From Bacillota bacterium (GTDB lineage: Bacteria > Bacillota_I > Bacilli_A > ML615J-28 > CAG-698), in contig JAEEHM010000060.1 of NCBI GenBank assembly GCA_016280895.1, positions 2,338 to 66,337 of the forward strand: a stretch of 64,000 nt of DNA. Direction: 5' to 3'. Shown here one piece after another: positions 1 to 64,000 of the stretch (its first letter is position 1; each line of letters starts with the position of its first letter). Position numbers and translations under genes: made by a program. The notes beneath the pieces were generated by a model. That model was not told the origin of the DNA. It did not search any database and saw only the letters and a program-made list of their open reading frames with translations.

Positions 1-1
1 A

Positions 2-565
2 CTTGATACTAATGGTGTTGGCTTATCTGTTTTTGATATGCTCATTAAGCCGCAATATGACCCTGATTATGGTGTGACTTATGATGCTATGACTTGTATC
101 AATGATACTGAAATGGCTAAACGTTGCAAAATTAAGGGGGCAAATAAAGTTATTTGGTCTGTTAAAGCAGATGCAAAATATAATTCAAATTCAGCTCAAC
201 TTCTTAGAGCTGGATTTTTAAATGGAAATATAAATCTTTTAAGAACAGATGTAGATGTTGATGATGAATTGAAAAAGATAAGAGGCTATAAACAATTTAC
301 CCAACGTGAACAAGCTTTACTAAGAGTTCCATATGTTCAAACAACATTGCTTGTCAATGAACTTATTAATTTAGAGCATGAGTTGAAGGGTACAAATATT
401 CGTATCTATGAGCGTAGTGGAATGAGAAAAGACCGCTACTCTTCTATCATGATGAATTATAAAGTTTGTCAGGAGCTTGCTATAAAAAGAGCTCCTGTAA
501 ATCACGAAAATAAATTAGTTAATATGTTACCAATTGTAAATGCAAGACGAATTAGAGCAAATTAA
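2..565 (+). CDS. terminase large subunit, C-terminal part (5' end lies outside the window)
   Basis: Open frame runs from the window edge with no start. LDTNGVGLSVFD and RKDRYSS segments resemble the nuclease half of phage large terminases. Sits directly before a portal-sized gene. Confidence 0.65.
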   Translation, partial: LDTNGVGLSVFDMLIKPQYDPDYGVTYDAMTCINDTEMAKRCKIKGANKVIWSVKADAKYNSNSAQLLRAGFLNGNINLLRTDVDVDDELKKIRGYKQFTQREQALLRVPYVQTTLLVNELINLEHELKGTNIRIYERSGMRKDRYSSIMMNYKVCQELAIKRAPVNHENKLVNMLPIVNARRIRAN

Positions 566-578
566 TAAGGAGGTGTGC

Positions 579-2147
579 ATGGCACAAAAATATGATACTA
601 ACTCTTCAAGGGTTAAATCTTCGGCAAGCACACCGGAGAAAAAGGGATTATCTGCCAATGAATTAAGAGAATGGTGGGATAAATATGCTCAGAGAATAGA
701 AAATTTTGAAAAAAATCAAGATGCTTTAAAAAAACTAAAGGATGTTGAAAAATCAACAAGATTTAAAACCACTTCAAGAATTACTAAAGAGAATTTAAGA
801 ACATATTTAGAAAATCCCTCAAGTAATGAAAAAGGATTACGAGATGTGTCTAGATATCTTGCAACACGTTGTCAAGTATATTATAGGCTTATTAAATACA
901 ATGCAAATATGTTTTGTTTAGATGCAAGAAGTGTTGTTCCTGCTTATAATCCTTCCGAAGAAGAAACGAACGACCAAAATATGATTGAAAGTTATTATAA
1001 TACTCTTTCATTGTTAAATAAAATGGGTTTACAATTAGAATTTTTAAAAGTATATGTGACTTGTTTTATGGAAGATGTATTTTATGGAGTTTGTTATTTT
1101 GATGAAGATTCGGAACAATATCCTTCGATGTTTTTCTTACCTTTAAATCCTGATTATTGTAGGATTCAAGGAGTTTGGGAAGATGGAACATTTTCATATG
1201 CATTTAATATGAATTTTTTCAATCGTAATCAGGAGTTAATAGAATTATGGGGTGAACCATTTGAAAGTATGTGGAACGAATATCAATCAAGTGGTGTTCA
1301 ATGGCAAACTGTACCGCAAGAAGTTTCAGTTTGTTTAAAGTTTAGAGCTGAGGATTGGGAAACTATTATTCCACCATTTTCAGGTCTATTTTCTGCTTTT
1401 TTGGGATTATTAGAAGAAGAAGATGTTCAAGCAATTGCAAGTGAAGAAGAAATATATAAATTGCTTGTACTTACTCTTCCATTACTAAAAAATACAAATT
1501 CTCCTGATGATTTTGCGGTTGACCCTAATACTGCTATAGATTATTTTAATAAATTCAAAAATTCTTTGCCGTCCTTCGTTGATGCAATACTCTCTCCTAT
1601 TCCAATAGAATCAATTAGTTTTAATAAAGATGTTGCAGATGATACCACTAGAGTTCAAAAGGCTACAGAAACAGTTTTAAATTCTTCGGGCGGCGCTCAG
1701 ATATTGAATAGTATTAATTTGAGTACAAGTGCCGCTTTTGAAGCAGTTGTTAAATCTGATACAGAATTTGCTATTTCTTCTCTTTTACCTCAAACAGAAG
1801 CTTGGGTAAATAGTTTTGTTGCAAGATATGTAGATAAACCATGTAAAGTAAAATTCTTTGAAGTTTCCATTTATACCAAAGATAAATTGCGAAAAGATTT
1901 ACTTGAAAATGCTCAAAATGGATTGCCTACAAAGCTTGCTATTAATTCAATGAGTGGATACTCGGAATTAGATACTCTTGCTCTTAATTATTTAGAAACA
2001 GAAGTTTTGCATTTGCAAGATTCATTAATACCTTTAAGTACTTCTTATACACAAAGTAATAAACAAAGTGGTGGGCAAGAAAAAGATATTGATGAATTAA
2101 CAGATGCAGGTGCAAGAACACGTGATGAAGATTTAAATGGTAAATAA
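579..2147 (+). CDS. portal protein (putative)
   Basis: ATG at 579 follows AAGGAGG (567-573). ORF of about 520 aa directly after the terminase, with an acidic C-terminus. Called on position and size only. Confidence 0.6.
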   Translation: MAQKYDTNSSRVKSSASTPEKKGLSANELREWWDKYAQRIENFEKNQDALKKLKDVEKSTRFKTTSRITKENLRTYLENPSSNEKGLRDVSRYLATRCQVYYRLIKYNANMFCLDARSVVPAYNPSEEETNDQNMIESYYNTLSLLNKMGLQLEFLKVYVTCFMEDVFYGVCYFDEDSEQYPSMFFLPLNPDYCRIQGVWEDGTFSYAFNMNFFNRNQELIELWGEPFESMWNEYQSSGVQWQTVPQEVSVCLKFRAEDWETIIPPFSGLFSAFLGLLEEEDVQAIASEEEIYKLLVLTLPLLKNTNSPDDFAVDPNTAIDYFNKFKNSLPSFVDAILSPIPIESISFNKDVADDTTRVQKATETVLNSSGGAQILNSINLSTSAAFEAVVKSDTEFAISSLLPQTEAWVNSFVARYVDKPCKVKFFEVSIYTKDKLRKDLLENAQNGLPTKLAINSMSGYSELDTLALNYLETEVLHLQDSLIPLSTSYTQSNKQSGGQEKDIDELTDAGARTRDEDLNGK

Positions 2148-2160
2148 GGTGGTGGAGTGA

Positions 2161-2340
2161 ATGGAAGAAATAAAAACATTTGTATGTACTTCTGACGAAG
2201 AAACTCGCAAAAAATTAATAAAAGAAGGACTAATTGAAATAAAAAATGCAAATGGCGTATATACTTTTTTAGTTAATGGAAAAATAAATTTTGCTGTTGA
2301 TGAAAAAAAAATTAAATATACGAATAGTTTAAGTATCTAA
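2161..2340 (+). CDS. small hypothetical protein (59 aa, below ORF-track cutoff)
   Basis: ATG at 2161 follows GGTGGTGGAG. MEEIKTFVCTSDEETRKKLIKEGL... fills the portal-scaffold gap. Similar in size and style to the ORF at 11587-11766. Confidence 0.45.
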   Translation: MEEIKTFVCTSDEETRKKLIKEGLIEIKNANGVYTFLVNGKINFAVDEKKIKYTNSLSI

Positions 2341-2354
2341 AGAAAGGAAAAGAC

Positions 2355-4067
2355 ATGGGAAATCGCATACTTACAATGGAGGATTTGGTAGAGTTTTGCA
2401 AAACTCAAAAAACATTTTCTTTTAGTGCGAAAGAATCAGGTCATCCTGTAGTTGTTAGGACTTATGGACATAAGCTTGAATATTCTTCTGATGAAGATTA
2501 TGGATTGTTAAAAATGACATTGAAAGCTTGTCATACTGGTCTTAATAGAAATGGTAGTTTTATTTCAGATGCAGATATGCAAAAAGCTTTACCATCTTTG
2601 GCAAATAAACCAATTTTAGCTGAAATTACTAAGAATTCCAAAGGTGAAAAAGATTTTGGAACGCATGCAGTTGAAATGGTTGAAAATGACGATGGTGAAC
2701 TAGAAATGTATTATCTAGAAAAACCTGTTGGAATAATTCCTGAAAGCTGTAATGCACATTTGGAATATGATAAAGATGAAAAAAAGAATTATGTTAAAGC
2801 TGATTCTTATATTTTTAGATATTATGGAAATGAAACTGCTTCTATTCTAGAGAGGAGAAATGGCTCTGAGGTTAGCGTAGAAATTGAAATTGAGAATATG
2901 TATTGGGATGCTAAAAATAATTATCTTGTTATAAAAGATTTTGTTTTTAATGGAGTAACTTTGTTATCTTCTGAGGTTGAACCCGGAATGAAAAATTCTC
3001 GAATTGATATTTCAGATTTATCGCACTACTCTTCTTTTGATTACACAAAAGAAATTTCTGACATGCAAGCACGTTTGGCTTATTTGGAGTCAAATTTTGC
3101 TATAGAAAACTCGAAGAAAGGAGGAAAAGTACAGAAAATGAACAAGTTTGAAGAGCTTTTAGCAAAGTATAATAAGACAATTGAAGATATTCAATTTGAT
3201 TATGAATCTTTGTCTGATGAAGAACTTGAGGAAAAATTCAAAGAAATGTTCGATGGAAATGAAGACCCTGAAAATTCTGAAACTAATGAAACGGAAAGTA
3301 CTGAAAGTTCAGAGAGTTCCGAATCTGAAAGTTCCGATGCATCGACTTCTGAATCTGAATCCGAATCTGATTCAAGTTCATCTAGTGAATCTGAAACTCC
3401 ATCTCCTGTTGAAGAAGGTGTTCCTTCGGGTTCTATCTCTGATGATGATAATACTGCTCCAACTTCTACAAAGAAAAAGCCAAATGATTTTGCGCTTTCT
3501 CTTCAAGAGAAAATATCTGCTTTGTCTAATCTTGTAAGTGCTACTTATGAGGAAGAGGATAATGAGTGGTATGGTATTATTGCTTATGATGAATTTGTTG
3601 TAATGATTGGCTATTTTAATGGACGAAATTATAAGCAAAAATATACATCTGAGAATGGTGAATACTATTTAGTGGGTGATAGGGTTCAAGTTTATGAACA
3701 ATTTTTAACTCAAGAAGAAATGGATGCTCTTGAATCAATGCGTCAAGAATATTCAAAGCTTGTTGAATTCAAAGCAAATATTAAAAAAGCTGAAATTCAG
3801 TCTGCTAAAGAAGAGTTATTTAATGATGAAAGATTCAGTTTAATTATTGATACTGATGAATATAAAGATTTGTTAAATAATGCAGAAAAGTTTTCATTAG
3901 AAGAAATTGAGACCCAATTAAAAGTAATTGTCGCAGATAGTTTTTTGAAAAACCAAGATTTTTCAAAATTCAGTAAACAACCAAGTGGAAAAATGTTTAC
4001 TCTTCCATCAAAACAAGCCAATACAATTACTTCAAAATACGGTGGTATCTTTTCAGAAGAAAAATAA
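2355..4067 (+). CDS. prohead protease / scaffolding fusion protein (putative)
   Basis: Globular N-terminal region of about 220 aa (CHTGLNRNGSFISDADM...PILAEI...GTHA), a Ser/Glu/Asp low-complexity tract (about nt 3290-3420) and a coiled-coil C-terminus. Located between the portal and capsid genes. Confidence 0.5.
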   Translation: MGNRILTMEDLVEFCKTQKTFSFSAKESGHPVVVRTYGHKLEYSSDEDYGLLKMTLKACHTGLNRNGSFISDADMQKALPSLANKPILAEITKNSKGEKDFGTHAVEMVENDDGELEMYYLEKPVGIIPESCNAHLEYDKDEKKNYVKADSYIFRYYGNETASILERRNGSEVSVEIEIENMYWDAKNNYLVIKDFVFNGVTLLSSEVEPGMKNSRIDISDLSHYSSFDYTKEISDMQARLAYLESNFAIENSKKGGKVQKMNKFEELLAKYNKTIEDIQFDYESLSDEELEEKFKEMFDGNEDPENSETNETESTESSESSESESSDASTSESESESDSSSSSESETPSPVEEGVPSGSISDDDNTAPTSTKKKPNDFALSLQEKISALSNLVSATYEEEDNEWYGIIAYDEFVVMIGYFNGRNYKQKYTSENGEYYLVGDRVQVYEQFLTQEEMDALESMRQEYSKLVEFKANIKKAEIQSAKEELFNDERFSLIIDTDEYKDLLNNAEKFSLEEIETQLKVIVADSFLKNQDFSKFSKQPSGKMFTLPSKQANTITSKYGGIFSEEK

Positions 4068-4134
4068 TAAGTAATAGTTTGAGAATCGTTTAGACGGTTC
4101 TTTTTTTATGTAAAAAATTAAGGAGGAAAACATA

Positions 4135-4611
4135 ATGGCTATTGATATTGTAAAAGGCAGTCACGGTTATGCATTTCCAGCTAAAGTATTAGCTGGAATG
4201 GGTGGCGCTCATCAATTTAATATTACAACAACAGCAAATCATGATAATGGCGAGCTTGTAAATCGTGGTGATTGGAATAGTTTTGACAATTATCTTGAGG
4301 CATCTGTAGCAGCACAGAATTCATTTGCTGGAATCATTCAGCAGGTAAATCCTGATGATTCACATGCATGGTATGTAGAAGTTACAGCTGATACAGACCT
4401 TTTATTCCTTTATAATGCACCAGTTAGTGAATATCCTGAGAAGGAATTCCAAGACCTTTCTCTTTTCTATAACAAGAGTGGTGATGTTGTAAGAGGTTAC
4501 TCACTTCGTAAGGGCGATATTATCATGCTTTCAGATGTATTGTTTGATGGAACGCCTGAAGAAGAGAAAACTCTTACATACAAAAATGGCAAGTATGTAG
4601 TTGCAGAATAA
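4135..4611 (+). CDS. head-module protein (decoration/auxiliary capsid protein?)
   Basis: 158-aa ORF with AAGGAGG SD, immediately upstream of the major capsid gene. No diagnostic motif recognised. Confidence 0.35.
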   Translation: MAIDIVKGSHGYAFPAKVLAGMGGAHQFNITTTANHDNGELVNRGDWNSFDNYLEASVAAQNSFAGIIQQVNPDDSHAWYVEVTADTDLLFLYNAPVSEYPEKEFQDLSLFYNKSGDVVRGYSLRKGDIIMLSDVLFDGTPEEEKTLTYKNGKYVVAE

Positions 4612-4631
4612 TCTAGGAAAGGAGAAAGAAA

Positions 4632-5753
4632 ATGAGCAAAAAGAATTTTTCACAGCACGTTTTAAATGTGTTTGCAAGTCATAATACAACTCATGAGCAG
4701 ATTTCTCAGCTTATGACAGATGTTGCTCTTAATCGTGAGATTTATGATGAGGCTACTGGAAGGGTTATCTCTAAGGCAGAAGCAAATCAGAAAATTTATA
4801 ATTTCTCTCTTGAAATTCTTGGTATTGACAAGAATGATTCAAAGAAAGAAATGCGTAGAGCATTTAGAGACCACGGACGTGAGTTCTTTGATATTATTGA
4901 AGACACAATTGATGAAGTAATTTCTACAGGATTTGGAAATGAACCTTGGTTTAATGACCTTGTAGAATCTAAGAACATTAATAATGGTGATAGACAAGAT
5001 TTCTTAGTTGAAAGTGATGCTATCCTTGCAGTAGCAAAAGCAGGCGTTTCTCATCACGACCATATTTTACAAAGAATTGGCAAGGGTGAAAGAAAGTCTA
5101 TTCCTACTTCACTTTTTGTTGTTAAGATTGGTGAAGATATTAATAAATACGTCCTCGGACAAACTGATTGGGCTAAGATGGTTGAGGCTATTTCTAAAGC
5201 TTATATTCGTCAGATTCAGGAAATGGTATATTCACAGTTTTCTGCTATTTCATCTCAGCTTCCAGCAGCAGTTATTGGAACAGGTGCTTTAACAGGTCAT
5301 AAAGATGATTTTGATGCTATCATCGAAAAGGTTAGTGCTGCTAGTGATGGTGCAGAAGTTATTATTTTGGGTACAAAGATTGCTCTTAAAAAGATTACAG
5401 TTTTGGCAGATGTTAACTGGGGTGCTAAAGACCAAAGAGATGCTATGATGAATACAGGTACTTTAGGTATTTATGAAGGTACTCGTCTTGTAGAAATCCC
5501 TCAGAGATATAAAGATAAGTCTCTTGCAGATTCAGCTAAGCTTATGAGTGATAAGAAGTTACTCTTCTTGGCAGTTGGAAATGGTGACAAGCCAATTAAG
5601 TTTGTTGATGAGGGAGATAGTATCATTACTGAGGTTACTGAGCGTGGTGAAGCTGGCGGACGTTGGGATGATTTAATGTCTTACGAAGTTCAGCGTAAAA
5701 TGGGCGCAGGTGTTGTAGTTGGTAGAGTTATGGGTGAATGGACATTACCATAA
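4632..5753 (+). CDS. major capsid protein (putative)
   Basis: 373-aa ORF after the scaffold gene with GGAAAGGAG SD. Followed by a strong hairpin; size and position are typical of HK97-fold capsid proteins. Confidence 0.65.
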   Translation: MSKKNFSQHVLNVFASHNTTHEQISQLMTDVALNREIYDEATGRVISKAEANQKIYNFSLEILGIDKNDSKKEMRRAFRDHGREFFDIIEDTIDEVISTGFGNEPWFNDLVESKNINNGDRQDFLVESDAILAVAKAGVSHHDHILQRIGKGERKSIPTSLFVVKIGEDINKYVLGQTDWAKMVEAISKAYIRQIQEMVYSQFSAISSQLPAAVIGTGALTGHKDDFDAIIEKVSAASDGAEVIILGTKIALKKITVLADVNWGAKDQRDAMMNTGTLGIYEGTRLVEIPQRYKDKSLADSAKLMSDKKLLFLAVGNGDKPIKFVDEGDSIITEVTERGEAGGRWDDLMSYEVQRKMGAGVVVGRVMGEWTLP

Positions 5754-5769
5754 TGTATTTAGTATATAT

Positions 5770-5791
5770 GGGGAGTAAGCTTATACTCCCC
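5770..5791 (+). terminator. hairpin after capsid gene (attenuator/terminator candidate)
   Basis: GGGGAGTA (5770-5777) pairs with TACTCCCC (5784-5791) across a 6-nt loop. The downstream U-tract is weak (TTAAAA). Confidence 0.35.
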
Positions 5792-5818
5792 TTAAAAGGA
5801 TGGAAAGGATAAAATCTA

Positions 5819-6400
5819 ATGGGTAAATATGATACAAAAACGGATGCAGATGTTTCAACTGAAAAGGTTGAAGAAGTTGTAAAAGAGAAAAAAGAAGCTC
5901 CTTCAAAACGTACTTCTAAAAAAGTTGAAACTAAAAAGAAATTTGAGCCATCAAGTGAAATTGAATGTCGTTCAATTGTTCAAGGTCAATTATTTATGGA
6001 TGGAACAAAAACAGGAAGAGATTATCGCTGGGAAGACTATGGTGATATTACAGGTGTAGAATATAGAGATTTGGTATCACTTGTTCATTCAAAAAGTGGG
6101 TATATTTTCAATCCATTTTTTATTATTGATAATGAAGATTTTATTAAAGAATTTCCACAACTACAGAAATTTTATAAAGAAAATTATTCTGTAAAAGAAT
6201 TAAGTGATATTCTTGCTCTTCCAAATAGCGAAATGGTTAAAACTATTGAAATTCTTCCAAGAAGTGCAGTTGATACATTGAAGAAAATTGCAGTAAATCA
6301 AGTAGGAAATGGACAAATTGATTCAGTAAGAAAAATAAAAGCACTTGATGAAGTATTTGGTACAGATTTAAATTTAATTGCAGAAGTTTTTAATCAGTAA
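5819..6400 (+). CDS. hypothetical head-module protein with Lys-rich N-terminus
   Basis: 193-aa ORF with AAGGA SD and a KE-rich first 45 aa. No recognised motif. Confidence 0.4.
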   Translation: MGKYDTKTDADVSTEKVEEVVKEKKEAPSKRTSKKVETKKKFEPSSEIECRSIVQGQLFMDGTKTGRDYRWEDYGDITGVEYRDLVSLVHSKSGYIFNPFFIIDNEDFIKEFPQLQKFYKENYSVKELSDILALPNSEMVKTIEILPRSAVDTLKKIAVNQVGNGQIDSVRKIKALDEVFGTDLNLIAEVFNQ

Positions 6401-6411
6401 AGGGGGTGCTT

Positions 6412-6864
6412 ATGCTACCCTATGAAAAAGTTTTTAGCAGGGTACGTGGACAAATAAACGACCCTAAAGAATTATCCTTAGATGACGACGATTTACTTGA
6501 ACTATACACAGAACGTTTACATTCTGCTGTGGGAAATGTGCGTTTAAGAAATTTATTTTCTAAATTAACACTAAACGACCAAACTGAAGAAATTGATTGG
6601 GCTTTAGAAAATACTTTAACCGGCAGTAATGCTGAGATTGAAGAAGATTTTGTAATTGAACTTCTATCTCTTTCTATGGTTATTGGATGGTTAAAGCCAC
6701 AAGTTGAATCAATAGTATATGTTGGTATGGCTATAGGTGGTAAGGAAGAAAAAATGTTAAATAATATGCACAAAACAAATGTAGAACGGTTGAATTATCT
6801 TGAAATTAAACTTTCGAAAATGATAAGAGACCATGGATATTTGTATAATGATTATTTGAGGTAA
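6412..6864 (+). CDS. head-tail connector/adaptor candidate
   Basis: ATG at 6412 lies 7 nt after AAAGGGGG (the GTG at 6406 is too close). About 150 aa, at the position typical of head-tail joining proteins. Confidence 0.35.
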   Translation: MLPYEKVFSRVRGQINDPKELSLDDDDLLELYTERLHSAVGNVRLRNLFSKLTLNDQTEEIDWALENTLTGSNAEIEEDFVIELLSLSMVIGWLKPQVESIVYVGMAIGGKEEKMLNNMHKTNVERLNYLEIKLSKMIRDHGYLYNDYLR

Positions 6865-6868
6865 TCAA

Positions 6869-7231
6869 ATGAATTATTCGTATGGAAGTTTTACAGACGA
6901 ACAAATTCAAGTAAATGAACGGCTTATGCATGCAGAAGTGCATAAGCTTTTATTGTATAAGGATAAAAATATTAATCAAAAGATTTTTGATAGCGAACAT
7001 GATTTTTATTGCTATTTTAACAATCTTTTATATAGATTTGCTGGATTAAATGAACTACTCTTCTGTCCTGTCCAAATGGTAGGATTAATGGCAACATTAC
7101 AATCTGCCTATGATATGGTTTGTGGTGATTCATTTAATTATTGTGAATATCGTCGGCTAATTCTTGATGCACATACATACATCAAAGATATTTTTTCGGC
7201 AGAAAGTGAGGGTGAAAAATGCCATCATTAG
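6869..7231 (+). CDS. hypothetical structural-module protein
   Basis: 120-aa ORF, tightly packed and overlapping the next gene by 13 nt. Confidence 0.4.
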   Translation: MNYSYGSFTDEQIQVNERLMHAEVHKLLLYKDKNINQKIFDSEHDFYCYFNNLLYRFAGLNELLFCPVQMVGLMATLQSAYDMVCGDSFNYCEYRRLILDAHTYIKDIFSAESEGEKCHH

Positions 7232-8445
7232 ATATTGCCCGACGAATGAATCAAATAAAATGGAATGGTGCTCGTACAGTCGGGCAACAAATAAAAGAGC
7301 AGTCAGATTTTGCCATGGAAGAAACATGGTATCACGACCCTCAATCTAGAGTTTGTTATTTATACGATTATAAACATGATGATACACCTTTAATCAATGA
7401 AGGAATGAGTTTTGAAAATACAACAAAGCATAGAATAGATGCTAAATTTATTATTACTAAATATTCATCTTTAGCGTCAGACCAAGTTGAATATCATTTG
7501 ATGTTTCGTCCAAGCCAAAAAGTAAAGTTTCAAGAAAATGATGAGCTTTATTATTTTGAAAGTGATTATGTAAATAAATATAAAAATGTATTTGCTGTAG
7601 GATTATATTGTGATATTCCTGACGATAAAGGCATATATCATCGTTGGCTTATAGTTGCAAAAGAAATTGCAAATCAATTTGTAAAATTTTCTATTCTCCC
7701 ATGCAATTATAAGTTATGTTGGATAGAGAATCGAGATAATAAACGTATAAAAAGACAAATGTGGGGATGTTTAAGAAATCAAAATTCCTACACGTCTGGA
7801 ATTTGGTCGGGTGATAGACTCGTATCTTTGGATAATGTTAATCAAATTTGGCTTCCAATAAATGATATAACTGAAAGAATTCATTATATTTCGGAAGACC
7901 ATGAAGATAATCAACGTCTTATTATTTCTACGTTAAAGCCTTATCCTTCTGTATGGCTTGTAAGTAAAATTCAAGATTTAAATCCATTTGGAATATTGAA
8001 ATTGACATATAAGCAAACTGTATTTGATGAACATACAGATTATATTGATTGGGAAACTGGGGATATGTATGCTGATTATTATATTAATGACATAGCTCCA
8101 ATTGATGATAAACAATTTGAAGAAATAACATCCGTAATTACTGCTCTAAATAATCATATTAAAGTGGGCGGTTCGTATAAATTATTAACTGTAAGCTTTT
8201 CTGATAATGAAGGAAATGATATTACAAGCGAATATATTGAATTGTTGTCATTAGAAAATTGGAAATGTTTTATTGACAATGAAGAATATACGGATAATGA
8301 ATTAATTACATGGCTGCCTCAAAACGAAAATAACAAAATAAAAATTAAGGTTGGTAAAGACTTATCTTTACTTACTAAAATTTTAAAAATTCAGTGTATA
8401 GTAAATGACATAATTGGTGAAATTGAACTTGAATTAAGGAATTAA
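7219..8445 (+). CDS. hypothetical structural protein
   Basis: 408-aa ORF in the same operon, with GAGGGTGA SD. No recognisable motif. Confidence 0.45.
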   Translation: MPSLDIARRMNQIKWNGARTVGQQIKEQSDFAMEETWYHDPQSRVCYLYDYKHDDTPLINEGMSFENTTKHRIDAKFIITKYSSLASDQVEYHLMFRPSQKVKFQENDELYYFESDYVNKYKNVFAVGLYCDIPDDKGIYHRWLIVAKEIANQFVKFSILPCNYKLCWIENRDNKRIKRQMWGCLRNQNSYTSGIWSGDRLVSLDNVNQIWLPINDITERIHYISEDHEDNQRLIISTLKPYPSVWLVSKIQDLNPFGILKLTYKQTVFDEHTDYIDWETGDMYADYYINDIAPIDDKQFEEITSVITALNNHIKVGGSYKLLTVSFSDNEGNDITSEYIELLSLENWKCFIDNEEYTDNELITWLPQNENNKIKIKVGKDLSLLTKILKIQCIVNDIIGEIELELRN

Positions 8446-8457
8446 GGGGGTATATGC

Positions 8458-9099
8458 ATGGATATTTTAGATGATGATATGCTCCAATATCAGCGTTTTA
8501 GTACAAAAGATGAAATGCTAAATTCCTTACGAGCATATTTAGAAGAACCTGATGACGATACAATAAGAATTAAAAACAAAATTAAAACATTATTTTCTAA
8601 TAGTCCTAAATTATTATGGGCTTTAAATAATGCAGATTTAGAAAGCCAGCTTTTTAATGAAGATGGAACTCTAAATGAAGATGGTGAATGGGATGCATAT
8701 TTTGGTGATACATCAAATATACGTCCTTTTTTATTTTTACCTGAAACTCAAGATATTGTTAGTAATTACTTATGCTATCAAGTCACCGTTGACGAAAATA
8801 TGCGTTATAACTCTAGTATGAAATACATGGTTATAACATTTACTATCTTAGTACATGAAAAAAATTCTTTCGATGAAGAAGTAGGTATGGCTCGTCATGA
8901 TTTAATTGCAAGTATAATTCGTGAATTAATGGCATGGTCTGGAATAACAACTGCTAGTGCTGTGCCAATTTATGAAGGTGAGTCAGTTACTGATAATAAT
9001 TACATAACAAAAGTTTTAAGATATCAAGCTAAGTTACCAAACAACCTTGTTGTTACAGATAATGTTGGAACTAGATTTGTTAATAAAACTAAGAGGTAA
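8458..9099 (+). CDS. hypothetical structural protein
   Basis: 213-aa ORF with AAGGGGG SD, within the structural operon. Confidence 0.4.
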   Translation: MDILDDDMLQYQRFSTKDEMLNSLRAYLEEPDDDTIRIKNKIKTLFSNSPKLLWALNNADLESQLFNEDGTLNEDGEWDAYFGDTSNIRPFLFLPETQDIVSNYLCYQVTVDENMRYNSSMKYMVITFTILVHEKNSFDEEVGMARHDLIASIIRELMAWSGITTASAVPIYEGESVTDNNYITKVLRYQAKLPNNLVVTDNVGTRFVNKTKR

Positions 9100-9104
9100 T
9101 TATT

Positions 9105-9944
9105 ATGATTGAAGGATTGAATGGAAAAGATGAATTTATAAATGTAAAAAGTTTGTTTAAACAAAATGTTGATTATTATACTAAACAAGCTGAAAAATAC
9201 AATGTTGATTTTGATTTTCTTCGATTATATTTTGGCGAAGATTATCAGGTCAACGAACATATAGTTATTCATCAACCTACAATTCAAACAATTATCGATA
9301 TGGGAGAAAAAGAATTTTATTCTGCTATTGCTCCATTTACGACAAATCCTAGTGCATTTAAAGTTCAATTATGGGATTTGGGTTATGATTGGAACAAAAT
9401 AACGGATTTTGAATTGTTTGCATTGTTGATTAAAACTGTATCTATAGATAAGACAAAAATATTATTTGATGATATAGACTTTTCATCATTTGAATTATAT
9501 GCAAAAGAAAATAAAAACGGTGAACCGATACCTGTTTTATATTCTGCAAAAATGGGCTTTGAAATTGATACGGAAATTTATTTAAAAATCCGAAAATATT
9601 TATGTTTTATGTTTAATGTAAAACTTGAAAATATGTTTGTGACAGGAAAAACATTAAAAGAAGAAATTGTGGAAAAAGAAAGAGCCGATAATGCTAAGAA
9701 ATTAGCTGAATCTAAAGGTTCCAATTTACTTCAAATGATTTCTTTTGCTGTCAATCATCCCGGATTTAAATACAAGAAAAATGAACTACGAGATGTTGGA
9801 TATGTTGAATTTATTGACTCAATAAAACGATTACAAATATATGAGTCTACTAGAGCATTAACGCAAGGAAGTTATTCGGGTTTTTGTGATACTTCAAAAA
9901 TATCACAAGAACAATTTAATTTTATGCGTAGTGCAGATGAATAA
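9105..9944 (+). CDS. hypothetical structural protein
   Basis: 279-aa ORF followed by an intrinsic terminator. Confidence 0.4.
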   Translation: MIEGLNGKDEFINVKSLFKQNVDYYTKQAEKYNVDFDFLRLYFGEDYQVNEHIVIHQPTIQTIIDMGEKEFYSAIAPFTTNPSAFKVQLWDLGYDWNKITDFELFALLIKTVSIDKTKILFDDIDFSSFELYAKENKNGEPIPVLYSAKMGFEIDTEIYLKIRKYLCFMFNVKLENMFVTGKTLKEEIVEKERADNAKKLAESKGSNLLQMISFAVNHPGFKYKKNELRDVGYVEFIDSIKRLQIYESTRALTQGSYSGFCDTSKISQEQFNFMRSADE

Positions 9945-9953
9945 TTATTTACA

Positions 9954-9982
9954 AATCAAGGAGAAATCCTTGATTTTTTTTT
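9954..9982 (+). terminator. rho-independent terminator
   Basis: AATCAAGGA (9954-9962) pairs with TCCTTGATT (9967-9975) across a GAAA loop, followed by a T-run. Confidence 0.75.
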
Positions 9983-10010
9983 GTTTAAAAATTTTAAGGA
10001 GGAAAAAGAA

Positions 10011-11090
10011 ATGGCTTTTAGATTAGGTGATATTATCGTAAAAGATATTATTTACGCTCTTGCTTCTAACATTACTACAGAAGTGCCACTTTATGTTCTT
10101 ACTCAGCTTTCTGAGGCTACAATTAATATTACATCTGATTCTAATGATATTACTGATAAAGACGGCAATATTGTCAAAAAGAACTATCGTTCGAAAACCG
10201 GAGAACTTGCCGCAACGAACGCATTTCTGAATGCAAATGTTCTTGCTGCTGCTGGTGCAACAACTGATATTGCAGCAGTAGATAATGTACTTGTTGCTCC
10301 AAAGATTATTAAGGTTCCTAAGTCTCAGGTTGCTGCTGTTTTAAGAGATGTAGTAAGTGGTTCAATTACTGTAACTCAGTATTTTGGTGATGGTGCAATT
10401 GGAACACATTATGAACTCGGTGTTGAAGCTTCTGATACAGAGTATGCAATTACAACAGGAAGTACAACTATTTATGATTTCCAAGACGTATCTGCAAGTT
10501 ATGTAATTGCTGAGTCTGAGTCTGCATTCCCTGCTGTTGGTGATGCAACAAAGGGATATATTGATGCTTCTGATGGAAATGTTTATGTGTGGGATTCTAC
10601 TCTTGATACTCCTGCTTATGTTCTTGATGCAACAAGAACAGTAAATGTATCAGCAACTCGTCCAACAACAGGCGAAAATGATGCGCTTTATCTAGCAACT
10701 GATGAGAGCAAGGTATATAAATGTGAAGTTACAACTACTCCTGATGGAACTACAACTGTAACTCTTCCAACAGACCCAGAGGCAGATTATTACATGATTA
10801 AATATAAGAGAACATTTACTGAAGGAGCTATTATTAAGAATTCAGCAAACAAGTTCCCAACATCTGTAAATCTTCTTATGAAGGTACTTTATTTTGACCC
10901 ATGTTCAAAGGATACAGTAAAGGCTGCATATGTTGAACTTCCTTCATTTATGGTTTCACCTGAGACTTCTATTTCATTCAATCCTGAGTCTCCTACTATG
11001 GACTTTAATGGAACACTTGAAATTGATTATTGCTCAGACGACAAAGAATTATATAGAATTTACTTTGTTGATGAAGAAGATGCAGCATAA
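10011..11090 (+). CDS. major tail / abundant structural protein (putative)
   Basis: ATG at 10011 follows AAGGAGGAAAAAG. Own transcription unit bracketed by two strong terminators. N-terminal pattern (FRLGD...INITSDSNDITDKDGN...) recalls major tail proteins. Confidence 0.45.
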   Translation: MAFRLGDIIVKDIIYALASNITTEVPLYVLTQLSEATINITSDSNDITDKDGNIVKKNYRSKTGELAATNAFLNANVLAAAGATTDIAAVDNVLVAPKIIKVPKSQVAAVLRDVVSGSITVTQYFGDGAIGTHYELGVEASDTEYAITTGSTTIYDFQDVSASYVIAESESAFPAVGDATKGYIDASDGNVYVWDSTLDTPAYVLDATRTVNVSATRPTTGENDALYLATDESKVYKCEVTTTPDGTTTVTLPTDPEADYYMIKYKRTFTEGAIIKNSANKFPTSVNLLMKVLYFDPCSKDTVKAAYVELPSFMVSPETSISFNPESPTMDFNGTLEIDYCSDDKELYRIYFVDEEDAA

Positions 11091-11101
11091 ATGAATAAAT
11101 T

Positions 11102-11131
11102 ATGAGGGGGCTTAACGCTCCCTCATTTTTG
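11102..11131 (+). terminator. rho-independent terminator
   Basis: ATGAGGGGGC pairs with GCTCCCTCAT across a TTAAC loop, followed by TTTTT. Confidence 0.75.
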
Positions 11132-11145
11132 ATTGGAGGGAAATC

Positions 11146-11508
11146 ATGGGGTTGACAAACCGAGTATGTAAAACATGCGGAAAAGAATATTATTATTGTT
11201 CGAACTGTGATAAAACTTTGAATTCGCCTCAATGGATGTTAATGTGGCATGACGAAAATTGTAAGAATGTCTTTGAAATTGTAAGTGATTATGTTCAAAA
11301 ACATATTTCAAAAGATGAAGCAAAAAAAAGATTAAGTGCTTGTGATTTAACAAAGGAATATACATTCAAGGAGTCAATTCGTAAGTATATAGATGAAATA
11401 AATAAAGAAGATAAAAAACCTTTGGAAGAAAAAAGAAATGCACAACCAAAATCTCAAATCCAAAGAAATACTTCGAAAAGAAATCGAGATACTAAAAAGA
11501 AGAATTAA
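11146..11508 (+). CDS. zinc-ribbon protein with basic tail
   Basis: CKTCG...CSNC (CxxC x2) at the N-terminus and a K/R-rich C-terminus. GGAGGGAAATC SD. Confidence 0.5.
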   Translation: MGLTNRVCKTCGKEYYYCSNCDKTLNSPQWMLMWHDENCKNVFEIVSDYVQKHISKDEAKKRLSACDLTKEYTFKESIRKYIDEINKEDKKPLEEKRNAQPKSQIQRNTSKRNRDTKKKN

Positions 11509-11523
11509 TTATATGAGTGGCAG

Positions 11524-11562
11524 ATAACCGTACACCCATAAAAATATGTACGGTTATTTTTT
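11524..11562 (+). terminator. rho-independent terminator
   Basis: ATAACCGTAC (11524-11533) pairs with GTACGGTTAT (11548-11557), followed by TTTTT. Confidence 0.7.
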
Positions 11563-11586
11563 ACGTTAAGGATTGAAAGGATAAAA

Positions 11587-11766
11587 ATGAAAAAACATAA
11601 TGATTATATTACATCAAATTATGATGAGGTATTAGAATTAAAAAGATGTGGTATTCGTTATACATTTGTAAAAGTTGTTGATGGAATTACTATTTGGAAA
11701 TTTGATAAATCTCCTAGATTATTTGAGATATTGAAAAATTATTACATAAATAACGAGTATGTATAG
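11587..11766 (+). CDS. small hypothetical protein (59 aa, below ORF-track cutoff)
   Basis: MKKHNDYITSNYDEVLELKRCGIRYTFVKVVDGITIWKF..., with GAAAGGA SD. The pattern resembles small phage DUF5659-type proteins (from memory, unverified). Confidence 0.4.
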   Translation: MKKHNDYITSNYDEVLELKRCGIRYTFVKVVDGITIWKFDKSPRLFEILKNYYINNEYV

Positions 11767-11776
11767 GAGGTTTTAT

Positions 11777-12871
11777 ATGTATTTAGATAACGCATCTACT
11801 ACTCCACTTTCAGACTATGTGAAAGAAGAAATAATAAAACAACTAGATAATTATGGGAATCCTTCTTCTGTTCATAGAAAAGGCAAAAAAACAAAAGAAA
11901 TAATAAAAAAGGCAAAAAATGAAGTTGCAAATTTTATATCAGGTAATGCAGACAATATAATTTTTACTAGTTCAGGTTCGGCATCTAATAACTTAGTTAT
12001 TAGAGGATTATCTGATAAGTATATGTATTTATATACTCCAACAAGTCATAAATCTATGCGACTTGTTTGTGAATCAAAACCATTTCATCAATCAGTTTTA
12101 ATGAATAAAGATGGAAGTATAAATATAGATAATTTGAAGAAATTATTTGGAAAGAAAAAAATAGTTTTTTGTTATGAAATGGTTAATTCAGAAATTGGAG
12201 TAATTCAAAATAATGAAAAGATAATAGAATTAATACATGATATAGATGGAATTGTAGTTGCTGATGCGACTGCTTTGGTTCCACATTATCAATTAAAAGC
12301 AAATGAGTGTAAGGCTGATTATATAACTTTTTCAGGGCATAAATTAGGGGCTTTAAAAGGTATTGGTGTTGTTTACAATAATTCCATGGAAGAGTTGACA
12401 CCATTAATTTATGGTGCTCAAGAACATGGTTTGTTCGGTGGAACAGAAAATTTTATTGGGATTGTTTCTTTGTCCAAAGCTTGTAAAAATTATAATTATA
12501 ATGATAAAAATAATATGTATGTTTTACATCATTATTTGTCTGATTCAATATTAAAAATTCCTGATTCATATGAAATTGTTGGTAATTCAGAATTTAAAAT
12601 TCCATTTATATCAATGTTTTGTTTTAAAAATGTACAAGGCGAAGAACTTGCTGAATTATTAGATGAATATAATTATCAAGTTTCTACCGGTTCTGCCTGC
12701 AATTCAGGTTCAAAAGACTTGTCTCCTACTCTTATTTCAATAGGTATTAATCAAGATGATATTTCTTGTTGTATAAGAATTAGTTTATCAGGATATGAAA
12801 GTATTGAAGATATAGATGAGTTTGTTGATTGTTTAAAAAGTAAGGTGGAAAAACTTAGATTATTTGAATAG
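11777..12871 (+). CDS. class V aminotransferase / cysteine desulfurase (NifS/IscS-like)
   Basis: ATG at 11777 follows AGGAGG. MYLDNASTTPL start, a FSGHKLGALKGIGV PLP-lysine motif and a STGSACNSGS active-site Cys loop. Confidence 0.8.
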   Translation: MYLDNASTTPLSDYVKEEIIKQLDNYGNPSSVHRKGKKTKEIIKKAKNEVANFISGNADNIIFTSSGSASNNLVIRGLSDKYMYLYTPTSHKSMRLVCESKPFHQSVLMNKDGSINIDNLKKLFGKKKIVFCYEMVNSEIGVIQNNEKIIELIHDIDGIVVADATALVPHYQLKANECKADYITFSGHKLGALKGIGVVYNNSMEELTPLIYGAQEHGLFGGTENFIGIVSLSKACKNYNYNDKNNMYVLHHYLSDSILKIPDSYEIVGNSEFKIPFISMFCFKNVQGEELAELLDEYNYQVSTGSACNSGSKDLSPTLISIGINQDDISCCIRISLSGYESIEDIDEFVDCLKSKVEKLRLFE

Positions 12872-12882
12872 GAGGTATAAAA

Positions 12883-13191
12883 ATGACTTTATCTTTATTC
12901 TTATTTATGCTTACCTTTGGTGCTGCTATTACAGGACTTTTAACTGAATCTATAAAAAAGTTCAATGAAAATCAAAATCGTGAAACAAATCCTAACATTA
13001 CTGCATTAATTTGTGCATTTGTAATAGGGGGAATTGGTAGTCTTATTGAATATAGTTTATTGGATATATCTTTGACATTTAATAATATTTTATGTGTTGT
13101 TTTAATGATTTTTTGTATTTGGATAGGTTCTATGATTGGTTTTGATAAAATTAAACAAACAATTGAACAATTAAAAGGTATGAAGGAGTAG
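12883..13191 (+). CDS. holin (putative)
   Basis: 102 aa with two or three hydrophobic helices and a charged C-terminus. Lies upstream of the amidase endolysin block. Confidence 0.5.
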   Translation: MTLSLFLFMLTFGAAITGLLTESIKKFNENQNRETNPNITALICAFVIGGIGSLIEYSLLDISLTFNNILCVVLMIFCIWIGSMIGFDKIKQTIEQLKGMKE

Positions 13192-13194
13192 CCT

Positions 13195-14454
13195 ATGTCG
13201 ATAACATTACTTGATTATCTTTTATCACTAAAAAATCAAGATACAAAACTTGTGATAAAAGATACGGAACAAAATTATATATGTACTACATTTATTGATT
13301 CCGCATTATATCTTGATTCAGATTTATTAAAACGAACAGTTAATAGATGGTATATTTATGGGGGCAGAATTATATATATTTATCTAGACGAAGAACATAT
13401 TGAGCCTGTCATTCCTGTTACTGGTATTGAATTAAATGAAACTTCAATAGCTATAGATATTAATGACACAGTTGTTCTCTTAGCTCAAGTTATTCCAGAA
13501 GATGCAACAGATAAATCTCTTACATGGCTTTCAACTGATGAAGAAATTGTAACTGTAGAAAATGGTTTAGTTACTGGAATAAAAGATGGTACTGCATCTG
13601 TAATTGTAAGTACAGTAGATGGTGGTTATACTGCTACTTGCGAAATTGTGGTTATTGATGGAACAATAATTCCGGTAGAAGATATATTATTGAATGATTC
13701 TATATTAGAAATGAATGTAGGAAGTGAGGATATATTATTAGAGGCTACTGTTCTTCCTGAAAATGCAACTAATAAATCTGTTTTTTGGATTTCATCAAAT
13801 GAAGAAGTTGTAACTGTAGAAAATGGTGTCGTTCATGCAATTTCAGAAGGAGAAGCTATTATAACAGTAGTTTCTGCTGAGAATTTTGATATTTATAAAG
13901 AATGTGGTGTTATTGTGAGAGAAAATCCTCAAATTGTGCATGTAACAGGAATTGAATTAACTCCAAATACCTTAGAGCTTACTGTTGGAGTTGAGCCACA
14001 AACTATAAATGCTATTATATCACCTGAAAATGCTACAAATAAAAGTATATCTTGGAGTTCGTCAAATGAAAATGTAGCTTATGTTTCAGATGAGGGTGTT
14101 GTAATTATTGTAGCAGAAGGTACTGCTACTATTACTGCTATAACTGTTGATGGTGGTTATACTTCTACTTGTGAGATTATTGTAAATTCTGTAGAACCTA
14201 TAATAAATGTAACAGGAGTTTCTTTATCAGAAAATTCTTTGACATTATCAACGAGTAGTGAACCCGTTGAACTTGTTGCAAATATCGAACCAAGTGATGC
14301 AACAAACAAAGAAGTTACATGGTCTTCTACTGATGAACAAGTGGCTACAGTATTAGATGGTGTAATTACAGTAGTTGGAGTTGGTGAAGCAACAATTAGT
14401 GTAACTACAGTTGATGGAAATTATTCTGATTCATGCGTTGTAATAGTTGAATAG
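13195..14454 (+). CDS. Big_2 (bacterial Ig-like) repeat protein
   Basis: Four repeats of the V(T)GI.L....L.......L.A.V.PE(N/D)ATNKS..W.SS.E.V.TV..G pattern typical of Big_2 domains. Confidence 0.8.
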   Translation: MSITLLDYLLSLKNQDTKLVIKDTEQNYICTTFIDSALYLDSDLLKRTVNRWYIYGGRIIYIYLDEEHIEPVIPVTGIELNETSIAIDINDTVVLLAQVIPEDATDKSLTWLSTDEEIVTVENGLVTGIKDGTASVIVSTVDGGYTATCEIVVIDGTIIPVEDILLNDSILEMNVGSEDILLEATVLPENATNKSVFWISSNEEVVTVENGVVHAISEGEAIITVVSAENFDIYKECGVIVRENPQIVHVTGIELTPNTLELTVGVEPQTINAIISPENATNKSISWSSSNENVAYVSDEGVVIIVAEGTATITAITVDGGYTSTCEIIVNSVEPIINVTGVSLSENSLTLSTSSEPVELVANIEPSDATNKEVTWSSTDEQVATVLDGVITVVGVGEATISVTTVDGNYSDSCVVIVE

Positions 14455-14471
14455 TAATAGATGTGATTTAT

Positions 14472-14500
14472 AGAGGTTGTCATAACGACAACCTCTTTTT
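14472..14500 (+). terminator. rho-independent terminator
   Basis: AGAGGTTGTC (14472-14481) pairs with GACAACCTCT (14487-14496), followed by TTTTT. Confidence 0.8.
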
Positions 14501-14512
14501 GAGGTGTAAATT

Positions 14513-15331
14513 ATGGTTCAAATAAAACAACAAATTGCAAATAAAAATAATTTTGGTTCAGTACGAACTTTAGACAAAATTAAATATATAGTAATTCATT
14601 ATACAGGAAATGATGGTGATTCAGACGAAAGTAATGCTAAATATTTTAAAAATAATATTGTAAAGGCATCAGCTCATTATTTTGTCGATGATGATAGCAT
14701 TACTCAATCTGTTCCTGACAATTACGTTGCCTATTCGGTAGGTGGTAAGAAATATAATAACAAAGGAGGTAGATTGTATGGTACTGTTAATAATTCTAAC
14801 AGTATTAGCATTGAGCTTTGTGATACGGTCAAAAACGGTATTGTCTACCCTTCTCAATCAACCATTAATAATGCTTTAGAATTAGTTCAGTTATTAATGC
14901 AAAAATATAATATTCCAGCCCATAGAGTAATACGTCATTATGATGTTAATGGTAAACCTTGTCCTAAATATTGGGTTGATGATAACAAATGGGAATCTGA
15001 TTTTCATTCAAAAATAGGAAATATTCGACCAAATGGAGGACAAGATAAGAACCCATATAAGGAACCAACAAAACAAGTTACTTCAAAATCAAATGCTCAA
15101 ATAAACGGGCTTTCAGTATATGAAAATGAAGGTGAAGGTGTTAAATGGGTTCAGTGGGAATTGGCACAAGTTTCGTCTGATTTTAAGGAAATATTATATG
15201 AAAATGGTGGAATTGATGGAAAATGTGGAAATACTACCGTAACACTTATTAAAAGATTTCAAAAGAAATATGGTTTAGAAGTTGATGGTATTTGTGGGAA
15301 AAATACAAGAGCCGCACTAAGCGCTAATTGA
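14513..15331 (+). CDS. endolysin: N-acetylmuramoyl-L-alanine amidase (Amidase_2) with PG_binding_1 domain
   Basis: IVIHYTGN...AHYFVDD...SISIELCD...RHYDVNGKPCP matches the amidase_2/PGRP pattern. The C-terminal DGKCGNTT...LEVDGICGKNT matches a peptidoglycan-binding repeat. Confidence 0.9.
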   Translation: MVQIKQQIANKNNFGSVRTLDKIKYIVIHYTGNDGDSDESNAKYFKNNIVKASAHYFVDDDSITQSVPDNYVAYSVGGKKYNNKGGRLYGTVNNSNSISIELCDTVKNGIVYPSQSTINNALELVQLLMQKYNIPAHRVIRHYDVNGKPCPKYWVDDNKWESDFHSKIGNIRPNGGQDKNPYKEPTKQVTSKSNAQINGLSVYENEGEGVKWVQWELAQVSSDFKEILYENGGIDGKCGNTTVTLIKRFQKKYGLEVDGICGKNTRAALSAN

Positions 15332-15346
15332 AAGTGAGGTGATTAA

Positions 15347-15619
15347 ATGGCTACTGTTGAAGAATTACAAGTTACAGGTCGTAAATTTAGAATTTGGGAT
15401 GCTGTAAACAATATATGGAAACGTATTAGTTATTGGACTAAATCAACAGATGTTGAATTTAATGATGGTGTTAATGCAGAAGACAAAATTAGTCAAATCA
15501 ATACAAATATTGCAACTGCTAATACAAATATAACAAATTTAGATAATAATAAAATTAATAAATCTGCATTAACATTTACTCTTTCAGGTAATGATTTATA
15601 TATAACAAAAAATTATTAA
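15347..15619 (+). CDS. small tail-fibre-associated protein
   Basis: 90 aa with an Asn/Thr-rich coiled segment (NTNIATANTNITNLDNNK). First gene of the fibre block. Confidence 0.4.
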   Translation: MATVEELQVTGRKFRIWDAVNNIWKRISYWTKSTDVEFNDGVNAEDKISQINTNIATANTNITNLDNNKINKSALTFTLSGNDLYITKNY

Positions 15620-15630
15620 GGTGGTGAATT

Positions 15631-16539
15631 ATGAAAATTGTTTCTAACCTTAATGGTAATACTAAAACAACAAGTTATGGTAATAAGTTATATTACAGAG
15701 GTTCAACTAATGAACAGTTTAAACAAATAAAAAGGGCTTTTTATAGAGAATCCGAAAATAGTAATTATACCCAAGTATATCTTTTTGATGAAACTCCACC
15801 TGTAGTTACAATTACAAGTAGTAGTGCAACAACAATTAATCCATCTTATGCTCTAACTGCTACAATTGTTGATACACAATCAGGTGTTGCATCCGTTAAG
15901 GTTAACGGAGTTGAAGTTGGCGCAACAACAAGTTTATACCTTGTATATACATTACAAGAAGGTTTAAATACTTTTACTATTGTTGCAACAGATAATGCGG
16001 GAAATAGTTCATCTGCAAGTATATCAATTGCTTATGTTGTTTCTGATAGAAATAATGTAAATCGAAATTGGTCTGATTCAAGAGATAAAGAATATTATAG
16101 TTATGGGCCTTATGTATGGTATGCTGGTCGAGAAGTATATGTAAATGGAAGTTGGGTTACATTTTATGAAGAAGGTTTAGCTGGAAACTGGACTGGAGTT
16201 TTGCCACCACCTTATAGTTATGTTCAAGCCACTGCATCTATAGGTATAGGTATTTTATTACCTAGAGGATTATCTTCATGTACTTTTGAAGCAAGTTCAG
16301 ATTCAGATGGTATAACTATCGGTCAAGTTCGTGTTTGGATTACAGATGATTCAACGGGACAAACTGTTGCTGATTCAGGTACTCAAATACGTGGAGCTTC
16401 TGTGAGTTATAACTTCCCATCTTCTAATGCTAGTCATACTTTTTCAGTTCATGTTTCAGGAAATGCAGGAAAATATGAATATGAAACTGCAAGATGTGGA
16501 GTTGGAATATCAAATTGGTCGTTTAGTTGGGTTCAATAA
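15631..16539 (+). CDS. tail fibre/adhesin-like protein with Ig-like domain
   Basis: The PPVVTITSS...TATIVDTQSGVASVKVNGV...FTIVATDNAGNSS segment looks like a cadherin/Ig-like repeat. Confidence 0.5.
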   Translation: MKIVSNLNGNTKTTSYGNKLYYRGSTNEQFKQIKRAFYRESENSNYTQVYLFDETPPVVTITSSSATTINPSYALTATIVDTQSGVASVKVNGVEVGATTSLYLVYTLQEGLNTFTIVATDNAGNSSSASISIAYVVSDRNNVNRNWSDSRDKEYYSYGPYVWYAGREVYVNGSWVTFYEEGLAGNWTGVLPPPYSYVQATASIGIGILLPRGLSSCTFEASSDSDGITIGQVRVWITDDSTGQTVADSGTQIRGASVSYNFPSSNASHTFSVHVSGNAGKYEYETARCGVGISNWSFSWVQ

Positions 16540-16558
16540 AGTAAGAAAGGAATAAAAA

Positions 16559-17407
16559 ATGCCAAATTCATTATTGCCAGTAAATTATCAAAATGAAATA
16601 CTGAATGCACGAATGGGCAATCGTCGGCAGTATGAAATAATAGAAAATAATAATGGTACTATTTCATTTATTGATGTAACTGAATATGACCGAGAGGGTT
16701 CAATATTTGATGCAGATGATATAAATGATATTTGTACTGCTATTAATTTAAATATAACAAATATTGCAGCTTTAGAGCAAGCTATTCCACTTGACCCTGT
16801 AACAGGGGTAAAGGGTTCTGCTGAAAGCGAATATAGAACAGGTAATATAAATATTACAGCAACAAATGTGGGTGCATATACTAAAGCCGAAATTGATAGT
16901 TTAATTGCCGGTATTGGTGGAATGCATTTTGAGGTTGTAGATTCTCTTCCAACACAAGATATATCTACTACGGCAATATATTTAGTTCCAAGTTCAAGTT
17001 CTAGATATAAAAATAGAAAAGATGAATATGTATATATACCTGCAAATGCTTTTAATCCTTTGGGAAATGAAGCACAATTAGTTTCTGATTATTCAAGCTT
17101 GCCTGCTACCGGTCAAGCAGATGTTTACTATATAACATCTGATGATAAAAAAGTTTATATATATGAAAGTGGTTCATATACAGAAGCAACTAATTCTCCG
17201 GCTCATTTTGTATCTACTCTTCCATCTCAGGGTGTTGAATTAGATATATATGTTCTTACAACAAATAATTCAGTTTATCAATATAAACAAGAAGCTGGTT
17301 GGGAGCAAATTGGTTCAACATCTGTAGATTTGTCAAATTATTACACAAAAACAGAAATTGATACCGGTGCATTAATATCTACTTCGGAATTTGGAAATTT
17401 GACATAA
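16559..17407 (+). CDS. tail fibre protein (paralog family A)
   Basis: Carries the module FEVVDSLPTQDISTTAIYLVP...DEYVYI...WEQIGSTSVDLSNYYTK, also present in ORFs 17974-18756 and 21162-21977. Confidence 0.6.
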   Translation: MPNSLLPVNYQNEILNARMGNRRQYEIIENNNGTISFIDVTEYDREGSIFDADDINDICTAINLNITNIAALEQAIPLDPVTGVKGSAESEYRTGNINITATNVGAYTKAEIDSLIAGIGGMHFEVVDSLPTQDISTTAIYLVPSSSSRYKNRKDEYVYIPANAFNPLGNEAQLVSDYSSLPATGQADVYYITSDDKKVYIYESGSYTEATNSPAHFVSTLPSQGVELDIYVLTTNNSVYQYKQEAGWEQIGSTSVDLSNYYTKTEIDTGALISTSEFGNLT

Positions 17408-17419
17408 GGGGGTGATGAT

Positions 17420-17722
17420 ATGACAAGAGGAACAACCCCTACTCTCACATTTTATTTTGGTGATGATGTAGATATGAGTTTAATTGATTATGGAGAAGTA
17501 ACAATTAATCAAGGCGAAAAAAATAGAATAATTAAAAAATTAGTAAAAGACGTTGAAAGGAAAGAGTTCAACGTCTTTTTAAATGAAAAAGAAACTTTAT
17601 CATTGAAGGCTGGCTTATGTAAAGTGCAAGTAAAAATTAAACTAAATGATGGGGCTATTGTTGCTTCAAGTATTGAAACATTAACTGTTAATGAAATATT
17701 AAATGGAGGTGTAATGCTATGA
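17420..17722 (+). CDS. small tail-associated protein (Ig-like fold?)
   Basis: 100 aa with an MTRGTTPTLTFYF start, reminiscent of BppU-type N-termini. Overlaps the next gene (ATGA). Confidence 0.35.
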   Translation: MTRGTTPTLTFYFGDDVDMSLIDYGEVTINQGEKNRIIKKLVKDVERKEFNVFLNEKETLSLKAGLCKVQVKIKLNDGAIVASSIETLTVNEILNGGVML

Positions 17723-17961
17723 ATTTACAAGACAATAATATCTCTTTAAAATTAGATATTTCATTACCTAAGAAAAATAAAAGTACGTTAAATGAACAAG
17801 TTGTTACATATGATGGAAATGTAGATTATGAAAAAAATGTAATAAATAAGCCAAGATTAAATGGTAAAGAAATAGTGGGTGATATGACCGAAGAAGACCC
17901 AAATGTACAACCTATTGAATTAAATGAGTTAAGCAATATATTCGATACTGTATTTAATTGA
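17719..17961 (+). CDS. hypothetical protein
   Basis: 80-aa ORF translationally coupled to the previous gene. Confidence 0.35.
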   Translation: MNLQDNNISLKLDISLPKKNKSTLNEQVVTYDGNVDYEKNVINKPRLNGKEIVGDMTEEDPNVQPIELNELSNIFDTVFN

Positions 17962-17973
17962 AAGGAGTGAAGA

Positions 17974-18756
17974 ATGAGCGTCAAAAATTATTTAGATAAA
18001 ACTGGTACTTTATATGAGTTAGTTAAATTAAAAAATCTTCTAACATCAACATATGTTGCAAAAGATGGCGACAAAGTTTTATCAACTAATGATTATACAA
18101 CTGCTGAAAAAACAAAATTATCAAATATTGAAGCAGAAGCAAATAAAACAATTGTCGATGGTACTATTACAGAACACGGTCAAAATCCTGTAACGGGTGA
18201 AGCTATATATGATGCTCTTGAAGGAAAACAGGATGTTTTAACTGCGGGTACAAATATTGATATTACAAATAATACTATATCTGTTACAGGTGCAGTAGAT
18301 ATTGATGATAGTACGACAGGATTAGATACTACTTGGTCTTCAAGTAAGATTAATACTGAGCTTGGTTCTAAACAAGATACATTAACGGCAGGAACAAGAG
18401 TGACTATTACAAATCAAAATGTTGTAAATGTTTCATCTGAAATTGATGATAGTTCTACTACTGCTGCTAATACTTGGTCTGCCGACAAGATATCATCTGC
18501 AATTTCAGCAATTGAAAGTGTAAATTTTGAAAAAGTTCAAACACTTCCTAGTTCTGATATCTCAACCCATACTATTTATTTAATTTTAAAATCATCATCT
18601 GAAACAGGCAATATTTATGATGAATATATTTATGTAAACAATAATTGGGAAATAATTGGTACTACAGCAATAGATTTATCAGGATATGTTTTGGAGTCTG
18701 ATTTAGTAGCAATAACAAATGCTGAGATAGATGCTATGTTTGAAATATTTGAGTAG
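17974..18756 (+). CDS. tail fibre protein (paralog family A)
   Basis: Repeated QD.LTAGT.I.ITNN units plus the FEKVQTLPSSDISTHTIYLI...YDEYIYVNNNWEIIGTTAIDLSGY module. Confidence 0.6.
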   Translation: MSVKNYLDKTGTLYELVKLKNLLTSTYVAKDGDKVLSTNDYTTAEKTKLSNIEAEANKTIVDGTITEHGQNPVTGEAIYDALEGKQDVLTAGTNIDITNNTISVTGAVDIDDSTTGLDTTWSSSKINTELGSKQDTLTAGTRVTITNQNVVNVSSEIDDSSTTAANTWSADKISSAISAIESVNFEKVQTLPSSDISTHTIYLILKSSSETGNIYDEYIYVNNNWEIIGTTAIDLSGYVLESDLVAITNAEIDAMFEIFE

Positions 18757-18771
18757 ATTGGAGGTTAAAAT

Positions 18772-19890
18772 ATGGCTTTTAATCTTCTTTTAAAACCGCA
18801 ATTAGAGCGTGTTATAAATACTTTAGAGCCTCAAATACATACTTATGCAGTTTCATCAACCTCAAGAAATGTTGTTGATAAAGTAGCTGTTTTAAATGGT
18901 TTTATTTTAGGGTCAGGGGCTAAAGTATTGGTAAAATTTACTGATACTACTACCACTGACCCTTCAAGTGGAAATATTACATTAAATGTAAATTCTACAG
19001 GTGCAAAAACAGTAAAAATAAGTGAAACAGATGAGATATGTACATACGAAAACGCAAGTGCTTTTTGTGACAACAAGGTTTATGAATTTGTTTATGATGG
19101 CACAAATTGGATTTGGATAGCAAATACCGTTTTAGATGCTGATGTTTTAATTACAACAAATGAATTTGAAAGTTTAATTCCTTCAAGCGGCTCTGAAATT
19201 ACAAGTTTGGCAAGTTGGTTTAGTACTGAAAATTCAATGCAAAACTCTCAGATTTCTAGTTTATCTTCTAGTGCGTCTGAATTGGCAAGTACTGTATCTT
19301 CTTTATCAACATCACAAAGTGAAATTGATAGTAATCAAAATAGCTTATTATCTTCTCTTTCAACTGCAAATAGTGAGTTTACAAGTGAATTAAATATACT
19401 TGGTTCAGAAGTAGCTGATAAACAAGATGAACTTACTGCTGGTAAAGGTATAACTATAGCAAATGATGTTATTAATGCTGATACAAATATATTTTATGGT
19501 ACTTTAAGTGAATGGGATGAACTAACTTCTGTTCAAAAAGCAAACTATGATTATATTTCTACTCCGGAAGAAGATGTTGTTGATAATGATAGTGGTTGGC
19601 TTCAAGTAGGAACATCGGGTTTATATTATCGTAAAGTTTATAAAACACTTTTTATTAGATTTTCAAATATAAATATTACACGAGATGGAAATGTTGCTAT
19701 TGTTGAAACGCTTCCGCAAGAATATAGACCATCATATGATTTTCTAGGAACTGCTTTTTATTCTAGTTATGGAGCAACAAAAGCAACTTTAGTAGTAAAT
19801 ACAAATGGAACTGTATATTTAAGTGGTTTAGCATATGAAACAGCTACTACATTAAGTAATGTGTATGGTTATGCAGTTGGTGTTATATAA
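18772..19890 (+). CDS. tail fibre protein (Ser/Thr-rich coiled segment)
   Basis: The segment STENSMQNSQISSLSSSASELASTVSSLSTSQSEIDSNQNS...KQDELTAGKGITI is closely paralogous to part of 21162-21977. Confidence 0.6.
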   Translation: MAFNLLLKPQLERVINTLEPQIHTYAVSSTSRNVVDKVAVLNGFILGSGAKVLVKFTDTTTTDPSSGNITLNVNSTGAKTVKISETDEICTYENASAFCDNKVYEFVYDGTNWIWIANTVLDADVLITTNEFESLIPSSGSEITSLASWFSTENSMQNSQISSLSSSASELASTVSSLSTSQSEIDSNQNSLLSSLSTANSEFTSELNILGSEVADKQDELTAGKGITIANDVINADTNIFYGTLSEWDELTSVQKANYDYISTPEEDVVDNDSGWLQVGTSGLYYRKVYKTLFIRFSNINITRDGNVAIVETLPQEYRPSYDFLGTAFYSSYGATKATLVVNTNGTVYLSGLAYETATTLSNVYGYAVGVI

Positions 19891-19911
19891 ACAAAATAAA
19901 GGAGAATTTAA

Positions 19912-20772
19912 ATGGCATTATACAAAAATAATAACAATACACCTGAGTTAATAGCAGGCGGAACTAATTATGCAGAATGTCCAATTGGTACAATTCTTCC
20001 TTTTGGTGGTTCTGTAGCGCCCGCTGGTTGGTTTTTATGTCAAGGTCAAGCAATTAGTAGAACAATATATTCTGATTTATATTCTGTGATAGGTACTAGT
20101 TATGGTGTTGGTGATGGTTCAACTACATTTAATTTACCTGATGCTAGAGAAGTTGCTTTAGTTGGTGCTGGAACAAATACGCTCAATGCGAGCAGTATTA
20201 CAAATCATAACGCAATAAATCTAGGAGCTTTTCAAGACGACCAATTACAAGAACATAATCATTATAGATTTTCAAATACAAATGGTGGGTCATACTCTGG
20301 AGCAGGAGGAACAGGGTTTTGGACTCCTACTAGCACATCTAACGATTATGGGCAAGTAACGGGAAATATTTATACAGGACGCAAAGGCACAACAACACAT
20401 GGAAAGCAGCTAGGCGTTAATTATATTATTAAAGCTAAATTAATTGGGGTTCCTACTGATTTTATTGAAACTAGGGATAAATGCGAAACTGTAATAACTG
20501 TTACACAAATGAACGTTGCAAAATCAATAGATATAAGTAGTTATAGTTTTTTGGTTATTTCTGTAATTATAAATAGTGGAATTAGAGTTGGGACAATTAC
20601 TATTCCAACATCGTTTTTATCCAGTACAAGAGTTTTTGAAATAGGAATGTATGAAAGTTCATCAATTAATACTGCTTGTTCAATATATATAAGTTCAACT
20701 GAAATAAGAGTTCCTAATCATATTACTACGGGTTGGACTTTTAGCGGTGTAGAAGTATTAGGAATAAAATAA
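19912..20772 (+). CDS. tail fibre protein with phage tail-collar domain
   Basis: PIGTILPFGGSVAPAGWFLCQGQAISRTIYSDLYSVIG...TTFNLPD is a textbook tail-collar (PF07484-type) pattern. Confidence 0.8.
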   Translation: MALYKNNNNTPELIAGGTNYAECPIGTILPFGGSVAPAGWFLCQGQAISRTIYSDLYSVIGTSYGVGDGSTTFNLPDAREVALVGAGTNTLNASSITNHNAINLGAFQDDQLQEHNHYRFSNTNGGSYSGAGGTGFWTPTSTSNDYGQVTGNIYTGRKGTTTHGKQLGVNYIIKAKLIGVPTDFIETRDKCETVITVTQMNVAKSIDISSYSFLVISVIINSGIRVGTITIPTSFLSSTRVFEIGMYESSSINTACSIYISSTEIRVPNHITTGWTFSGVEVLGIK

Positions 20773-20885
20773 TGTTGGAACATAAGTAATGTGACTAAAA
20801 TTCATTGTGGCTATGTAAATATGGTTACAGGAGGTAATCTAACACGGCATTGCTATTATAGATAAAAATTTTAGGAGGATTATAA

Positions 20886-21122
20886 ATGAAATATTTTGTA
20901 TTAGAATCTGCTATTGTTGATGGCTCACAAGCTAATGCATTAACAGTTAAAGATGATTTTAATGAGGCTCGTATGCTTTTTCATCAAATTAGAGCGGCTG
21001 CATTAGCTAATTTAAATGTAACATATGCTATTTCTATGATAATCGATGATGAAGGAAGGGTTTATGAATCTGAATATCATGGAACTACGCAAATAGATGA
21101 AGATATTCAACAAGAAGGTTAA
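20886..21122 (+). CDS. hypothetical protein
   Basis: 78-aa ORF with TAGGAGGA SD, between fibre genes. Confidence 0.4.
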   Translation: MKYFVLESAIVDGSQANALTVKDDFNEARMLFHQIRAAALANLNVTYAISMIIDDEGRVYESEYHGTTQIDEDIQQEG

Positions 21123-21161
21123 TTTTTTATAGATTTAAAAGAATAACTTAAAGAAAGGAGC

Positions 21162-21977
21162 GTGATATCTTTGGGTTTTCATGAAAATTTATTTGAATCA
21201 TTTCAAAATTTTAAGACTGTTTATTTAGATGGTTTGTCAGCAAGTGTTTTAGAAGTTGCAAATATAACAAATTCACTTAGTACTGAAAATTCAACTCAAG
21301 AATCACAGATTACTAGTTTATCCACTAGTGCATCTGAGATAGCAAGTACAGTATCTTCTATGTCGACAACTCAAAGCACTGTTGATAGCACTCAAAATAG
21401 TTCACTATCTTCTCTTTCTACTGCAAGTAGTGAACTATCAAGCGAGGTTGCCGTCATTAGTTCAGAGGTTGCAACAAAGCAAGATGAGCTAACAGCCGGT
21501 ACTGGAATAAGTATTACAAATAACGTAATTTCTGCTAACGCAGGAATTAGTTTGACTAAAGTACAAACTCTCCCAACACAAGATATTTCAACTACTACTA
21601 TTTATTTAGTGCCGGCATCAAGCGCAGGCACAGACAATGTTTATATTGAATATGTCTATGTAAATAATGCATGGGAAATTATTGGAAGTACTGCTATAGA
21701 TTTAACAGATTACTACACTTCTTCTGAGGTCAGTAGTCTTCTTACTTCTATGGCAACTTCTCAAAGTACTGTCGATAGTACTCAGACAAGTGAGCTTACA
21801 AGTTTGTCAACTGCTGAAAGTGAACTTTTTAGTGAATATAATGTTCTTTCTAGTGAGGTGGCTGAAAAGCAGGATGAGCTTACAGCGGGTGAAGGTATTT
21901 CTATAGATGAATTTAACGTTATTAAATCAACAGGTGCAGTTATATATGCTAATGCCCTGTTTCCAAGTGGAAGTTAG
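21162..21977 (+). CDS. tail fibre protein (paralog family A, GTG start)
   Basis: GTG follows AAAGGAG. Contains two copies of the Ser/Thr coiled module and the LTKVQTLPTQDISTTTIYLVP...YVYVNNAWEIIGSTAIDLTDYY module. Confidence 0.6.
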   Translation: MISLGFHENLFESFQNFKTVYLDGLSASVLEVANITNSLSTENSTQESQITSLSTSASEIASTVSSMSTTQSTVDSTQNSSLSSLSTASSELSSEVAVISSEVATKQDELTAGTGISITNNVISANAGISLTKVQTLPTQDISTTTIYLVPASSAGTDNVYIEYVYVNNAWEIIGSTAIDLTDYYTSSEVSSLLTSMATSQSTVDSTQTSELTSLSTAESELFSEYNVLSSEVAEKQDELTAGEGISIDEFNVIKSTGAVIYANALFPSGS

Positions 21978-21992
21978 AAAGGGGTGGTTTAA

Positions 21993-23870
21993 TTGGCAAC
22001 TAATGAATATACAAATGTTGCGGAACTTATAAAGGATTATTATGATGCGCCCGTTGGTTCATATTTGAATAAATCAATAAATATTAACAATGTTACTTTA
22101 ACATGTGATGTTTATAGGGTGGCAAATAATACTGTTTTAACATCATCTGTTTTTACAGGTTGTACTGGAAATGATGCAAATACACAGATAATTATAGGTA
22201 ACAATATGTCTGTTGCAAGTGGAACTACGCTTACTCCACCATATAGATGTAAGGGTATTTTTATTGGTGATGTTGGTACTTTTACTAATAGTGGAACTAT
22301 CTCAATGACAGCTCGTGGTGCCAAAGGTGCAGGCAAAAACATCAAATTAACTAATAGTTATTCAATTAGTGCTAATGGTGGTTCGGGTGGTGCAAGCGTT
22401 ACTGCTATAAAACAGAATGGTAATAATGGTTCTTCTCCTTCTAGTGGAATTTTATCTTGTGGAGGCGGAGGTTCTGGTTCTGTTTCTACTAATAATCCCG
22501 GAGGTGGTTCTTTTAGTAAAACATCAGGTGCCGGTTCTGCTGGAACTTCCTTTTCAGGCGGTTCCGGTGGTGGTGGAACAGGTTGGCATGGTTATGGAAC
22601 TGGAAACCAAGAAGCTACTAGTGCATCATCTAATGGTGGTGCTGGTGGTTCCGGTGGTGCAGGTTATCAATCTAATGTAGGCGGCACTGGTGTTGCTTCG
22701 GGTGGCGCAGGAAATCCTGCTGGTGAAGATTATTTACCAAGAACAGGCTCTTCGGGTCTTCCTTCATTTATAAATAATTCTCCTAATGGAACGGGAGGAT
22801 TAATAGTTATTTTAGCAAGCAAAATAGTATCTTCGGGAAATATAACAGCTAAGGGAAGTCAGGCTAATTCTATTCAAACTGCGAGTACATCTTATGATAA
22901 TGTTAGGTATGGTGTGGGTGGCTCTTCTGGTGGAGGTTGTATAGTTCTTTTATCTAGAGAGGCAAACATAACAGGAACTAATTCTGTAGCAGGCGGTATT
23001 AGCGGAACATCTAAAGGAACTACCGGTGGCGCAGGTGGTGCAGGTGTGTATGCTTCGTATATAGTTGATGACCTAATCTTGGCAAATCTACCAGTTGAGA
23101 TTGCTATTTCAGATACAAATCACCTCGATAATATCGAGCCATCAGAAGGTGTACGTTTACTTGGTATGATGGATGATGATGAATTGTATTATGAAATTAT
23201 GGGTACTCGTCATAGTTCGGGTTCAGGACATATATTAGAAGATGAAGAAGGAACTGCGCTTACAAAGCGTAAAGCTCTTGCTATTAACTCCCCTCTTACT
23301 GTTGAAGATGATTCTGTTAATGAAAAAACTGATTTAGGTGTTGATACAGATGCAGATTTAAGTTCATTTCCTATTCCACAAGGCGAAGCTGGAACAAGAG
23401 GTGTTCCTGTAGGAGCGGTTATTAATTTTTTTGGTGATAGTGCGCCTGATGGATATTTAGCATGTGATGGTGCTGAATATAATAAAGCTGATTACATCGC
23501 CTTATCTGCTCATCTTGCAACATTATCTACTGCAAGTCAATATGTAGGTTCAACTTCTGATAAGTTTAAAGTACCTGACTTACGAGGTGAATTTTTAAGA
23601 GGTACAGGAACTAATGGACATACTAATCAAGGTAATGGAGCGTCCGTAGGTAGCCATCAGGACGCTACTGTAATACCAACTGTTGATAAAGATTTAAATT
23701 CAAATTGGGTAAATATAAAAAAGGGTTCTGTAGATAATATGGATAAAACTTTTAGTGGTAGTCAAACTGCATTACATACTGGTGCAGGTGGACAATGGAG
23801 TAGTTCTGATATATATGCTTACTCTACTCGCCCTACTAATACGTCTGTTATGTATTGCATTAAATATTAA
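21993..23870 (+). CDS. large tail fibre / receptor-binding protein: Gly-rich domain plus tail-collar domain (TTG start)
   Basis: TTG follows AGGGGTGG. Long GGSGG/GGAGG tracts (about nt 22380-23050). The C-terminal PVGAVINFFGDSAPDGYLACDG...FKVPDLRGEFLRGTGTNGHT matches a collar domain. Confidence 0.75.
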   Translation: MATNEYTNVAELIKDYYDAPVGSYLNKSININNVTLTCDVYRVANNTVLTSSVFTGCTGNDANTQIIIGNNMSVASGTTLTPPYRCKGIFIGDVGTFTNSGTISMTARGAKGAGKNIKLTNSYSISANGGSGGASVTAIKQNGNNGSSPSSGILSCGGGGSGSVSTNNPGGGSFSKTSGAGSAGTSFSGGSGGGGTGWHGYGTGNQEATSASSNGGAGGSGGAGYQSNVGGTGVASGGAGNPAGEDYLPRTGSSGLPSFINNSPNGTGGLIVILASKIVSSGNITAKGSQANSIQTASTSYDNVRYGVGGSSGGGCIVLLSREANITGTNSVAGGISGTSKGTTGGAGGAGVYASYIVDDLILANLPVEIAISDTNHLDNIEPSEGVRLLGMMDDDELYYEIMGTRHSSGSGHILEDEEGTALTKRKALAINSPLTVEDDSVNEKTDLGVDTDADLSSFPIPQGEAGTRGVPVGAVINFFGDSAPDGYLACDGAEYNKADYIALSAHLATLSTASQYVGSTSDKFKVPDLRGEFLRGTGTNGHTNQGNGASVGSHQDATVIPTVDKDLNSNWVNIKKGSVDNMDKTFSGSQTALHTGAGGQWSSSDIYAYSTRPTNTSVMYCIKY

Positions 23871-23940
23871 TACTTTATACAGTACATAACACTTGTCATG
23901 CTCCTGAATTATTGTTAAAAACATTTATTTTTAAAAATTA

Positions 23941-23965
23941 AATATAACTATGCTAAGGCTATCGT
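23941..23965 (+). repeat. direct repeat copy 1 (AATATAACTATGCTAAGGCTATCGT)
   Basis: 25-nt exact match to 25293-25317. Similarity extends about 13 nt further upstream with a few mismatches. Confidence 0.9.
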
Positions 23966-23999
23966 TTGGTAGCTTTTTTTGTTAGAAAGGAGAATTTTA

Positions 24000-25034
24000 A
24001 TGGCTAATGATTCAGTTATTACTCAGCAAAAGCTGAAAGAATATCATGAAACCTATGTCTATCCATTTTTGAATGGTATATCAACAAAAGGCGACCAAGC
24101 ATTTGTGCCATGTGGTAAGATTGAAGGATTTATGCGTACTACTGCGCCAAAAGGTTATCTTGTTTGTGATGGCACAGAATATTTAAAATCCGCATACCCA
24201 TCTCTTGCTGCCCTACTTGCCTCTGTTGATACAGCCCAAAGTACAACTAATTTTGCAGGTAGTGATTCAGACCACTTTAAAGTACCTGATTTAAGAGGTG
24301 AGTTTTTACGTGGTACGGGCACTAATGGACATACAGACCAAGGAAGCGGTGATGATGTTGGCGTACATCAAGATGCTTCTGAAATTGCTCCAATTAATAC
24401 TACTGGAAATAATAAAATATCAATTAGAAAAGATTCTTCTTTGGACTGGGGTATTCAAAATCAAGATTCTAATAAAAACGTTGTAAGTGGTTATACTATA
24501 TCTGCAACAGCTTCATCTTCGAGTTTGTCTAATGCTTTTGCGTATAATACTGTTCGTCCTACAAACACCTCAGTACTCTACTGTATAGCGTACCAAGACT
24601 TGTATCTTACACCAGGACATACTTATAGTACAGATGAGCATGTTGTGGGTACATGGATTGACGGAAAAGTTTTGTATGAAAAAACCATTTTTTTAAATTT
24701 ACCAACATGGACTAGTGGAACACCCGATTATTCAACAAATGCCACAACTAATACGCCTATAGGCGCATTAATTGATGATGTTGCTGATTTAAGAATAAAA
24801 ATGAAAGAACATAATGGTAGTCAATCTTGGTTTTCTAGCCAATACGGTTTTGCTAATTCGATAACAACTTCAAATACACCAGTTAATACCTTTCGTTGTT
24901 CTGTAATTGACAATAATTCATCTAATCAAGATACAAAAAATACTATATATTTAGGTATTAATAATGCAAGTTATTGTAGCGGAACTTACGATTTTTATGC
25001 TACTGTTCAATATACAAAAGTTACCAATAGCTAA
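24000..25034 (+). CDS. tail fibre / receptor-binding protein with tail-collar domain
   Basis: ATG at 24000 follows AAAGGAG. VPCGKIEGFMRTTAPKGYLVCDG...FKVPDLRGEFLRGTGTNGHT is nearly identical in motif to 21993-23870; the C-terminal half is divergent. Confidence 0.8.
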   Translation: MANDSVITQQKLKEYHETYVYPFLNGISTKGDQAFVPCGKIEGFMRTTAPKGYLVCDGTEYLKSAYPSLAALLASVDTAQSTTNFAGSDSDHFKVPDLRGEFLRGTGTNGHTDQGSGDDVGVHQDASEIAPINTTGNNKISIRKDSSLDWGIQNQDSNKNVVSGYTISATASSSSLSNAFAYNTVRPTNTSVLYCIAYQDLYLTPGHTYSTDEHVVGTWIDGKVLYEKTIFLNLPTWTSGTPDYSTNATTNTPIGALIDDVADLRIKMKEHNGSQSWFSSQYGFANSITTSNTPVNTFRCSVIDNNSSNQDTKNTIYLGINNASYCSGTYDFYATVQYTKVTNS

Positions 25035-25232
25035 TTAAGACGCTTTAGTATAACGAATAGTTAATGCACTTATATGAACAAATCCAACATCACTATATAC
25101 TTCGAGATTATTGGAAGAGCCAACTCTTAAAGATATTGGCAAATCTATTCTTGGCGTTTCATTCATTCTGCATATTTCAAAGCTAGTTAAGGTTTCAATT
25201 GATGCAACAAAAGCATCTGTTGTAACTGTTGT
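25035..25232 (-). pseudogene. possible remnant of a tail-fibre C-terminus (no start codon, convergent with 24000-25034)
   Basis: 65 in-frame codons on the minus strand ending ...HISALTIRYTKAS*. The stop abuts the + strand stop, and the end resembles ...ATVQYTKVTNS* of the neighbouring fibre. Weak similarity only. Confidence 0.25.
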
Positions 25233-25292
25233 TCATGCATTTGCAGTAGCTACAACTTTAGTATTTAGAAAAATGGTTTTTTTAAAAAATTT

Positions 25293-25317
25293 AATATAAC
25301 TATGCTAAGGCTATCGT
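25293..25317 (+). repeat. direct repeat copy 2
   Basis: Exact 25-nt copy of 23941-23965. Confidence 0.9.
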
Positions 25318-25361
25318 GAGGTGAGTTTCTTAGAGGTGCAGGAACTAACGGACACACTAAT
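25318..25361 (+). pseudogene. 44-nt fragment of a tail-collar fibre gene (encodes GEFLRGAGTNGHTN)
   Basis: GAGGTGAGTTTCTTAGAGGTGCAGGAACTAACGGACACACTAAT parallels nt 24297-24340 and 23583-23626 with synonymous-type differences. No ORF context on either side. Confidence 0.7.
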
Positions 25362-25490
25362 TTAATTTTGGTGCTTGCAAAAGTTAAATGACTTAAAATA
25401 TTAATTGCGTTCTATACCTTATAAAACCCCCTTTTATAAAAATTTTTATGATATTATATTTTAAGTAACAGCCAAAATTTATATAAATTT

Positions 25491-25554
25491 ATTTTAATAA
25501 AATTGATAATTTAATAAAAATTATTTTAATAAAATCGATAATTTAATAAAAATT
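25491..25554. repeat. tandem 32-bp repeat (2 copies), with four TTTAATAAAA sub-sites
   Basis: ATTTTAATAAAAT(T/C)GATAATTTAATAAAAATT x2. TTTAATAAAA occurs at 25493, 25510, 25525 and 25542. Confidence 0.8.
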
Positions 25555-25852
25555 ATTTGTCAAATTTTATTACTCGAACATTATATCACATAAATATTGC
25601 ATACTAATAGACGAGTTCATATTATCGAGTAAGTGTTCTGTACAAACTTGACAATCAGTATAGTTTTTAGCAAATTGGTTAAAATCAACATTGTAAATAT
25701 ATTTTGATTTCAATACAATAAATGAAAATTTTATAACTTTTAAAATACTCTTCTATTATCTTTAAATGAAAAACAAGTGAATATTTAAGGATTATATGGA
25801 GAGTTTTCTAAGATAAAATATAGTTATAAAATAAAGAAATGGAGACAATGTT

Positions 25853-26071
25853 GTGAAATCAATAGGCAGATATATCGAATGTCAGCTCAATATTTTTAGA
25901 AATGAGTGTAACTTTTCCGATGAAGAATTAGAGTTTTTCAATTTAAAAGCGAAGGATTTAACTATTGTTGAAATCTGTCAAGAAATGAACATTTCTAGGA
26001 CTAAATATTATTCTTTAAGAGATAAAGTACTAGATAAAATGTTTGAAGTTGATAAGGTTTATAAAATATAA
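25853..26071 (+). CDS. small sigma-70 region-4-like / HTH transcription regulator (GTG start)
   Basis: LTIVEICQEMNISRTKYYSLRDKVLDKM looks like a region-4 HTH. GGAGA lies 7 nt upstream of the GTG. First gene after an approx. 0.8-kb non-coding gap. Confidence 0.5.
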   Translation: MKSIGRYIECQLNIFRNECNFSDEELEFFNLKAKDLTIVEICQEMNISRTKYYSLRDKVLDKMFEVDKVYKI

Positions 26072-26212
26072 AAGTAAAAAAATAAATTTTAAATAAGATA
26101 ATTACAATACTAAAAAGTGTAATCTTAGATATATAAACAGAATTTACGACATTATAAAGCGCCATATAATTTACTCAAAGAAAGAAATTTGTTTAGTACG
26201 GAGTAAATTATT

Positions 26213-26596
26213 ATGGCGTTTGTATTTTATAACTTAAACCCTGATGATTTAAGAGTTGGGGATTGTGTTGTAAGAGCAATTTCAAAAGTTGAGGGAATGG
26301 ATTGGTATGACACTTACATTGAGATAACTTCTCAAGGAATGGAAATGAGTGACATGCCCGATTCAAACCGTGTTTGGATGGCATACTTAAAGGATATTGG
26401 ATACAAGATTACTCTTCTACCTAATGATTGTCCTAATTGTTATACAATTGAGGATTTTACTAAAGACCATCCAAAGGGAAAATTTTTAGTTGCTACCGGA
26501 AGTCATATAGTTGCTGTAATTGATGGAAATTATTATGACACATGGGATTCAGGCGCAGAGATTCCAATTTATTACTTTGTAAAGGAGAGCGACTGA
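26213..26596 (+). CDS. hypothetical protein, possible papain-fold Cys/His peptidase-like
   Basis: GDCVVRAIS (Cys) ... GSHIVAVIDGNYYDTWDS (His/Asp) spacing recalls small cysteine peptidase folds. Unverified. Confidence 0.3.
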   Translation: MAFVFYNLNPDDLRVGDCVVRAISKVEGMDWYDTYIEITSQGMEMSDMPDSNRVWMAYLKDIGYKITLLPNDCPNCYTIEDFTKDHPKGKFLVATGSHIVAVIDGNYYDTWDSGAEIPIYYFVKESD

Positions 26597-27096
26597 TGGC
26601 TGTTTATAATCCTATGTTTCAAAATTATGGCAATCCATATCCTATTAATCAGCAAATTATGAATCAAACTTCTCAGTTTCAGATTCAAAATGGTGGCTTT
26701 ATATCTGTTGCATCGGAAGAAGATGCAAGAAGATATCCTGTTGCGCCGGGTAATTCAGTAACGTTTAAAAATGAGAATGCTCCGTATGTATACACAAAAA
26801 CAATGGGCTTTTCTCAATTAGATAGACCTTTGTTTGAAAAATTTAGGTTGGTCAAAGAAGAAGATATAAAGGCTTGTGACGAAGAAAGAAATGATGATGC
26901 TTCTAATGATGAGCCTATTACATATCTTGTGCAAGAAGATTTAGACCCACTGGTAAAGGACATTAAAAATATTCAGACCAAAATCAAAGAAATTGATTCC
27001 GTCCTTGAAGGGCTTAAATCTTCTTGCGAATCTTCTGTTAAACAAACTACTGAAACAAAAGCAACTAGTAAAACGGCTTCAAAAGGTGGTAAATAA
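26596..27096 (+). CDS. hypothetical protein
   Basis: ATG at 26596 overlaps the previous TGA (ATGA-type coupling) after AAAGGAGAG. The ORF-track start at 26542 is unlikely. Confidence 0.45.
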   Translation: MAVYNPMFQNYGNPYPINQQIMNQTSQFQIQNGGFISVASEEDARRYPVAPGNSVTFKNENAPYVYTKTMGFSQLDRPLFEKFRLVKEEDIKACDEERNDDASNDEPITYLVQEDLDPLVKDIKNIQTKIKEIDSVLEGLKSSCESSVKQTTETKATSKTASKGGK

Positions 27097-27098
27097 AA

Positions 27099-27332
27099 AT
27101 GTTTGATTTTATGGGTTTTACAAAGTTTATACAAAATCCAATGGAATTTTGTATGAATAAAATAGGTATTCCAAATGGTGCTATTAATTCTATAGACCAA
27201 ATTCCTCAATATTTGATGAATCAAGGAAAACTTACTCAGCAACAATATAACGATATTATTAAAGAGGCTAATCAATTGCAAAAGAACCCACAGTTTTTGC
27301 AATTTCTAAATAGATTTAATTCTCCACATTGA
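27099..27332 (+). CDS. hypothetical small protein
   Basis: 77-aa ORF starting 2 nt after the previous stop. Confidence 0.4.
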   Translation: MFDFMGFTKFIQNPMEFCMNKIGIPNGAINSIDQIPQYLMNQGKLTQQQYNDIIKEANQLQKNPQFLQFLNRFNSPH

Positions 27333-27427
27333 TACAACTTCGTGCGCACGAATTGTATATATACCGGCTAACAATAGGTGTTAGTCGCTAACCGTAATAG
27401 TTTAACGGTAGAAAGGAGGTAATCCGA

Positions 27428-28297
27428 ATGGGATTATCAGAGAATAACGCAACATCACCTCTAGTAATGCCTGTTTCACCTATGTATGGTGGTGGAGCCG
27501 GGGGTTTTGGTGGATTCGGTGGTGACTGGGGAAGTCTTATTGTTTTATTCTTAATTGCTGCTATGTTCGGTGGATTTGGCGGCGGATTTGGTGGCTTTGG
27601 CGGTGGAGCTAATGCCCTTGGATATGATTTCCCATGGCTTTTAAACGGTCAGCAGAATATCAACTCTAATACAAACAACGGATTCCGTGATGCTATGATT
27701 AACGACGGAATCAATTCAGTTCAAGCTAGTCTTAATGGAATTTCCACACAGTTATGTAACGGTTTTGCCGGTGTAGAGCAAGGTGCAAATACTCGTCAGA
27801 TTGCAAATATGCAGACGGCTTTTGCTAATCAGGCTGCAATGTCTCAGGGCTTCGCAGATGTGGCAAGTCAGCTTGCTAATTGTTGCTGTGAAAATCGTTT
27901 GGCAACTTGCCAGACACAGAATATCATTCAGAACGAGGGCAATCAGACACGTTTCGCTGATGCAAATAATACAAAAGATATTGTTCAAAGCGTTAGCACG
28001 ACAGGTCAGGCAATTCTCGACAAATTGTGTCAGCTTGAACTTGATGGAGTTAAAGCACAGGTTGACGCTAAGAATGACCGAATTGCTGAACTTCAGACAC
28101 AACTTAATATGGCAAATCTTAGAGAGTCTCAGACAGCTCAGAATGCGTTTATTGCACAGGGCTTAAATGATGAAGTAGACCAGCTCTATAATAGACTTTC
28201 TAATTGTCCAGTACCTACTACTCCTGTTTATGGACGTACACCTATCTTCACTTGCAACAATAATGGTTGCGGATGCGGATGTAGTGGACAGTTCTAA
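27428..28297 (+). CDS. Gly-Phe-repeat membrane protein with Q/N-rich coiled region and Cys-rich C-terminus
   Basis: A GGFGGFGG...LIVLFLIAAMF...GGFGGGFGGFGGG N-terminus, a CCC motif mid-protein and a C-terminal CNNNGCGCGCSGQF. AAAGGAGG SD. Confidence 0.55.
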   Translation: MGLSENNATSPLVMPVSPMYGGGAGGFGGFGGDWGSLIVLFLIAAMFGGFGGGFGGFGGGANALGYDFPWLLNGQQNINSNTNNGFRDAMINDGINSVQASLNGISTQLCNGFAGVEQGANTRQIANMQTAFANQAAMSQGFADVASQLANCCCENRLATCQTQNIIQNEGNQTRFADANNTKDIVQSVSTTGQAILDKLCQLELDGVKAQVDAKNDRIAELQTQLNMANLRESQTAQNAFIAQGLNDEVDQLYNRLSNCPVPTTPVYGRTPIFTCNNNGCGCGCSGQF

Positions 28298-28309
28298 GGG
28301 GGTGACATC

Positions 28310-28762
28310 ATGGCTGAATATATAGAGAATGCTGCTCAAAATGTAGCGCTTAATAATCCTATTATTTTTGACTCTTCTATTCCATGTAACCGTGGTTATG
28401 TATTACATAATGATGGTACAGGAGTTTTTATTCTTCGTGGTGTTACTAATAATTGTTTTGCTAGATATCAGGTTACTTACAATGGAAATATTTCAATTCC
28501 TGAAGGTGGTGCGGTTACTGCTATTGCAGTTGCCATATCAGAAAATGGCGAAACAAGACCAACAAGTGAGGCTATTTTTACTCCACAAGCAGTTAATGAG
28601 CAAGGAAATGTTACAAGTACTGCTATTATTACTGTTCCAAAAGGATGTTGTTTTAATATTGCAGTTCGTTATGTTGATGCGACAGCTAATGATGCCGCTG
28701 TAACTCCTACTCCTACTATTGTGGTAAGTAATTCTAACCTCGTAATAAACAGGATAGCTTAG
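28310..28762 (+). CDS. hypothetical protein, possible BclA-C/C1q-like jelly-roll
   Basis: 150 aa. GTGVFILRGVTNNCFARYQVTYNGNISIP resembles C-terminal domains of exosporium/C1q-like proteins (from memory). Confidence 0.35.
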   Translation: MAEYIENAAQNVALNNPIIFDSSIPCNRGYVLHNDGTGVFILRGVTNNCFARYQVTYNGNISIPEGGAVTAIAVAISENGETRPTSEAIFTPQAVNEQGNVTSTAIITVPKGCCFNIAVRYVDATANDAAVTPTPTIVVSNSNLVINRIA

Positions 28763-28772
28763 GAGGTATTAT

Positions 28773-29123
28773 ATGAGAGTATTATATGATTTATGCGATA
28801 TTCTTGAAGATGAACTTGAAGATATCGTAAAAAGTGGAGATATGAACCCTCAAGACCTCGAAATGGCAGACAAAGCTGTTGATATAATCAAAGATATAAA
28901 AACGATTAAAGCTATGGAAGATGCCTCATGGGATAGCGGATATACTAGAGATAACTCTTCTAGAATGTATGATTACGATGATGGATATTCTATGGCTCGT
29001 GGTGGACGAGGTGGTGGTCGTTCAAGTAGAGAAGGTCGTGGCGGATATACAAGACACGATGAAAAAGAAATGCTTGAAGACAAAATTGACGAACTTAAAC
29101 GTCAGCTTAATCAGATGAGATAG
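28773..29123 (+). CDS. hypothetical acidic / RGG-repeat protein
   Basis: 116 aa with an acidic helical N-terminus, a GGRGGGRSSREGRGG tract and a coiled C-terminus. AGGAGG SD. Confidence 0.45.
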   Translation: MRVLYDLCDILEDELEDIVKSGDMNPQDLEMADKAVDIIKDIKTIKAMEDASWDSGYTRDNSSRMYDYDDGYSMARGGRGGGRSSREGRGGYTRHDEKEMLEDKIDELKRQLNQMR

Positions 29124-29131
29124 GAAAACTT

Positions 29132-29165
29132 GAGTGTGGCAGGGAAACTTGCCGCACTCTTTTTA
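29132..29165 (+). terminator. rho-independent terminator
   Basis: GAGTGTGGCA (29132-29141) pairs with TGCCGCACTC (29150-29159, one G-U), followed by TTTTTAT. Confidence 0.75.
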
Positions 29166-29200
29166 TATAAAAAAGTTTTAAGCTTTTTGGAATTTATTTA

Positions 29201-29230
29201 TTGTGAATTTGGTATTAAATAAATTATAAT
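29201..29230 (+). promoter_or_regulatory. sigma-70-type promoter candidate for the ATPase moron
   Basis: TTGTGA (29201-29206), an 18-nt spacer, then TATAAT (29225-29230). Confidence 0.4.
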
Positions 29231-29302
29231 AATAAGCAATTGTTAAATTTGAAATTTACAGTTTTAAAAATAAAAAAATTAATGTTTCTTATGGAGATAA
29301 AT

Positions 29303-30652
29303 ATGTATAGAAGAAAATTGGAAAATATAGTTGATTGGATAAGAAATGATAAAAATCATACATTATTGGTTACAGGTGCAAGGCGAGTAGGAAAAACATA
29401 TTTAATTAGAGAGGCATTAAAACAAGAAAAATGTGATTATATCGAGTTGAACTTTATTAAAAATAAGGAACTTGCGGACATTTTAAAGAATTATAAAGAT
29501 GTTGAAGATTTAGAACTTAGATTAAGTTTAACTACAAACAAAGAACTACAGCCGGGTAAAACTATTTTCTTCTTTGATGAAGTGCAGGAAGTAAAAGATA
29601 TTGTTACAATGTCTAAATTTTTGGTAGAGAAAACAAAATATAGATATATTATGTCGGGAGCATTATTAGATACTGAGTTAAACGATTTGCGTTCAGCACC
29701 AGTTGGCTATATGAATATTATCAATATGTTTCCTATGGATTTGTATGAATTTTATAAAGCTGTAGGTATACAAGAGAATGTAATTGAAGCCGTTCATAAA
29801 GCGTTTGATAATAGAGAAACTGTAGATGTATTTATACATGATAAATTAATGGCATTATTTAACATCTACATGATAGTTGGCGGTATGCCGGAGGCAGTTA
29901 AGGCATATATTGAAACTAATGATTTGCGCAAAGTTTCTAAAGCTCAATCTAATATTATTGAATTATATAAAAAAGATTTCTCAAAATATAGTAAACTAGA
30001 AAATCTTATTTTGAATGAAGTTTTTGATGCAATTCCAGAGGAATTAAACAAGAAAAACAAACGATATTATATTAAACATATAAATGGCAAAACTACTTTT
30101 GATTCAGTTAAGATTAATTTCGAATGGCTTAGTAATGCAGGGGTGACAATACCGGTTTATAAAGTGATAGAGCCTAAAGCTCCTCTACTACTTAATAAAA
30201 AACGAAGTATATTTAAATTGTTTTTATCTGATGTAGGATTATTAACAAATATGTTTTCGGATGAAACAAAGTTGATGATTTTAAATAATGATAAAGATAT
30301 TAATAATGGTGCTGTCTTTGAAAATTTTGTTGTACAGGAATTGATTTCACGTAAAAACAAGTTGTATTATTATGATGATAAAAGTCAAGGAGAGGTGGAT
30401 TTTATAATCGAATATCATGGTAATGCACTTCCAATAGAGGTGAAATTAGGAAAAATTTATAAGAAACATTGTGCGTTAAACAATCTTTTAAAAAACAAGA
30501 ATTATGAAATCGATAAAGCCTTTATCCTTAATAGGACAAATATATCTGTGGAAGGCGAAAAAATTTATATGCCAATTTATATGATTATGTTTATTGAGAT
30601 GGCAAAGACAGATATGATAATAAAACCTAATTTGGATGGGCTATGCGTATAA
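29303..30652 (+). CDS. AAA_14 ATPase fused to a DUF4143 / PD-(D/E)XK-like domain
   Basis: ATG at 29303 follows GGAGA. Walker A is GARRVGKTY and Walker B is IFFFDEVQ. The C-terminal GEVDFIIEY...LPIEVKLGK is a D...E.K nuclease-like motif. The ORF-track TTG start at 29240 is unlikely. Confidence 0.75.
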   Translation: MYRRKLENIVDWIRNDKNHTLLVTGARRVGKTYLIREALKQEKCDYIELNFIKNKELADILKNYKDVEDLELRLSLTTNKELQPGKTIFFFDEVQEVKDIVTMSKFLVEKTKYRYIMSGALLDTELNDLRSAPVGYMNIINMFPMDLYEFYKAVGIQENVIEAVHKAFDNRETVDVFIHDKLMALFNIYMIVGGMPEAVKAYIETNDLRKVSKAQSNIIELYKKDFSKYSKLENLILNEVFDAIPEELNKKNKRYYIKHINGKTTFDSVKINFEWLSNAGVTIPVYKVIEPKAPLLLNKKRSIFKLFLSDVGLLTNMFSDETKLMILNNDKDINNGAVFENFVVQELISRKNKLYYYDDKSQGEVDFIIEYHGNALPIEVKLGKIYKKHCALNNLLKNKNYEIDKAFILNRTNISVEGEKIYMPIYMIMFIEMAKTDMIIKPNLDGLCV

Positions 30653-30709
30653 TGTTATTGGAATGTAAAAAAGTGTACAATACAAAGTTTAATATCTATT
30701 TAGATATTT

Positions 30710-30742
30710 GCTTCACATCTTTATGATGTGAAGCTTTTTTTT
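30710..30742 (+). terminator. rho-independent terminator
   Basis: GCTTCACATC (30710-30719) pairs with GATGTGAAGC (30725-30734), followed by TTTTTTTT. Confidence 0.85.
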
Positions 30743-30756
30743 GTACTCTAAATAAT

Positions 30757-30873
30757 TAAAAAACGGTAGTTTTTAAATAGTATTAATTCAAATTTAATCA
30801 AAAATAGTGATTTTCTAATAATTTTAAAACAAAAACACCCTAAATATTTAAAAAACAGTGATTTTTCAAAAAA
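30757..30873 (+). promoter_or_regulatory. three copies of an A5-N-RGTRR-T4/5 motif upstream of the tail operon
   Basis: AAAAAACGGTAGTTTTT (about 30759), AAAAATAGTGATTTT (about 30800) and AAAAAACAGTGATTTTT (about 30850). Confidence 0.35.
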
Positions 30874-30888
30874 GAAAGGAGGAAAGCT

Positions 30889-31461
30889 ATGGTTAAAAAT
30901 AAAATTAAAATATCTAAAGAAGGGAAAAAGAAAATTGAAGAACACGCTTTGAATATATGCAAAAAATATGCAAAGCATGTCGAAGAAGAAATGGTAAAAA
31001 CATATGAAGAGCAAATTGATAAGTTTTATGCTGACCCAGAGTATAATCCTCCTTCAAAATATATAAGACATGAACAAAGAGGTTTTGAACGAGGAATGGA
31101 AAAAACATTTGAGCCGGTATACAAGGAAGAAGAAAAAAAGTTTAGAGGTGGAATTAAAATTTCTACAGATAATATGTATCCGGGTGGAGTTAAATCGTCT
31201 TCTGTCCCATTAAGAGAACGAGCGGGATATCGTGGAACTCAAAATCAAGTTCTTAGTACTTTCTTAGCTGGATTACATGGCCCTTTATATTATAATTCTA
31301 TGGAATCCGCTATGATTTCAGATTCTTTGGGTACAAATTCTGCTCTTTATAATAATATAAATGCTTTCTATTTTGGAAATAGTACTAGCCCAATGCGTGT
31401 TTCACAAAATAAATTAATGGAACTTCGTGAAGAAATAAAAAAAGATATAAGCAAAAAGTGA
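30889..31461 (+). CDS. hypothetical tail-module protein
   Basis: 190-aa ORF with AAAGGAGGAAAG SD, directly upstream of the tape measure gene. Confidence 0.45.
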   Translation: MVKNKIKISKEGKKKIEEHALNICKKYAKHVEEEMVKTYEEQIDKFYADPEYNPPSKYIRHEQRGFERGMEKTFEPVYKEEEKKFRGGIKISTDNMYPGGVKSSSVPLRERAGYRGTQNQVLSTFLAGLHGPLYYNSMESAMISDSLGTNSALYNNINAFYFGNSTSPMRVSQNKLMELREEIKKDISKK

Positions 31462-31477
31462 AAGGTGGTGGATTTAA

Positions 31478-34400
31478 TTGGCTGATTTTGATTTAACTCT
31501 AGGTATTGGATATAATACCAAACAATTAAACGATGTTTGTGATGAAATAGAACAACAATTAAATAAAATTGAAGCTCAACCTCAAATTGCACCTGATACT
31601 CATAAAACAATTATTGAAACTAAAAGAATGATGCGAAATATAGTATCAGATGTATTAGATACTGTATCTAAAATGCCTGTTTCAGAAGTTACTGCGGGTA
31701 CTATAACAAAAGTTTTTAATGAGCAATTTGAATTAATTGGAAAAAATATAAATAAAATAACTAGCGGTGTTGAAACATCATTAGAACAATCTTTTAAAAA
31801 ACAACCGGCATTAAAAAATGAATTATTAGCTCCTTTAACTGAAAAGTTTAAAGAATTAAATATAAGTGCTGAACAATATAGTTCTATTATTGAAACTGTT
31901 ATAGCTAATGCAGACAAAATGGGAGCGTCTGTACGTATAACTGAAAATCTAGTTAAGCAATATCAAGAAATGCTTTTAAACTTAGAGGGAATTAAAGATA
32001 GTCTTAAACAAGTAAATTTAAGAACTATGTCTGATGATTTTATTGCTAGTATTGGCGATATTGAAAAAGCTAAAAATGTTTACGATGAATTATTTGCATC
32101 TTTGAAAAATATTCAAGGAGCAATTAAAACTGAACAAGGAATGCTTTCTCAGGCTAGAAATTCTTCTGAAGCTGTTGTTTTTGAAACTAGACTTAATGAA
32201 CTTGAAGCTGAAAGATTAAAAACTGCCATTAAAATTCTTGCTATTGAAGAAGAACGACCATCATGGTTGAAAGAAATACATAGTTTTAAAAATATTAGTG
32301 GATTATATGGGCAAATAAATGATTATGCTGATGGTTATGATGTATTGCAAAATAAAATCGGTGAAACTACAAATAAATTACGAGAATTTGCTTATTCTGC
32401 TAAAACAGTTGTAGCCCAAGATTTACAAGTTGGAGATATATTAAATGCTGGTGCAGTAAATACTAAAATTGAATTACAAATTACTACAACAACAGAAGAA
32501 TTAATTAATCAAATCAGACAACGCTTGGCAGAAGTTCAACAACAGATATATGATGCTACTTCATTAGTAATTCCAATAAAATATGTAATAACTACTAATG
32601 AAAAAGATGTTCTTTCAAATACTGAACGAAGAAATCTTGAAAAAAATATGACTAAATATGTTCAGTCTTCAAAAGATGATGTTGTTGTTGATGCAGGAAA
32701 TATATTTGCCGATATTGAAAAACGCGGTGTTGATACTGCTAATTCGGTTGCTAATCAAGCTATTGAAAGTATTCAAGATATTTTTAATGATAATAAAATA
32801 GATATACAATTTGACACTTCGAAAGCAATAAAAAATTTAGAAGAAGCTATATCTAATAAAGAATTATCAACTGAAATTGATTTTTCAAAAAATCTTGAAG
32901 AAGCAAATGAACGTGCAAGAAAATTACTAGAGTTGTTTGAGCAAATGACAAATCAGTTAAAAGAAGCAGATGTTATAGCTGATGATGTAGTTGAATTAAA
33001 GCCTAGTAAATATAGTTCCGAAAATATTGTTCAAATGACTAAAAAAGCTTTAGATGAAGCTAAAAAGTCTGTTGAAGAATTAAATAGTTATTTTGTACTA
33101 CATCCTGTAGAAATTCAATTTGATGCCAAAAAATCGCTTGATAACTTTACTAATGAAATTTCAAAGCATGAATATAAGGAACAATTTGATATTGCGACTT
33201 CTTTAAAAAAAGCTGTAGACTATTCCGCAAAATTATTAACAAATTTAAATAATATTCAAGATATTGATTTTAAAACAAATTTTATAACTGGTTTTGATTT
33301 TGCAAATATGTTAGGTAACATAGAAAATATCACCGTAGAATTAGCTAGCATTGCTTCTATTTTAGAAAGAATTCAAGATGCAAAATTAAATCAATCTATA
33401 ACTTTTGACTTAAAAGGTGCAAACGAAACTGTTGATAAATTAAGCGACAGCATTGAAATACTTGCGAATGAACTAGCAACATCAATTAATACAAATACTT
33501 TTGGCGATTTAGATACTATTACTGATAATATTGCTAATAAAGTTACTAAAATAAAAAACGCTGTTAATAATATAACTATTCGAGAAGGTGTTTTAAATTC
33601 ATTTAAAACATTACAGGAATCAATTGATGTATTAAGCAATACTAAACTAAGGAATTTTACAACGTTTGCAAATACTATTAAAAATTTGTCTACTGTAAAT
33701 TCTAAAACACTAAAAAATATATTTGCAACTTTTAAACAAATTAATCCTGAAAATATTGATAATATATCAATTATTAGTGAAGCATTAAATAAATTAAAAG
33801 ATGAATTGGTTGAATTAGATAAAACCTCATTTTCAGGATTTTTAAAACAATTGGAAAGTATTTTAAGTAATTCAGAAGCTTTAAAATCTTTATCTAATAT
33901 AGTTGAAAAAACAGGAACAAATTTAAACAATATATCTAGAGAGTTATCTAACGTTGATGCTTCCTATGTAAACGAAGTAACTAAGATAGAAAATAAACTT
34001 GAATTACTTGGACGAGGTAAAAATGTCTCAAAATATACATCGGATTATGTTGAAAGACTTGATAAATTAAACGAAAAAATAAGAGAATTTAATTTTGAAG
34101 TTGAAAGAATTAATAATTTAGCTCCTAATCTTGTTTTTCAATCAGATAAACAACGTATTGAGAAACTAGTTGAAGAAATTAAAGAAATGAATTTTCAATT
34201 ATCTGAAACTAGTAAAAAAGCTACTTCTCCTGCAAAAGAAAATGCAATTTTGAAAATTAATACTTTTCTACGAGAATCAAGTAAGCTTACTAGAGAAGAA
34301 CGTCTTCAATTGGAACAATTAATTAATAGATTAAATAATCCAAATCTTTCTCTTGATGAATTTAGAGAGATAATGACTTTGTTTAATAATATAAAGTCAG

Positions 34401-37400
34401 AAGCTGTTCGAGCTGGTAGAGCTGCTAGTAGTTTTTTGGATGCAATTAAAAATAAATTAAAATATGGATGGGCGCAAAGTATTGCTATGTTTTTGAGTTT
34501 TTATGACATTATAAGATATATTAGAGAAATATCTTCTACTGTCACAGAACTTAATAGTAATTTAATTGAACTTGCAAAGGTATCTGATACAAGCATTAGA
34601 GAACTATATAATGGATTTGATGATTTTGGAAATATTGCAAAAGAAACTGGCGGAACAATAAATGATATTATTAAATCTACTGCTGATTGGGCTAGAAATG
34701 GTTATAATTTGCCCGATTCAAAAGAGTTAGCTCGCTTATCTTCTATTTTTCAAAATATAGGTGATGGTTTATCAGAATCCCAAGCTAATGAATATTTGGT
34801 TTCAATTCTCAAAGGATTTAATCTTGAAGCAAATCAAGCATTAGAGATAATGGATAAAATTAACAATGTTTCAAATAATGCAGCTTCAAGTGTGTCAAAT
34901 ATTGGCGAAGCATTGGAACGTTCGTCATCTTCTTTCGGTGCAGCTAATACAAATTTAAGTGAAGCTATAGCACTTCTTACATCTGCAAATGAAATTCTTC
35001 AATCGCCAGAAGTTGTTGGAACTGCTTTTAAAAGTATGTCTGCTAGATTGCGTTCTTCGACTACCGAATTAGAGGAACTAGGAGAAGAAACAACACTTAC
35101 AACATCAAAATTACGAGCTTTAGTTCAATCTTTGACTGGTGTTGATATTCAAAAAGATGAAAATACATTTAAATCAATTTATGATATTCTACTTCAAATT
35201 GGTGAAAAATGGCAAAATTTAACTGATATAGAGCAAGCAAGTTTATCAGAGGCATTATTTGGAAAGAGAAATTCGCAAGTTGGATTTGCAATTCTAAATA
35301 ATGTCGAAAGATTGCAAGAAATATATGCTCTTGCTGAGAATAGTGCTGGAAGTGCTATGAAAGAGCAGGAAAAATATTTGCAAGGTGTACAGTATCAAAT
35401 TGATTTATTTAAGGCTAGCGTTGAAAATCTTGTAAATGATTTTATGTCTTCTGATGTTTTAAAGAAAATAATTCAAACAGGTACTAAATTTATTGACATA
35501 TTAGATACAATTATTAGCAAACTTGGTGCTATTCCTCCTTTAGTTACAGTAATAGGTACTGCTATAGGAAGTAAATTTAATCCATTATATAAAATATTTT
35601 CTTCTTTTTTATTTCCTCAAACTACGACACCATTTGTTTTTACTGTAGATACTGATATTGGAGCTTTAGCTTCTTTGGGAAAAGTAAAAGAACTAATTAA
35701 TGAATACAATACTAGTTTTTCAAATTTAGAAAGAATAACAACTAATACTCGATTAAGTCATGAAGAATTTATTGCAGAAGTTAATAGAGGAAATCCAGTA
35801 TTGGCTTCTTATTTAAGGATTTTAGGAAGAGATTCTGCGGCAACTTATAGTGCTTATAGACGAGAATTGATTAGAACAACTCTTGCAACTTCTGCATTAA
35901 GAGTTGCAACAATGGCTTTACAAGGTATTATATTTGGCGTTATAACTGCGGGAATTTCAGCTCTTGTTTCTAAGTGGAAAGAATATCATAAAACATCCGA
36001 AAAAATAATTGAAAATGGCGAGAAGGCTCGTCAAACTTTAAAAGATGTAAATAACGAGTTACAAAATCAACAGAAAATTGTATCGGATTCGGCACGCAAA
36101 TTTGCTTTGTTATCTCAAGAAGTAAATCAACTAACTGGTAAAAACATATCTTTATCAGATTCAGATTATGAAGAATTTTTAAGAATAAGTAATGAATTAG
36201 TTGAAGTATTTCCAAGTCTTACTCATCATTATGATGAAAATGGAAATGCAATAGTAGATTTAAGTGGAGATGTTGATACAATTGTTGGTTCTTTACAAAA
36301 TTTGGTAGATGTTGAGAAACAATTAGCTAAAGAAAAAGTTATAGAAAGTTTTGATGATTCTATTGAAGGAGCATTAGAAAAAGATAAAGAATACGCTAAA
36401 GAAATAGCTAAAATTGAAGAAGAAATCTCGCTAAAGAAATATAATATAGAAAAAATACAGTCAGGTTTAAAAAAAGGTGAAGTACAAAGGCAAGATATAA
36501 AAGATTGGGAAAAATTCTTGCTTACGTTGGAAGGACTCAATATTTCTTATAGCATAAATGATTTGCAAGATATTATTACTTTAACTAATCCACTAGATTC
36601 TAACACTATTAAAAATATAGTAAATACATATGATAGTGAATATCAACAATTACTTGATAAATTACAATTGAAAGCTATTGAAAGAAGTAAGGAAGTAAAT
36701 ACGGTTATTGTTGAAACATTAAAAGCATTTTTAGATTATTCAGATATTGATGAAGAATTAAAAACTGCTTTATCAAATATTTTGACAAACTTTAATTTTA
36801 CAGAAGCAGGTTTAGATGAAACTAAAGAAGTTCGTGATTTTATTGAAAATTTAATTGTTCAATTTTCTACTATGCCAAAAGCGCAACAAGAAGCATACGT
36901 TTTAGCTTTTGATTTAAGAACACGTTTTAATAATGATGAAATATCTATTAAAGAATATGAGAAACAATTAAGTAAACTTCTTTTGCTTACTGATAATTTG
37001 TTTTTTGATACTGACCCTGCGAAAAATAAAAAACAAAAACAAGAATTTGTAAAATCTCTTGCCGCTGTTTTTGATTTAGACGTTGATTCTAGTGGTAAAA
37101 TTGTTAATAATGCAGTTGATTCACTAGCTAAAGAATTTCAAAATGCCGGACTTGGGAAAAAAGTATCTAAATCTTTAGCTAAAAGTTTAACTAAGACAGA
37201 ATTAGAAGAAGCTTTGCAATTATCTGATGTTGATTGGAAAGAAATACTTAAAGTTGAAGATGGAGAAAAAACTGTAAAAGATTTTGTATCAATACTAAGA
37301 CATTATCTCAATCAAAAATCATATAAAATTAAACTTGATACTAAAACTATTGAAAATACAACAGATGGTATAAAAGAATTACAATCAACCTATCAATCTT

Positions 37401-39937
37401 TATACGATAAAATGTCAGAAGGTAAGGTCGGAGAAGACCTTGCTTTTTTGATGACTGATATTGAAGCTTTAAAAGCAAAGTTAGGTGACGTATCTTCTTA
37501 TCAAAATATTTGGGATAATTTTTTCCGAACAATGACAGATGGTAATCACACATTTGAAGAAATGCGTGATGCATTAAATGAAGTTCTTTCTGCTTATGTT
37601 AATGCTACTGTTGATTTACAAAATTTTGATGCCGCTGAAGCTAAAGCGTTATCTACTCAACTTCAACTTGCGGGTGTAACTAAGGAATCTGCTGATGCTT
37701 ATGTTCAAGTATATGTTGATAGAGCCGAAGCAGTTCAGTATGCTACAGAAAAGGGTTATGATTTTGTAGCCCAAATAGATAGTGAAGATTTGGCATTTCT
37801 TGAAGAAGCAGAAGCCGCAGGATATAGTAAAGAACAATTAGCTTTATATGCACTTGAAAAACAAATTGCTAATGGATTAGTTATTTCAACTGCTGCTGAT
37901 TGTGAAAATCTTATACAACTTGCAACTGTAGCTGGCGCTACAAGCGACCAATTAGTTAGACTTAATAAACTTAAAGCTCTATTAGCAAATATTCAAACTG
38001 AAATTGATGCTCATCCAAATGGTATTGTCGCTGCTGCGTTAAGTGTATCAAAAGGTTTAGTACAAACTGAATTTGATAATTTAGTTAATGATGTTTACGC
38101 AGATGCTAAAGCAAAAGCTGCTAATTTCAAGTTTAGTGATAAAAAAGGTAATTCTTCTAAATCCGGTGGTGGCGGTTCAAAAGCCGACAAAGAAGAAGAC
38201 CTTTGGAAGAAAGCATACGAAGAAGAATTAAAAGCATTAGACCATCTTCACGAGATGGAACTAATAAGTGATATTCAGTATTACGAAGAACGTGAACGAT
38301 TAAACGATAAATATTTTAAAGACAATGAAAAATATGCAGAAGAATATAATAAAAATCTTGAAGAGATATACAAAGGTTTTCAATCTGCATATAAACAATA
38401 TGTCGATGATATGTCTGATTATTGGAAGAAGTCTTTAGAATCGAATTTAATCGATTTTAAATCATATTGTTCGCAAATGGAAACTATGTTAAATAGTTTG
38501 CATGATGCTGGAAAAATAGATGATGAAACATATTTTACAAAATTAGGTGATTATTATGGTTCTATAATAGAAAACTATGATAAAGCTATTAATGCCGCTC
38601 AAAGAACAATTAAGAAGCGAATTGATGCTTTAAACGATGAAAAAGAAGCTTTAGAAAAAGATTATCAAAATAGAAAAGATTTAATTCAAAGACAAATTGA
38701 TGGAATTAATGAGCAAATCAATGCAACACAGAAGGAAATTGATAAACTTGAAGAAGCAAATAAACAACGTCAAGCGGCATTGGATATGCAAAAAGCTTTA
38801 TATGAACTTAATAGAGCTGAAAATCAACGCCCTGATTATGTGTATAATTCGGAAAAAGGTTTCGTTTATCAAAATCGTGATACTGATATAAAAGCGGCAC
38901 AGGAAGAACTTGATAATCTTCGTTATGAACAACAGATATCAATTTTAGAACGAACAATTACTACTTTAAATGAACAAATTGATAGCCTCAATGAACAGAT
39001 TGATGGTTTGGATGAAGAATTAGATAGATTAACAGATGCTATTGATTCTCAAATTGATAAACTTCAAGAGTATTCTGACAAATGGGGTGAAGTTAGAAAC
39101 AAATATCAAGAAGCTCAAGAAGATATAATTGCTACTGCTATTTGGGGTTCAGATTGGCAGAATGAGATTCTTTCTATGAATGAAAGCATATTGGTTGATT
39201 TTACAAATAATTATACTGATATGCAACAAAAACAGGTTGAGGCAGCGGTTAATGCAGCAAATGCAAAAATAGCAGCTTACAATGCTGAAATTAGAGCTTT
39301 AAATGATTTGAAAGAAGCTCAAAAATCAGCAGAAAAAACGGCTACAAGTAGTGCTGTTGCTAGTTCGACAAATGTTTCTAGTGGAAAAGCCAAAACTACT
39401 ATTCCAAAAGGCGGAAATAAAAATAAAAATCCAAGTCCATCAGACAATAAAGCAATACGTTATGCTTATAAGGTAGGCTCTACTATTCATTATGTATATG
39501 GTTCAGGAACCGATAATGCTTTACCGGGTTATCATGAAATTGCAGAGTCAGGTGATGAAATTGTTCTTGATAACTATGGAAATGCTTATTTGGCAAAAGG
39601 AAGGCAATTGCATCGATTTGAAGGTGGCGAGAAAGTTTATAATGAAAATGAGACTAGAGAATTATTAAGAGGTAAATATTTACCAATTGATTCTCTTTTC
39701 CCAAATTATTCTGATATGCTTTCTAAAATGTCTAATATGCAAATGTCATTTAGTGGAATTGGTAATAGTGTGGTTTCTAAAAAGCCATCTTTGGGTGGAA
39801 ATACTGAAATTACAAATTCATTTACTGTTACTATTGGTGATATAAATGTAAGTGAAGTAAATGATGCTAGTGCTTTAGCTAAAGCAATTACTAACAAATT
39901 ACCAAATGCCTTATTACAAGAATTAAACAGAAAGTAA
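31478..39937 (+). CDS. tail tape measure protein (2819 aa, TTG start)
   Basis: Very long, coiled-coil-rich ORF. The core LAKVSDTSIRELY...TADWARNGYNL...ALERSSSSFGAANTNLSEAIALLTSANEILQSPEVVGTAFKSMSARL matches the TP901-type TMP core. Hydrophobic segments lie mid-protein. Confidence 0.9.
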   Translation: MADFDLTLGIGYNTKQLNDVCDEIEQQLNKIEAQPQIAPDTHKTIIETKRMMRNIVSDVLDTVSKMPVSEVTAGTITKVFNEQFELIGKNINKITSGVETSLEQSFKKQPALKNELLAPLTEKFKELNISAEQYSSIIETVIANADKMGASVRITENLVKQYQEMLLNLEGIKDSLKQVNLRTMSDDFIASIGDIEKAKNVYDELFASLKNIQGAIKTEQGMLSQARNSSEAVVFETRLNELEAERLKTAIKILAIEEERPSWLKEIHSFKNISGLYGQINDYADGYDVLQNKIGETTNKLREFAYSAKTVVAQDLQVGDILNAGAVNTKIELQITTTTEELINQIRQRLAEVQQQIYDATSLVIPIKYVITTNEKDVLSNTERRNLEKNMTKYVQSSKDDVVVDAGNIFADIEKRGVDTANSVANQAIESIQDIFNDNKIDIQFDTSKAIKNLEEAISNKELSTEIDFSKNLEEANERARKLLELFEQMTNQLKEADVIADDVVELKPSKYSSENIVQMTKKALDEAKKSVEELNSYFVLHPVEIQFDAKKSLDNFTNEISKHEYKEQFDIATSLKKAVDYSAKLLTNLNNIQDIDFKTNFITGFDFANMLGNIENITVELASIASILERIQDAKLNQSITFDLKGANETVDKLSDSIEILANELATSINTNTFGDLDTITDNIANKVTKIKNAVNNITIREGVLNSFKTLQESIDVLSNTKLRNFTTFANTIKNLSTVNSKTLKNIFATFKQINPENIDNISIISEALNKLKDELVELDKTSFSGFLKQLESILSNSEALKSLSNIVEKTGTNLNNISRELSNVDASYVNEVTKIENKLELLGRGKNVSKYTSDYVERLDKLNEKIREFNFEVERINNLAPNLVFQSDKQRIEKLVEEIKEMNFQLSETSKKATSPAKENAILKINTFLRESSKLTREERLQLEQLINRLNNPNLSLDEFREIMTLFNNIKSEAVRAGRAASSFLDAIKNKLKYGWAQSIAMFLSFYDIIRYIREISSTVTELNSNLIELAKVSDTSIRELYNGFDDFGNIAKETGGTINDIIKSTADWARNGYNLPDSKELARLSSIFQNIGDGLSESQANEYLVSILKGFNLEANQALEIMDKINNVSNNAASSVSNIGEALERSSSSFGAANTNLSEAIALLTSANEILQSPEVVGTAFKSMSARLRSSTTELEELGEETTLTTSKLRALVQSLTGVDIQKDENTFKSIYDILLQIGEKWQNLTDIEQASLSEALFGKRNSQVGFAILNNVERLQEIYALAENSAGSAMKEQEKYLQGVQYQIDLFKASVENLVNDFMSSDVLKKIIQTGTKFIDILDTIISKLGAIPPLVTVIGTAIGSKFNPLYKIFSSFLFPQTTTPFVFTVDTDIGALASLGKVKELINEYNTSFSNLERITTNTRLSHEEFIAEVNRGNPVLASYLRILGRDSAATYSAYRRELIRTTLATSALRVATMALQGIIFGVITAGISALVSKWKEYHKTSEKIIENGEKARQTLKDVNNELQNQQKIVSDSARKFALLSQEVNQLTGKNISLSDSDYEEFLRISNELVEVFPSLTHHYDENGNAIVDLSGDVDTIVGSLQNLVDVEKQLAKEKVIESFDDSIEGALEKDKEYAKEIAKIEEEISLKKYNIEKIQSGLKKGEVQRQDIKDWEKFLLTLEGLNISYSINDLQDIITLTNPLDSNTIKNIVNTYDSEYQQLLDKLQLKAIERSKEVNTVIVETLKAFLDYSDIDEELKTALSNILTNFNFTEAGLDETKEVRDFIENLIVQFSTMPKAQQEAYVLAFDLRTRFNNDEISIKEYEKQLSKLLLLTDNLFFDTDPAKNKKQKQEFVKSLAAVFDLDVDSSGKIVNNAVDSLAKEFQNAGLGKKVSKSLAKSLTKTELEEALQLSDVDWKEILKVEDGEKTVKDFVSILRHYLNQKSYKIKLDTKTIENTTDGIKELQSTYQSLYDKMSEGKVGEDLAFLMTDIEALKAKLGDVSSYQNIWDNFFRTMTDGNHTFEEMRDALNEVLSAYVNATVDLQNFDAAEAKALSTQLQLAGVTKESADAYVQVYVDRAEAVQYATEKGYDFVAQIDSEDLAFLEEAEAAGYSKEQLALYALEKQIANGLVISTAADCENLIQLATVAGATSDQLVRLNKLKALLANIQTEIDAHPNGIVAAALSVSKGLVQTEFDNLVNDVYADAKAKAANFKFSDKKGNSSKSGGGGSKADKEEDLWKKAYEEELKALDHLHEMELISDIQYYEERERLNDKYFKDNEKYAEEYNKNLEEIYKGFQSAYKQYVDDMSDYWKKSLESNLIDFKSYCSQMETMLNSLHDAGKIDDETYFTKLGDYYGSIIENYDKAINAAQRTIKKRIDALNDEKEALEKDYQNRKDLIQRQIDGINEQINATQKEIDKLEEANKQRQAALDMQKALYELNRAENQRPDYVYNSEKGFVYQNRDTDIKAAQEELDNLRYEQQISILERTITTLNEQIDSLNEQIDGLDEELDRLTDAIDSQIDKLQEYSDKWGEVRNKYQEAQEDIIATAIWGSDWQNEILSMNESILVDFTNNYTDMQQKQVEAAVNAANAKIAAYNAEIRALNDLKEAQKSAEKTATSSAVASSTNVSSGKAKTTIPKGGNKNKNPSPSDNKAIRYAYKVGSTIHYVYGSGTDNALPGYHEIAESGDEIVLDNYGNAYLAKGRQLHRFEGGEKVYNENETRELLRGKYLPIDSLFPNYSDMLSKMSNMQMSFSGIGNSVVSKKPSLGGNTEITNSFTVTIGDINVSEVNDASALAKAITNKLPNALLQELNRK

Positions 39938-39946
39938 CTATTAATG

Positions 39947-39972
39947 GGCGGTGCTTATGCGCCGCCTTTTTT
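39947..39972 (+). terminator. rho-independent terminator
   Basis: GGCGGTGC pairs with GCGCCGCC across a TTAT loop, followed by TTTTTT. Confidence 0.8.
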
Positions 39973-39986
39973 GAGAGGAAATTGTC

Positions 39987-41552
39987 ATGGAAATAAATAA
40001 TAAAGAATTGACGGAAATGGTAAATGTTTTAGCTAAACAAATTGTAAATGTAGCTAAAATATCATTTACTGAGTACAATCGTACTTTTGTTTCCGTGATA
40101 AAAGCTATAGGAAGTAAAAATACATATACAATTTTAGATGAATATAATATTGAAAGAGTTGTTCCTATGGGAGTTCCTTATATTTCTTTATCAATAGGAC
40201 AAAGGGTTTATGTAACTGTTCCAAATGGAGATATAAATAAAATGTATATAAGTGGTATTTATATGCAAACAAATAGAGGTCAAGTAAATATGGGAACCTC
40301 TACTATTTCGCCTAATTCAATCGGTGCTTATTCTTCTGCTCAAGTTGATAATTTGTTGTCTGACAAAGCACAAAAATACCATGCTTCTTCTTCAACAGAT
40401 TTTGGACTTGGAACAGGTAGTTTATATGGGCATGTAAAAGTTATAAATGGATTAACTCAAAATTCTCATGTAGATGGTACTGCTCTATCTGCTTATCAAG
40501 GAAAAGTTTTAAAAGGATTAATTGATGATGAAATTATTGATAGAGGTGCAGCAATTAATGATTTGAATGCAACTGACCCGTCGGCTAGTGGTTCTTCTAT
40601 TTCATTTATAGATTCTGTTTCACAAACTAAAGGTAAAATTAGTGCTACAAAAAAAAGTGTGCGCATTGCATCATCAAGTCAAACTGGAGTTGTTAAGCCT
40701 GATGATGAAACAATTGCTGTAGATTCAAATGGTACTATATCTGTAAAATCTGTTGCTGATAGAACTACTAGAAGTACTCTAGATTTAATCGATAATACAG
40801 ACATTATAACGTCGGAAAATGCATCCAGTGGATTTGATAGTTCAAATAATATATTCAGAAGAAAAGCATTATATATATGGAATTATATTAAATCTAAAAT
40901 TTCTTTAATGTGTGGGAAAATTATAATAGCTACAGATGAAAGTTATAATGCTACTTCTGTAAATCCTATTGTTTCAGCAACATATAAAAATGAAGATGGT
41001 TCAATAACATTAAATGCTAATGGAATAATATCTATTGTTGGTACTGATTCGGCTGTAAATACAAAACCATCTGTATCTATTGGAGCTAAAGGTTCAACGT
41101 TTATTCATGGTGGGGATTGTGGCACTACATTTCCAGAGGAAGCAAATATTTATGACGATAATAATTTATATTTATTGTCTGATGATTCTATTTGTCTGTA
41201 TCCAAATTGTAGTAGTGATTCTTCTACTATCTCATCTCCTATTACTTTTTATGAAAATAGTATAGGTGGTGCTAATTGTAATTATTATGGAACGTGCGAT
41301 ACTCAAGATTCAGAACCCGATAAAGAGGTTATTGTAACAGATTCTAATTTTCAATTAGTAGTCGGTGCTATAGTTGGAATTAAATTTGATGAAACGAATT
41401 TAGCAAATAACATTACTTTAAATGTAAATGATACAGGTGCTATATCAATATATTCTAGTGGTGCCGTTGTAACTACAGGTGATGGTGGTTGTATTGCGAA
41501 CTATGTAAGTTTTTATATGTATAACGGTACTTATTGGTGCAAAATGTTTTAG
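39987..41552 (+). CDS. tail fibre-like protein
   Basis: 521 aa. SLYGHVKVINGLTQNSHVDGTALSAYQGKVLK is a motif common in phage fibre proteins. First gene after the TMP. Confidence 0.5.
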   Translation: MEINNKELTEMVNVLAKQIVNVAKISFTEYNRTFVSVIKAIGSKNTYTILDEYNIERVVPMGVPYISLSIGQRVYVTVPNGDINKMYISGIYMQTNRGQVNMGTSTISPNSIGAYSSAQVDNLLSDKAQKYHASSSTDFGLGTGSLYGHVKVINGLTQNSHVDGTALSAYQGKVLKGLIDDEIIDRGAAINDLNATDPSASGSSISFIDSVSQTKGKISATKKSVRIASSSQTGVVKPDDETIAVDSNGTISVKSVADRTTRSTLDLIDNTDIITSENASSGFDSSNNIFRRKALYIWNYIKSKISLMCGKIIIATDESYNATSVNPIVSATYKNEDGSITLNANGIISIVGTDSAVNTKPSVSIGAKGSTFIHGGDCGTTFPEEANIYDDNNLYLLSDDSICLYPNCSSDSSTISSPITFYENSIGGANCNYYGTCDTQDSEPDKEVIVTDSNFQLVVGAIVGIKFDETNLANNITLNVNDTGAISIYSSGAVVTTGDGGCIANYVSFYMYNGTYWCKMF

Positions 41553-41567
41553 CGGAGGGATTAAAAG

Positions 41568-42626
41568 ATGTCAAAACCTATTATATATAGCTTAGATGCT
41601 ATGTCTTACGAAGAAGATAATATGATTCCCTTCACTTATTCGGGAGGAATTATAAAAAAAAGTGAGATTAGAATATCTAATTCTTCTGATAATGAAGTAA
41701 TTTATAGCGGAACTCAAACTTCGGGAAGTACTCAATTTTTGTTGCCGGCAGATTCAATAGATGTAACTACTTATGGTACTCAATATTATGTACAAATAAG
41801 AGTGACAGAAAATGATAATACTAAAAGTTCTTGGAGTGATACAAGATTTGTATACTTCATTACTACTCCTACTTTTAGATTTTCTAATATTTCAGAAGAT
41901 GAAGTTATTGGACAGTCATATGTTGAATTGCAATTATTATATTATCAATTAGAAAGTGAACAACTTCAAGAAGTAATATATTATCTTTATGATTCATCAA
42001 AGACATTATTAGCTTCAAGTGGTGTTAATTATGATGTTTCAGTGCTTAAATATAAATTTAATGGGCTTACTGATGGAATTTATTATGTAAGAGCTAAAGG
42101 TGAAACAGTCCATGGCTATCAAGTAGATACAGGGTATATTAAGATAAATATTGATTATATTATACCCGAAACATTTTCAAACTTTTATCTTACAAATAAT
42201 TATAATTCAGGACAAATTGAATATGAAACTAATATTATATCTGTTGATTATCATGGTGATGATGAGTTTGAGTATGAAGATGGTTATATTAATTTAATTG
42301 AAAAGACTTTAATTTATGATAGAGGATATAATGTAGCTGATAATTGCACTTTCATCATTAAGGGAAAAGATATGTACAGAAGTGAGGTTGTGTTTTTTTC
42401 CTTACATGATTCAAATAAAAAGTTTGGATTTTATATAACAGCATATATTTATGATGATGATAAAATTAGATATAAGTTGGTAGCCAATAACGGTTTAGAT
42501 AATTATATCCTATATTCTCCTCCTATAGATGAACTTGAGTCGTCTGATTTAGTTGCATTTTGGGTTAGAAAAAAAGAAAGTATTTATTCATTCAAAGTTT
42601 ATATAAATGAAGTGGAGGTGGTATAA
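41568..42626 (+). CDS. tail tip / distal tail protein candidate
   Basis: 352-aa ORF in the post-TMP operon. Called on position only. Confidence 0.35.
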   Translation: MSKPIIYSLDAMSYEEDNMIPFTYSGGIIKKSEIRISNSSDNEVIYSGTQTSGSTQFLLPADSIDVTTYGTQYYVQIRVTENDNTKSSWSDTRFVYFITTPTFRFSNISEDEVIGQSYVELQLLYYQLESEQLQEVIYYLYDSSKTLLASSGVNYDVSVLKYKFNGLTDGIYYVRAKGETVHGYQVDTGYIKINIDYIIPETFSNFYLTNNYNSGQIEYETNIISVDYHGDDEFEYEDGYINLIEKTLIYDRGYNVADNCTFIIKGKDMYRSEVVFFSLHDSNKKFGFYITAYIYDDDKIRYKLVANNGLDNYILYSPPIDELESSDLVAFWVRKKESIYSFKVYINEVEVV

Positions 42627-43544
42627 ATGGTATTTTATGGTACTACATTTATTGGTGGTTTATATACTGCTCAACCTACTCCAACTAATGCTGAAAATTT
42701 AACCTATTTGACATTACATGGTGGAAAATATAGTGATTTGTATGGTACAAAAGAAGTTGAATCTCAACCTACTCTTGATATACCTGATGAATGGAATTGG
42801 AATACAATAATGCGTGCTGATTTTTCAACTGGAACTACAGTGGCGGGTAATGTTGATTGGTTAGCAGAAAATGTATCTGTTGTAGCTATTAAACGAAGAA
42901 TTCAAGGTACTTTTGATTGGTATACCGTTGCAACCTATCCAATTGAAGTTGAGGAAGATTTTACATTTAAGGGAGTTGATAGATTCAATCAATCAAATGT
43001 TACATATGAATATGCAATTGTTCCATATGATTTAGAAAACAATCCGGGTGTTTATAGTATAATACCTGTGGATTCAAATTTTGATGCTTTATTTGTAGTA
43101 GGAGCTGATGCAACTTATAAAACTTTTCATACAAGTGGCAATATAGACACTACTAGAAATATAACAGGAAATTATAATGTTCCGTTAAATGACCGCTATC
43201 CAGTTTTCTTCCATTCAGGTTTAATGAATTTTGATTCAGGTTCAGTAGATGGAGCATTTTATGATTTAGATGAAGCATGTCAAATGGTTGAAGATGTTGG
43301 ATATTTTTATAAAAAAGGTCTCATGGATTTCTTGACGGATGGAAACCCAAAAGTTTTAAAACATTCAGATGGACGAATTTGGCTTATACAAGTCGTTCCG
43401 AGTCCAACTGATAGTGCTCAAAATACTTATAAAATTAGAAATATTACATTTAATTGGATTCAAACAGGTGAACATGATGATAATGAGGATATGTATTGGG
43501 CTAATCTAAATGATGTTGAAGAGATTTATTGGGATAGAATTTAA
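42627..43544 (+). CDS. tail tip / baseplate protein candidate
   Basis: 305-aa ORF starting immediately after the previous TAA (the ATG directly abuts the stop). Called on position only. Confidence 0.35.
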   Translation: MVFYGTTFIGGLYTAQPTPTNAENLTYLTLHGGKYSDLYGTKEVESQPTLDIPDEWNWNTIMRADFSTGTTVAGNVDWLAENVSVVAIKRRIQGTFDWYTVATYPIEVEEDFTFKGVDRFNQSNVTYEYAIVPYDLENNPGVYSIIPVDSNFDALFVVGADATYKTFHTSGNIDTTRNITGNYNVPLNDRYPVFFHSGLMNFDSGSVDGAFYDLDEACQMVEDVGYFYKKGLMDFLTDGNPKVLKHSDGRIWLIQVVPSPTDSAQNTYKIRNITFNWIQTGEHDDNEDMYWANLNDVEEIYWDRI

Positions 43545-43559
43545 TGGAGGTGAATAATT

Positions 43560-45245
43560 ATGGGTGTAACTATTACAAACGAAGATATTCGCCTTATAAA
43601 ACAACCTAGTGTTGAATGTTTTATTAAAATATCGGTATTAAATGATGACGGAACTGTTCTAGATTCTTTAGATGGAATTATACAGGGTGGTTCTAATAGT
43701 GTTGATGCTAATTCTGACATTAGAAGGACTTGTAATTTTATTATTATTCCAACAAGAAAACAAAATATATCTGTTAACGAAACATCTTATATATGGCTTA
43801 ATAGAAATATAAAAATGGAAGTTGGAATAAAAAATACTAGAACAAATGAGATTAAATGGTATTCTCAGGGTCATTATATCTATACTGATACAAGTGGTAA
43901 TTACGATTCAAGTACTAATACTCTTCAAGTAAATTGTGCAGATTTTATGGCTTTATTAGATGGCTCTAGAAATGGTGTTTTAGGTCAATTACAAACTATT
44001 ATCCCTGCTTATAAAGAAAATTCTACAACAGGTGAAATAATACAACATAATTATATTAGAGATGCTATTATTCGTACTGTAACTCAGTTAGGAAGAATAA
44101 AAGATATTCAAGTTGAGGATGTTGGTGAGTATAAAGGTTTAGAATCTAAAAATCCTGAGGGTTATATTGCATACCGAAATGCTAATCCAACATGGAATTG
44201 TATTCCGTATGATTTAGAATTTTCTAGTGGAGATACTGTTTTATCTATTCTTACTACATTAAGAGATTTATACCCAAATTATGAAATGTTTTTTGATATA
44301 AATAATGTTTTCGTATGTCAAATGAAACCTAGTGGATATGATGATGATGTTGTTTTAAGCAATGAATATATTCAACAAATATTGATTTCTGAAAATACAG
44401 AATCTACTAGTAGTACTTTTACAGAAGTAAAAAATATATCGGAAGTATGGGGTGATATAATTGAAGCTGATTATTATACAGAAAGCGGTGTTACTTATAC
44501 TAACAATACCTATGTTGTACCTAATAGTGCTTATGTAGACCCAATTGCCGGTGAGCCAAAATATTATAATGGTGATAAAATTGCTTTTAAAGTTCCATTA
44601 ACTAATCAAGCAAACCCGTTAGTTAATATAGCAAATTTGGGAGCAATTCCTATTTATGATGGGGAAAATTTGAGTAGATTAAAAGCAGGTGTTCTTGTAA
44701 CTGGTCGAACTTATACTTTTCAAATAAAAAGAAAATATGTAAATGGAAGCTATGATATACGTGCAGTTTATTTAGGACAATATCAACCTCACGGAATGAC
44801 AGTTCTTTTAAATTATGAACATCATTCAGAAAGATATGTTGTTCCAAGTGGAATTGAAGTGGAAAAATATAGTCCTGAATATTTTTATGAAATGTATGAT
44901 ATTTCACCAAGTGCTCTTACAAGAACAATTAATGAAGATTCTCCATTTGCTATTGAAAGAATTGGGTCAATTTTACAGGTTGAAAATAAAGAAACTTGTA
45001 CTTCTGATGATTTGGCACTTGCTCAATCTAATTATAATAATTTTGTTTCAACTAGATTAACCGACAACATTACAATTACTACTCTTCTAGCTCCATTTTT
45101 GGATGTTAATATCAAAGTTTCATATAAACCATATAATGCTGAAAGTGCAAATCAATACATAATCGATTCTATATCACATGATTTCCAAAATGGAACAACT
45201 TCTATTACAATGCATAGATTTTATCCACTATATTCGTGGATTTAG
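43560..45245 (+). CDS. tail tip / baseplate protein candidate
   Basis: 561-aa ORF in the post-TMP operon with GGAGGTGA SD. Called on position only. Confidence 0.35.
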   Translation: MGVTITNEDIRLIKQPSVECFIKISVLNDDGTVLDSLDGIIQGGSNSVDANSDIRRTCNFIIIPTRKQNISVNETSYIWLNRNIKMEVGIKNTRTNEIKWYSQGHYIYTDTSGNYDSSTNTLQVNCADFMALLDGSRNGVLGQLQTIIPAYKENSTTGEIIQHNYIRDAIIRTVTQLGRIKDIQVEDVGEYKGLESKNPEGYIAYRNANPTWNCIPYDLEFSSGDTVLSILTTLRDLYPNYEMFFDINNVFVCQMKPSGYDDDVVLSNEYIQQILISENTESTSSTFTEVKNISEVWGDIIEADYYTESGVTYTNNTYVVPNSAYVDPIAGEPKYYNGDKIAFKVPLTNQANPLVNIANLGAIPIYDGENLSRLKAGVLVTGRTYTFQIKRKYVNGSYDIRAVYLGQYQPHGMTVLLNYEHHSERYVVPSGIEVEKYSPEYFYEMYDISPSALTRTINEDSPFAIERIGSILQVENKETCTSDDLALAQSNYNNFVSTRLTDNITITTLLAPFLDVNIKVSYKPYNAESANQYIIDSISHDFQNGTTSITMHRFYPLYSWI

Positions 45246-45257
45246 AAAGGATATATT

Positions 45258-45587
45258 ATGGCAAAATTTACACATGAATATTCTAATTTCCCCGATGAAT
45301 TAATTACTATAGTGGGATATAAGAATGTAAATGATACAATAGGTGAATTAATTAATCAGATTAACGCATACCGTTTAGATGGAAATTATGCTGCTGCTCA
45401 AATTCTTATAGATGAATATGCAACTCAACTAAAAAAATATAATCTCGATATGGAAATTATTAATACTATGGTTGAAGAAATTAGAAACACGCAAATCAAG
45501 TCTTATGTCGCAGGTCAATTTCTTTCTATTGAAGAAGAAGAACCTGATGGTGTATGGGAAAATTTTGTTTGGTTAGGTGGTGATTAA
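45258..45587 (+). CDS. hypothetical tail-module protein
   Basis: 109-aa ORF with GAAAGGA SD. Confidence 0.35.
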   Translation: MAKFTHEYSNFPDELITIVGYKNVNDTIGELINQINAYRLDGNYAAAQILIDEYATQLKKYNLDMEIINTMVEEIRNTQIKSYVAGQFLSIEEEEPDGVWENFVWLGGD

Positions 45588-45588
45588 T

Positions 45589-46011
45589 ATGGCGGAAACT
45601 ACAAGATATAATCCGGAATCAAACTATCCGCTTGAAATTGATGATTTATTATGTTTATCTGATGTTAACTTGGAACAATTGCCCATTTCAGAGCAACATA
45701 AAGATTTTTGTTTAAACGGTCAATATACTGATGCTGGTGAACTATTAGAAAATACAACAATGCATTCTTTATGTGCTAGTTTATTTTGTTTATTGGAAAA
45801 TAGAATTTATGCTACACAAGACCATATTAATAATAAACATTCAAGGTGGTATGAAGTTTATGGAGAAGAATCTCCATTTGAATTCTTTGATGAACCAACT
45901 AATAAAACTATTAAGCCTATATGGGCTAATGTAGAGGATTTAAGCAGGGTTAATATAGGTCATGTTAGTGGCAGCTATGTTTTGTCTAATGCGGGCGGTT
46001 TTAGACCATAA
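45589..46011 (+). CDS. hypothetical tail-module protein
   Basis: ATG at 45589 follows AGGTGGTGA. Last + strand structural gene before the CRISPR unit. Confidence 0.35.
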   Translation: MAETTRYNPESNYPLEIDDLLCLSDVNLEQLPISEQHKDFCLNGQYTDAGELLENTTMHSLCASLFCLLENRIYATQDHINNKHSRWYEVYGEESPFEFFDEPTNKTIKPIWANVEDLSRVNIGHVSGSYVLSNAGGFRP

Positions 46012-46016
46012 TTTTA

Positions 46017-46044
46017 TTGAATTAATTATGTAAACTGATATAAT
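46017..46044 (+). promoter_or_regulatory. promoter of the CRISPR array (leader)
   Basis: TTGAAT (46017-46022), a 16-nt spacer, then TATAAT (46039-46044) with an extended -10 TG at 46036-46037. A CATGGTT/AACCATG hairpin follows in the leader. Confidence 0.55.
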
Positions 46045-46149
46045 GGTTACATGGTTTGTTACTAACCATGGGAAACCAAAATTAATCTACGAAATTTGTG
46101 AATGCTAATACTATTTAGTGTTAGAGATAACAAACGTACTAGATTTGAC

Positions 46150-46826
46150 GTTTTATTAGTACTTAATAATACTATATAGTAAAAGTTGATGACCATGATT
46201 TGTTTTATTAGTACTTAATAATACTATATAGTAAAAGCACATCTGGCTATCTTACATATCGCAAGAAGTTTTATTAGTACTTAATATTACTATATAGTAA
46301 AAGGTTGGTTCTGGTGGATTCGCAAATGTATATGTTTTATTAGTACTTAATATTACTATATAGTAAAAGGAAACAATACCGGCTTTTGCAATTGATTTGT
46401 TTTATTAGTACTTAATAATACTATATAGTAAAAGACTTCGGTAATCTTATTAATAGCATCCTTATTTTATTAGTACCTAATATTACTATATGGTAAAAGA
46501 ACCCCTAACGCTTTAAATACAGCATCCTGTTTTATTAGTACTTAATAATACTATATAGTAAAAGATGATAAAGTTATGTTTTTAGATAGACAGAGTTTTA
46601 TTAGTACTTAATATTACTATATAGTAAAAGTTAGAAAAAAACAAAATCTCTAAAATTCAGTTTTATTAGTACTTAATAATACTATATGGTAAAAGAGAAA
46701 CGAAGAAAGCAGTATGCGTGCTGAGGTTTTATTAGTACTTAATATTTCTATATAGTAAAAGAACTACGTAACAATTTAGAATTAATTGAAGTTTTATTAG
46801 TACTTAATAATACACATCTAAATTAA
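46150..46826 (+). CRISPR. CRISPR array: 11 repeats of 36 bp and 10 spacers, with no adjacent cas genes
   Basis: Consensus GTTTTATTAGTACTTAATAATACTATATAGTAAAAG. Repeats start at 46150, 46202, 46268, 46334, 46399, 46464, 46529, 46595, 46660 and 46726, plus a terminal copy at 46791 that keeps only the first approx. 24 nt. The spacers are all unique: the first is 16 bp and the other nine are 29-30 bp. Confidence 0.95.
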
Positions 46827-46837
46827 TGAAAATTTTT

Positions 46838-46873
46838 AAAGGGTAGTAGGAAATTCCTACTACCCTTTTTTTT
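46838..46873 (+). terminator. rho-independent terminator closing the CRISPR transcription unit
   Basis: GGGTAGTAGG (46841-46850) pairs with CCTACTACCC (46856-46865) across an AAATT loop, followed by TTTTTTTT. Confidence 0.85.
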
Positions 46874-46964
46874 ACGTTTTTCAATTATTGGCAAAAAAAC
46901 CCGTCTTGTTTTATTTGAAATAATAATATATTATTTTAATAAAAAATAAAGGAGATAATTTAAT

Positions 46965-47975
46965 ATGGGTATTGAAAAAATAAGTGATTCTAATTATCGA
47001 GTAAGAAAAATGGTTAAAGGAAAAAAATATACTTTGAAATTCGACCATAAACCAAGTCAAAAAGAAATTACATTTGCATTAGCAGAAGCATTTGAGGCTA
47101 ATCAAGAGACTTCTGCTAATGCCGGAACAGTTTGTCAATATGCTTTTGATTATATTGAAAAATCAAGAATTAACAAACGTTCGTCCACTACTATTATAAA
47201 CTATCAATCTATTATAAGGAATACTCCTTCTGATTTTCTTACATTTAATTTATTTGATGTAACTCAAACTAATATTCAAAATATGATTGATGAATATTCT
47301 AAAACTCACTCACCTAAAAGTACGAGAAATTTAAATGGTTTTTATAAGGCGGTGTTTAAAGAATATAGACCATCTTTTATTTATAATATTAAACTACCTG
47401 CTAAAAAAAAGAATTTTGAATATCAACCAACGACAAAAGACGTTCAAAGAATTTTAGAATATTCTAAAGATTCAAGATATTATTTGTTTTTAAATTTATC
47501 AGCATTAGGTCTTAGAAGAAGTGAAATTCCTTGTTTATCAAAAAATGATATTGTTAATAACAATACATTAATTATTAATAAAGATTATGTGCTTGATGAA
47601 AATAATAATTATTATATAAAAAGTTCTCCAAAAACAGATGCTACTAATAGAGCAATTTCTATTCCTCAAAATATTGCGGATATGATAAAAGAACATGATG
47701 AAATGTTGTTTACTGGGAATCCTCATACCGTTAATGAATTTTTACACAAAGCTCAAGATGCTTTAAATATTCCAAGATTTAGATTGCATATTTTAAGGCA
47801 TTTTGCCGCTGCTTATTTAATGAAGAAAGGATTTACAGTTGTACAAATAGAGAATTATATGGGATGGGAACATGGGTCTTCTACAATGCAAAAGGTTTAT
47901 GCTTATAACCTTGACCCCGAAGAGTCACAAAAAGATATAGTAACGGCATTTGATGAATTATCGTTTTTGTATTGA
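46965..47975 (+). CDS. int: tyrosine recombinase / phage integrase
   Basis: LGLRRSEI (Arg), HILRHFAAAYLMKKG (HxxR) and a C-terminal ...MQKVYAY (Tyr), with an SAM-like N-terminal domain. AAAGGAGA SD. Confidence 0.9.
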   Translation: MGIEKISDSNYRVRKMVKGKKYTLKFDHKPSQKEITFALAEAFEANQETSANAGTVCQYAFDYIEKSRINKRSSTTIINYQSIIRNTPSDFLTFNLFDVTQTNIQNMIDEYSKTHSPKSTRNLNGFYKAVFKEYRPSFIYNIKLPAKKKNFEYQPTTKDVQRILEYSKDSRYYLFLNLSALGLRRSEIPCLSKNDIVNNNTLIINKDYVLDENNNYYIKSSPKTDATNRAISIPQNIADMIKEHDEMLFTGNPHTVNEFLHKAQDALNIPRFRLHILRHFAAAYLMKKGFTVVQIENYMGWEHGSSTMQKVYAYNLDPEESQKDIVTAFDELSFLY

Positions 47976-48011
47976 TTCACAAACAATTACTATCTTTGTA
48001 TTGGGAAAAAG

Positions 48012-48054
48012 TTGGCAAATTTCTGGCAAAAAATTGGCAAAAGTTGGCAAAAAA
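48012..48054 (+). repeat. four phased (T/C)TGGCAAA(A) direct repeats (candidate arm-type recombinase sites)
   Basis: Copies start at 48012, 48023, 48034 and 48044, spaced 10-11 bp apart. Confidence 0.7.
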
Positions 48055-48168
48055 CTTATTTATGAGACAAATAAAATATTTAATCTATAGATAAAACAGG
48101 TAGTAAAAAACCCCATAAAATCAAGGTTTCTACGATGTTTTCCTTGATATTACGAGGTTCTTAAAAAA

Positions 48169-48192
48169 GTGGACTAGACGGGAGTCGAACCC
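48169..48192 (-). other. tRNA 3'-end-like fragment (candidate attP core)
   Basis: The minus strand reads GGGTTCGACTCCCGTCTAGTCCAC, i.e. a T-loop (TTCGACT), the 3' T-stem and the acceptor 3' strand. No matching 5' acceptor strand or anticodon arm lies upstream, so this is not a complete tRNA. Confidence 0.5.
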
Positions 48193-48241
48193 TAATAGGT
48201 ACCCCTTATAAACGGCTAAAATATAAGGTTTTGGGCGAAAG

Positions 48242-48262
48242 TTGGCAAAAAAGTTGGCAAAA
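48242..48262 (+). repeat. two further TTGGCAAAA repeats on the other side of the core
   Basis: TTGGCAAAA at 48242 and 48254, in the same orientation as the 48012-48054 set. Confidence 0.7.
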
Positions 48263-48330
48263 ATTTTTTGACGATTTTTTATTTCCCATTAACAATATAA
48301 TATGAATAAGACAAAAAAATGACCTCGAAG

Positions 48331-48573
48331 TTAATCGAGGTCATCTGTTTTTTCAAGAAGCTTTCTTCCTGTTAATCTAGCAATAGCACATACTAATTCT
48401 GTACTAACACCCTTTTTGAATAGATATGAAATTTGAGATTGACTAAGACCAACAGCTTCTGCTAATTGTTGTTGTGTAATACCTTCTGCTCGACATATTT
48501 TTTTACATTTTTTAGTTAAGTCTTTTTTTGCTTGTGCAGTTTTTTTGCATTCAATTAAATTTATTTTAGCCAT
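48331..48573 (-). CDS. HTH DNA-binding protein (XRE-like)
   Basis: The GITQQQLAEAVGLSQSQISYLFKKG helix-turn-helix. 80 aa. Confidence 0.65.
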   Translation of the reverse strand: MAKINLIECKKTAQAKKDLTKKCKKICRAEGITQQQLAEAVGLSQSQISYLFKKGVSTELVCAIARLTGRKLLEKTDDLD

Positions 48574-48575
48574 GC

Positions 48576-48809
48576 TTACATACCTATCGAATAAATTTTT
48601 TCCATTTCTTCATCTTCACTTGTATCTTCTTTCAAAAATAAAGTTTTGCATTTACATTTTGGACAACTGTAGTACCATAAAAAGAACCAATCTCCATCTA
48701 TAGGTTGAATTAAATCTCTTCGAAAACCTTTATGATTATTTTTGTCAAAAGTTGTTTTGCATTTTCTTCAACAATTTGTTATAGGATGAAATTTTGCATC
48801 TTTGTTCAT
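48576..48809 (-). pseudogene. small Zn-ribbon ORF interrupted by one in-frame TGA (codon 14)
   Basis: MNKDAKFHPITNC-TGA-RKCKTTFDKNNHKGFRRDLIQPIDGDWFFLWYYSCPKCKCKTLFLKEDTSEDEEMEKIYSIGM*. AAGGAGG SD. The frame stays open for 63 codons after the TGA (48768-48770) and ends 2 nt before the next gene's start. Confidence 0.55.
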
Positions 48810-48837
48810 AATTATTCCTCCTTATTATTTTATTCTA

Positions 48838-49236
48838 TTAATCAATAACCGCTGGCTTAACCGGAATCCACATATTAGGATTGAAATTTAGTTCATATTT
48901 ATATTTTTCTGCTTTATCAGAAGTTACATCTTCAACAACATACGTCACATTGTCAGATAATCCAATAAAATGCTTTTTGTAATTTCCATACTCGTCTTCA
49001 ACAATAACTTCAAGCTGATTGTCATTTGTATCTGCCGTTATACTCATTTTTCCAGTCATCTGAAACAAAACATCACCTTGAATACAATTAATTACAGTAA
49101 GTTGACGAACTTGATTAAAATTATCAGCATCTTTCGAAATGTTGTATGATACTCTTTCGGCTTCTGTGCAACCTGTGATTGATAATGAGATAAGAGCTGT
49201 GTGAATGAACAATAATATTAATTGTCTTTTTTTCAT
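48838..49236 (-). CDS. lipoprotein
   Basis: Signal peptide MKKRQLILLFIHTALISLSITGC with a lipobox (LSITG|C). 132 aa. Confidence 0.75.
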   Translation of the reverse strand: MKKRQLILLFIHTALISLSITGCTEAERVSYNISKDADNFNQVRQLTVINCIQGDVLFQMTGKMSITADTNDNQLEVIVEDEYGNYKKHFIGLSDNVTYVVEDVTSDKAEKYKYELNFNPNMWIPVKPAVID

Positions 49237-49250
49237 AATAAATACCCCCG

Positions 49251-49598
49251 TTAATAATTCTTTTTTATAAATATATTTTTTTCTTTTAACTTATATCTTT
49301 TTATTCCACATTTTTTAAGTTCACGTTTTATGTTTTTATTTACTATTTTTAAAACTTCATTATCATTACTTTCCTTATAATAAGGAGCGTATAAATTGCC
49401 ATCTTCTTGATAGACTGAAATAGTAATTCTATTTGAATCATCATAGCCTAAAAATTGACATGTTATTGTAGTATAACCTTGCCATCTATAGCCTGCGAAA
49501 ATGTGGCGGTATATTCCGTCTCCGATGTGATGAAAATCTAGTAGTTTAAAATTTTCTTTGGAATTATCTTCTATTTTGTAAATTGTATTTTCAATCAT
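49251..49598 (-). CDS. hypothetical protein
   Basis: 115-aa ORF, tightly packed in the minus-strand operon. Confidence 0.4.
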   Translation of the reverse strand: MIENTIYKIEDNSKENFKLLDFHHIGDGIYRHIFAGYRWQGYTTITCQFLGYDDSNRITISVYQEDGNLYAPYYKESNDNEVLKIVNKNIKRELKKCGIKRYKLKEKNIFIKKNY

Positions 49599-49779
49599 CT
49601 ATTCTCTCCCTGTGGTCTCTCATACATTTTTCGCAGTAATACATCCCATGGAAATCCCATAAATATTCATCTGTTATGTAGTCGCCACATTCACAACACA
49701 CTGGTCTAGATATTTCTTTTAAGTATTGTTCATAATCATAATTCAAAAAATCTTGAATTGGGTCATTTGTCCGTATCAT
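49591..49779 (-). CDS. small Cys-rich (zinc-binding?) protein
   Basis: Start taken at MIRTNDP (AGGTGA SD). Contains CCECGDY...YYCEKC motifs. Confidence 0.45.
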   Translation of the reverse strand: MIRTNDPIQDFLNYDYEQYLKEISRPVCCECGDYITDEYLWDFHGMYYCEKCMRDHRERIDD

Positions 49780-49912
49780 TTTTTTCACCTTTGTAAAAAC
49801 GTTCAACAAGTTTAACCATTAAATGTTCTTTTGTTTCTTCTATGCTAATATGATGTTTCGAAGCATAATTTAAAATATAATTTTGTAATAGTATTTCATT
49901 TTCTTTAGTCAT
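49763..49912 (-). CDS. small hypothetical protein (49 aa, below cutoff)
   Basis: MTKENEILLQNYILNYASKHHISIEETKEHL...; a GAGGAAATAAC SD region. Overlaps the next start. Confidence 0.35.
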   Translation of the reverse strand: MTKENEILLQNYILNYASKHHISIEETKEHLMVKLVERFYKGEKNDTDK

Positions 49913-49981
49913 GTTATTTCCTCTACATTGTTTTCAAAATATATGCAATAAAAATTATCAATAGAATAAGAATTAATAATT

Positions 49982-50248
49982 TCATTTTTTTTGCTCCTTT
50001 AGATGTTTTATTCTTTCTAAAATATTCAGTTTATCTTTTTTAGTCCATGGAACTATGTATTTTTTGATTATAGAATCTTTTGTTAGTTGAACTCTTTTTA
50101 TATCTTCTTTTTTTATAAGTAAACAACCTATATTGTTTAATCTTCGTACAAATAAAATTACATCTAATTCGCTATATCCACATAATCTGTATTTCTTACA
50201 AAAATCTTTTGCAAATTGTTTTAAAAACTTGTCTTCATTTTTTAACAT
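49982..50248 (-). CDS. hypothetical protein
   Basis: 88-aa basic ORF. Confidence 0.4.
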   Translation of the reverse strand: MLKNEDKFLKQFAKDFCKKYRLCGYSELDVILFVRRLNNIGCLLIKKEDIKRVQLTKDSIIKKYIVPWTKKDKLNILERIKHLKEQKK

Positions 50249-50477
50249 CGTTTTTCCTTTCAGAATTAAATTTAAAAAGTGATTTTAATAGTGAAAAAAA
50301 TCCACCTATCAATACAAGCAATATTTCAATTATTATTATTGAAAGCGTAATCCAAAATGGAGATAAAATCCAAACTAAAGAAATATTATGAAATTGAGAT
50401 ATTATAAGTAAAATGCCTGATAAAATGACACAATCAAGAATTAAATCTTTAATATAAAATAAATTTTCTTTTTTCAT
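50235..50477 (-). CDS. small membrane protein
   Basis: 80 aa with two clear hydrophobic helices. Confidence 0.45.
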   Translation of the reverse strand: MKKENLFYIKDLILDCVILSGILLIISQFHNISLVWILSPFWITLSIIIIEILLVLIGGFFSLLKSLFKFNSERKNDVKK

Positions 50478-50495
50478 AGTTTTTATTCTCCTTAA

Positions 50496-51182
50496 TTATC
50501 TTCCACTAAAAAAATGATGTCCTTCTTGTAAAATTGGCGTACCAAAATCAAAATAATGATTTGTTCTGAAATATATTACTTTTGTGTTAGTACGTTTGTT
50601 ATATTCCTCCATTACAAGATTTGCTATGTATTCATTATTTTCTACACAATTTATTCTTCCATTGGATACACATTCCCATTGACCGGGAGCATATATTACA
50701 TCTTTGATTGTATTTGGAAAATAAACAGAATCTATTCGGTTGAATATGCAATCAATAACAAGCCTTTTACCATATTCTGATTCTCCTTCCGCTTCCGCCA
50801 CACAAACCAAAGCGACTAGTTCCATATCATCCCAAAATTCTTCTTCTTGCAAATTATCAATTTCATTATTAATTGATTCAGACATTTTTATTATTTCTTC
50901 TTGTATATTTGCATTTATTTCATTCATTTCGGGATTTATAACTTCATTAACTTGTGCAACCATTTGAATGTTAGACTTTTCAATTTCTATATTCTTTTTG
51001 TTTATATTTGGTACAATGTTAGTTACTCCTGCTATAGCTGATTTATTTTCTATTATGGCTTCAAAATCAGTTTGTTTGTTGTTCGAGTAAATTAGTACGG
51101 CTATAAAAAAAATCAAAACAACTACCATATTTGTTATTCTTTTTTTATTGAATTTAATTTTTTGTAAAAGTAAATTTTGCAT
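50496..51182 (-). CDS. membrane-anchored cell wall hydrolase (SleB / Hydrolase_2-like)
   Basis: An N-terminal TM helix, then LVALVCVAEAEGESEYGKRLVIDCIFNRIDSVYFPNTIKDVIYAPGQWECV, which matches the SleB-family core pattern. Confidence 0.7.
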   Translation of the reverse strand: MQNLLLQKIKFNKKRITNMVVVLIFFIAVLIYSNNKQTDFEAIIENKSAIAGVTNIVPNINKKNIEIEKSNIQMVAQVNEVINPEMNEINANIQEEIIKMSESINNEIDNLQEEEFWDDMELVALVCVAEAEGESEYGKRLVIDCIFNRIDSVYFPNTIKDVIYAPGQWECVSNGRINCVENNEYIANLVMEEYNKRTNTKVIYFRTNHYFDFGTPILQEGHHFFSGR

Positions 51183-51198
51183 TAATACTTTCTCCTTT

Positions 51199-51231
51199 CA
51201 AAAAAATAAGCAGTGGAATATCCACTACTTA
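51199..51231 (-). terminator. rho-independent terminator (minus strand)
   Basis: The minus strand reads TAAGTAGTGG-ATATT-CCACTGCTTA followed by TTTTTTT. Confidence 0.6.
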
Positions 51232-51265
51232 TTTATTCTTGAAATTGATTTTTCTGTATTAAGTT

Positions 51266-51481
51266 TTAAATTCTTCTTTCCCACGCGCATATTAACGATT
51301 TTTCATCAGTTCCATAGCATCTAAATTTACAATTGTTGCAATAAATAGTATAGTCTATAGAAAAAGGAAAACGTTCATCGTTTACGAGGGTAACTATTCT
51401 TGATATCCATGGAGTTCCCCCACAAAAGGGGCATTTTTTTAAATTAGGCATTTCTTTGTGTGTATATTTTTTATCTGTCAT
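51266..51481 (-). CDS. Lar-family restriction alleviation-like protein
   Basis: KKCPFCGG...YCNNCKF...EKSLICAWERR parallels the Lar pattern (PCPFCGG...C..C...eAi.aWNrR) as remembered. AAAGGAGGA SD. Confidence 0.5.
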   Translation of the reverse strand: MTDKKYTHKEMPNLKKCPFCGGTPWISRIVTLVNDERFPFSIDYTIYCNNCKFRCYGTDEKSLICAWERRI

Positions 51482-51496
51482 ATTTATTCCTCCTTT

Positions 51497-52027
51497 TTAT
51501 CTTAAAAATTCTTTTAAATAATATTCAAAATATTTCTTTATAAATAACGCTGATGTGTTTTTGTCTGGCATAAAAAATACCGGCATGTTATACCTAAACC
51601 AAAATGTATGAAGTGTAGCTAAAAATGCTTTTTTATTATATTGGCTTCTATAATTACCATTTACTATATCTTCATAGTTAGAATTTTCGATTAAAAGGAC
51701 TTTTGTTTTTGGAGCCAAACACATTTCTTTTTCAAAACGGTCTCTTTCTTTAGTCCAATTATTCGCTAATTCATCAAGGTTAGCTTTTCTTTCTATTGCA
51801 ATTTCTTTGTCGAAAAATAATGCTCTTGGAATATTTAGAGAATCATTTGCCGGAATATAGAAGCTATAATCACATCTTTCCAAAGCTTTTTTTTGATATG
51901 TAATATTATTTTTTTCAAATACATCTAAAATATGATTATTTTTTTGTTCTCTTGAATCCCAAAGTATAACCATTGATTTTACAATTTCATCCATTTCTTT
52001 GTCAGAATACTTATATTTATCAATCAT
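51497..52027 (-). CDS. ERCC4-type nuclease
   Basis: ILWDSREQKN...CDYSF...IAIERKANLDELANN fits the ERCC4 (D.RE...GDY...ERK..DL) signature. Confidence 0.6.
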   Translation of the reverse strand: MIDKYKYSDKEMDEIVKSMVILWDSREQKNNHILDVFEKNNITYQKKALERCDYSFYIPANDSLNIPRALFFDKEIAIERKANLDELANNWTKERDRFEKEMCLAPKTKVLLIENSNYEDIVNGNYRSQYNKKAFLATLHTFWFRYNMPVFFMPDKNTSALFIKKYFEYYLKEFLR

Positions 52028-55000
52028 TTTCTACTATGCTCCATTTAGATAATATTTTTTCTTTTTCATCAATTTGGTAATAGTTATTATTTTCGTTATC
52101 ATACTTCCATTTTTTCTCATCAAAACAATCAATAGTTTTAATAATTTGACCTTCGCAAAATGGTTTATTAGCAAATAACTTAGAGCGTACTCTAACTATT
52201 TCATTAGTTCCATCATTTAATCTATAAAGATATACGGTTCTTTTTTGTTTTCCTTCTATTTTTTGAACAAACGCATAACAGGGTTGTATTTCGGGAATTG
52301 TAATTTGTATATAACCATAATGTATTTGTTGATATGATATTTTTTCAATAAGACTAGTTTTGGGATAATTAATAACATTGCATATATTTTTGATTAATTC
52401 TAAGCTATCAAAGTCTTTAAACATTTTCTCTGTTTTATTTTGTGAACATTTTTGAAAAGATTCTACTGGCAATTTTAATTCATATATTTTGTCAATCTTA
52501 AATTGTTTTTTCCCGTAAATTAATGTAAAGATACGAGTATATTCCAACAATTGATTTATTTCACCAAATTCAGAAAAGAAATCTAGCTTAATTAATACTT
52601 CTAATTGTCTAGAATTAACTGTTGTTTTATTTTTTATATCACTGAGTAAATCAATAAATGTAATGTAATTATTTTTAATTCCTAATTCATATAATTCATC
52701 TGCGATTTTAATATTAAGATATTTAATTGAAGCAATACCTTTATATATTGAATTTGTTTTTTTATCGCATGAATAATAGGCTTGAGATTTTCCAAATTTA
52801 ATTGGCAAAATATTGATTCTAACTTTTTTTGCATATTGTGTAATTGCAAGTGTTTTGTCTTCTTTATCCCGAAAAATATTAAAAGAAGCAGTTAAAAACT
52901 CAAGTGGATGATAATAACGTAAATAACCACATATATATCCAATGCAACTATAACTATCTGAATGATTCCACGAAAAAGCATATGCACTTGCATCTTTAAT
53001 ACCTTGTTCAATACTTGGAAACATTTCTTCTAATCTATTGATTGGTTGATGATAAACAGTATTTGAATGTTCAATAAATCTTTTATGTATTTCATCCACA
53101 AATTGCTCAGTACCATATTTTTTAGCGACACCTCTACGAACTGTATCACTTTCTGCATCTGAGTATCCACAAAATTTTACTAGAAATTGCATTATATCTT
53201 CTTGCATTGTTATATGACCGAATGTACTAGCCAAATAATCGTCAAATTCTTTAAAATTTGTTTTTAAAATCTCACCGTTTGCAATGTTATCTCTAAAGGA
53301 GGCACATCCCGGTCTGATTAAACCATTTCCAAATGAAAACCATTTGATATACGAAAAGTTTGTATTGTTTTTTTTTGCAATTTGCAAAGTTTTATCAGAC
53401 ATAAATCTTTTTAAATATGCTTGTGCGCTATCACTTTCCCATTGAAAAATTAAAGTAGTATCATCACGGATAGATTTCCAAACATTTTCATCATTAAGGT
53501 CAGTATTATCCGGTATCAATCGCTCTATATTAAGTAGTTTACATGTATCATTTATTATACCTATATTATCTAGACCAAGAATATCTAGCTTAACATACAT
53601 AAGCGCATCTAATTCTTTCATATTAAGCATTGATACTGGATATTTTGAAGTTGCTAACGAACATAAGCCTATATCTTCGTATAAGTTTTTATCACTAACT
53701 AAAACCCCACTAGGATGAGTTCCAATTGAAACGACTGTTCCATTAACTATATCTACATATTCAAATAATTCAGGATATTTTTTTCTTAGAGTTGTTTCTT
53801 CATTTTCAACTCTATTACATATATCATTAACTTCTTTCAATGAAATATTGAGCGCTCTTCCCACATCACGAATCGCCCCTTTAAGTGCTATCGTATTGAA
53901 TGTGATTATTTCGGCTGATTGAATTTTGGGAAGATTCATATGGTCGTGTAATAAAAAGTATTTAACTTTATCTCTATCTTCGCTAGAATAATCCGTATCA
54001 ATATCGGCATTAGTTACTCTACTAGGATTCATGAATCTAAAAAAATTTAAACCAAATTTAAGGCTGTCCATTTTAGTGATATCTAGTGCATATGCAATTT
54101 CAGAACCCGACACAGAGCCTCGACCATATCCACATTGAATGCCCTGAGACTTTTCCCATTCTCGCAAATAAGTTTGCAATAACATAAAATCAATTGATTG
54201 TGTTTTTTTATAAACCTCAAGTTCTTCATTAATAACTTGTTTTATTTTTTCTTTTGAATATCTTTTTTTCAAATATGGATGTTTTTTATATGCTTCGTTT
54301 ATCTTTTGCTTAAAAGTTTCTTCCGGATTGTCATAAATATGTGGATATTTAGTATTTGTATCTAATTTATATTCTTCTATGCTATCCACTATTTTGTTGG
54401 TATTTTCAATAGCAGCATAATAATCTTCCCCGCTTAAAGCTCCTTGCTCTTTGAATGCCAATACCAATTCATCATATGTTTTATATATTAAATCCCAGTC
54501 GTTTTCATTTTCAAAGTATATATTTTTACTTTTTTGAAGTATTTCTCTTCCTTTTGCATGTTGCTCATTTAATGAATGTGTGTCTGTACAAGCAACTAAT
54601 TTTAAATTGTATTTATGTGAAAGTTTGGCAAGATATTTGTTGAATTCTATTTGTTCTAAACAATTATGATGTTGTACTTCTAAATAACATCTATCTTTAT
54701 TGGTTATAATAAATTTTATAAATCTTTTCTTTAATCCATTTGTTCCTTTTGATAGAATACCAGCTAAACAAGCTGTTAATATGATGATATTATCAGAAGT
54801 GTTTATTAATTCTTCAAATGTAATTCTTGGTGAGTAATAATAATGATTACTTTCTCCATAACAAATAACATCTGCTCTATTAAATGATGAGGAAATTAAT
54901 CTATTTAATTCTTTAAATCCTTCATAATTTTTGGCTAATAAAATACAATGATAATTGTCACGTATTTTCTCATTTAAAGATTCGGTAATATATGCTTCAA

Positions 55001-55214
55001 TACCATGAATATATTTAAATCCAGCTTTTTCTAATGCAAGTTTCTTTTTATACCAGTTAAAAATATTACCATGTTCAGTAAAAGTAATATTGTATATTCC
55101 ATCTTCTTCTTTTGAAGCCCGTTCAATATATTGTTCATATTTTGTTACACTGTCTATATTTGTAATACCACTAGATAATTCTGTATGACAATGTAATATA
55201 GAATATTTTTGCAC
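52020..55214 (-). CDS. DNA polymerase III alpha-type replicative polymerase (PHP + Pol IIIa core), GTG start
   Basis: N-terminal PHP motif ILHCHTELSSG...GIEAY and palm motif NADIDTDYSSEDRDKV. 1064 aa. AGGGGGA SD before the GTG. Confidence 0.9.
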   Translation of the reverse strand: MQKYSILHCHTELSSGITNIDSVTKYEQYIERASKEEDGIYNITFTEHGNIFNWYKKKLALEKAGFKYIHGIEAYITESLNEKIRDNYHCILLAKNYEGFKELNRLISSSFNRADVICYGESNHYYYSPRITFEELINTSDNIIILTACLAGILSKGTNGLKKRFIKFIITNKDRCYLEVQHHNCLEQIEFNKYLAKLSHKYNLKLVACTDTHSLNEQHAKGREILQKSKNIYFENENDWDLIYKTYDELVLAFKEQGALSGEDYYAAIENTNKIVDSIEEYKLDTNTKYPHIYDNPEETFKQKINEAYKKHPYLKKRYSKEKIKQVINEELEVYKKTQSIDFMLLQTYLREWEKSQGIQCGYGRGSVSGSEIAYALDITKMDSLKFGLNFFRFMNPSRVTNADIDTDYSSEDRDKVKYFLLHDHMNLPKIQSAEIITFNTIALKGAIRDVGRALNISLKEVNDICNRVENEETTLRKKYPELFEYVDIVNGTVVSIGTHPSGVLVSDKNLYEDIGLCSLATSKYPVSMLNMKELDALMYVKLDILGLDNIGIINDTCKLLNIERLIPDNTDLNDENVWKSIRDDTTLIFQWESDSAQAYLKRFMSDKTLQIAKKNNTNFSYIKWFSFGNGLIRPGCASFRDNIANGEILKTNFKEFDDYLASTFGHITMQEDIMQFLVKFCGYSDAESDTVRRGVAKKYGTEQFVDEIHKRFIEHSNTVYHQPINRLEEMFPSIEQGIKDASAYAFSWNHSDSYSCIGYICGYLRYYHPLEFLTASFNIFRDKEDKTLAITQYAKKVRINILPIKFGKSQAYYSCDKKTNSIYKGIASIKYLNIKIADELYELGIKNNYITFIDLLSDIKNKTTVNSRQLEVLIKLDFFSEFGEINQLLEYTRIFTLIYGKKQFKIDKIYELKLPVESFQKCSQNKTEKMFKDFDSLELIKNICNVINYPKTSLIEKISYQQIHYGYIQITIPEIQPCYAFVQKIEGKQKRTVYLYRLNDGTNEIVRVRSKLFANKPFCEGQIIKTIDCFDEKKWKYDNENNNYYQIDEKEKILSKWSIVEND

Positions 55215-55242
55215 TTAATATATCCCCCTATAATTGTTATAT

Positions 55243-55285
55243 AAATAAAAAACCCTCTGTATCTATATATTCTAGATACAGAAGG
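55243..55285 (-). terminator. rho-independent terminator (minus strand), just upstream of the polymerase start
   Basis: The minus strand reads CCTTCTGTATCTA-GAATATA-TAGATACAGAGGG followed by TTTTTTATTT. The single imperfect pair is G-U on the minus strand but C-A on the plus strand. Confidence 0.65.
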
Positions 55286-55305
55286 TTTATATATAATTAT
55301 AATTG

Positions 55306-55314
55306 TGCTATAAT
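55306..55314 (+). promoter_or_regulatory. extended -10 promoter of toxin cassette 1
   Basis: TGcTATAAT. The predicted +1 (about 55322) coincides with the start of the 5' complementary arm. Confidence 0.5.
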
Positions 55315-55397
55315 CTCTCTTGGGTATTACTAACAGGCGGTTGCCTCTTCACAGAAGAGGTTTTCACCTCTTCGAGTATTCAAGGAGGTGATGTAAA

Positions 55398-55487
55398 ATG
55401 GTTTCTTATAATGAATTGTTTTTATTTGGTACGATGCTAATTAGCTTTGCAGCCCTCATTATTACAATTTGTAATAAAAAGAAATAA
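55398..55487 (+). CDS. type I toxin candidate 1 (29-aa hydrophobic peptide, BsrG/holin-like-toxin style)
   Basis: MVSYNELFLFGTMLISFAALIITICNKKK. GGAGG (55384-55388) lies 9 nt upstream. Opposite strand to all neighbouring genes; paralogs at 56899 and 57227. Confidence 0.6.
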   Translation: MVSYNELFLFGTMLISFAALIITICNKKK

Positions 55488-55564
55488 CCGCCCCGGTCTG
55501 TAAACTAGGCGGTTATCTTTTCATAATCACTTATGTAGGCAACCAATGTTGGTAATGCCTTTCT
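55472..55564 (-). ncRNA. candidate antitoxin antisense RNA 1 (ends approximate)
   Basis: Predicted start about 7 nt after the minus-strand -10 (55571-55576). Hairpin AACCGCC/GGCGGTT (55486-55514) is followed on the minus strand by ATTTCTTTTTATT. Overlaps the toxin 3' UTR and last codons. Confidence 0.4.
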
Positions 55565-55570
55565 TTTATT

Positions 55571-55599
55571 ATAATATCATTTAAATATTATTATTGCAA
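55571..55599 (-). promoter_or_regulatory. convergent promoter for antisense RNA 1
   Basis: Minus strand: TTGCAA (55599-55594), a 17-nt spacer, then TATTAT (55576-55571). Confidence 0.5.
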
Positions 55600-55606
55600 A
55601 TTTTAT

Positions 55607-55774
55607 CTATTCAGACACTATTTCCACCGAATTTTTAATAATCTTAAAGTCGAACCAGTTCGGTTCGTTTTCCTGTTCAATATATAATAATCCCTTATTA
55701 ATAGCTTCTTCATAACTATCTGCTAAAACTTTAACGTGGGTTGTTCCTTTAATATTCATTTCCCATTGTTTCAT
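55607..55774 (-). CDS. small hypothetical protein (55 aa, below cutoff)
   Basis: MKQWEMNIKGTTHVKVLADSYEEAINKGLLYIEQENEPNWFDFKIIKNSVEIVSE, with AAAGGGGA SD. Confidence 0.45.
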   Translation of the reverse strand: MKQWEMNIKGTTHVKVLADSYEEAINKGLLYIEQENEPNWFDFKIIKNSVEIVSE

Positions 55775-55804
55775 TATATTAATCCCCTTTCAAACAATTT
55801 ATTA

Positions 55805-56707
55805 TTAATCGTCTTTATTTTCGCTATCATATTGTCCATATTTAATATATGTATCTTGTCTTTTATCATATGCAACAGTCTTATTTTCTTTTCTTCTATC
55901 TTCATGGACATCTAATTTTTTATAATGCTTTTCATATAATTCTTGGACATCTGAATTTCCACCTAAAAGATTTATATAAGAATAATAATCAATTTCAATT
56001 TTTTCTCGTTCTTCGGGTGTTACGAATCCATTGTTTAAACAATTATACAAAGTTTTTTTCAAACTAATTTTTTTATCATTCTTTTCTGATTCTTGTAATT
56101 TTGCTAACAAATCAACTGTTTCATTACATTTATCAGTAATAACATTTATTTTACTCTCATGTTCTTCTTGAACTTTTTTAATGTCATTAATAGTATTTAC
56201 AATTATTGGTCTAAAATCATTTGAATTAACTATATCGTGATTAATTGCTCCTTTAATTTCCGCTATATCTTGAATTGTATTAACTGTATGAGATTCTGAT
56301 AAATTTACTTTATTAAATATTGCATCTGTTTCTTTTGGAATTAATATCCAATCATCAATACAAATTGCTATGATTTGACCTAATAACGGTACAAACAACA
56401 TATTTAAAATTATGTTTCCACTTGTTGTATTAATCATTAATAAAAAAATGTATGAAACAATAAATGAAATAATAATTTCCAAACCGATATGATTTAATAT
56501 TATTCCTCTTTGTTTAATAAATTTTTCCTCTTTAAAAAATTTTATTTTTGCACTTTTAAAAATTAATAAAGTTCTTAGAAAAAACATTATAAGTAATGAA
56601 ATACATAATTCAATTGATACTGTTAAAGCAACTGTTCCTGAATTTGTTATTTTTCCCATATGTTCAAGAAAAGAAAAAATTTTTTCAATAGTCATTTTTG
56701 TCACCAT
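55805..56707 (-). CDS. membrane protein of unknown function (3-4 TM N-terminal half, soluble coiled C-terminal half)
   Basis: 300-aa ORF with hydrophobic helices in residues about 25-120. Flanked on both sides by the toxin cassettes. Confidence 0.5.
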   Translation of the reverse strand: MVTKMTIEKIFSFLEHMGKITNSGTVALTVSIELCISLLIMFFLRTLLIFKSAKIKFFKEEKFIKQRGIILNHIGLEIIISFIVSYIFLLMINTTSGNIILNMLFVPLLGQIIAICIDDWILIPKETDAIFNKVNLSESHTVNTIQDIAEIKGAINHDIVNSNDFRPIIVNTINDIKKVQEEHESKINVITDKCNETVDLLAKLQESEKNDKKISLKKTLYNCLNNGFVTPEEREKIEIDYYSYINLLGGNSDVQELYEKHYKKLDVHEDRRKENKTVAYDKRQDTYIKYGQYDSENKDD

Positions 56708-56740
56708 CCAAAGTTTTTGTGTCTCTCTATATATATTCTC

Positions 56741-56773
56741 AAAACAAAAAAAAAGATACCTTCACAGGTATCT
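56741..56773 (-). terminator. rho-independent terminator (minus strand)
   Basis: The minus strand reads AGATACC-TGTGAA-GGTATCT followed by TTTTTTTTTGTTTT. Overlaps the -35 of the cassette-2 toxin promoter. Confidence 0.65.
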
Positions 56774-56789
56774 AAATGTTTGCTATAAT
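56761..56789 (+). promoter_or_regulatory. promoter of toxin cassette 2
   Basis: TTCACA, a 17-nt spacer, then TATAAT with an extended -10 TG (56781-56782). The predicted +1 (about 56797) is the start of the 5' arm. Confidence 0.55.
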
Positions 56790-56898
56790 CGTATACGAGC
56801 TACCAAGATGGTAGGCGGTTAGCCTCTAACTAGGGTACTGATAACCCTATTCAAGATAATTCGTCTTAGAGCGAAAATACTTGTTGAGGTGAATGTTT

Positions 56899-56988
56899 AT
56901 GAGCGATTATGAACTCTTATCATTGATATTAATGATTCTTGCAATCATTATTCCATTGATTATTGAACTAATAAAAGCAAATAGATAA
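56899..56988 (+). CDS. type I toxin candidate 2 (29 aa)
   Basis: MSDYELLSLILMILAIIIPLIIELIKANR. GAGGTG (56886-56891) lies 7 nt upstream. Confidence 0.55.
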   Translation: MSDYELLSLILMILAIIIPLIIELIKANR

Positions 56989-57071
56989 GCCGCCCTTGTC
57001 TGGAAAATATAGGCGGCTTTCTAAAGCTAATTTTGTTTTTCTGGCTAACCGTCTACTGGTAGCTCTTTTGT
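56970..57071 (-). ncRNA. candidate antitoxin antisense RNA 2 (ends approximate)
   Basis: Starts downstream of the minus-strand TATTAT (57083-57078). Hairpin GCCGCC/GGCGGC (56989-57017) is followed on the minus strand by a U-rich stretch. Confidence 0.4.
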
Positions 57072-57077
57072 ATATAT

Positions 57078-57106
57078 ATAATAATCTTAATAACTAAACT
57101 TGTCAA
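57078..57106 (-). promoter_or_regulatory. convergent promoter for antisense RNA 2
   Basis: Minus strand: TTGACA (57106-57101), a 17-nt spacer, then TATTAT (57083-57078). Confidence 0.6.
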
Positions 57107-57112
57107 ATCATA

Positions 57113-57142
57113 TTGCAAAACCATTATTTTGTTTGTTATAAT
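57113..57142 (+). promoter_or_regulatory. promoter of toxin cassette 3
   Basis: TTGCAA (57113-57118), an 18-nt spacer, then TATAAT (57137-57142) with an extended -10 TG. The predicted +1 (about 57150) is the start of the 5' arm. Confidence 0.55.
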
Positions 57143-57226
57143 CTTGCATGAGCTACCAAGATGGTAGGCGGTTAGCCCTCGCCAGAGGGTGTCTATCCCC
57201 TCTGAATATAAAAGGGGGTGATGCTA

Positions 57227-57313
57227 TTGGTTACACATGGTGAAATGTTTACATATACACTAGTTTTAATCGGTTTAGCAACATTGGTTTACAATGTGAC
57301 AAAAAAGAAATAG
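57227..57313 (+). CDS. type I toxin candidate 3 (28 aa, TTG start)
   Basis: (M)VTHGEMFTYTLVLIGLATLVYNVTKKK. A TTG start 8 nt after GGGGG gives an N-terminus that aligns with copy 1 (MV[ST][YH]xE[LM]F). The ATG at 57221 is too close to the SD. Confidence 0.5.
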   Translation: MVTHGEMFTYTLVLIGLATLVYNVTKKK

Positions 57314-57387
57314 CCGCCCTATCCTGATAAGCTAGGCGACTATTGTTCCTATTTATCGGGCTAACCGTCTATCGGTAGCTCTTTTGT
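57300..57387 (-). ncRNA. candidate antitoxin antisense RNA 3 (ends approximate)
   Basis: Starts downstream of the minus-strand TATTAT (57399-57394). The minus-strand hairpin AGUCGCC/GGCGGCU is followed by AUUUCUUUUUU. The same hairpin has a C-A mismatch on the + strand. Confidence 0.4.
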
Positions 57388-57393
57388 ATTTCT

Positions 57394-57421
57394 ATAATAT
57401 CATAATTATTTAATTTTGCAA
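57394..57421 (-). promoter_or_regulatory. convergent promoter for antisense RNA 3
   Basis: Minus strand: TTGCAA (57421-57416), a 16-nt spacer, then TATTAT (57399-57394). Confidence 0.5.
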
Positions 57422-57423
57422 AT

Positions 57424-57723
57424 CTATTTTATGTCTCCATTCATTTTAGCATTAAATAAGGCCCCTAAATATTCTTGTGGATTATCTTGGGCTTTTTCCA
57501 TAGCAGCTCTTTCAGTTTTTAATGTATTAAGTGTATTTTTATAAGTAGGTAAATTCGCAACTTTTAATCTCATATCAGATATTTCTTCTTGAGTGCAAAT
57601 ACCTTTCGCAATTAGTAGCTGTAAAATTACTTGTACGTCCATAGCTATTTTTAGCATAGCTTCTTGTTCTGATATTCGAGACAGAGCTTTGTCAGGATGG
57701 TAATAATCGTTATTGTTTAGCAT
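57424..57723 (-). CDS. hypothetical protein (99 aa)
   Basis: Helical ORF immediately downstream of the AlbA_2 gene on the minus strand. Confidence 0.4.
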   Translation of the reverse strand: MLNNNDYYHPDKALSRISEQEAMLKIAMDVQVILQLLIAKGICTQEEISDMRLKVANLPTYKNTLNTLKTERAAMEKAQDNPQEYLGALFNAKMNGDIK

Positions 57724-57794
57724 AAAGTAATTTCCTCCCGACGATATTTTCTATGGCTTTTTCATTTGATTTCTCCATTATGCCCCCTTATATT

Positions 57795-59066
57795 CTATTT
57801 TAACCATTCTTCACCATTTCTTGAATTTATATTATACTTCGTTGCTCTAGCCTGTCCTTCAACAGCAATTATATTTCGCTCAACTAACGAGTTTAGTATC
57901 TCTATCGCTTTATGACGTTCAAGCTCCATTGCATCTTGCACCTCTGTTCTTGATGTCCATCCGTGCTCTTTTAAATAGTCATATATTTTCTGCTCAATCG
58001 CATCTAGAACTATGCTTTCAACTGTAGGCAGGATAACCGTTATCGAGTTTTCATATACATCAAACTTCGGTTGCGCTATAAAATCTTTGTACAACTCCTT
58101 AATTCTAAGAATTCCTGTTCCAAATTTTTCTATCAGTTTTAATCTAAAAAACACATCTGCTAAAATCGGATTTCTTAATGATGAATACTGACCGTTTATA
58201 AATTCTTCTCTAGTTATTCCGTTTGGGAGTCCACCCGGGGAAATAACCTCAATGCAATCCGAGAACATTTTAACCCTAATATCCGCATTGATATTCCACC
58301 GCCTATGAACCATGGCGTTTGCTATAGCTTCTCTGAATGCTTCTCTAGGTACTTTTTCAAAATTTTCACGACGTGTCCCTTCTATGCGCTCCACAACATA
58401 ATAATCTTCAAACATTTTTTCAATTTCATCAAACTGCTTTAAAATAGAGCCTTCTTTAACAGTAACTCGCTTTTCCAATTCGTTTATCGACTCTCCAAAC
58501 TTAACCGCATCTATCCCCACACCTTCTAAACTATCAGACAGCAAATACGCGGCCAGATTATATTGGTTCTTCGCATTATAGAGCCGTAACGTTTTTAGTA
58601 TATCTAACGTCAATTTTTCTATTTCTATGACTTGCTTTAATTTCTTTTCTAGATATTCAAATGTCAAATCCTGTTTGTTAGATTTGGTCTCTTCAAAATC
58701 TATATTTTGTCCTTCGATAATTAAATTTTTTAATTCATATGTATCAATTTCTACAGTGGATGTATCGCTTCTTTTATAAGCTTTGCTTTCGTAAAAATAC
58801 GGCTTATTCATCCCTTCAAATACATTTAGAATCAATATATTTCCATCTATATCTAATTCATAGTTTGGAACCGGACGTATATTCCCATTAATCATCTCCT
58901 CTACTCGAAGTTTGTTGGCGCCCAATTCGTCAATCCCAACTTTGTTCCCCTCGTCATCTATTCCAAAATATATTTTTCCACCAGAGTAATTGGCGAAGGC
59001 AGACACGGTCTTTAAAAAACTCTTACTGATTTTTTCTTTGTATTCAGTATTTTTGTTTTCAGGCAT
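57795..59066 (-). CDS. AlbA_2 (Schlafen-like) + HATPase_c_4 + wHTH protein ('RecG-like ATP-binding' family)
   Basis: The N-terminal ENKNTEYKEKI...LKTVSAFANYSGGKIYFGIDDEG fits the AlbA_2 pattern. RNPILADVFFRLKLIEKFGTGILRI fits HATPase_c_4. The C-terminus looks like a winged helix. Confidence 0.75.
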   Translation of the reverse strand: MPENKNTEYKEKISKSFLKTVSAFANYSGGKIYFGIDDEGNKVGIDELGANKLRVEEMINGNIRPVPNYELDIDGNILILNVFEGMNKPYFYESKAYKRSDTSTVEIDTYELKNLIIEGQNIDFEETKSNKQDLTFEYLEKKLKQVIEIEKLTLDILKTLRLYNAKNQYNLAAYLLSDSLEGVGIDAVKFGESINELEKRVTVKEGSILKQFDEIEKMFEDYYVVERIEGTRRENFEKVPREAFREAIANAMVHRRWNINADIRVKMFSDCIEVISPGGLPNGITREEFINGQYSSLRNPILADVFFRLKLIEKFGTGILRIKELYKDFIAQPKFDVYENSITVILPTVESIVLDAIEQKIYDYLKEHGWTSRTEVQDAMELERHKAIEILNSLVERNIIAVEGQARATKYNINSRNGEEWLK

Positions 59067-59118
59067 AATTTATCTCCATTTATTATATTAATCGTTTCGG
59101 CCAATTTGTACGATTACT

Positions 59119-59148
59119 CGAATCGTCCGATAATCTCAGGACGATTCG
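59119..59148. promoter_or_regulatory. 10-bp perfect inverted repeat upstream of the AlbA_2 gene (operator candidate)
   Basis: CGAATCGTCC (59119-59128) pairs with GGACGATTCG (59139-59148), 10 nt apart. Confidence 0.45.
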
Positions 59149-59234
59149 TTGCTATTTATTTATATTATAATCAGTCTAGTCCTTTTTCACAAGCATATTT
59201 TATTAATTTATCGGTGTTTTGTTAACCAATAAAT

Positions 59235-59477
59235 CTATAATTTTCTAACATACAAAGCATTTCTATTGTAGTGTTCATAATAGTCAATAAATTCTCCTAA
59301 TGTTAGATAAAATTTCCGAAAACAATCTCTCCAATCAAAATCTAGTTCATATAATTGACCTTGCCTTATTTGAGCATAGCGTTTCATATCTACTATATTT
59401 ATGTGGGGTTGCTCTACAACGCACTCGTAAATATAACAGTAGTCTTTAGATACACGTGCAACAACATAACTTTTCAT
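59235..59477 (-). CDS. hypothetical protein
   Basis: 80-aa ORF in the minus-strand early operon. Confidence 0.4.
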   Translation of the reverse strand: MKSYVVARVSKDYCYIYECVVEQPHINIVDMKRYAQIRQGQLYELDFDWRDCFRKFYLTLGEFIDYYEHYNRNALYVRKL

Positions 59478-59479
59478 TT

Positions 59480-59752
59480 TTATAACTCCTTTAAATATTT
59501 GTTTGCTTTTAAATTAGGATACTTACATAAGTTTTCTTTTATGATTAATTTACATTTTTCGTTATCTGATAATTCCTTTATTTCATATAAAAAACTTATT
59601 ATTTGACCTATATCAAAAATATAATTCTCTAACCAAATTATACTTTTTGAAGATGATTTTGCAATTATGTTAGAATGTTTATATTTTATTTCTTGAAATA
59701 TTAATTCTATTGTATCTAAATACGGAGTAAAACCATCATAAAATATATTCAT
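59480..59752 (-). CDS. hypothetical protein
   Basis: Start moved to the ATG at 59752 (MNIFYDGF..., AGGAGA SD). This removes the 70-nt overlap implied by the ORF-track start. Confidence 0.4.
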   Translation of the reverse strand: MNIFYDGFTPYLDTIELIFQEIKYKHSNIIAKSSSKSIIWLENYIFDIGQIISFLYEIKELSDNEKCKLIIKENLCKYPNLKANKYLKEL

Positions 59753-59765
59753 TTTATATTTTCTC

Positions 59766-59957
59766 CTACCATTCCCTCGGTGTCTTACCTCTAAACATAC
59801 AACCTTTGTATTCTTCTCGAAATGGACAGCCTTCACAAGTCGGAAATTCTACGCAAAAATCTTTGATTGCATTTAATTGTAGTATCTGCCTTGTTAGATG
59901 TCTAGGAATATTATCATAATTGTAATTTAACCAAGTTATAAATCTATTTATTACCAT
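59766..59957 (-). CDS. small Cys-containing protein
   Basis: 63 aa with a CVEFPTCEGCPF...GC motif. Overlaps the upstream nuclease gene by 7 nt. Confidence 0.4.
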   Translation of the reverse strand: MVINRFITWLNYNYDNIPRHLTRQILQLNAIKDFCVEFPTCEGCPFREEYKGCMFRGKTPREW

Positions 59958-61054
59958 AAATCCTCATTTTCTTTTTCAATTTGAATTGTATCTATAAATT
60001 TTTGTAAATATGGGCAATTTTTTGCATATCCACAGAGATTTGTATGATAGAATAAGTTTAATTTATCTTCACCTTTTTTATTTTTTTCTGTAAAGTTAAG
60101 AGGTGTAAAAAGATTTATGTTATTATGGTCTAAGCCTTCCCACATTTCAATAGTATCATCTATATATTGATTGCACTCTTGACGAATTTCATCATTAAGT
60201 TCGTATTTCATTACATATGGTTTGACTGAAAATTCGCAGGCGAGAATTTCAGGAATCTTATTTCTTTCATACGCTTCATCAATTATTATTTCTCTATCAA
60301 CTTCGCAAACTCCATATTTTTCTAATTTGTATTCTATAACACTAGCTAATTCTTTTATAATATTTTTACGTTCAATTACTTTTGTTATTTTAGTTTCCTC
60401 TTTAGAATTTGAACGTTTTTTCCCATCATAAGAAACTTCGCAGTATTTAAGCATTATCCACGCTATTTCTTTAATTTTATGTCCCTCTTGCTCTTTTCCA
60501 AGTGCATATAGTACAAGCTGCCTACCATGCTTTTTTATTTCTTCCCCTTTATACATAGAAGATGTTTTATAGTCGTAAATTGAAAGCATATTGTTCTTAT
60601 GTATTTTAGTTAAATCTATATATCCCTGAACGTAATTACCTTTTGGTGTTTTATATAAAAAAAATGTTTCTGTTTCAAAATTCCCTTTTGGTGGTTTATA
60701 AGTATTGCAAAAATGAGTCATGTCCGCTATCCATCCCTCTCGAATAGCATCTGAATTATTGCGACCTTTTGGAAATTCAATTCCAAGCATATCCATATCA
60801 TTTAGTTCTTGCTTCATTGCTGGTAATAAATCCGCTGTTGTATTTTTACTATTCATAATACCTTCAAGTACATCATGAATTTTACCACCCAATATGCCGT
60901 AAATATTTGGGATTTGATTTTGTCTATCATTTAATATATATGTTCTATATGCTTCATATAAACAATTGTTAATGCATTCCAATCTTGAAAATGAATATAC
61001 TTCTTTTCCAGTAGCCTTTATTTCTTCAACTTCTTGTTCTAGGTTTCGTGTCAT
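59951..61054 (-). CDS. PD-(D/E)XK nuclease (RecB/Cas4-like exonuclease)
   Basis: GYIDLT...LSIYDYKTSS is a D...(D/E)xK motif. The N-terminal C...C (LECINNC) and C-terminal CGYAKNC suggest an Fe-S cluster as in Cas4/AddB nucleases. Confidence 0.6.
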   Translation of the reverse strand: MTRNLEQEVEEIKATGKEVYSFSRLECINNCLYEAYRTYILNDRQNQIPNIYGILGGKIHDVLEGIMNSKNTTADLLPAMKQELNDMDMLGIEFPKGRNNSDAIREGWIADMTHFCNTYKPPKGNFETETFFLYKTPKGNYVQGYIDLTKIHKNNMLSIYDYKTSSMYKGEEIKKHGRQLVLYALGKEQEGHKIKEIAWIMLKYCEVSYDGKKRSNSKEETKITKVIERKNIIKELASVIEYKLEKYGVCEVDREIIIDEAYERNKIPEILACEFSVKPYVMKYELNDEIRQECNQYIDDTIEMWEGLDHNNINLFTPLNFTEKNKKGEDKLNLFYHTNLCGYAKNCPYLQKFIDTIQIEKENEDLW

Positions 61055-61245
61055 TTTTCCCCTCTTAATGATTTAATAAATTCCGGAAATTCTTTTAAAT
61101 CTTCAATCAATTCTTCTCTTGTATTAATATTTCTAAATCCTGTATGAAATACTTCACGTCCGTTTTGATAAATAGAATAGCTACAATTTCCATATAACAT
61201 GCCAGTATATTCACCAACTGTTTCAACTATAATTTCCATACTCAA
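61051..61245 (-). CDS. hypothetical protein
   Basis: 64-aa ORF overlapping the next gene's start by 4 nt. Confidence 0.4.
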   Translation of the reverse strand: MSMEIIVETVGEYTGMLYGNCSYSIYQNGREVFHTGFRNINTREELIEDLKEFPEFIKSLRGEK

Positions 61246-61256
61246 TTCTCCTTATA

Positions 61257-61457
61257 TTAAAGTCCTAAAAGCCAATTAGCATCTATATTTAATTCTTTGC
61301 ATAACAAAGTAACATGATTTATATTAGGAACAGATTGCCCATTAAGCCAACGTGAAATCGTTGGTTGTTTGACACAAACTATATCTGCTAATTTAACTTC
61401 TGAAATATTATTATTAACCATATAATCTTGTAATCTATCCGAAAATAGTGAATTCAT
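61257..61457 (-). CDS. XRE-family HTH regulator
   Basis: Start taken at MNSLFSDRL (AAAGGA SD). Contains the ISEVKLADIVCVKQPTISRWLNGQSVP helix-turn-helix. Confidence 0.65.
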   Translation of the reverse strand: MNSLFSDRLQDYMVNNNISEVKLADIVCVKQPTISRWLNGQSVPNINHVTLLCKELNIDANWLLGL

Positions 61458-61535
61458 ATTAATCCTTTCTATTGCTAATTTCATGTAATAGTATATTCTG
61501 TATTCAATAAAAAAAGACACTTAAAAAAGCGTCTT

Positions 61536-61805
61536 TTATATATTTAATATTTTTTTGATGTCATTTATTACATCAATATAATAAAGTCTTTTCTTTAAAT
61601 TTTGAGGATTTAATAAGTCTCTTATTTTTTGAATTTTATTATTTAATTCATATATTTTATATTGCAAATCATCTATTATTTTTTGGTGTTCAATAATATC
61701 ATATGTACAATTTTCATGTAGAAAAATTTCAGCTCGCAAATTTCTGTTTTCATTTTTTAGTTTTTCATTTTCTTGTTTTATTGTAAAGAGTTCGTCATCA
61801 TTCAT
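61536..61805 (-). CDS. coiled-coil protein
   Basis: 89 aa with heptad-like K/E/N-rich sequence. Confidence 0.4.
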   Translation of the reverse strand: MNDDELFTIKQENEKLKNENRNLRAEIFLHENCTYDIIEHQKIIDDLQYKIYELNNKIQKIRDLLNPQNLKKRLYYIDVINDIKKILNI

Positions 61806-61820
61806 GTCTCTACAATCCTT

Positions 61821-62003
61821 TTATTTTGCTAGAATAAATATAACAACTATTATAACTATAAAAATGGACAATGGAATCCATAAGGGAGCCAATATCCATC
61901 CCCAACTCCATTTTATTATTCCGAGAATTTTTAATATTATAAAAGCTAATGTTAATAATCCACAAAAGCCCACTCCAGTAATTTGATTATTATTTTTGTT
62001 CAT
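61821..62003 (-). CDS. small membrane protein
   Basis: Start taken at MNKNNNQ (GAGGAAAAAA SD). Two hydrophobic helices. Confidence 0.45.
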   Translation of the reverse strand: MNKNNNQITGVGFCGLLTLAFIILKILGIIKWSWGWILAPLWIPLSIFIVIIVVIFILAK

Positions 62004-62022
62004 TTTTTCCTCTTTTCTGTTT

Positions 62023-62199
62023 TTATTCTTTATACTTTTTACAAGCGTTTTGACTTGCTTGGTGATAATTAGATACATTAGAACGAGTATTTAATGCACA
62101 ACGACCTCTGTATCTAAGTTTTCCTTTAATTATCAAATATTCAAAGTGTTCACATGAACCGCATTTGTTATGATAATCAATTTGTTTTAGTGGTTTCAT
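62023..62199 (-). CDS. small Cys-rich protein (58 aa, below cutoff)
   Basis: MKPLKQIDYHNKCGSCEHFEYLIIKGKLRYRGRCALNTRSNVSNYHQASQNACKKYKE, with GGAGC SD. Confidence 0.4.
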   Translation of the reverse strand: MKPLKQIDYHNKCGSCEHFEYLIIKGKLRYRGRCALNTRSNVSNYHQASQNACKKYKE

Positions 62200-62265
62200 T
62201 ACAAGCTCCTATATTCTAACCAAAATAAACGGCTATTTTTTTTGGTTAGAACCTAAAGTTTTGTT

Positions 62266-62430
62266 CTAACTTAAAATTCCTTTAGTTATTCTATCTCTCA
62301 TTTCTTCTTCTTGTTTGCTTTTTTCTACTGCTTCATAAAGTTCTATAAATGTGTTAATCTCTAAAGATTTTTTTTCTGAAATATTTTTTTTTATAAAATC
62401 TAAACATTCATCAACATCAATTAATCTCAT
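62266..62430 (-). CDS. small hypothetical protein (54 aa, below cutoff)
   Basis: MRLIDVDECLDFIKKNISEKK..., with GGGGAATAATA SD. Confidence 0.35.
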   Translation of the reverse strand: MRLIDVDECLDFIKKNISEKKSLEINTFIELYEAVEKSKQEEEMRDRITKGILS

Positions 62431-62449
62431 TATTATTCCCCTTCACTTT

Positions 62450-62617
62450 TTATGTCTTTTTGAAATCTTTTTCATTTTTGCTTTTTCCATCTTCACAATC
62501 GTCATCACACATTATTCCCGTATAATTTCCAAAATTTTCGCAATTTCCATTAACGCAAATATATAATCCGCCCATTGTGTCGTTGGTATACATATAATCA
62601 CAATCTTTACATTTCAT
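62450..62617 (-). CDS. small Cys-rich protein (55 aa, below cutoff)
   Basis: MKCKDCDYMYTNDTMGGLYICVNGNCENFGNYTGIMCDDDCEDGK... has eight Cys. Starts 2 nt after the upstream stop. Confidence 0.4.
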   Translation of the reverse strand: MKCKDCDYMYTNDTMGGLYICVNGNCENFGNYTGIMCDDDCEDGKSKNEKDFKKT

Positions 62618-62619
62618 CT

Positions 62620-63054
62620 TTATTCTTTCCTTTTAAAGTCTGCACAATAGAAATCCTCATTAAGCGCAACTCCAAAATCTCTACAACGTGGATATTTTTT
62701 GTCATTTATCCATTCTTTACATTCCTTGCATGTTTTATGTGTAGGTATGACTGGTGGTAGTTCATAAACTGCTTTATATAACTCATTTCCACCCATTTTA
62801 AGTTGCATAAGGTCTAATACTACCTGCCTACTTACACAATCCTCAGATTGTTCTATTTCTACTAGAGGGCAACCTTGTTTATCTTTAAATTCACCATTAA
62901 TTTTATATTGACTTTTAACATATGTACTTATTTCATTATCTAAAATTTGAAGTATGCAAAAATATCCGCCATCAAGTATGCTTCCTTTTTTACTAAAAGG
63001 ACAACAAAAACAACTTCTAGGCATTTCCATATCTTTAATTGCTATCATAGCCAA
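62620..63054 (-). CDS. Cys-motif protein, paralog of 63370-63822
   Basis: Shares SEDCVSRQ(V/A)VLD, PPV(I/T)PTH..CK(E/D)C..W and the terminal FYCA(D/A)F with the other copy. Confidence 0.5.
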   Translation of the reverse strand: MAMIAIKDMEMPRSCFCCPFSKKGSILDGGYFCILQILDNEISTYVKSQYKINGEFKDKQGCPLVEIEQSEDCVSRQVVLDLMQLKMGGNELYKAVYELPPVIPTHKTCKECKEWINDKKYPRCRDFGVALNEDFYCADFKRKE

Positions 63055-63386
63055 TACCTCACTTTCTTATATGGTGCATTCCACCACTGATAGTTAAAAT
63101 ATTGAGTAGCTGTTCCAATGCCAAAATACACTTCATAACCATTGCTCCTTACATCAACTTCTACCAAAGGAAACATAGCCTTTATCATATCTCCATTAGT
63201 TGCATTATCCGGTAATACTTGTAATCTTTTGAAACTAGCTAGAAACATTTCTGTTGTTTCTATTTCATAGTTTCCACACAAAGTACCGTTTGCTATATCT
63301 TGCTTTACACGATTGAAGTAGTCTTGAAACTTATCTGCTATGTCATTATTAAATTCATAGTTGGGTATATCAATTAATACTTTCAT
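63045..63386 (-). CDS. hypothetical protein
   Basis: Start taken at MKVLIDIP (GAGGT SD). The ORF-track start at 63473 would overlap the upstream gene by about 100 nt. Confidence 0.4.
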   Translation of the reverse strand: MKVLIDIPNYEFNNDIADKFQDYFNRVKQDIANGTLCGNYEIETTEMFLASFKRLQVLPDNATNGDMIKAMFPLVEVDVRSNGYEVYFGIGTATQYFNYQWWNAPYKKVRYWL

Positions 63387-63822
63387 TTTTATTACCTCGC
63401 TTTTCAAAGGCTGCGCAATAAAATATGCCTTCAAATACTCTTGAATTATTAATAGAACATTTGCTTTCTGCATTTATTCCTCTACGATATACTCCGTCAC
63501 TATCGTTCCAATTCTCGCAATCCTTACAAGTACCGTGTGTAGGTGTTACAGGTGGCAAGTCCTTAATGCTATCAATTAAATCCTCTCGGTCAATTACATT
63601 GCAAGTAGTCCAATATGACGGATTGGCATTAGACATTAATTTAATCTCATCAAGCACTGCCTGTCTACTCACGCAATCCTCACTAGGTTGTTGCTCTAAT
63701 TCCTCTATTGCAGAATGTATAGCACAACTTTTTGCATCATCAAGCAAGGTGCTTTCAATGCTACAAACATGAATATCTTTTTCAATCTGTTTTAATAACT
63801 CCAAGCGTTGTCCTCTTGTCAT
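63370..63822 (-). CDS. Cys-motif protein, paralog of 62620-63054
   Basis: 150 aa. See the shared motifs listed for 62620-63054. Confidence 0.5.
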   Translation of the reverse strand: MTRGQRLELLKQIEKDIHVCSIESTLLDDAKSCAIHSAIEELEQQPSEDCVSRQAVLDEIKLMSNANPSYWTTCNVIDREDLIDSIKDLPPVTPTHGTCKDCENWNDSDGVYRRGINAESKCSINNSRVFEGIFYCAAFEKRGNKNESIN

Positions 63823-63980
63823 TCCTTATCCTCACTTTCTGCCCCACACAACTTATCTGCTATCATAGCCAATGATTTAGCTATATCAAGCAATACACCG
63901 TTATAATCTATGCGTATTCCTGCCTCTTCAATTTTTGCGCAAGCATTAATCAATGCGTTTGTTTCTTCTAATCTGCTCAT
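63819..63980 (-). CDS. small hypothetical protein (53 aa, below cutoff)
   Basis: MSRLEETNALINACAKIEEAGIRIDYNGVLLDIAKSLAMIADKLCGAESEDKE. The ATGA overlaps at both ends. The upstream partial ORF at the window edge ends with the same ...AESED motif and the same GAAAGTGAGGAT RBS. Confidence 0.4.
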   Translation of the reverse strand: MSRLEETNALINACAKIEEAGIRIDYNGVLLDIAKSLAMIADKLCGAESEDKE

Positions 63981-64000
63981 TCTATATCCTCACTTTCTGC

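Follow-up and report, generated by a model that had tools for sequence, protein, structure and literature searches.

What do three paralogous cassettes on the + strand, c1 (~55286-55599), c2 (~56761-57106) and c3 (~57113-57421), encode in the window, that is, the whole 64,000-nt stretch of DNA analyzed here? A preliminary description had compared them with type I toxin-antitoxin loci of Bacillus prophages, and nearly all of the elements that it listed were recovered in place. Each cassette carries an extended -10 promoter, a 5′ UTR in which the SD is sequestered, an ORF of 28-29 codons for a hydrophobic, basic-tailed peptide, a stop-codon hairpin, a weak terminator and a convergent minus-strand promoter. 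The mean column identity was 71% in the alignment of c1, c2 and c3, and AGGCGGTTRSCC occurred five times in the window, solely inside the cassettes (expected 0.03). Each cassette very probably forms a type I toxin-antitoxin module on the plan of bsrG/SR4 from Bacillus prophage SPbeta. The bsrG/SR4 layout claimed before was reproduced by all three, together with a long 5′-3′ helix (P1) which the preliminary description did not contain.

The host is a low-GC gut bacterium, and the cassettes sit in an uncultured temperate phage or prophage; the phage carrying them encodes an integrase and repressor-like regulators, indicating the temperate context.

The toxin promoters were of the TGnTATAAT type reported earlier, with a TG-extended -10 in all three and 10-11 of 12 positions matched. 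The -10 of the relatives described below lies at a position equivalent to that of c1.

55286..55314, + strand, c1 toxin promoter: TTTATA-17-TGcTATAAT, 10/12, TG-extended -10
56761..56789, + strand, c2 toxin promoter: TTCACA-17-TGcTATAAT, 11/12
57113..57142, + strand, c3 toxin promoter: TTGCAA-18-TGtTATAAT, 10/12
55344..55392, + strand, c1 UTR switch: CCUCUUC / GAAGAGG / CCUCUUC / AAGGAGG (anti-SD and SD)

An alternative pairing of CCUC, GAGG, CCUC and SD segments had been proposed for every UTR; it was found in c1 and c3, but c2 uses another segment, and a weaker one, as its anti-SD. The probability that the c1 SD is unpaired was 0.01-0.09, whether the RNA was free, bound by antisense or nascent. 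Since the thermodynamic models sequestered the SD equally with or without bound antisense, an SR4-like second function (translational tightening) is unsupported here, and the antisense-induced tightening of the SD helix, which is a feature of SR4, is not predicted for c1-c3.

When the full-length predicted toxin mRNAs were folded, P1 formed in all three cassettes (fold z-scores -6.3 to -8.0), and a second hairpin, SL3, enclosed the stop codon.

55322..55345, + strand, c1 P1 5′ arm: duplex with the 3′ arm -32.8 kcal/mol; sequence unlike c2 and c3, yet it pairs
56797..56824, + strand, c2 P1 5′ arm: GAGCTACC...GGCGGTTAGCC, duplex -41.4 kcal/mol
57150..57177, + strand, c3 P1 5′ arm: 28 nt, identical to that of c2, duplex -43.6 kcal/mol
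55538..55575, + strand, c1 P1 3′ arm and toxin terminator: alone a terminator hairpin of -9.6 kcal/mol, then UUUCUUUUAUU
57043..57073, + strand, c2 P1 3′ arm and toxin terminator: seen in folds
57359..57389, + strand, c3 P1 3′ arm and toxin terminator: local hairpin -11.8 kcal/mol
55478..55521, unstranded, c1 SL3, stop-codon hairpin and minus-strand antisense terminator: U-tract from Lys codons, family covariation
56983..57022, unstranded, c2 SL3, stop-codon hairpin and antisense terminator: weaker U-tract
57305..57345, unstranded, c3 SL3, stop-codon hairpin and antisense terminator: seen in folds, family covariation

The toxin terminators, described before as a hairpin plus U-tract, were visible in the folds, but none of the three was flagged by the terminator scan; the scan flagged the c1 SL3 core (55498-55486) on the minus strand. 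As modelled, the toxin mRNA is predicted to be closed by a 5′-3′ helix with its SD sequestered, as in the type I class with convergent, 3′-overlapping antisense RNAs, to which BsrG/SR4, TxpA/RatA and BsrE/SR5 belong.

Homologues were searched with an exact 15-mer from the P1 5′ arm, and over 100 cassettes, all non-identical, were recovered from genomes of Lachnospiraceae and Oscillospiraceae and from viral contigs. Across 26 sequences, the P1 cells were paired in 95.5% of cases and five of the nine outer pairs were changed on both sides (34 cells), while slid registers paired at most 50%. Because that exact 15-mer defined the homologue set, the inner P1 helix had no room to vary in it. For SL3, five pairs showed double changes, extending into the Lys/Arg codons. 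Folding and covariation in homologous cassettes had been suggested as a check, and both helices covaried, with scores reached by 0 of 500 shuffles each. Computational analysis showed the ORFs, both promoters, P1, SL3 and SD sequestration in the cassettes, and their conservation across relatives. In a syntenic relative (L014), the same genes flank a cassette whose peptide differs but whose RNA arms are conserved.

Such strong RNA structure signals would also suit cassettes that are non-coding, acting as structured RNAs, bidirectional terminators or insulators with accidental small ORFs. We regard this as scarcely credible. Read in the frame closed by the SL3 stop, 91 of 95 relatives have 20 codons or more; these ORFs (20-45 codons) combine an SD with a core of hydrophobic residues and a K/R tail, and the other two frames are mostly closed. 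The start is linked to an SD in 90/92 relatives, and at least two K/R stand within the last five residues in 89/92. Within one peptide class the variation is concentrated at third codon positions (27/33 variable, against 6/33 second positions), and the peptides score far above shuffles on a family profile, an HMM of 24 peptides from scaffold relatives with the window peptides left out.

55398..55487, + strand, c1 toxin ORF: 29 aa, MVSYNELFLFGTMLISFAALIITICNKKK; 30.1 bits on the family profile, 500 shuffles at most 16.9
56899..56988, + strand, c2 toxin ORF: 29 aa, MSDYELLSLILMILAIIIPLIIELIKANR; 19.6 bits, shuffles at most 8.9
57227..57313, + strand, c3 toxin ORF: 28 aa, TTG start, (M)VTHGEMFTYTLVLIGLATLVYNVTKKK; 29.4 bits, shuffles at most 7.4

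The c2 ORF starts with the ATG at 56899, 7 nt past GAGGTG, and its peptide is close to that of relative L075, MSDFEMLYLVLTVISIIMPLVIALINSKK. An upstream in-frame ATG at 56893 was rejected as being too near the SD. The TTG start of c3 lies 7 nt past GGGGGTG and is aligned with the ATG of homologue L004. As read from the sequence, the window peptides have the form expected of the BsrG/TxpA peptide family (~25-40 aa, a single hydrophobic helix, a polar MxxYExL N-terminus and a basic C-terminal tail); c3 has MVTHGEM where the Y-E motif is expected, and c2 ends in KANR.

The resemblance to BsrG and "holin-like toxin" peptides, which had been proposed earlier, was borne out in part. The profile of relatives detected all three window peptides (19.6-30.1 bits) and also BsrG (21.3 bits), and none of the 500 composition-preserving shuffles of each peptide (maximum 12.0 for BsrG) reached the real score. 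However, the gathering cutoff (23.3 bits) of Pfam PF16935 Hol_Tox, the BsrG/TxpA peptide family, was missed by all three window peptides: c1 scored 11.9 bits (E = 0.21), and c2 and c3 gave no match. BsrG itself scored 34.5 bits on Hol_Tox, of which TxpA is a solid member as well. Hol_Tox was matched at E<=0.01 by 8 of 19 peptides sharing the RNA scaffold (best E = 2.9e-10), three among the matches listed exceeding the cutoff (36.8, 26.7 and 26.4 bits), and it was the only Pfam family that scaffold-set peptides matched. By their scores on the profile of relatives, the window peptides resemble family members in residue order beyond composition. A possible affiliation with Fst, also raised earlier, was not borne out: the window peptides and region gave no match to Fst/RNAII (par) in Pfam, NCBIfam or Rfam, and an Fst sequence scored 1.8 bits on the family profile, inside its own shuffle range. 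No NCBIfam toxin family was matched by the window peptides, the sole NCBIfam match being a sub-threshold one of the c3 peptide to ComI.

Small membrane peptides under antisense control need not be self-poisoning, and the RNA architecture could simply give tight, low-level expression: the peptide might inhibit a host process in a ComI-like manner, tune the timing of lysis or the activity of a holin, or act in superinfection exclusion. Some small hydrophobic peptides with antisense RNAs proved non-toxic in tests, among them YhzE-2 in B. subtilis (PMC2887945). The c3 peptide and three scaffold-set peptides match ComI weakly, but far under the cutoff (15.6 bits vs 55). Pfam's own label for Hol_Tox is "putative holin-like", and the same RNA chassis bears at least three peptide classes without detectable mutual similarity, which could mean diverse functions. 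We nevertheless judge a non-poisoning role to be unlikely. The validated toxins BsrG and TxpA are both solid Hol_Tox members, multilayer silencing by P1, the anti-SD and a dedicated antisense RNA is a hallmark of harmful gene products, and the presence of several paralogous copies in one prophage is a typical trait of type I toxin-antitoxin loci.

The minus-strand promoters had been called near-consensus; this fits c2 (11/12) and is generous for c1 and c3 (9/12 each).

55571..55599, - strand, c1 antisense promoter: TTGCAA-17-TATTAT, 9/12, -10 ends 33 nt from the arm start
57078..57106, - strand, c2 antisense promoter: TTGACA-17-TATTAT, 11/12, -10 ends 35 nt from the arm start
57394..57421, - strand, c3 antisense promoter: TTGCAA-16-TATTAT, 9/12, -10 ends 35 nt from the arm start
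55473..55564, - strand, c1 predicted antisense RNA: ~92 nt, z = -5.6, predicted ends
56975..57071, - strand, c2 predicted antisense RNA: ~97 nt, z = -2.8, predicted ends
57299..57387, - strand, c3 predicted antisense RNA: ~90 nt, z = -3.8, predicted ends
55250..55288, - strand, strong terminator between c1 and the polymerase gene: 16-bp stem and T-run
56754..56773, - strand, terminator between c2 and a 300-aa gene: 8-bp stem and T8

Among 97 non-identical relatives, the antisense promoter matched at least 10/12 in 62 (26 perfect), against 1/97 in controls on the other strand or with shuffled sequence. The predicted antisense RNAs (about 90-100 nt) fold into a 5′ hairpin, a terminator hairpin and a U-tract. 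This terminator hairpin is SL3, covarying in the family, so that the antisense is predicted to end at a conserved hairpin, as had been claimed; the U-tract is the complement of toxin Lys codons in c1 and c3, two of the three as described before, the c2 tract being weaker. In silico, each toxin 3′ end seems to be overlapped by a convergent antisense gene with its own promoter and terminator, as the class requires.

The extra minus-strand terminators noted beyond c1 and c2 were found again by the scan (55288-55250 and 56773-56754), and terminator-like sites in the region numbered 5 against 0.6 expected. They may plausibly insulate downstream genes from antisense read-through. No promoter of their own was visible for the polymerase and 300-aa genes behind these terminators, a problem for the insulation idea. 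As the cassettes precede both genes on the minus strand, this lack speaks for the minus-strand promoters being ordinary phage promoters that feed them, with an incidental overlap of the toxin 3′ UTR. Such a reading is highly improbable: in 67/91 relatives, from many unrelated genomic contexts, a distance of 34-38 nt separates the end of the antisense -10 from the 3′ arm, a conserved, covarying terminator follows within ~90 nt of the promoter, and further strong terminators stand ahead of the next gene in the window. The c1 distance of 33 nt adjoins this family mode.

The cassettes were compared with known systems. They have in common with bsrG/SR4 of B. subtilis prophage SPbeta the prophage location, an own sigma-A-type promoter and P1, the last demonstrated by experiment for bsrG mRNA (PMC3834814). 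Further shared features are the SD in a short GC-rich anti-SD hairpin (CCCCU/AGGGG, almost identical in c3), the MxxYE start and KKK end of the peptide, a stop codon within a hairpin that serves, on the opposite strand, as the antisense terminator, its U-tract coming from Lys codons (KKK), and a convergent antisense RNA over the toxin 3′ end. In contrast, there is no detectable RNA sequence similarity and no common motif between bsrG/SR4 and c1-c3. The terminator is the P1 3′ arm itself in c1-c3, whereas bsrG has a separate SL4; a minority of the family members do carry an extra hairpin. The antisense RNA is ~90-100 nt starting from the toxin mRNA end, whereas SR4 has 183 nt with a non-complementary 5′ part, and the peptides are 28-29 aa vs 38 in BsrG. 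Rfam covariance models, among them those of type I systems from Bacillus, Enterococcus and Staphylococcus, gave nothing meaningful at E<=10 in window positions 54000-59000 and nothing at gathering score for the cassettes of 15 related loci, so no RNA-level homology to characterized systems was detected.

The txpA/RatA locus of the B. subtilis skin element shares Hol_Tox, as found in many scaffold relatives, and an antisense RNA that runs convergently across the 3′ UTR of the toxin, but TxpA has 59 aa. Closer in size is EF3263, a TxpA-family locus of Enterococcus faecalis, with a 27-aa peptide and an antisense RNA of ~110 nt (PMC2887945). In hok/sok and AapA/IsoA, long-distance 5′-3′ pairing holds the full-length mRNA inert, and co-transcriptional metastable structures are proposed to block premature translation (T1TAdb paper, PMC8594479). 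These Gram-negative systems resemble c1-c3 in that pairing, but their antisense targets the 5′ region and translation initiation, activation requires 3′ processing, the peptides are unrelated and the host phylum is another. SprG/SprF of Staphylococcus aureus has the 3′-overlapping convergent layout, with SprG peptides longer than those of c1-c3. Its sole link to the scaffold set is one peptide weakly matching NCBIfam PepG1, and SprG is regarded as related to TxpA (PMC8594479).

We infer transcript ends, RNase III decay, toxicity and a biological role for c1-c3 as follows. A host-type promoter would give a 240-275-nt mRNA for a single-helix membrane peptide of 28-29 aa. This mRNA would be nearly untranslatable in two ways, the SD pairing to the upstream anti-SD, and P1 (the first ~25 nt on the last ~25 nt) closing the molecule and burying the 5′ end; the P1 3′ arm would double as the transcription terminator through its local hairpin and U-tract. 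From the convergent promoter, an antisense RNA of ~90-100 nt would start at the end of the toxin U-tract, be complementary to the final few codons of the toxin and its entire 3′ UTR, and stop at the complement of the stop-codon hairpin, with a U-tract encoded by the toxin Lys codons. Going by bsrG/SR4 and txpA/RatA, the two RNAs may pair, opening P1 and forming a long duplex which RNase III would cut, destroying the mRNA. If the element or the antisense supply were lost, the stabler, closed toxin mRNA would outlive the antisense RNA, and the peptide would damage the membrane. Expressed from the prophage, the three copies would most likely serve for addiction or for control of the host.

A further, tentative reading is that the conserved unit is the RNA chassis and not the toxin, with toxins swapping or diverging freely and strands exchanging in order during transcription. 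By chassis we mean the P1 arms together with the stop-codon hairpin and the convergent promoter, a set that occurs widely in Clostridia of the gut and in their phages. Since at least three peptide classes with no detectable mutual similarity are carried on this chassis, exchange or divergence of toxins on a fixed scaffold is conceivable. The chassis holds GGCGGUUA twice and its complement twice, from which ordered co-transcriptional strand exchange is predicted. The 5′ arm would first clamp CCGCC directly past the stop codon, then be displaced once the 3′ strand of the hairpin emerges, and in the end pair with the 3′ arm; ribosomes would therefore find no access to the toxin mRNA at any point of its synthesis.

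In conclusion, c1-c3 appear to be real type I toxin-antitoxin cassettes and further members of the already known bsrG/SR4 kind. What is new here is that the first ~25 nt of each toxin mRNA pair with the last ~25 nt, with compensatory changes in 26 relatives. The cassettes are part of an extensive RNA family, as yet uncatalogued, that is often met with in Clostridia of the gut and in their phages.

The three cassettes, here called c1, c2 and c3, were all located on the + strand between minus-strand genes, and they share a common order of parts, as follows.

About 55286-55599, +, cassette c1
About 56761-57106, +, cassette c2
About 57113-57421, +, cassette c3
Each cassette, +, promoter with a TG-extended -10
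Each cassette, +, structured leader of about 75-100 nt, then the Shine-Dalgarno sequence (SD)
Each cassette, +, ORF of 28-29 codons with a hydrophobic core; tail K-rich in c1 and c3, KANR in c2
Each cassette, hairpin (SL3) across the end of the ORF, stop codon included, then a spacer
Each cassette, after the spacer, weak hairpin, then a U-tract
Each cassette, opposite strand, directly past the U-tract, convergent promoter facing back

The cassettes aligned with a mean column identity of 71%, and a 28-nt stretch at the 5' end is identical between c2 and c3. Five copies of the motif AGGCGGTTRSCC are present in the 64 kb, each within a cassette (0.03 expected), and no fourth cassette copy was found in the 64-kb window. 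The three cassettes of the preliminary description were confirmed, and their interpretation as type I toxin-antitoxin cassettes was supported. The start codons assigned there lie at the right distance from the SD, and in an alignment the TTG of c3 falls on the ATG start of a homologue. Both additional minus-strand terminators were also confirmed. A mini-ORF of two codons (ATG TAA, 55391-55396) overlaps the end of the c1 SD, 2 nt before the toxin start. Three BsrG/SR4-like type I toxin-antitoxin modules are, with good confidence, the best reading.

When the predicted full-length mRNAs were folded, the first ~25 nt paired with the last ~25 nt in the three cassettes (z = -6.3 to -8.0). This predicted 5'-3' pairing, named helix P1 after bsrG, was overlooked in the preliminary description. 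The P1 duplexes were calculated at -33 to -44 kcal/mol, compared with -5 to -12 kcal/mol for the isolated 5' and 3' arms as local hairpins. By itself, the 3' arm with the U-tract looks like a transcription terminator in the folding model, and this hairpin would switch to the long helix upon release of the RNA. The arm sequences of c1 are unlike those of c2 and c3, yet the pairing is kept. Among 26 sequences, P1 pairing reached 95.5% while slid registers reached at most 50%, and double-sided changes were present in five of the nine outer pairs, for example GAGCUACC/GGUAGCUC, GCGUUGCC/GGCAACGC and GGACUACC/GGUAGUCC. The lack of variation in the inner helix follows from its use as the search anchor. 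A local 5' hairpin (CUACC...GGUAG) was rejected as the conserved structure: relatives with GCGUUGCC match the 3' arm GGCAACGC perfectly and the local GGUAG by wobble pairs only, which favours P1.

SL3 was absent from the search pattern that collected the relatives, and five of its pairs carry double changes. The covariation check in homologous cassettes, suggested in the preliminary description, was positive for both P1 and SL3, the score of each being reached by 0 of 500 shuffles. The SL3 stem extends into the Lys/Arg codons, and these codons therefore have three uses: they encode the tail of the peptide, form part of the mRNA stem and supply the U-tract of the antisense terminator, which is the minus-strand complement of SL3. 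Two copies of GGCGGUUA are present per mRNA, one in the 5' arm and the other in the 3' strand of SL3, together with two copies of the complement, one in the 5' strand of SL3 and the other in the 3' arm. For transcripts ending just past the stop codon, the 5' arm was predicted in each of c1, c2 and c3 to pair with the CCGCC that follows the stop, and the same pairing was obtained in 97% of 95 listed relatives (median 7.5 pairs), compared with 19% when the segment was shuffled. As a speculative prediction only, these pairings point to an ordered strand exchange by which the mRNA could be held closed during its whole synthesis.

To collect relatives, exact matches to a 15-mer of the 5' arm (GGTAGGCGGTTAGCC) were sought in viral contigs and in species-representative genomes, which gave 49 and at least 120 loci, respectively (numbered with an L). 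About half of the matches listed have the complete layout and the remainder are chance matches in unrelated phyla. The true matches listed belong mainly to Lachnospiraceae, Oscillospiraceae, Eubacterium, Acetatifactor, Roseburia and Acutalibacteraceae, with some Negativicutes, and several related loci carry tandem copies. Members were also seen on contigs labelled outside Firmicutes, namely L065 (MAG, Bacteroides sp.), L087 (Segatella copri, two tandem copies) and L120 (Synergistaceae), which could mean that bins were wrong, that the contigs are from phages, or that the family has really spread. A scan with a 14-mer, aimed at relatives with c1-type arms, returned chance matches only, the 3' arm and SL3 context being present in 0 of the 120 listed, so the c1 subtype is left without relatives among these matches.

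Conservation was counted in 95-102 non-identical cassettes among the matches listed. In 91 of 95, the frame closing at the hairpin stop spans 20 codons or more, whereas the two alternative frames are mostly closed; an SD-linked start is present in 90/92, and at least two K/R lie within the final five residues in 89/92. The small ORF was kept together with its flanks in most of these cassettes, and that the elements are purely non-coding is extremely improbable. Positions of the sense -10 are concentrated about 20-23 nt before the 15-mer, a few nt ahead of the first paired base. On the antisense strand, a promoter matching at least 10/12 consensus positions was found in 62 of 97 listed cassettes (26 perfect), against 1/97 on the other strand or after shuffling. 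The distance from the end of the antisense -10 to the start of the 3' arm is 34-38 nt in 67/91 listed cassettes, and a second mode at 58-62 nt comprises members with an extra terminator hairpin. One could suppose that these antisense promoters actually serve downstream phage genes, which we regard as very unlikely. In L017 (7385-7681) and L024 (4287-4582), an additional GC-rich terminator hairpin lies past the P1 3' arm, like in bsrG, and the antisense promoter is displaced outward by about 24 nt.

All relatives pair the SD with a C-rich anti-SD lying upstream of it, formed either as a minimal hairpin straight after the 5' arm or as the four-element arrangement of c1 and c3. The predicted P(unpaired) of the window SDs was 0.01-0.2 in the free mRNA, in an mRNA whose antisense target was kept open, and in the nascent leader. 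An antisense-induced shift in SD accessibility, as in bsrG, was not supported, and based on these low values in all three modelled states we claim that SD sequestration would be constitutive.

The peptides of c1, c2 and c3 gave sub-threshold matches only against Pfam and NCBIfam. The Hol_Tox resemblance noted earlier fell under the Pfam cutoff for the window peptides themselves and held in the wider set, where Hol_Tox was the sole Pfam family matched by the scaffold-sharing peptides (8 of 19, best E 2.9e-10); BsrG scored 34.5 bits on it. With a profile built solely from 24 relatives, c1, c3, c2 and BsrG obtained 30.1, 29.4, 19.6 and 21.3 bits, respectively, and none of 500 composition-preserving shuffles of each came close. 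Two further peptide classes use the same RNA chassis, MDILGLIAVLSFGLTCFGIGY..KTQK (L007, L010, L017, L024, L026, L065, L077 and others) and MEYxTIITLVLI..IKK (L091, L100, L109, L114, L123 and others), the latter being a short class of 21-24 aa, ME(Y/Q)xTIITLVLI..IKK. Neither scored above shuffles on the MxxYE-class profile, and two KTQK peptides had no meaningful Pfam match. In the KTQK class, third codon positions vary at 27/33 and second positions at 6/33, a count biased since the set was picked by peptide pattern. Small membrane peptides that are non-toxic and under the same control are an unlikely alternative to toxins.

In bsrG, mRNA probing showed that nt 1-35 pair with nt 232-262 to form P1, the SD lies within a 4-bp GC helix, and SR4 binds the 3' part of the mRNA, opening P1 and promoting RNase III-dependent decay (PMC3834814). 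By analogy, the toxin-antitoxin modules described here would involve decay by RNase III, a toxic peptide and a role in addiction or host control. In SPbeta DNA, the KKK codons of bsrG likewise double as the SR4 terminator U-tract and its anti-SD hairpin is nearly identical to that of c3, but there is no common sequence motif and the bsrG terminator is separate. Rfam returned junk only for the cassette region at E<=10, such as miRNA and snoRNA families, and tRNA only for 15 related loci at the gathering threshold. The whole region had no blastn match at 1e-5 among GenBank phages; c3 alone matched two unannotated human-gut 'Bacteriophage sp.' records at E<=10, and plasmids gave short matches only, one on a Lachnospira eligens megaplasmid. 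Such systems were not described for Lachnospiraceae or related gut Clostridia in the literature searched. The cassettes belong to a large uncatalogued RNA family.

The features of the surrounding region are as follows.

31478-39937, +, single 2819-aa ORF of the structural module (presumed tape-measure or tail protein)
46965-47975, +, tyrosine-integrase-like protein (phrog_1, E = 1.5e-42)
48331-48573 and 61257-61520, -, two HTH repressor-like proteins
57795-59066, -, AlbA_2/Schlafen + HATPase_c_4 protein (PHROG label 'DNA helicase'), adjoining c3

The integrase and the repressor-like proteins indicate, from gene content, that the window is part of a temperate phage or prophage. The cassettes occupy intergenic gaps of a minus-strand replication/recombination module encoding a PD-(D/E)XK nuclease, the AlbA_2/ATPase protein, a DnaE-type polymerase and an ERCC4 nuclease. 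No deposited phage exceeds 49% identity to this polymerase, the top matches coming from a Clostridioides phage-plasmid and Thomasclavelia phages, and a neighbouring 300-aa protein had no exact-sequence record. Strong intrinsic terminators on the minus strand lie directly before the SD and start of the polymerase gene (55214-55288) and of the 300-aa membrane-protein gene (56707-56773), leaving no space for a sigma-70-type promoter. Both genes must depend on read-through or antitermination, or the hairpins must be attenuators.

In the syntenic viral contig L014, the 99-aa flanking gene (93% identity, tblastx match) and the 300-aa gene are retained, and the site of c2 and c3 is taken by one cassette. 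Its upstream part is c2-like, its downstream part c3-like and its peptide unlike both, as would be expected, judging from these sequences, of a tandem duplication or its collapse. L014 lacks the AlbA_2/Schlafen protein and carries an unrelated 180-aa ORF in the same slot (L014 3663-4205); the slot beside the toxin cassettes is a variable accessory-gene position. The presence of three copies in a prophage replication module beside this slot suggests addiction or host-control functions.

The Bacillus bsrG/SR4 design, which has been studied experimentally, is extended here to gut Lachnospiraceae, Oscillospiraceae and relatives, both in their temperate phages and in their chromosomes, where type I systems are essentially uncharted. 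For annotation, the 15-mer and its complement provide a simple finder of unannotated toxin genes of 21-35 codons. With its more than 100 natural variants, the family already supplies covariation evidence for P1 and for SL3, a hairpin with simultaneous roles in coding, in mRNA structure and in terminating the antisense RNA. This makes it a good system for studying the silencing of toxin mRNAs both during and after transcription.

Follow-up and report, generated by a model that had tools for sequence, protein, structure and literature searches.

Three tandem prophage-borne cassettes with paired mRNA ends and a probable bsrG/SR4-type design

The window analysed here, a stretch of 64,000 nucleotides from a Bacillota bacterium, contains three tandem prophage-borne cassettes that we read, with a probability of roughly 0.78, as type I toxin-antitoxin systems of the bsrG/SR4 design. 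Each would have its own promoter and give rise to a toxin mRNA of about 245–275 nt, coding for a membrane peptide of 28–29 amino acids. The end-to-end pairing of this mRNA, which forms the helix P1, is far beyond chance; dozens of homologous cassettes show it as well, with substitutions that compensate each other. The cassettes appear as a compact, divergent, prophage-borne relative of bsrG/SR4 and are a well-supported new example of a mechanism that is already known. The three-way switch between toxin and antitoxin is not new as such, and at the window locus we infer it by analogy.

Layout of the cassettes and pairing of the mRNA ends

The cassettes comprise the following features, with positions in the window, strand and the type of evidence in brackets.

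55286–55314, +: cassette 1 toxin promoter, TTTATA-17-TATAAT with TG extension (sequence/promoter scan)
55322–55346, +: cassette 1 P1 5' arm, GGGUAUUACUAACAGGCGGUUGCCU, beginning 8 nt after the -10 box (fold, arm duplex)
55364–55391, +: cassette 1 anti-SD/SD hairpin, UCACCUCUU ... AAGGAGGUGA (minimum-energy fold; predicted SD unpaired probability 0.06)
55398–55487, +: cassette 1 putative toxin ORF, 29 aa, MVSYNELFLFGTMLISFAALIITICNKKK (weak Pfam Hol_Tox match, E 0.21)
55484–55516, unstranded: cassette 1 stop-codon stem-loop (SL3 of the mRNA); its minus strand is the predicted antisense terminator (folds)
55537–55560, +: cassette 1 P1 3' arm, AGGCAACCAAUGUUGGUAAUGCCU, then UUUCUUUU (fold, arm duplex)
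55571–55599, -: cassette 1 antisense promoter, TTGCAA-17-TATTAT (promoter scan)
55476–55564, -: cassette 1 predicted antisense antitoxin RNA, about 90 nt, predicted ends (fold z -5.4)
56761–56789, +: cassette 2 toxin promoter, TTCACA-17-TATAAT, TG (promoter scan)
56797–56824, +: cassette 2 P1 5' arm (fold, arm duplex)
56899–56988, +: cassette 2 putative toxin ORF, 29 aa, MSDYELLSLILMILAIIIPLIIELIKANR (start at the second ATG)
56987–57019, unstranded: cassette 2 SL3 / antisense terminator stem-loop (folds)
57043–57065, +: cassette 2 P1 3' arm, then UUUUGU (fold, arm duplex)
57078–57106, -: cassette 2 antisense promoter, TTGACA-17-TATTAT, 11/12 matches (promoter scan)
56980–57071, -: cassette 2 predicted antisense RNA, predicted ends (fold)
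57113–57142, +: cassette 3 toxin promoter, TTGCAA-18-TATAAT, TG (promoter scan)
57150–57178, +: cassette 3 P1 5' arm, first 28 nt identical to cassette 2 (fold, arm duplex)
57227–57313, +: cassette 3 putative toxin ORF, likely TTG start, 28 aa, MVTHGEMFTYTLVLIGLATLVYNVTKKK (homologues beginning MVTYADMFTY)
57310–57343, unstranded: cassette 3 SL3 / antisense terminator stem-loop (folds)
57358–57381, +: cassette 3 P1 3' arm, then UUUUGU (fold, arm duplex)
57394–57422, -: cassette 3 antisense promoter, TTGCAA/TTTGCA-16/17-TATTAT (promoter scan)
57302–57387, -: cassette 3 predicted antisense RNA, predicted ends (fold)

The second ATG of cassette 2 was preferred for its SD spacing and for homologues beginning MSDYEIF...; cassette 3 has an alternative in-frame ATG at 57221.

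The coordinates and sequences that the sequence-only reading had given for the arms of all three cassettes proved exact on a base-by-base check. Cassettes 2 and 3 have the same 5' arm, GAGCTACCAAGATGGTAGGCGGTTAGCC (56797–56824 and 57150–57177), which faces GGCTAACCGTCTACTGGTAGCTC (57043–57065) as 3' arm in cassette 2. The 3' arm of cassette 3 (57359–57381) differs from that of cassette 2 in two bases (..TCTATCGG..) with pairing retained, a change that the earlier reading did not mention. In cassette 1, GGTATTACTAACA (55323–55335) pairs with TGTTGGTAATGCC (55547–55559) and GGTTGCC (55339–55345) with GGCAACC (55538–55544). P1 thereby consists of 14+8 bp in cassette 1 and of 8+15 bp in cassettes 2 and 3, whose 5' arm bulges out 5 nt; the arm-only duplex energies are -32.7, -38.8 and -37.9 kcal/mol for cassettes 1, 2 and 3, respectively. 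The 5' and 3' ends were closed in the whole-mRNA minimum-energy folds of all three cassettes, with z-scores of -6.2 (cassette 1), -7.55 (cassette 2) and -7.2 (cassette 3) and none of 200 shuffles as stable, and the predicted occupancy of P1 is about 80%. Pairing is lost when an arm of cassette 1 is combined with one from cassette 2 or 3 (-15 to -23 kcal/mol), so that the earlier description of arms that differ in sequence and stay complementary holds. By these predictions cassette 1 is orthogonal to the other two cassettes, which have their arms in common. The local 5' hairpin CUACCA-AGA-UGGUAG, pointed out before as an alternative fold of the same segment, is present as well, with -7.5 kcal/mol.

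Covariation of P1 in homologous cassettes

A collection drawn from phage and gut-bacterial contigs comprises more than 50 cassettes built in the same way. In these homologues the 5' arm begins 3–8 nt after the -10 box and the 3' arm ends 3–12 nt before the reverse-strand promoter. Carriers belong to Oscillospiraceae, Ruminococcus (including R. callidus ATCC 27760, with two tandem cassettes, L395) and Acutalibacteraceae, or are Selenomonas and Coriobacteriaceae MAGs. The cassettes are frequently arranged in tandem and have a symmetric layout (promoter-arm ... arm-promoter), and the 5' ends of toxin and antitoxin are near-identical.

Scans for arm duplexes were limited to transcribed segments, as the two inverted promoters otherwise pair with each other. 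Mean duplex energies were -38.8 kcal/mol for cognate arms, -24.6 kcal/mol for non-cognate arms and -20.2 kcal/mol for shuffled arms; for 18 of the 31 representatives, no arm paired better than the cognate one. In an alignment of 33 sequences (A2), P1 was 92.6% paired, compared to 25–45% in shifted-register controls. Two-sided changes occurred at 11 P1 pairs (49 cells, which are phylogenetically non-independent), and 0 of 500 shuffles reached such values. The A2 sequences had been selected by a pattern located in the inner helix of P1, which renders the 5' inner strand invariant by construction, so that the independent two-sided covariation is that of the outer helix only, where 7 of 9 pairs are compensatory. 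RNAalifold, applied to 16 full-length homologues, predicted P1, SL3 and the anti-SD pair unprompted, and SL3 shows covariation in these sequences, too. Wobbles in P1 are strongly biased towards the mRNA strand, with 88 G·U versus 8 A·C among the P1 cells and 96 versus 2 across the 31 representatives, indicating that selection acts on the plus-strand toxin mRNA and not on the DNA.

A covariation-backed long-range helix between the 5' and 3' ends had been proposed from the three local copies. Cognate-arm energies, alignment A2, the G·U bias and the RNAalifold result bear out this proposal well beyond these copies: compensatory P1 pairs exceed those in shuffles and the complementarity of the arms is kept in the homologues. 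The local 5' hairpin is not established as a conserved alternative: its changes are one-sided and wobble-compatible only, because the search pattern had fixed its 3' half.

Predicted antisense RNA, SD sequestration and alternative readings

A convergent cis-antisense RNA is predicted in silico to overlap the 3' end of each toxin mRNA, including the 3' strand of P1. Reverse-strand promoters close to consensus, next to the 3' arm, reached a median score of 12.5 versus 7.5 in shuffles, and scores of at least 11 were obtained for 48 of 55 cassettes versus 0% of the shuffles. The antisense -10 box lies 5–11 nt from the 3' arm, and the predicted antitoxin has about 90 nt and spans only the stop-codon stem-loop and the 3' arm. 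These RNAs are predicted to fold into a 5' hairpin and a strong terminator with a U-tract (5' hairpin, spacer and terminator in cassette 1), and this U-tract is transcribed opposite the KKK-stop codons of the toxin. The predicted duplex between the antisense RNA and the 3' arm is 7–10 kcal/mol stronger than P1. Together with the conserved reverse promoter, this fits the earlier proposal that the antisense RNA begins with the complement of the 3' arm and competes with the 5' end of the toxin mRNA. Among the sequencing runs, the window cassettes were found in DNA runs only and the single RNA run carries relatives only, so for the window cassettes the start and end points of the toxin transcripts, as well as the antisense RNA, are predictions. 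The contigs of the RNA run cover homologues from Ruminococcus callidus and not the intervening DNA; they are unstranded and broken at the repeated arms, and thus transcript ends cannot be derived from them.

The predicted unpaired probability of the SD in the window mRNAs is 0.06–0.13 in the free state and, little changed, 0.01–0.06 in the antisense-bound state, and among the 31 representatives it does not exceed 0.2 in 29 in any of the three modelled states. A local upstream anti-SD hairpin is predicted to hold the SD with P1 open or closed. As the SD would be sequestered whatever the state of P1, the modelling makes P1 unlikely to be the main translational lock, unlike in hok and AapA1.

By our reading, the first and the last approximately 25 nt of the toxin mRNA would form P1 and close the molecule with both ends buried, while a separate local hairpin would keep the SD sequestered. 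A convergent promoter immediately beyond the 3' arm would drive synthesis of an antisense RNA of roughly 90 nt. The 5' part of this RNA would be perfectly complementary to the 3' arm, and its terminator would be the complement of the stop-codon stem-loop. In analogy to SR4 and bsrG, the antitoxin may make its first contact at the stop-codon loop and then zip into the 3' arm, displacing the wobble-weakened and bulged 5' arm. This displacement would generate a substrate for RNase III and free the 5' end of the mRNA, which could refold as the local hairpin and be exposed to 5' nucleases. After antitoxin binding, the SD would still be sequestered, or even more so.

End-to-end helices are the hallmark of hok and AapA1 mRNAs, T1TAdb takes 5'-3' long-distance interactions as descriptors, and the predicted occupancy of P1 is high. 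All this would suit a fold-back lock, in which the full-length mRNA is not translated before 3' exonucleases have trimmed off the 3' arm and in which the truncated mRNA is both the translatable species and the true target of the antitoxin. We consider this reading unlikely, because the local anti-SD hairpin holds the SD regardless of P1 and opening of P1 even lowers the predicted accessibility of the SD. Moreover, the antisense RNA targets the 3' arm, part of which trimming would remove, and bsrG, the experimentally studied relative, needs no processing step (PMC3834814). The 3' arm might also serve chiefly as intrinsic terminator of the toxin mRNA, composed of a local hairpin and a U-tract, with closed P1 as a by-product and a 5' arm that pairs co-transcriptionally and tunes how far transcription terminates or continues towards the antisense promoter. 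A U-rich tail does follow the 3' arm in the window and in 13 of the 31 families, and the arm can also fold locally on itself with -6 to -10 kcal/mol. However, 18 of the 31 families keep P1 without a U-tract after the arm, and the local 3' hairpin, considered as a conserved alternative, was 82% paired with covariation not above shuffles, whereas P1 covaries. As bsrG also keeps P1 despite a separate terminator (PMC3834814), a terminator-centred role appears very unlikely.

The symmetry of the whole cassette, the near-identity of toxin and antitoxin 5' ends and the frequent tandem arrangement could, in principle, reflect an inverted repeat acting at the level of DNA, i.e. a site of protein binding or recombination, terminal repeats belonging to a mobile mini-element or concertedly copied 5' hairpins, without any pairing of RNA ends. 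Neither DNA symmetry nor plain copying would produce mismatches that are nearly all G·U on the toxin-mRNA strand, the bulge is kept in the 5' arm only, and the arms start at the predicted transcription start and not outside the promoters, all of which renders such an origin extremely improbable.

Peptides, genomic setting and relation to known systems

The putative homology to bsrG rests on sequence intermediates and the shared architecture. BsrG matches the Pfam family Hol_Tox (PF16935) with 34.5 bits at a cut-off of 23.3, whereas the cassette 1 peptide, with 11.9 bits (E 0.21), stays below this cut-off and those of cassettes 2 and 3 gave no Hol_Tox match. Among peptides from cassettes with the same architecture, 9 of 23 matched Hol_Tox (best E 6e-6), and a profile comparison with BsrG by hhalign was weak (probability 25%). 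The cassettes were missed by a six-frame search of their genome with Hol_Tox. The Rfam model of BsrG RNA (RF01412, gathering score 55 bits) matched an SPbeta-type locus with 185 bits and had no match in the window, even at E values up to 10, or in the relatives L395, L166, L212 and L061. Identification of the peptides as ComI or PepG1 was not adopted, as the NCBIfam matches were only weak. BLASTN of the cassettes against the own 1.8-Mb assembly revealed no further copies, a BLASTN comparison of the 3' region with 57 genomes from the same family yielded short AT-rich noise only, and searches against plasmid records (BLASTN) or with the cassette 1 peptide (TBLASTN) retrieved nothing; phage records contained one useful match, MT835489.

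The surroundings of the cassettes are those of a prophage, for which all three probably act as addiction or maintenance modules. In a wider reading that we regard as evenly balanced, they belong to a large bsrG-type clade in phages of gut Clostridia and related Bacillota, with a triple-role element of about 25 nt in the subfamily of the window; as far as could be found, such a clade may not have been described before. If this is true, one element would act as the 3' strand of P1, as intrinsic terminator of the toxin mRNA and as template of the antitoxin 5' hairpin, the lysine tail of the toxin would at the same time encode the U-tract of the antitoxin terminator, and G·U wobbles and the 5'-arm bulge would be maintained so that the antitoxin always out-competes the cis helix. 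Until now, P1 of bsrG and its opening by the antitoxin rested on a single probed mRNA from B. subtilis, with bsrE reported to be similar. The window locus and its phage-borne relatives add natural covariation evidence for a bsrG-type P1 and for selection on the mRNA strand, and would carry the bsrG design beyond a few Bacillus species, into phages whose hosts are gut and rumen anaerobes. Since the Rfam model has no match and the window peptides remain below the Pfam cut-off, such cassettes are likely unannotated, and a covariance model built from them would permit their systematic annotation.

Toxin mRNAs of the hok and AapA1 type had been named as precedent in the sequence-only reading. In hok/Sok (plasmid R1, E. 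coli) and aapA1/IsoA1 (Helicobacter pylori), the toxin mRNA likewise contains a 5'-3' long-distance interaction; locked by this pairing of its ends, the mRNA is not translated before 3' trimming has taken place, and the target of the antisense RNA lies in the 5' region. In contrast, the antisense RNA of the window cassettes is predicted to bind the 3' arm and the SD resides in a local hairpin, and there is no peptide similarity to these systems, whose hosts are Gram-negative. The closest precedent is instead bsrG/SR4 of the B. subtilis phage SPbeta, which has the same P1, demonstrated by structure probing, and the same opening by the antitoxin (PMC3834814).

Prophage modules of Clostridioides difficile (e.g. 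CD0956.2/RCd10 and CD0977.1/RCd11) encode phage- or prophage-borne peptides of 30–56 aa which, by description, share the hydrophobic N-terminal part, the lysine-rich tail and the frequent presence of several modules per prophage with the cassettes described here; the C. difficile toxins are without sequence similarity to those of B. subtilis (PMC6563280). The toxins of bsrE/SR5 and bsrH/as-bsrH from the P6 prophage and the skin element of B. subtilis are, by description, of the same size as the window peptides (29–30 aa), and their antitoxins also overlap the toxin 3' end, but are 163–200 nt long. The mRNA structures of bsrE and bsrG were described as strikingly similar (PMC6562991).

Several properties set the window cassettes apart from bsrG/SR4. 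After P1, bsrG has a separate terminator (SL4), whereas in the window the 3' arm runs straight into a U-tract. SR4 has 183 nt, starts further downstream and carries a non-complementary 5' stem-loop, whereas in the window cassettes the antisense promoter lies right next to the 3' arm and the antitoxin is predicted to be only about half as long. The peptides have 28–29 aa compared to 38 aa in BsrG, in addition to their position below the Hol_Tox cut-off and the missing match of the Rfam model. According to a review from 2019, txpA/bsrG-like systems were reported only in few Bacillus species and one Paenibacillus species (PMC6562991), unlike the gut Clostridia and other Bacillota that are the hosts here. 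The common design is nevertheless extensive. Both systems are prophage-borne and encode a small (in the window putative) membrane peptide with a lysine tail, both have the SD in a local hairpin, which is predicted in the window, and both have a stop-codon stem-loop whose complement is the (predicted) antitoxin terminator, with a U-tract complementary to the KKK codons. P1 connects the mRNA ends in both, formed in bsrG by nt 1–35 with 232–262 (Jahn & Brantl 2013, PMC3834814), and the bsrG locus, used as control, gave the same end-to-end minimum-energy fold. [quoted passage not shown]

Cassette layout and genomic setting

Three plus-strand cassettes, each a predicted type I toxin-antitoxin unit (toxin ORFs at 55398..55487, 56899..56988 and 57227..57313 for cassettes 1, 2 and 3, respectively), are flanked in the window by minus-strand early genes of a prophage. 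They are built from the following parts:

Parts of a putative toxin-antitoxin cassette, in order
1. Plus strand: extended -10 promoter, TGnTATAAT
2. Plus strand: leader, 75-100 nt
3. Plus strand: strong Shine-Dalgarno sequence (SD)
4. Plus strand: ORF of 28-29 codons for a hydrophobic peptide, with a KKK end in cassettes 1 and 3
5. Stem-loop rich in G+C, spanning the stop codon
6. Spacer, then an element of ~23 nt (3' arm) and a U-rich run
7. Minus strand: promoter TTGaCA-17-TATTAT, 5-11 nt past the ~23-nt element and the U-rich run
Overlap of Lys-stop codons and antisense U-tract: window 55476-55487 and 57299-57313; 605-617 in locus L209

The predicted antisense terminator takes its U-tract from the bases opposite the Lys-Lys-Lys-stop codons (AAAAAGAAATAA/TAG), and Lys-stop codons likewise lie opposite the antitoxin terminator U-tract in bsrG/SR4, the toxin-antitoxin pair of the B. 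subtilis prophage SPbeta. This sharing of bases between the basic C-terminal tail and the antitoxin terminator may explain the strong conservation of the motif AAGAAATARCCGCCC.

Neighbouring genes encode an integrase, a SleB-type hydrolase, an ERCC4 nuclease, a DnaE-type polymerase, a helicase and an exonuclease, and the polymerase is nearest to those of Clostridioides phage pCD1602_4, Thomasclavelia phages and large Bacillus phages. The source assembly is a metagenome-assembled genome (MAG) of 1.8 Mb with ~30% G+C, and metagenomes from goat and bovine gut contain DNA of the window. A hairpin with a perfect 16-bp stem and T-runs on either side (55250-55288), located after the minus-strand polymerase gene ends and before the promoter of cassette 1, resembles a terminator acting in both directions to insulate cassette 1. 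Cassettes 1 and 2 are separated by a minus-strand gene (55805-56707) for a 300-aa protein with a multi-pass hydrophobic N-terminal region and a C-terminal part matching phrog_4257, a family of unknown function, followed by an ORF of 55 aa (55607-55774). Four of the five copies of AGGCGGTT in the 64-kb window are inside cassettes; the sole other copy is at 22556-22563, with 0.42 copies expected in the window by chance.

Pairing of the mRNA ends and its conservation

The sequence-only reading had proposed that the 5' end of each toxin mRNA pairs with its own 3' end, and its coordinates and sequences were all correct on re-check. Cassettes 2 and 3 share an identical stretch of 28 nt from the predicted start (56797-56824 and 57150-57177), and their helix between the 5' and 3' arms, P1, consists of 8 bp and 15 bp separated by 5 bulged nt of the 5' strand. 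The 3' arm of cassette 3 (57359-57381) differs from that of cassette 2 (57043-57065) at two bases, which had been overlooked, and P1 is retained in a slightly shifted register. Cassette 1 forms a P1 of 14 + 8 bp from a different sequence pair, as claimed, and duplex prediction gave no pairing of its arms with those of cassettes 2 or 3. Duplex energies of the arms alone were -32.7, -38.8 and -37.9 kcal/mol for cassettes 1, 2 and 3, and all three predicted mRNAs fold as a whole with closed ends (z -6.2 to -7.6 against dinucleotide shuffles). With identical 5' arms and 3' arms that differ at only two bases, cassettes 2 and 3 could cross-react through their P1 strands and the 5' parts of their antitoxins, the energies being -37.9 to -38.8 kcal/mol whichever way the arms are combined. 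Cassette 1 is orthogonal to both. The loops at the stop codon differ between cassettes 2 and 3 and may supply specificity between these two.

The sole relative found by BLAST was the human-gut phage contig L061, which has the layout seen in the window and a wholly different, compensatory outer helix (GAGGGAAAC/GUUUCCCUC). As L061 revealed conserved motifs, IMG/VR was scanned with two patterns, AAGAAATARCCGCCC, which spans Lys-Lys-stop together with the first strand of the stem at the stop codon, and GGTAGGCGGTTAGC from the inner 5' arm; filtering on a short hydrophobic ORF yielded 55 cassettes, from which 31 representatives were taken by arm sequence. In almost all of the 55 cassettes, the best leader-tail duplex begins 3-8 nt past the toxin -10 box and stops 3-12 nt short of a reverse-strand promoter. 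This promoter had a median score of 12.5 (maximum 13.5), compared to 8.5 for the opposite strand of that stretch and 7.5 for shuffles, and reached at least 11 in 48/55 cassettes versus 0% of shuffles.

Four independent lines of evidence show that P1 is under selection. Cognate arms paired with -38.8 ± 6.3 kcal/mol, compared to -24.6 ± 6.8 for arms from different cassettes and -20.2 for shuffled 3' arms, and the cognate arm was the single best partner in 18 of the 31 representatives, nearly all the rest being beaten only by close relatives. In A2, an alignment of 33 different arm pairs of the subfamily to which cassettes 2 and 3 belong, where the sequences are related and the inner 5' strand is invariant because it served as search pattern, the 25-pair helix was 92.6% paired with two-sided changes at 11 pairs (49 cells), and none of 500 column shuffles equalled it in any of five measures. 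When the 3' partner was shifted 1-3 columns out of register, pairing fell to 25-45%. The outer helix, in which 7/9 pairs are compensatory, and the comparison of cognate with non-cognate arms are the cleaner evidence. RNAalifold, applied to 16 full-length homologues, found P1 unaided, together with the stop-codon stem-loop, which shows AU-to-GC changes, and an anti-SD/SD contact. The covariation which the sequence-only reading had taken as support for a real long-range helix is thus borne out among homologues.

A DNA inverted repeat, or plain copying of the 5' module, would produce G·U and A·C mismatches equally. Instead, the non-Watson-Crick cells are strand-biased, with 88 G·U versus 8 A·C in A2, 15 versus 2 in its outer helix alone and 96 versus 2 in the 31 representatives, and we therefore conclude that pairing is under selection in the plus-strand RNA (the toxin mRNA).

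In a scan of species-representative genomes, cassettes were found in Oscillospiraceae, Ruminococcus, Acutalibacteraceae, Ruminiclostridium, Clostridium and other Clostridia MAGs, and also in one Selenomonas and one Coriobacteriaceae MAG. Tandem pairs are common (L104, L109, L166, L349, L366, L391, L393 and L395), the last of these being the pair of R. callidus ATCC 27760 (L395 60-960).

Local hairpins, proposed mode of action and expression

In the window, the 3' arm is able to form a hairpin of its own (-6 to -10 kcal/mol) and has a U-tract behind it, which makes it a plausible intrinsic terminator of the toxin mRNA. Across A2, this local hairpin was only 82% paired and covariation was absent, and 18/31 families lack a U-rich tail yet keep P1. 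In L094, L103, L122 and their relatives in IMG/VR, an additional local hairpin (e.g. GCCACCAGCAAUGGC) interrupts the 3' arm and separates its two 5'-arm-pairing halves, and the arm lacks a U-tract behind it. The end of the toxin mRNA must therefore be at another place, and members of the family differ in their 3' architecture. The 5' local hairpin (CUACC/GGUAG) was 94% paired with exclusively one-sided, wobble-compatible changes, which is suggestive but not proof of its conservation as a structure.

The predicted occupancy of P1 is ~80%. Whether the mRNA is free, antisense-bound or nascent, a paired SD is predicted for nearly every family (unpaired probability ≤ 0.2), and P1 is therefore, according to these models, not the primary translational lock. 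With the antisense target blocked, the predicted SD accessibility of the three window cassettes was 0.01-0.06, down from 0.06-0.13, a small effect in the same direction as in bsrG. A perfect duplex of antisense RNA and 3' arm is 7-10 kcal/mol more stable than P1 with its wobbles and bulge, and strand displacement is therefore thermodynamically downhill. By analogy with SR4, we infer that the antitoxin would first touch the toxin mRNA loop-to-loop at the stop-codon stem-loop and then advance into the 3' arm, thereby freeing the 5' arm; the antisense duplex would be cut by RNase III and the released mRNA 5' end would be exposed. A protective role of P1 for the toxin mRNA would fit the decay of bsrG mRNA by RNases Y and J1 upon heat-induced refolding, as worded in a title cited in PMC6563280.

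Among the sequencing runs searched, the window sequence was found in DNA runs only, and its own transcripts and antitoxin are predictions. Close relatives of its cassettes are present as contigs in one bovine metatranscriptome, and contigs of four RNA runs (pig gut, mouse gut, wastewater and one unlabelled) covered the bodies of the R. callidus cassettes, with no coverage of the DNA between them. These contigs, unstranded and broken at the repeated arms, show that the family is expressed and do not reveal transcript ends. With two copies in a cultured strain and coverage by RNA-run contigs, R. callidus is convenient for experiments.

Relation to bsrG/SR4 and to curated families

BsrG is a bona fide member of Pfam Hol_Tox (34.5 bits), which also matched 9 of 23 cassette-family peptides (best E 6e-6); in the window, the peptides have diverged too far for it, that of cassette 1 reaching E 0.21 and those of cassettes 2 and 3 having no match. 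The Rfam BsrG model scored the SPbeta locus with 185 bits and recognised neither the window nor the tested relatives. The cassettes are thus outside the curated Pfam and Rfam families. Weak matches to ComI (NCBIfam NF052249), a 30-aa competence inhibitor of the B. subtilis plasmid pBS32, were obtained for 6/23 family peptides and for that of cassette 3 (E 0.014), and these type I toxins and ComI may be related.

The observation of the sequence-only reading was confirmed and its interpretation supported, apart from the precedent: bsrG/SR4, and not hok or AapA1, is an exact one, the helix between nt 1-35 and 232-262 of bsrG mRNA having been shown by probing. SR4 binding renders nt 1-33 of bsrG mRNA single-stranded and lengthens the SD-containing helix from 4 to 8 bp, and the resulting inhibition of translation acts beside RNase III-dependent decay (Jahn & Brantl 2013, PMC3834814). 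The SPbeta-type bsrG locus has its parts in the same order as the cassettes, including KKK-stop followed by a stem-loop complementary to the SR4 terminator, and its minimum-energy fold closes the ends as well. Linked to it by intermediates and shared architecture, the cassettes probably work like bsrG/SR4. They differ in that bsrG has a separate terminator behind P1, whereas in cassettes 1-3, as in their subfamily, the U-tract directly follows the 3' arm. SR4 (183 nt) starts further downstream, whereas the cassette antisense promoter abuts the 3' arm and the predicted antitoxin has only ~90 nt, in which a 5' hairpin complementary to the 3' arm is followed by a spacer and the terminator.

A 2019 review limits txpA/bsrG-like systems to a small number of Bacillus species plus a single Paenibacillus species (PMC6562991), and therefore the phage-borne clade from gut Clostridia, of which we found no description in the literature searched, is a real extension of their range. 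The locus, whose proposed mechanism is already known, is a divergent, compact relative of the bsrG/SR4 design, and its value lies in the covariation support for, and the wider range of, this toxin-antitoxin design.
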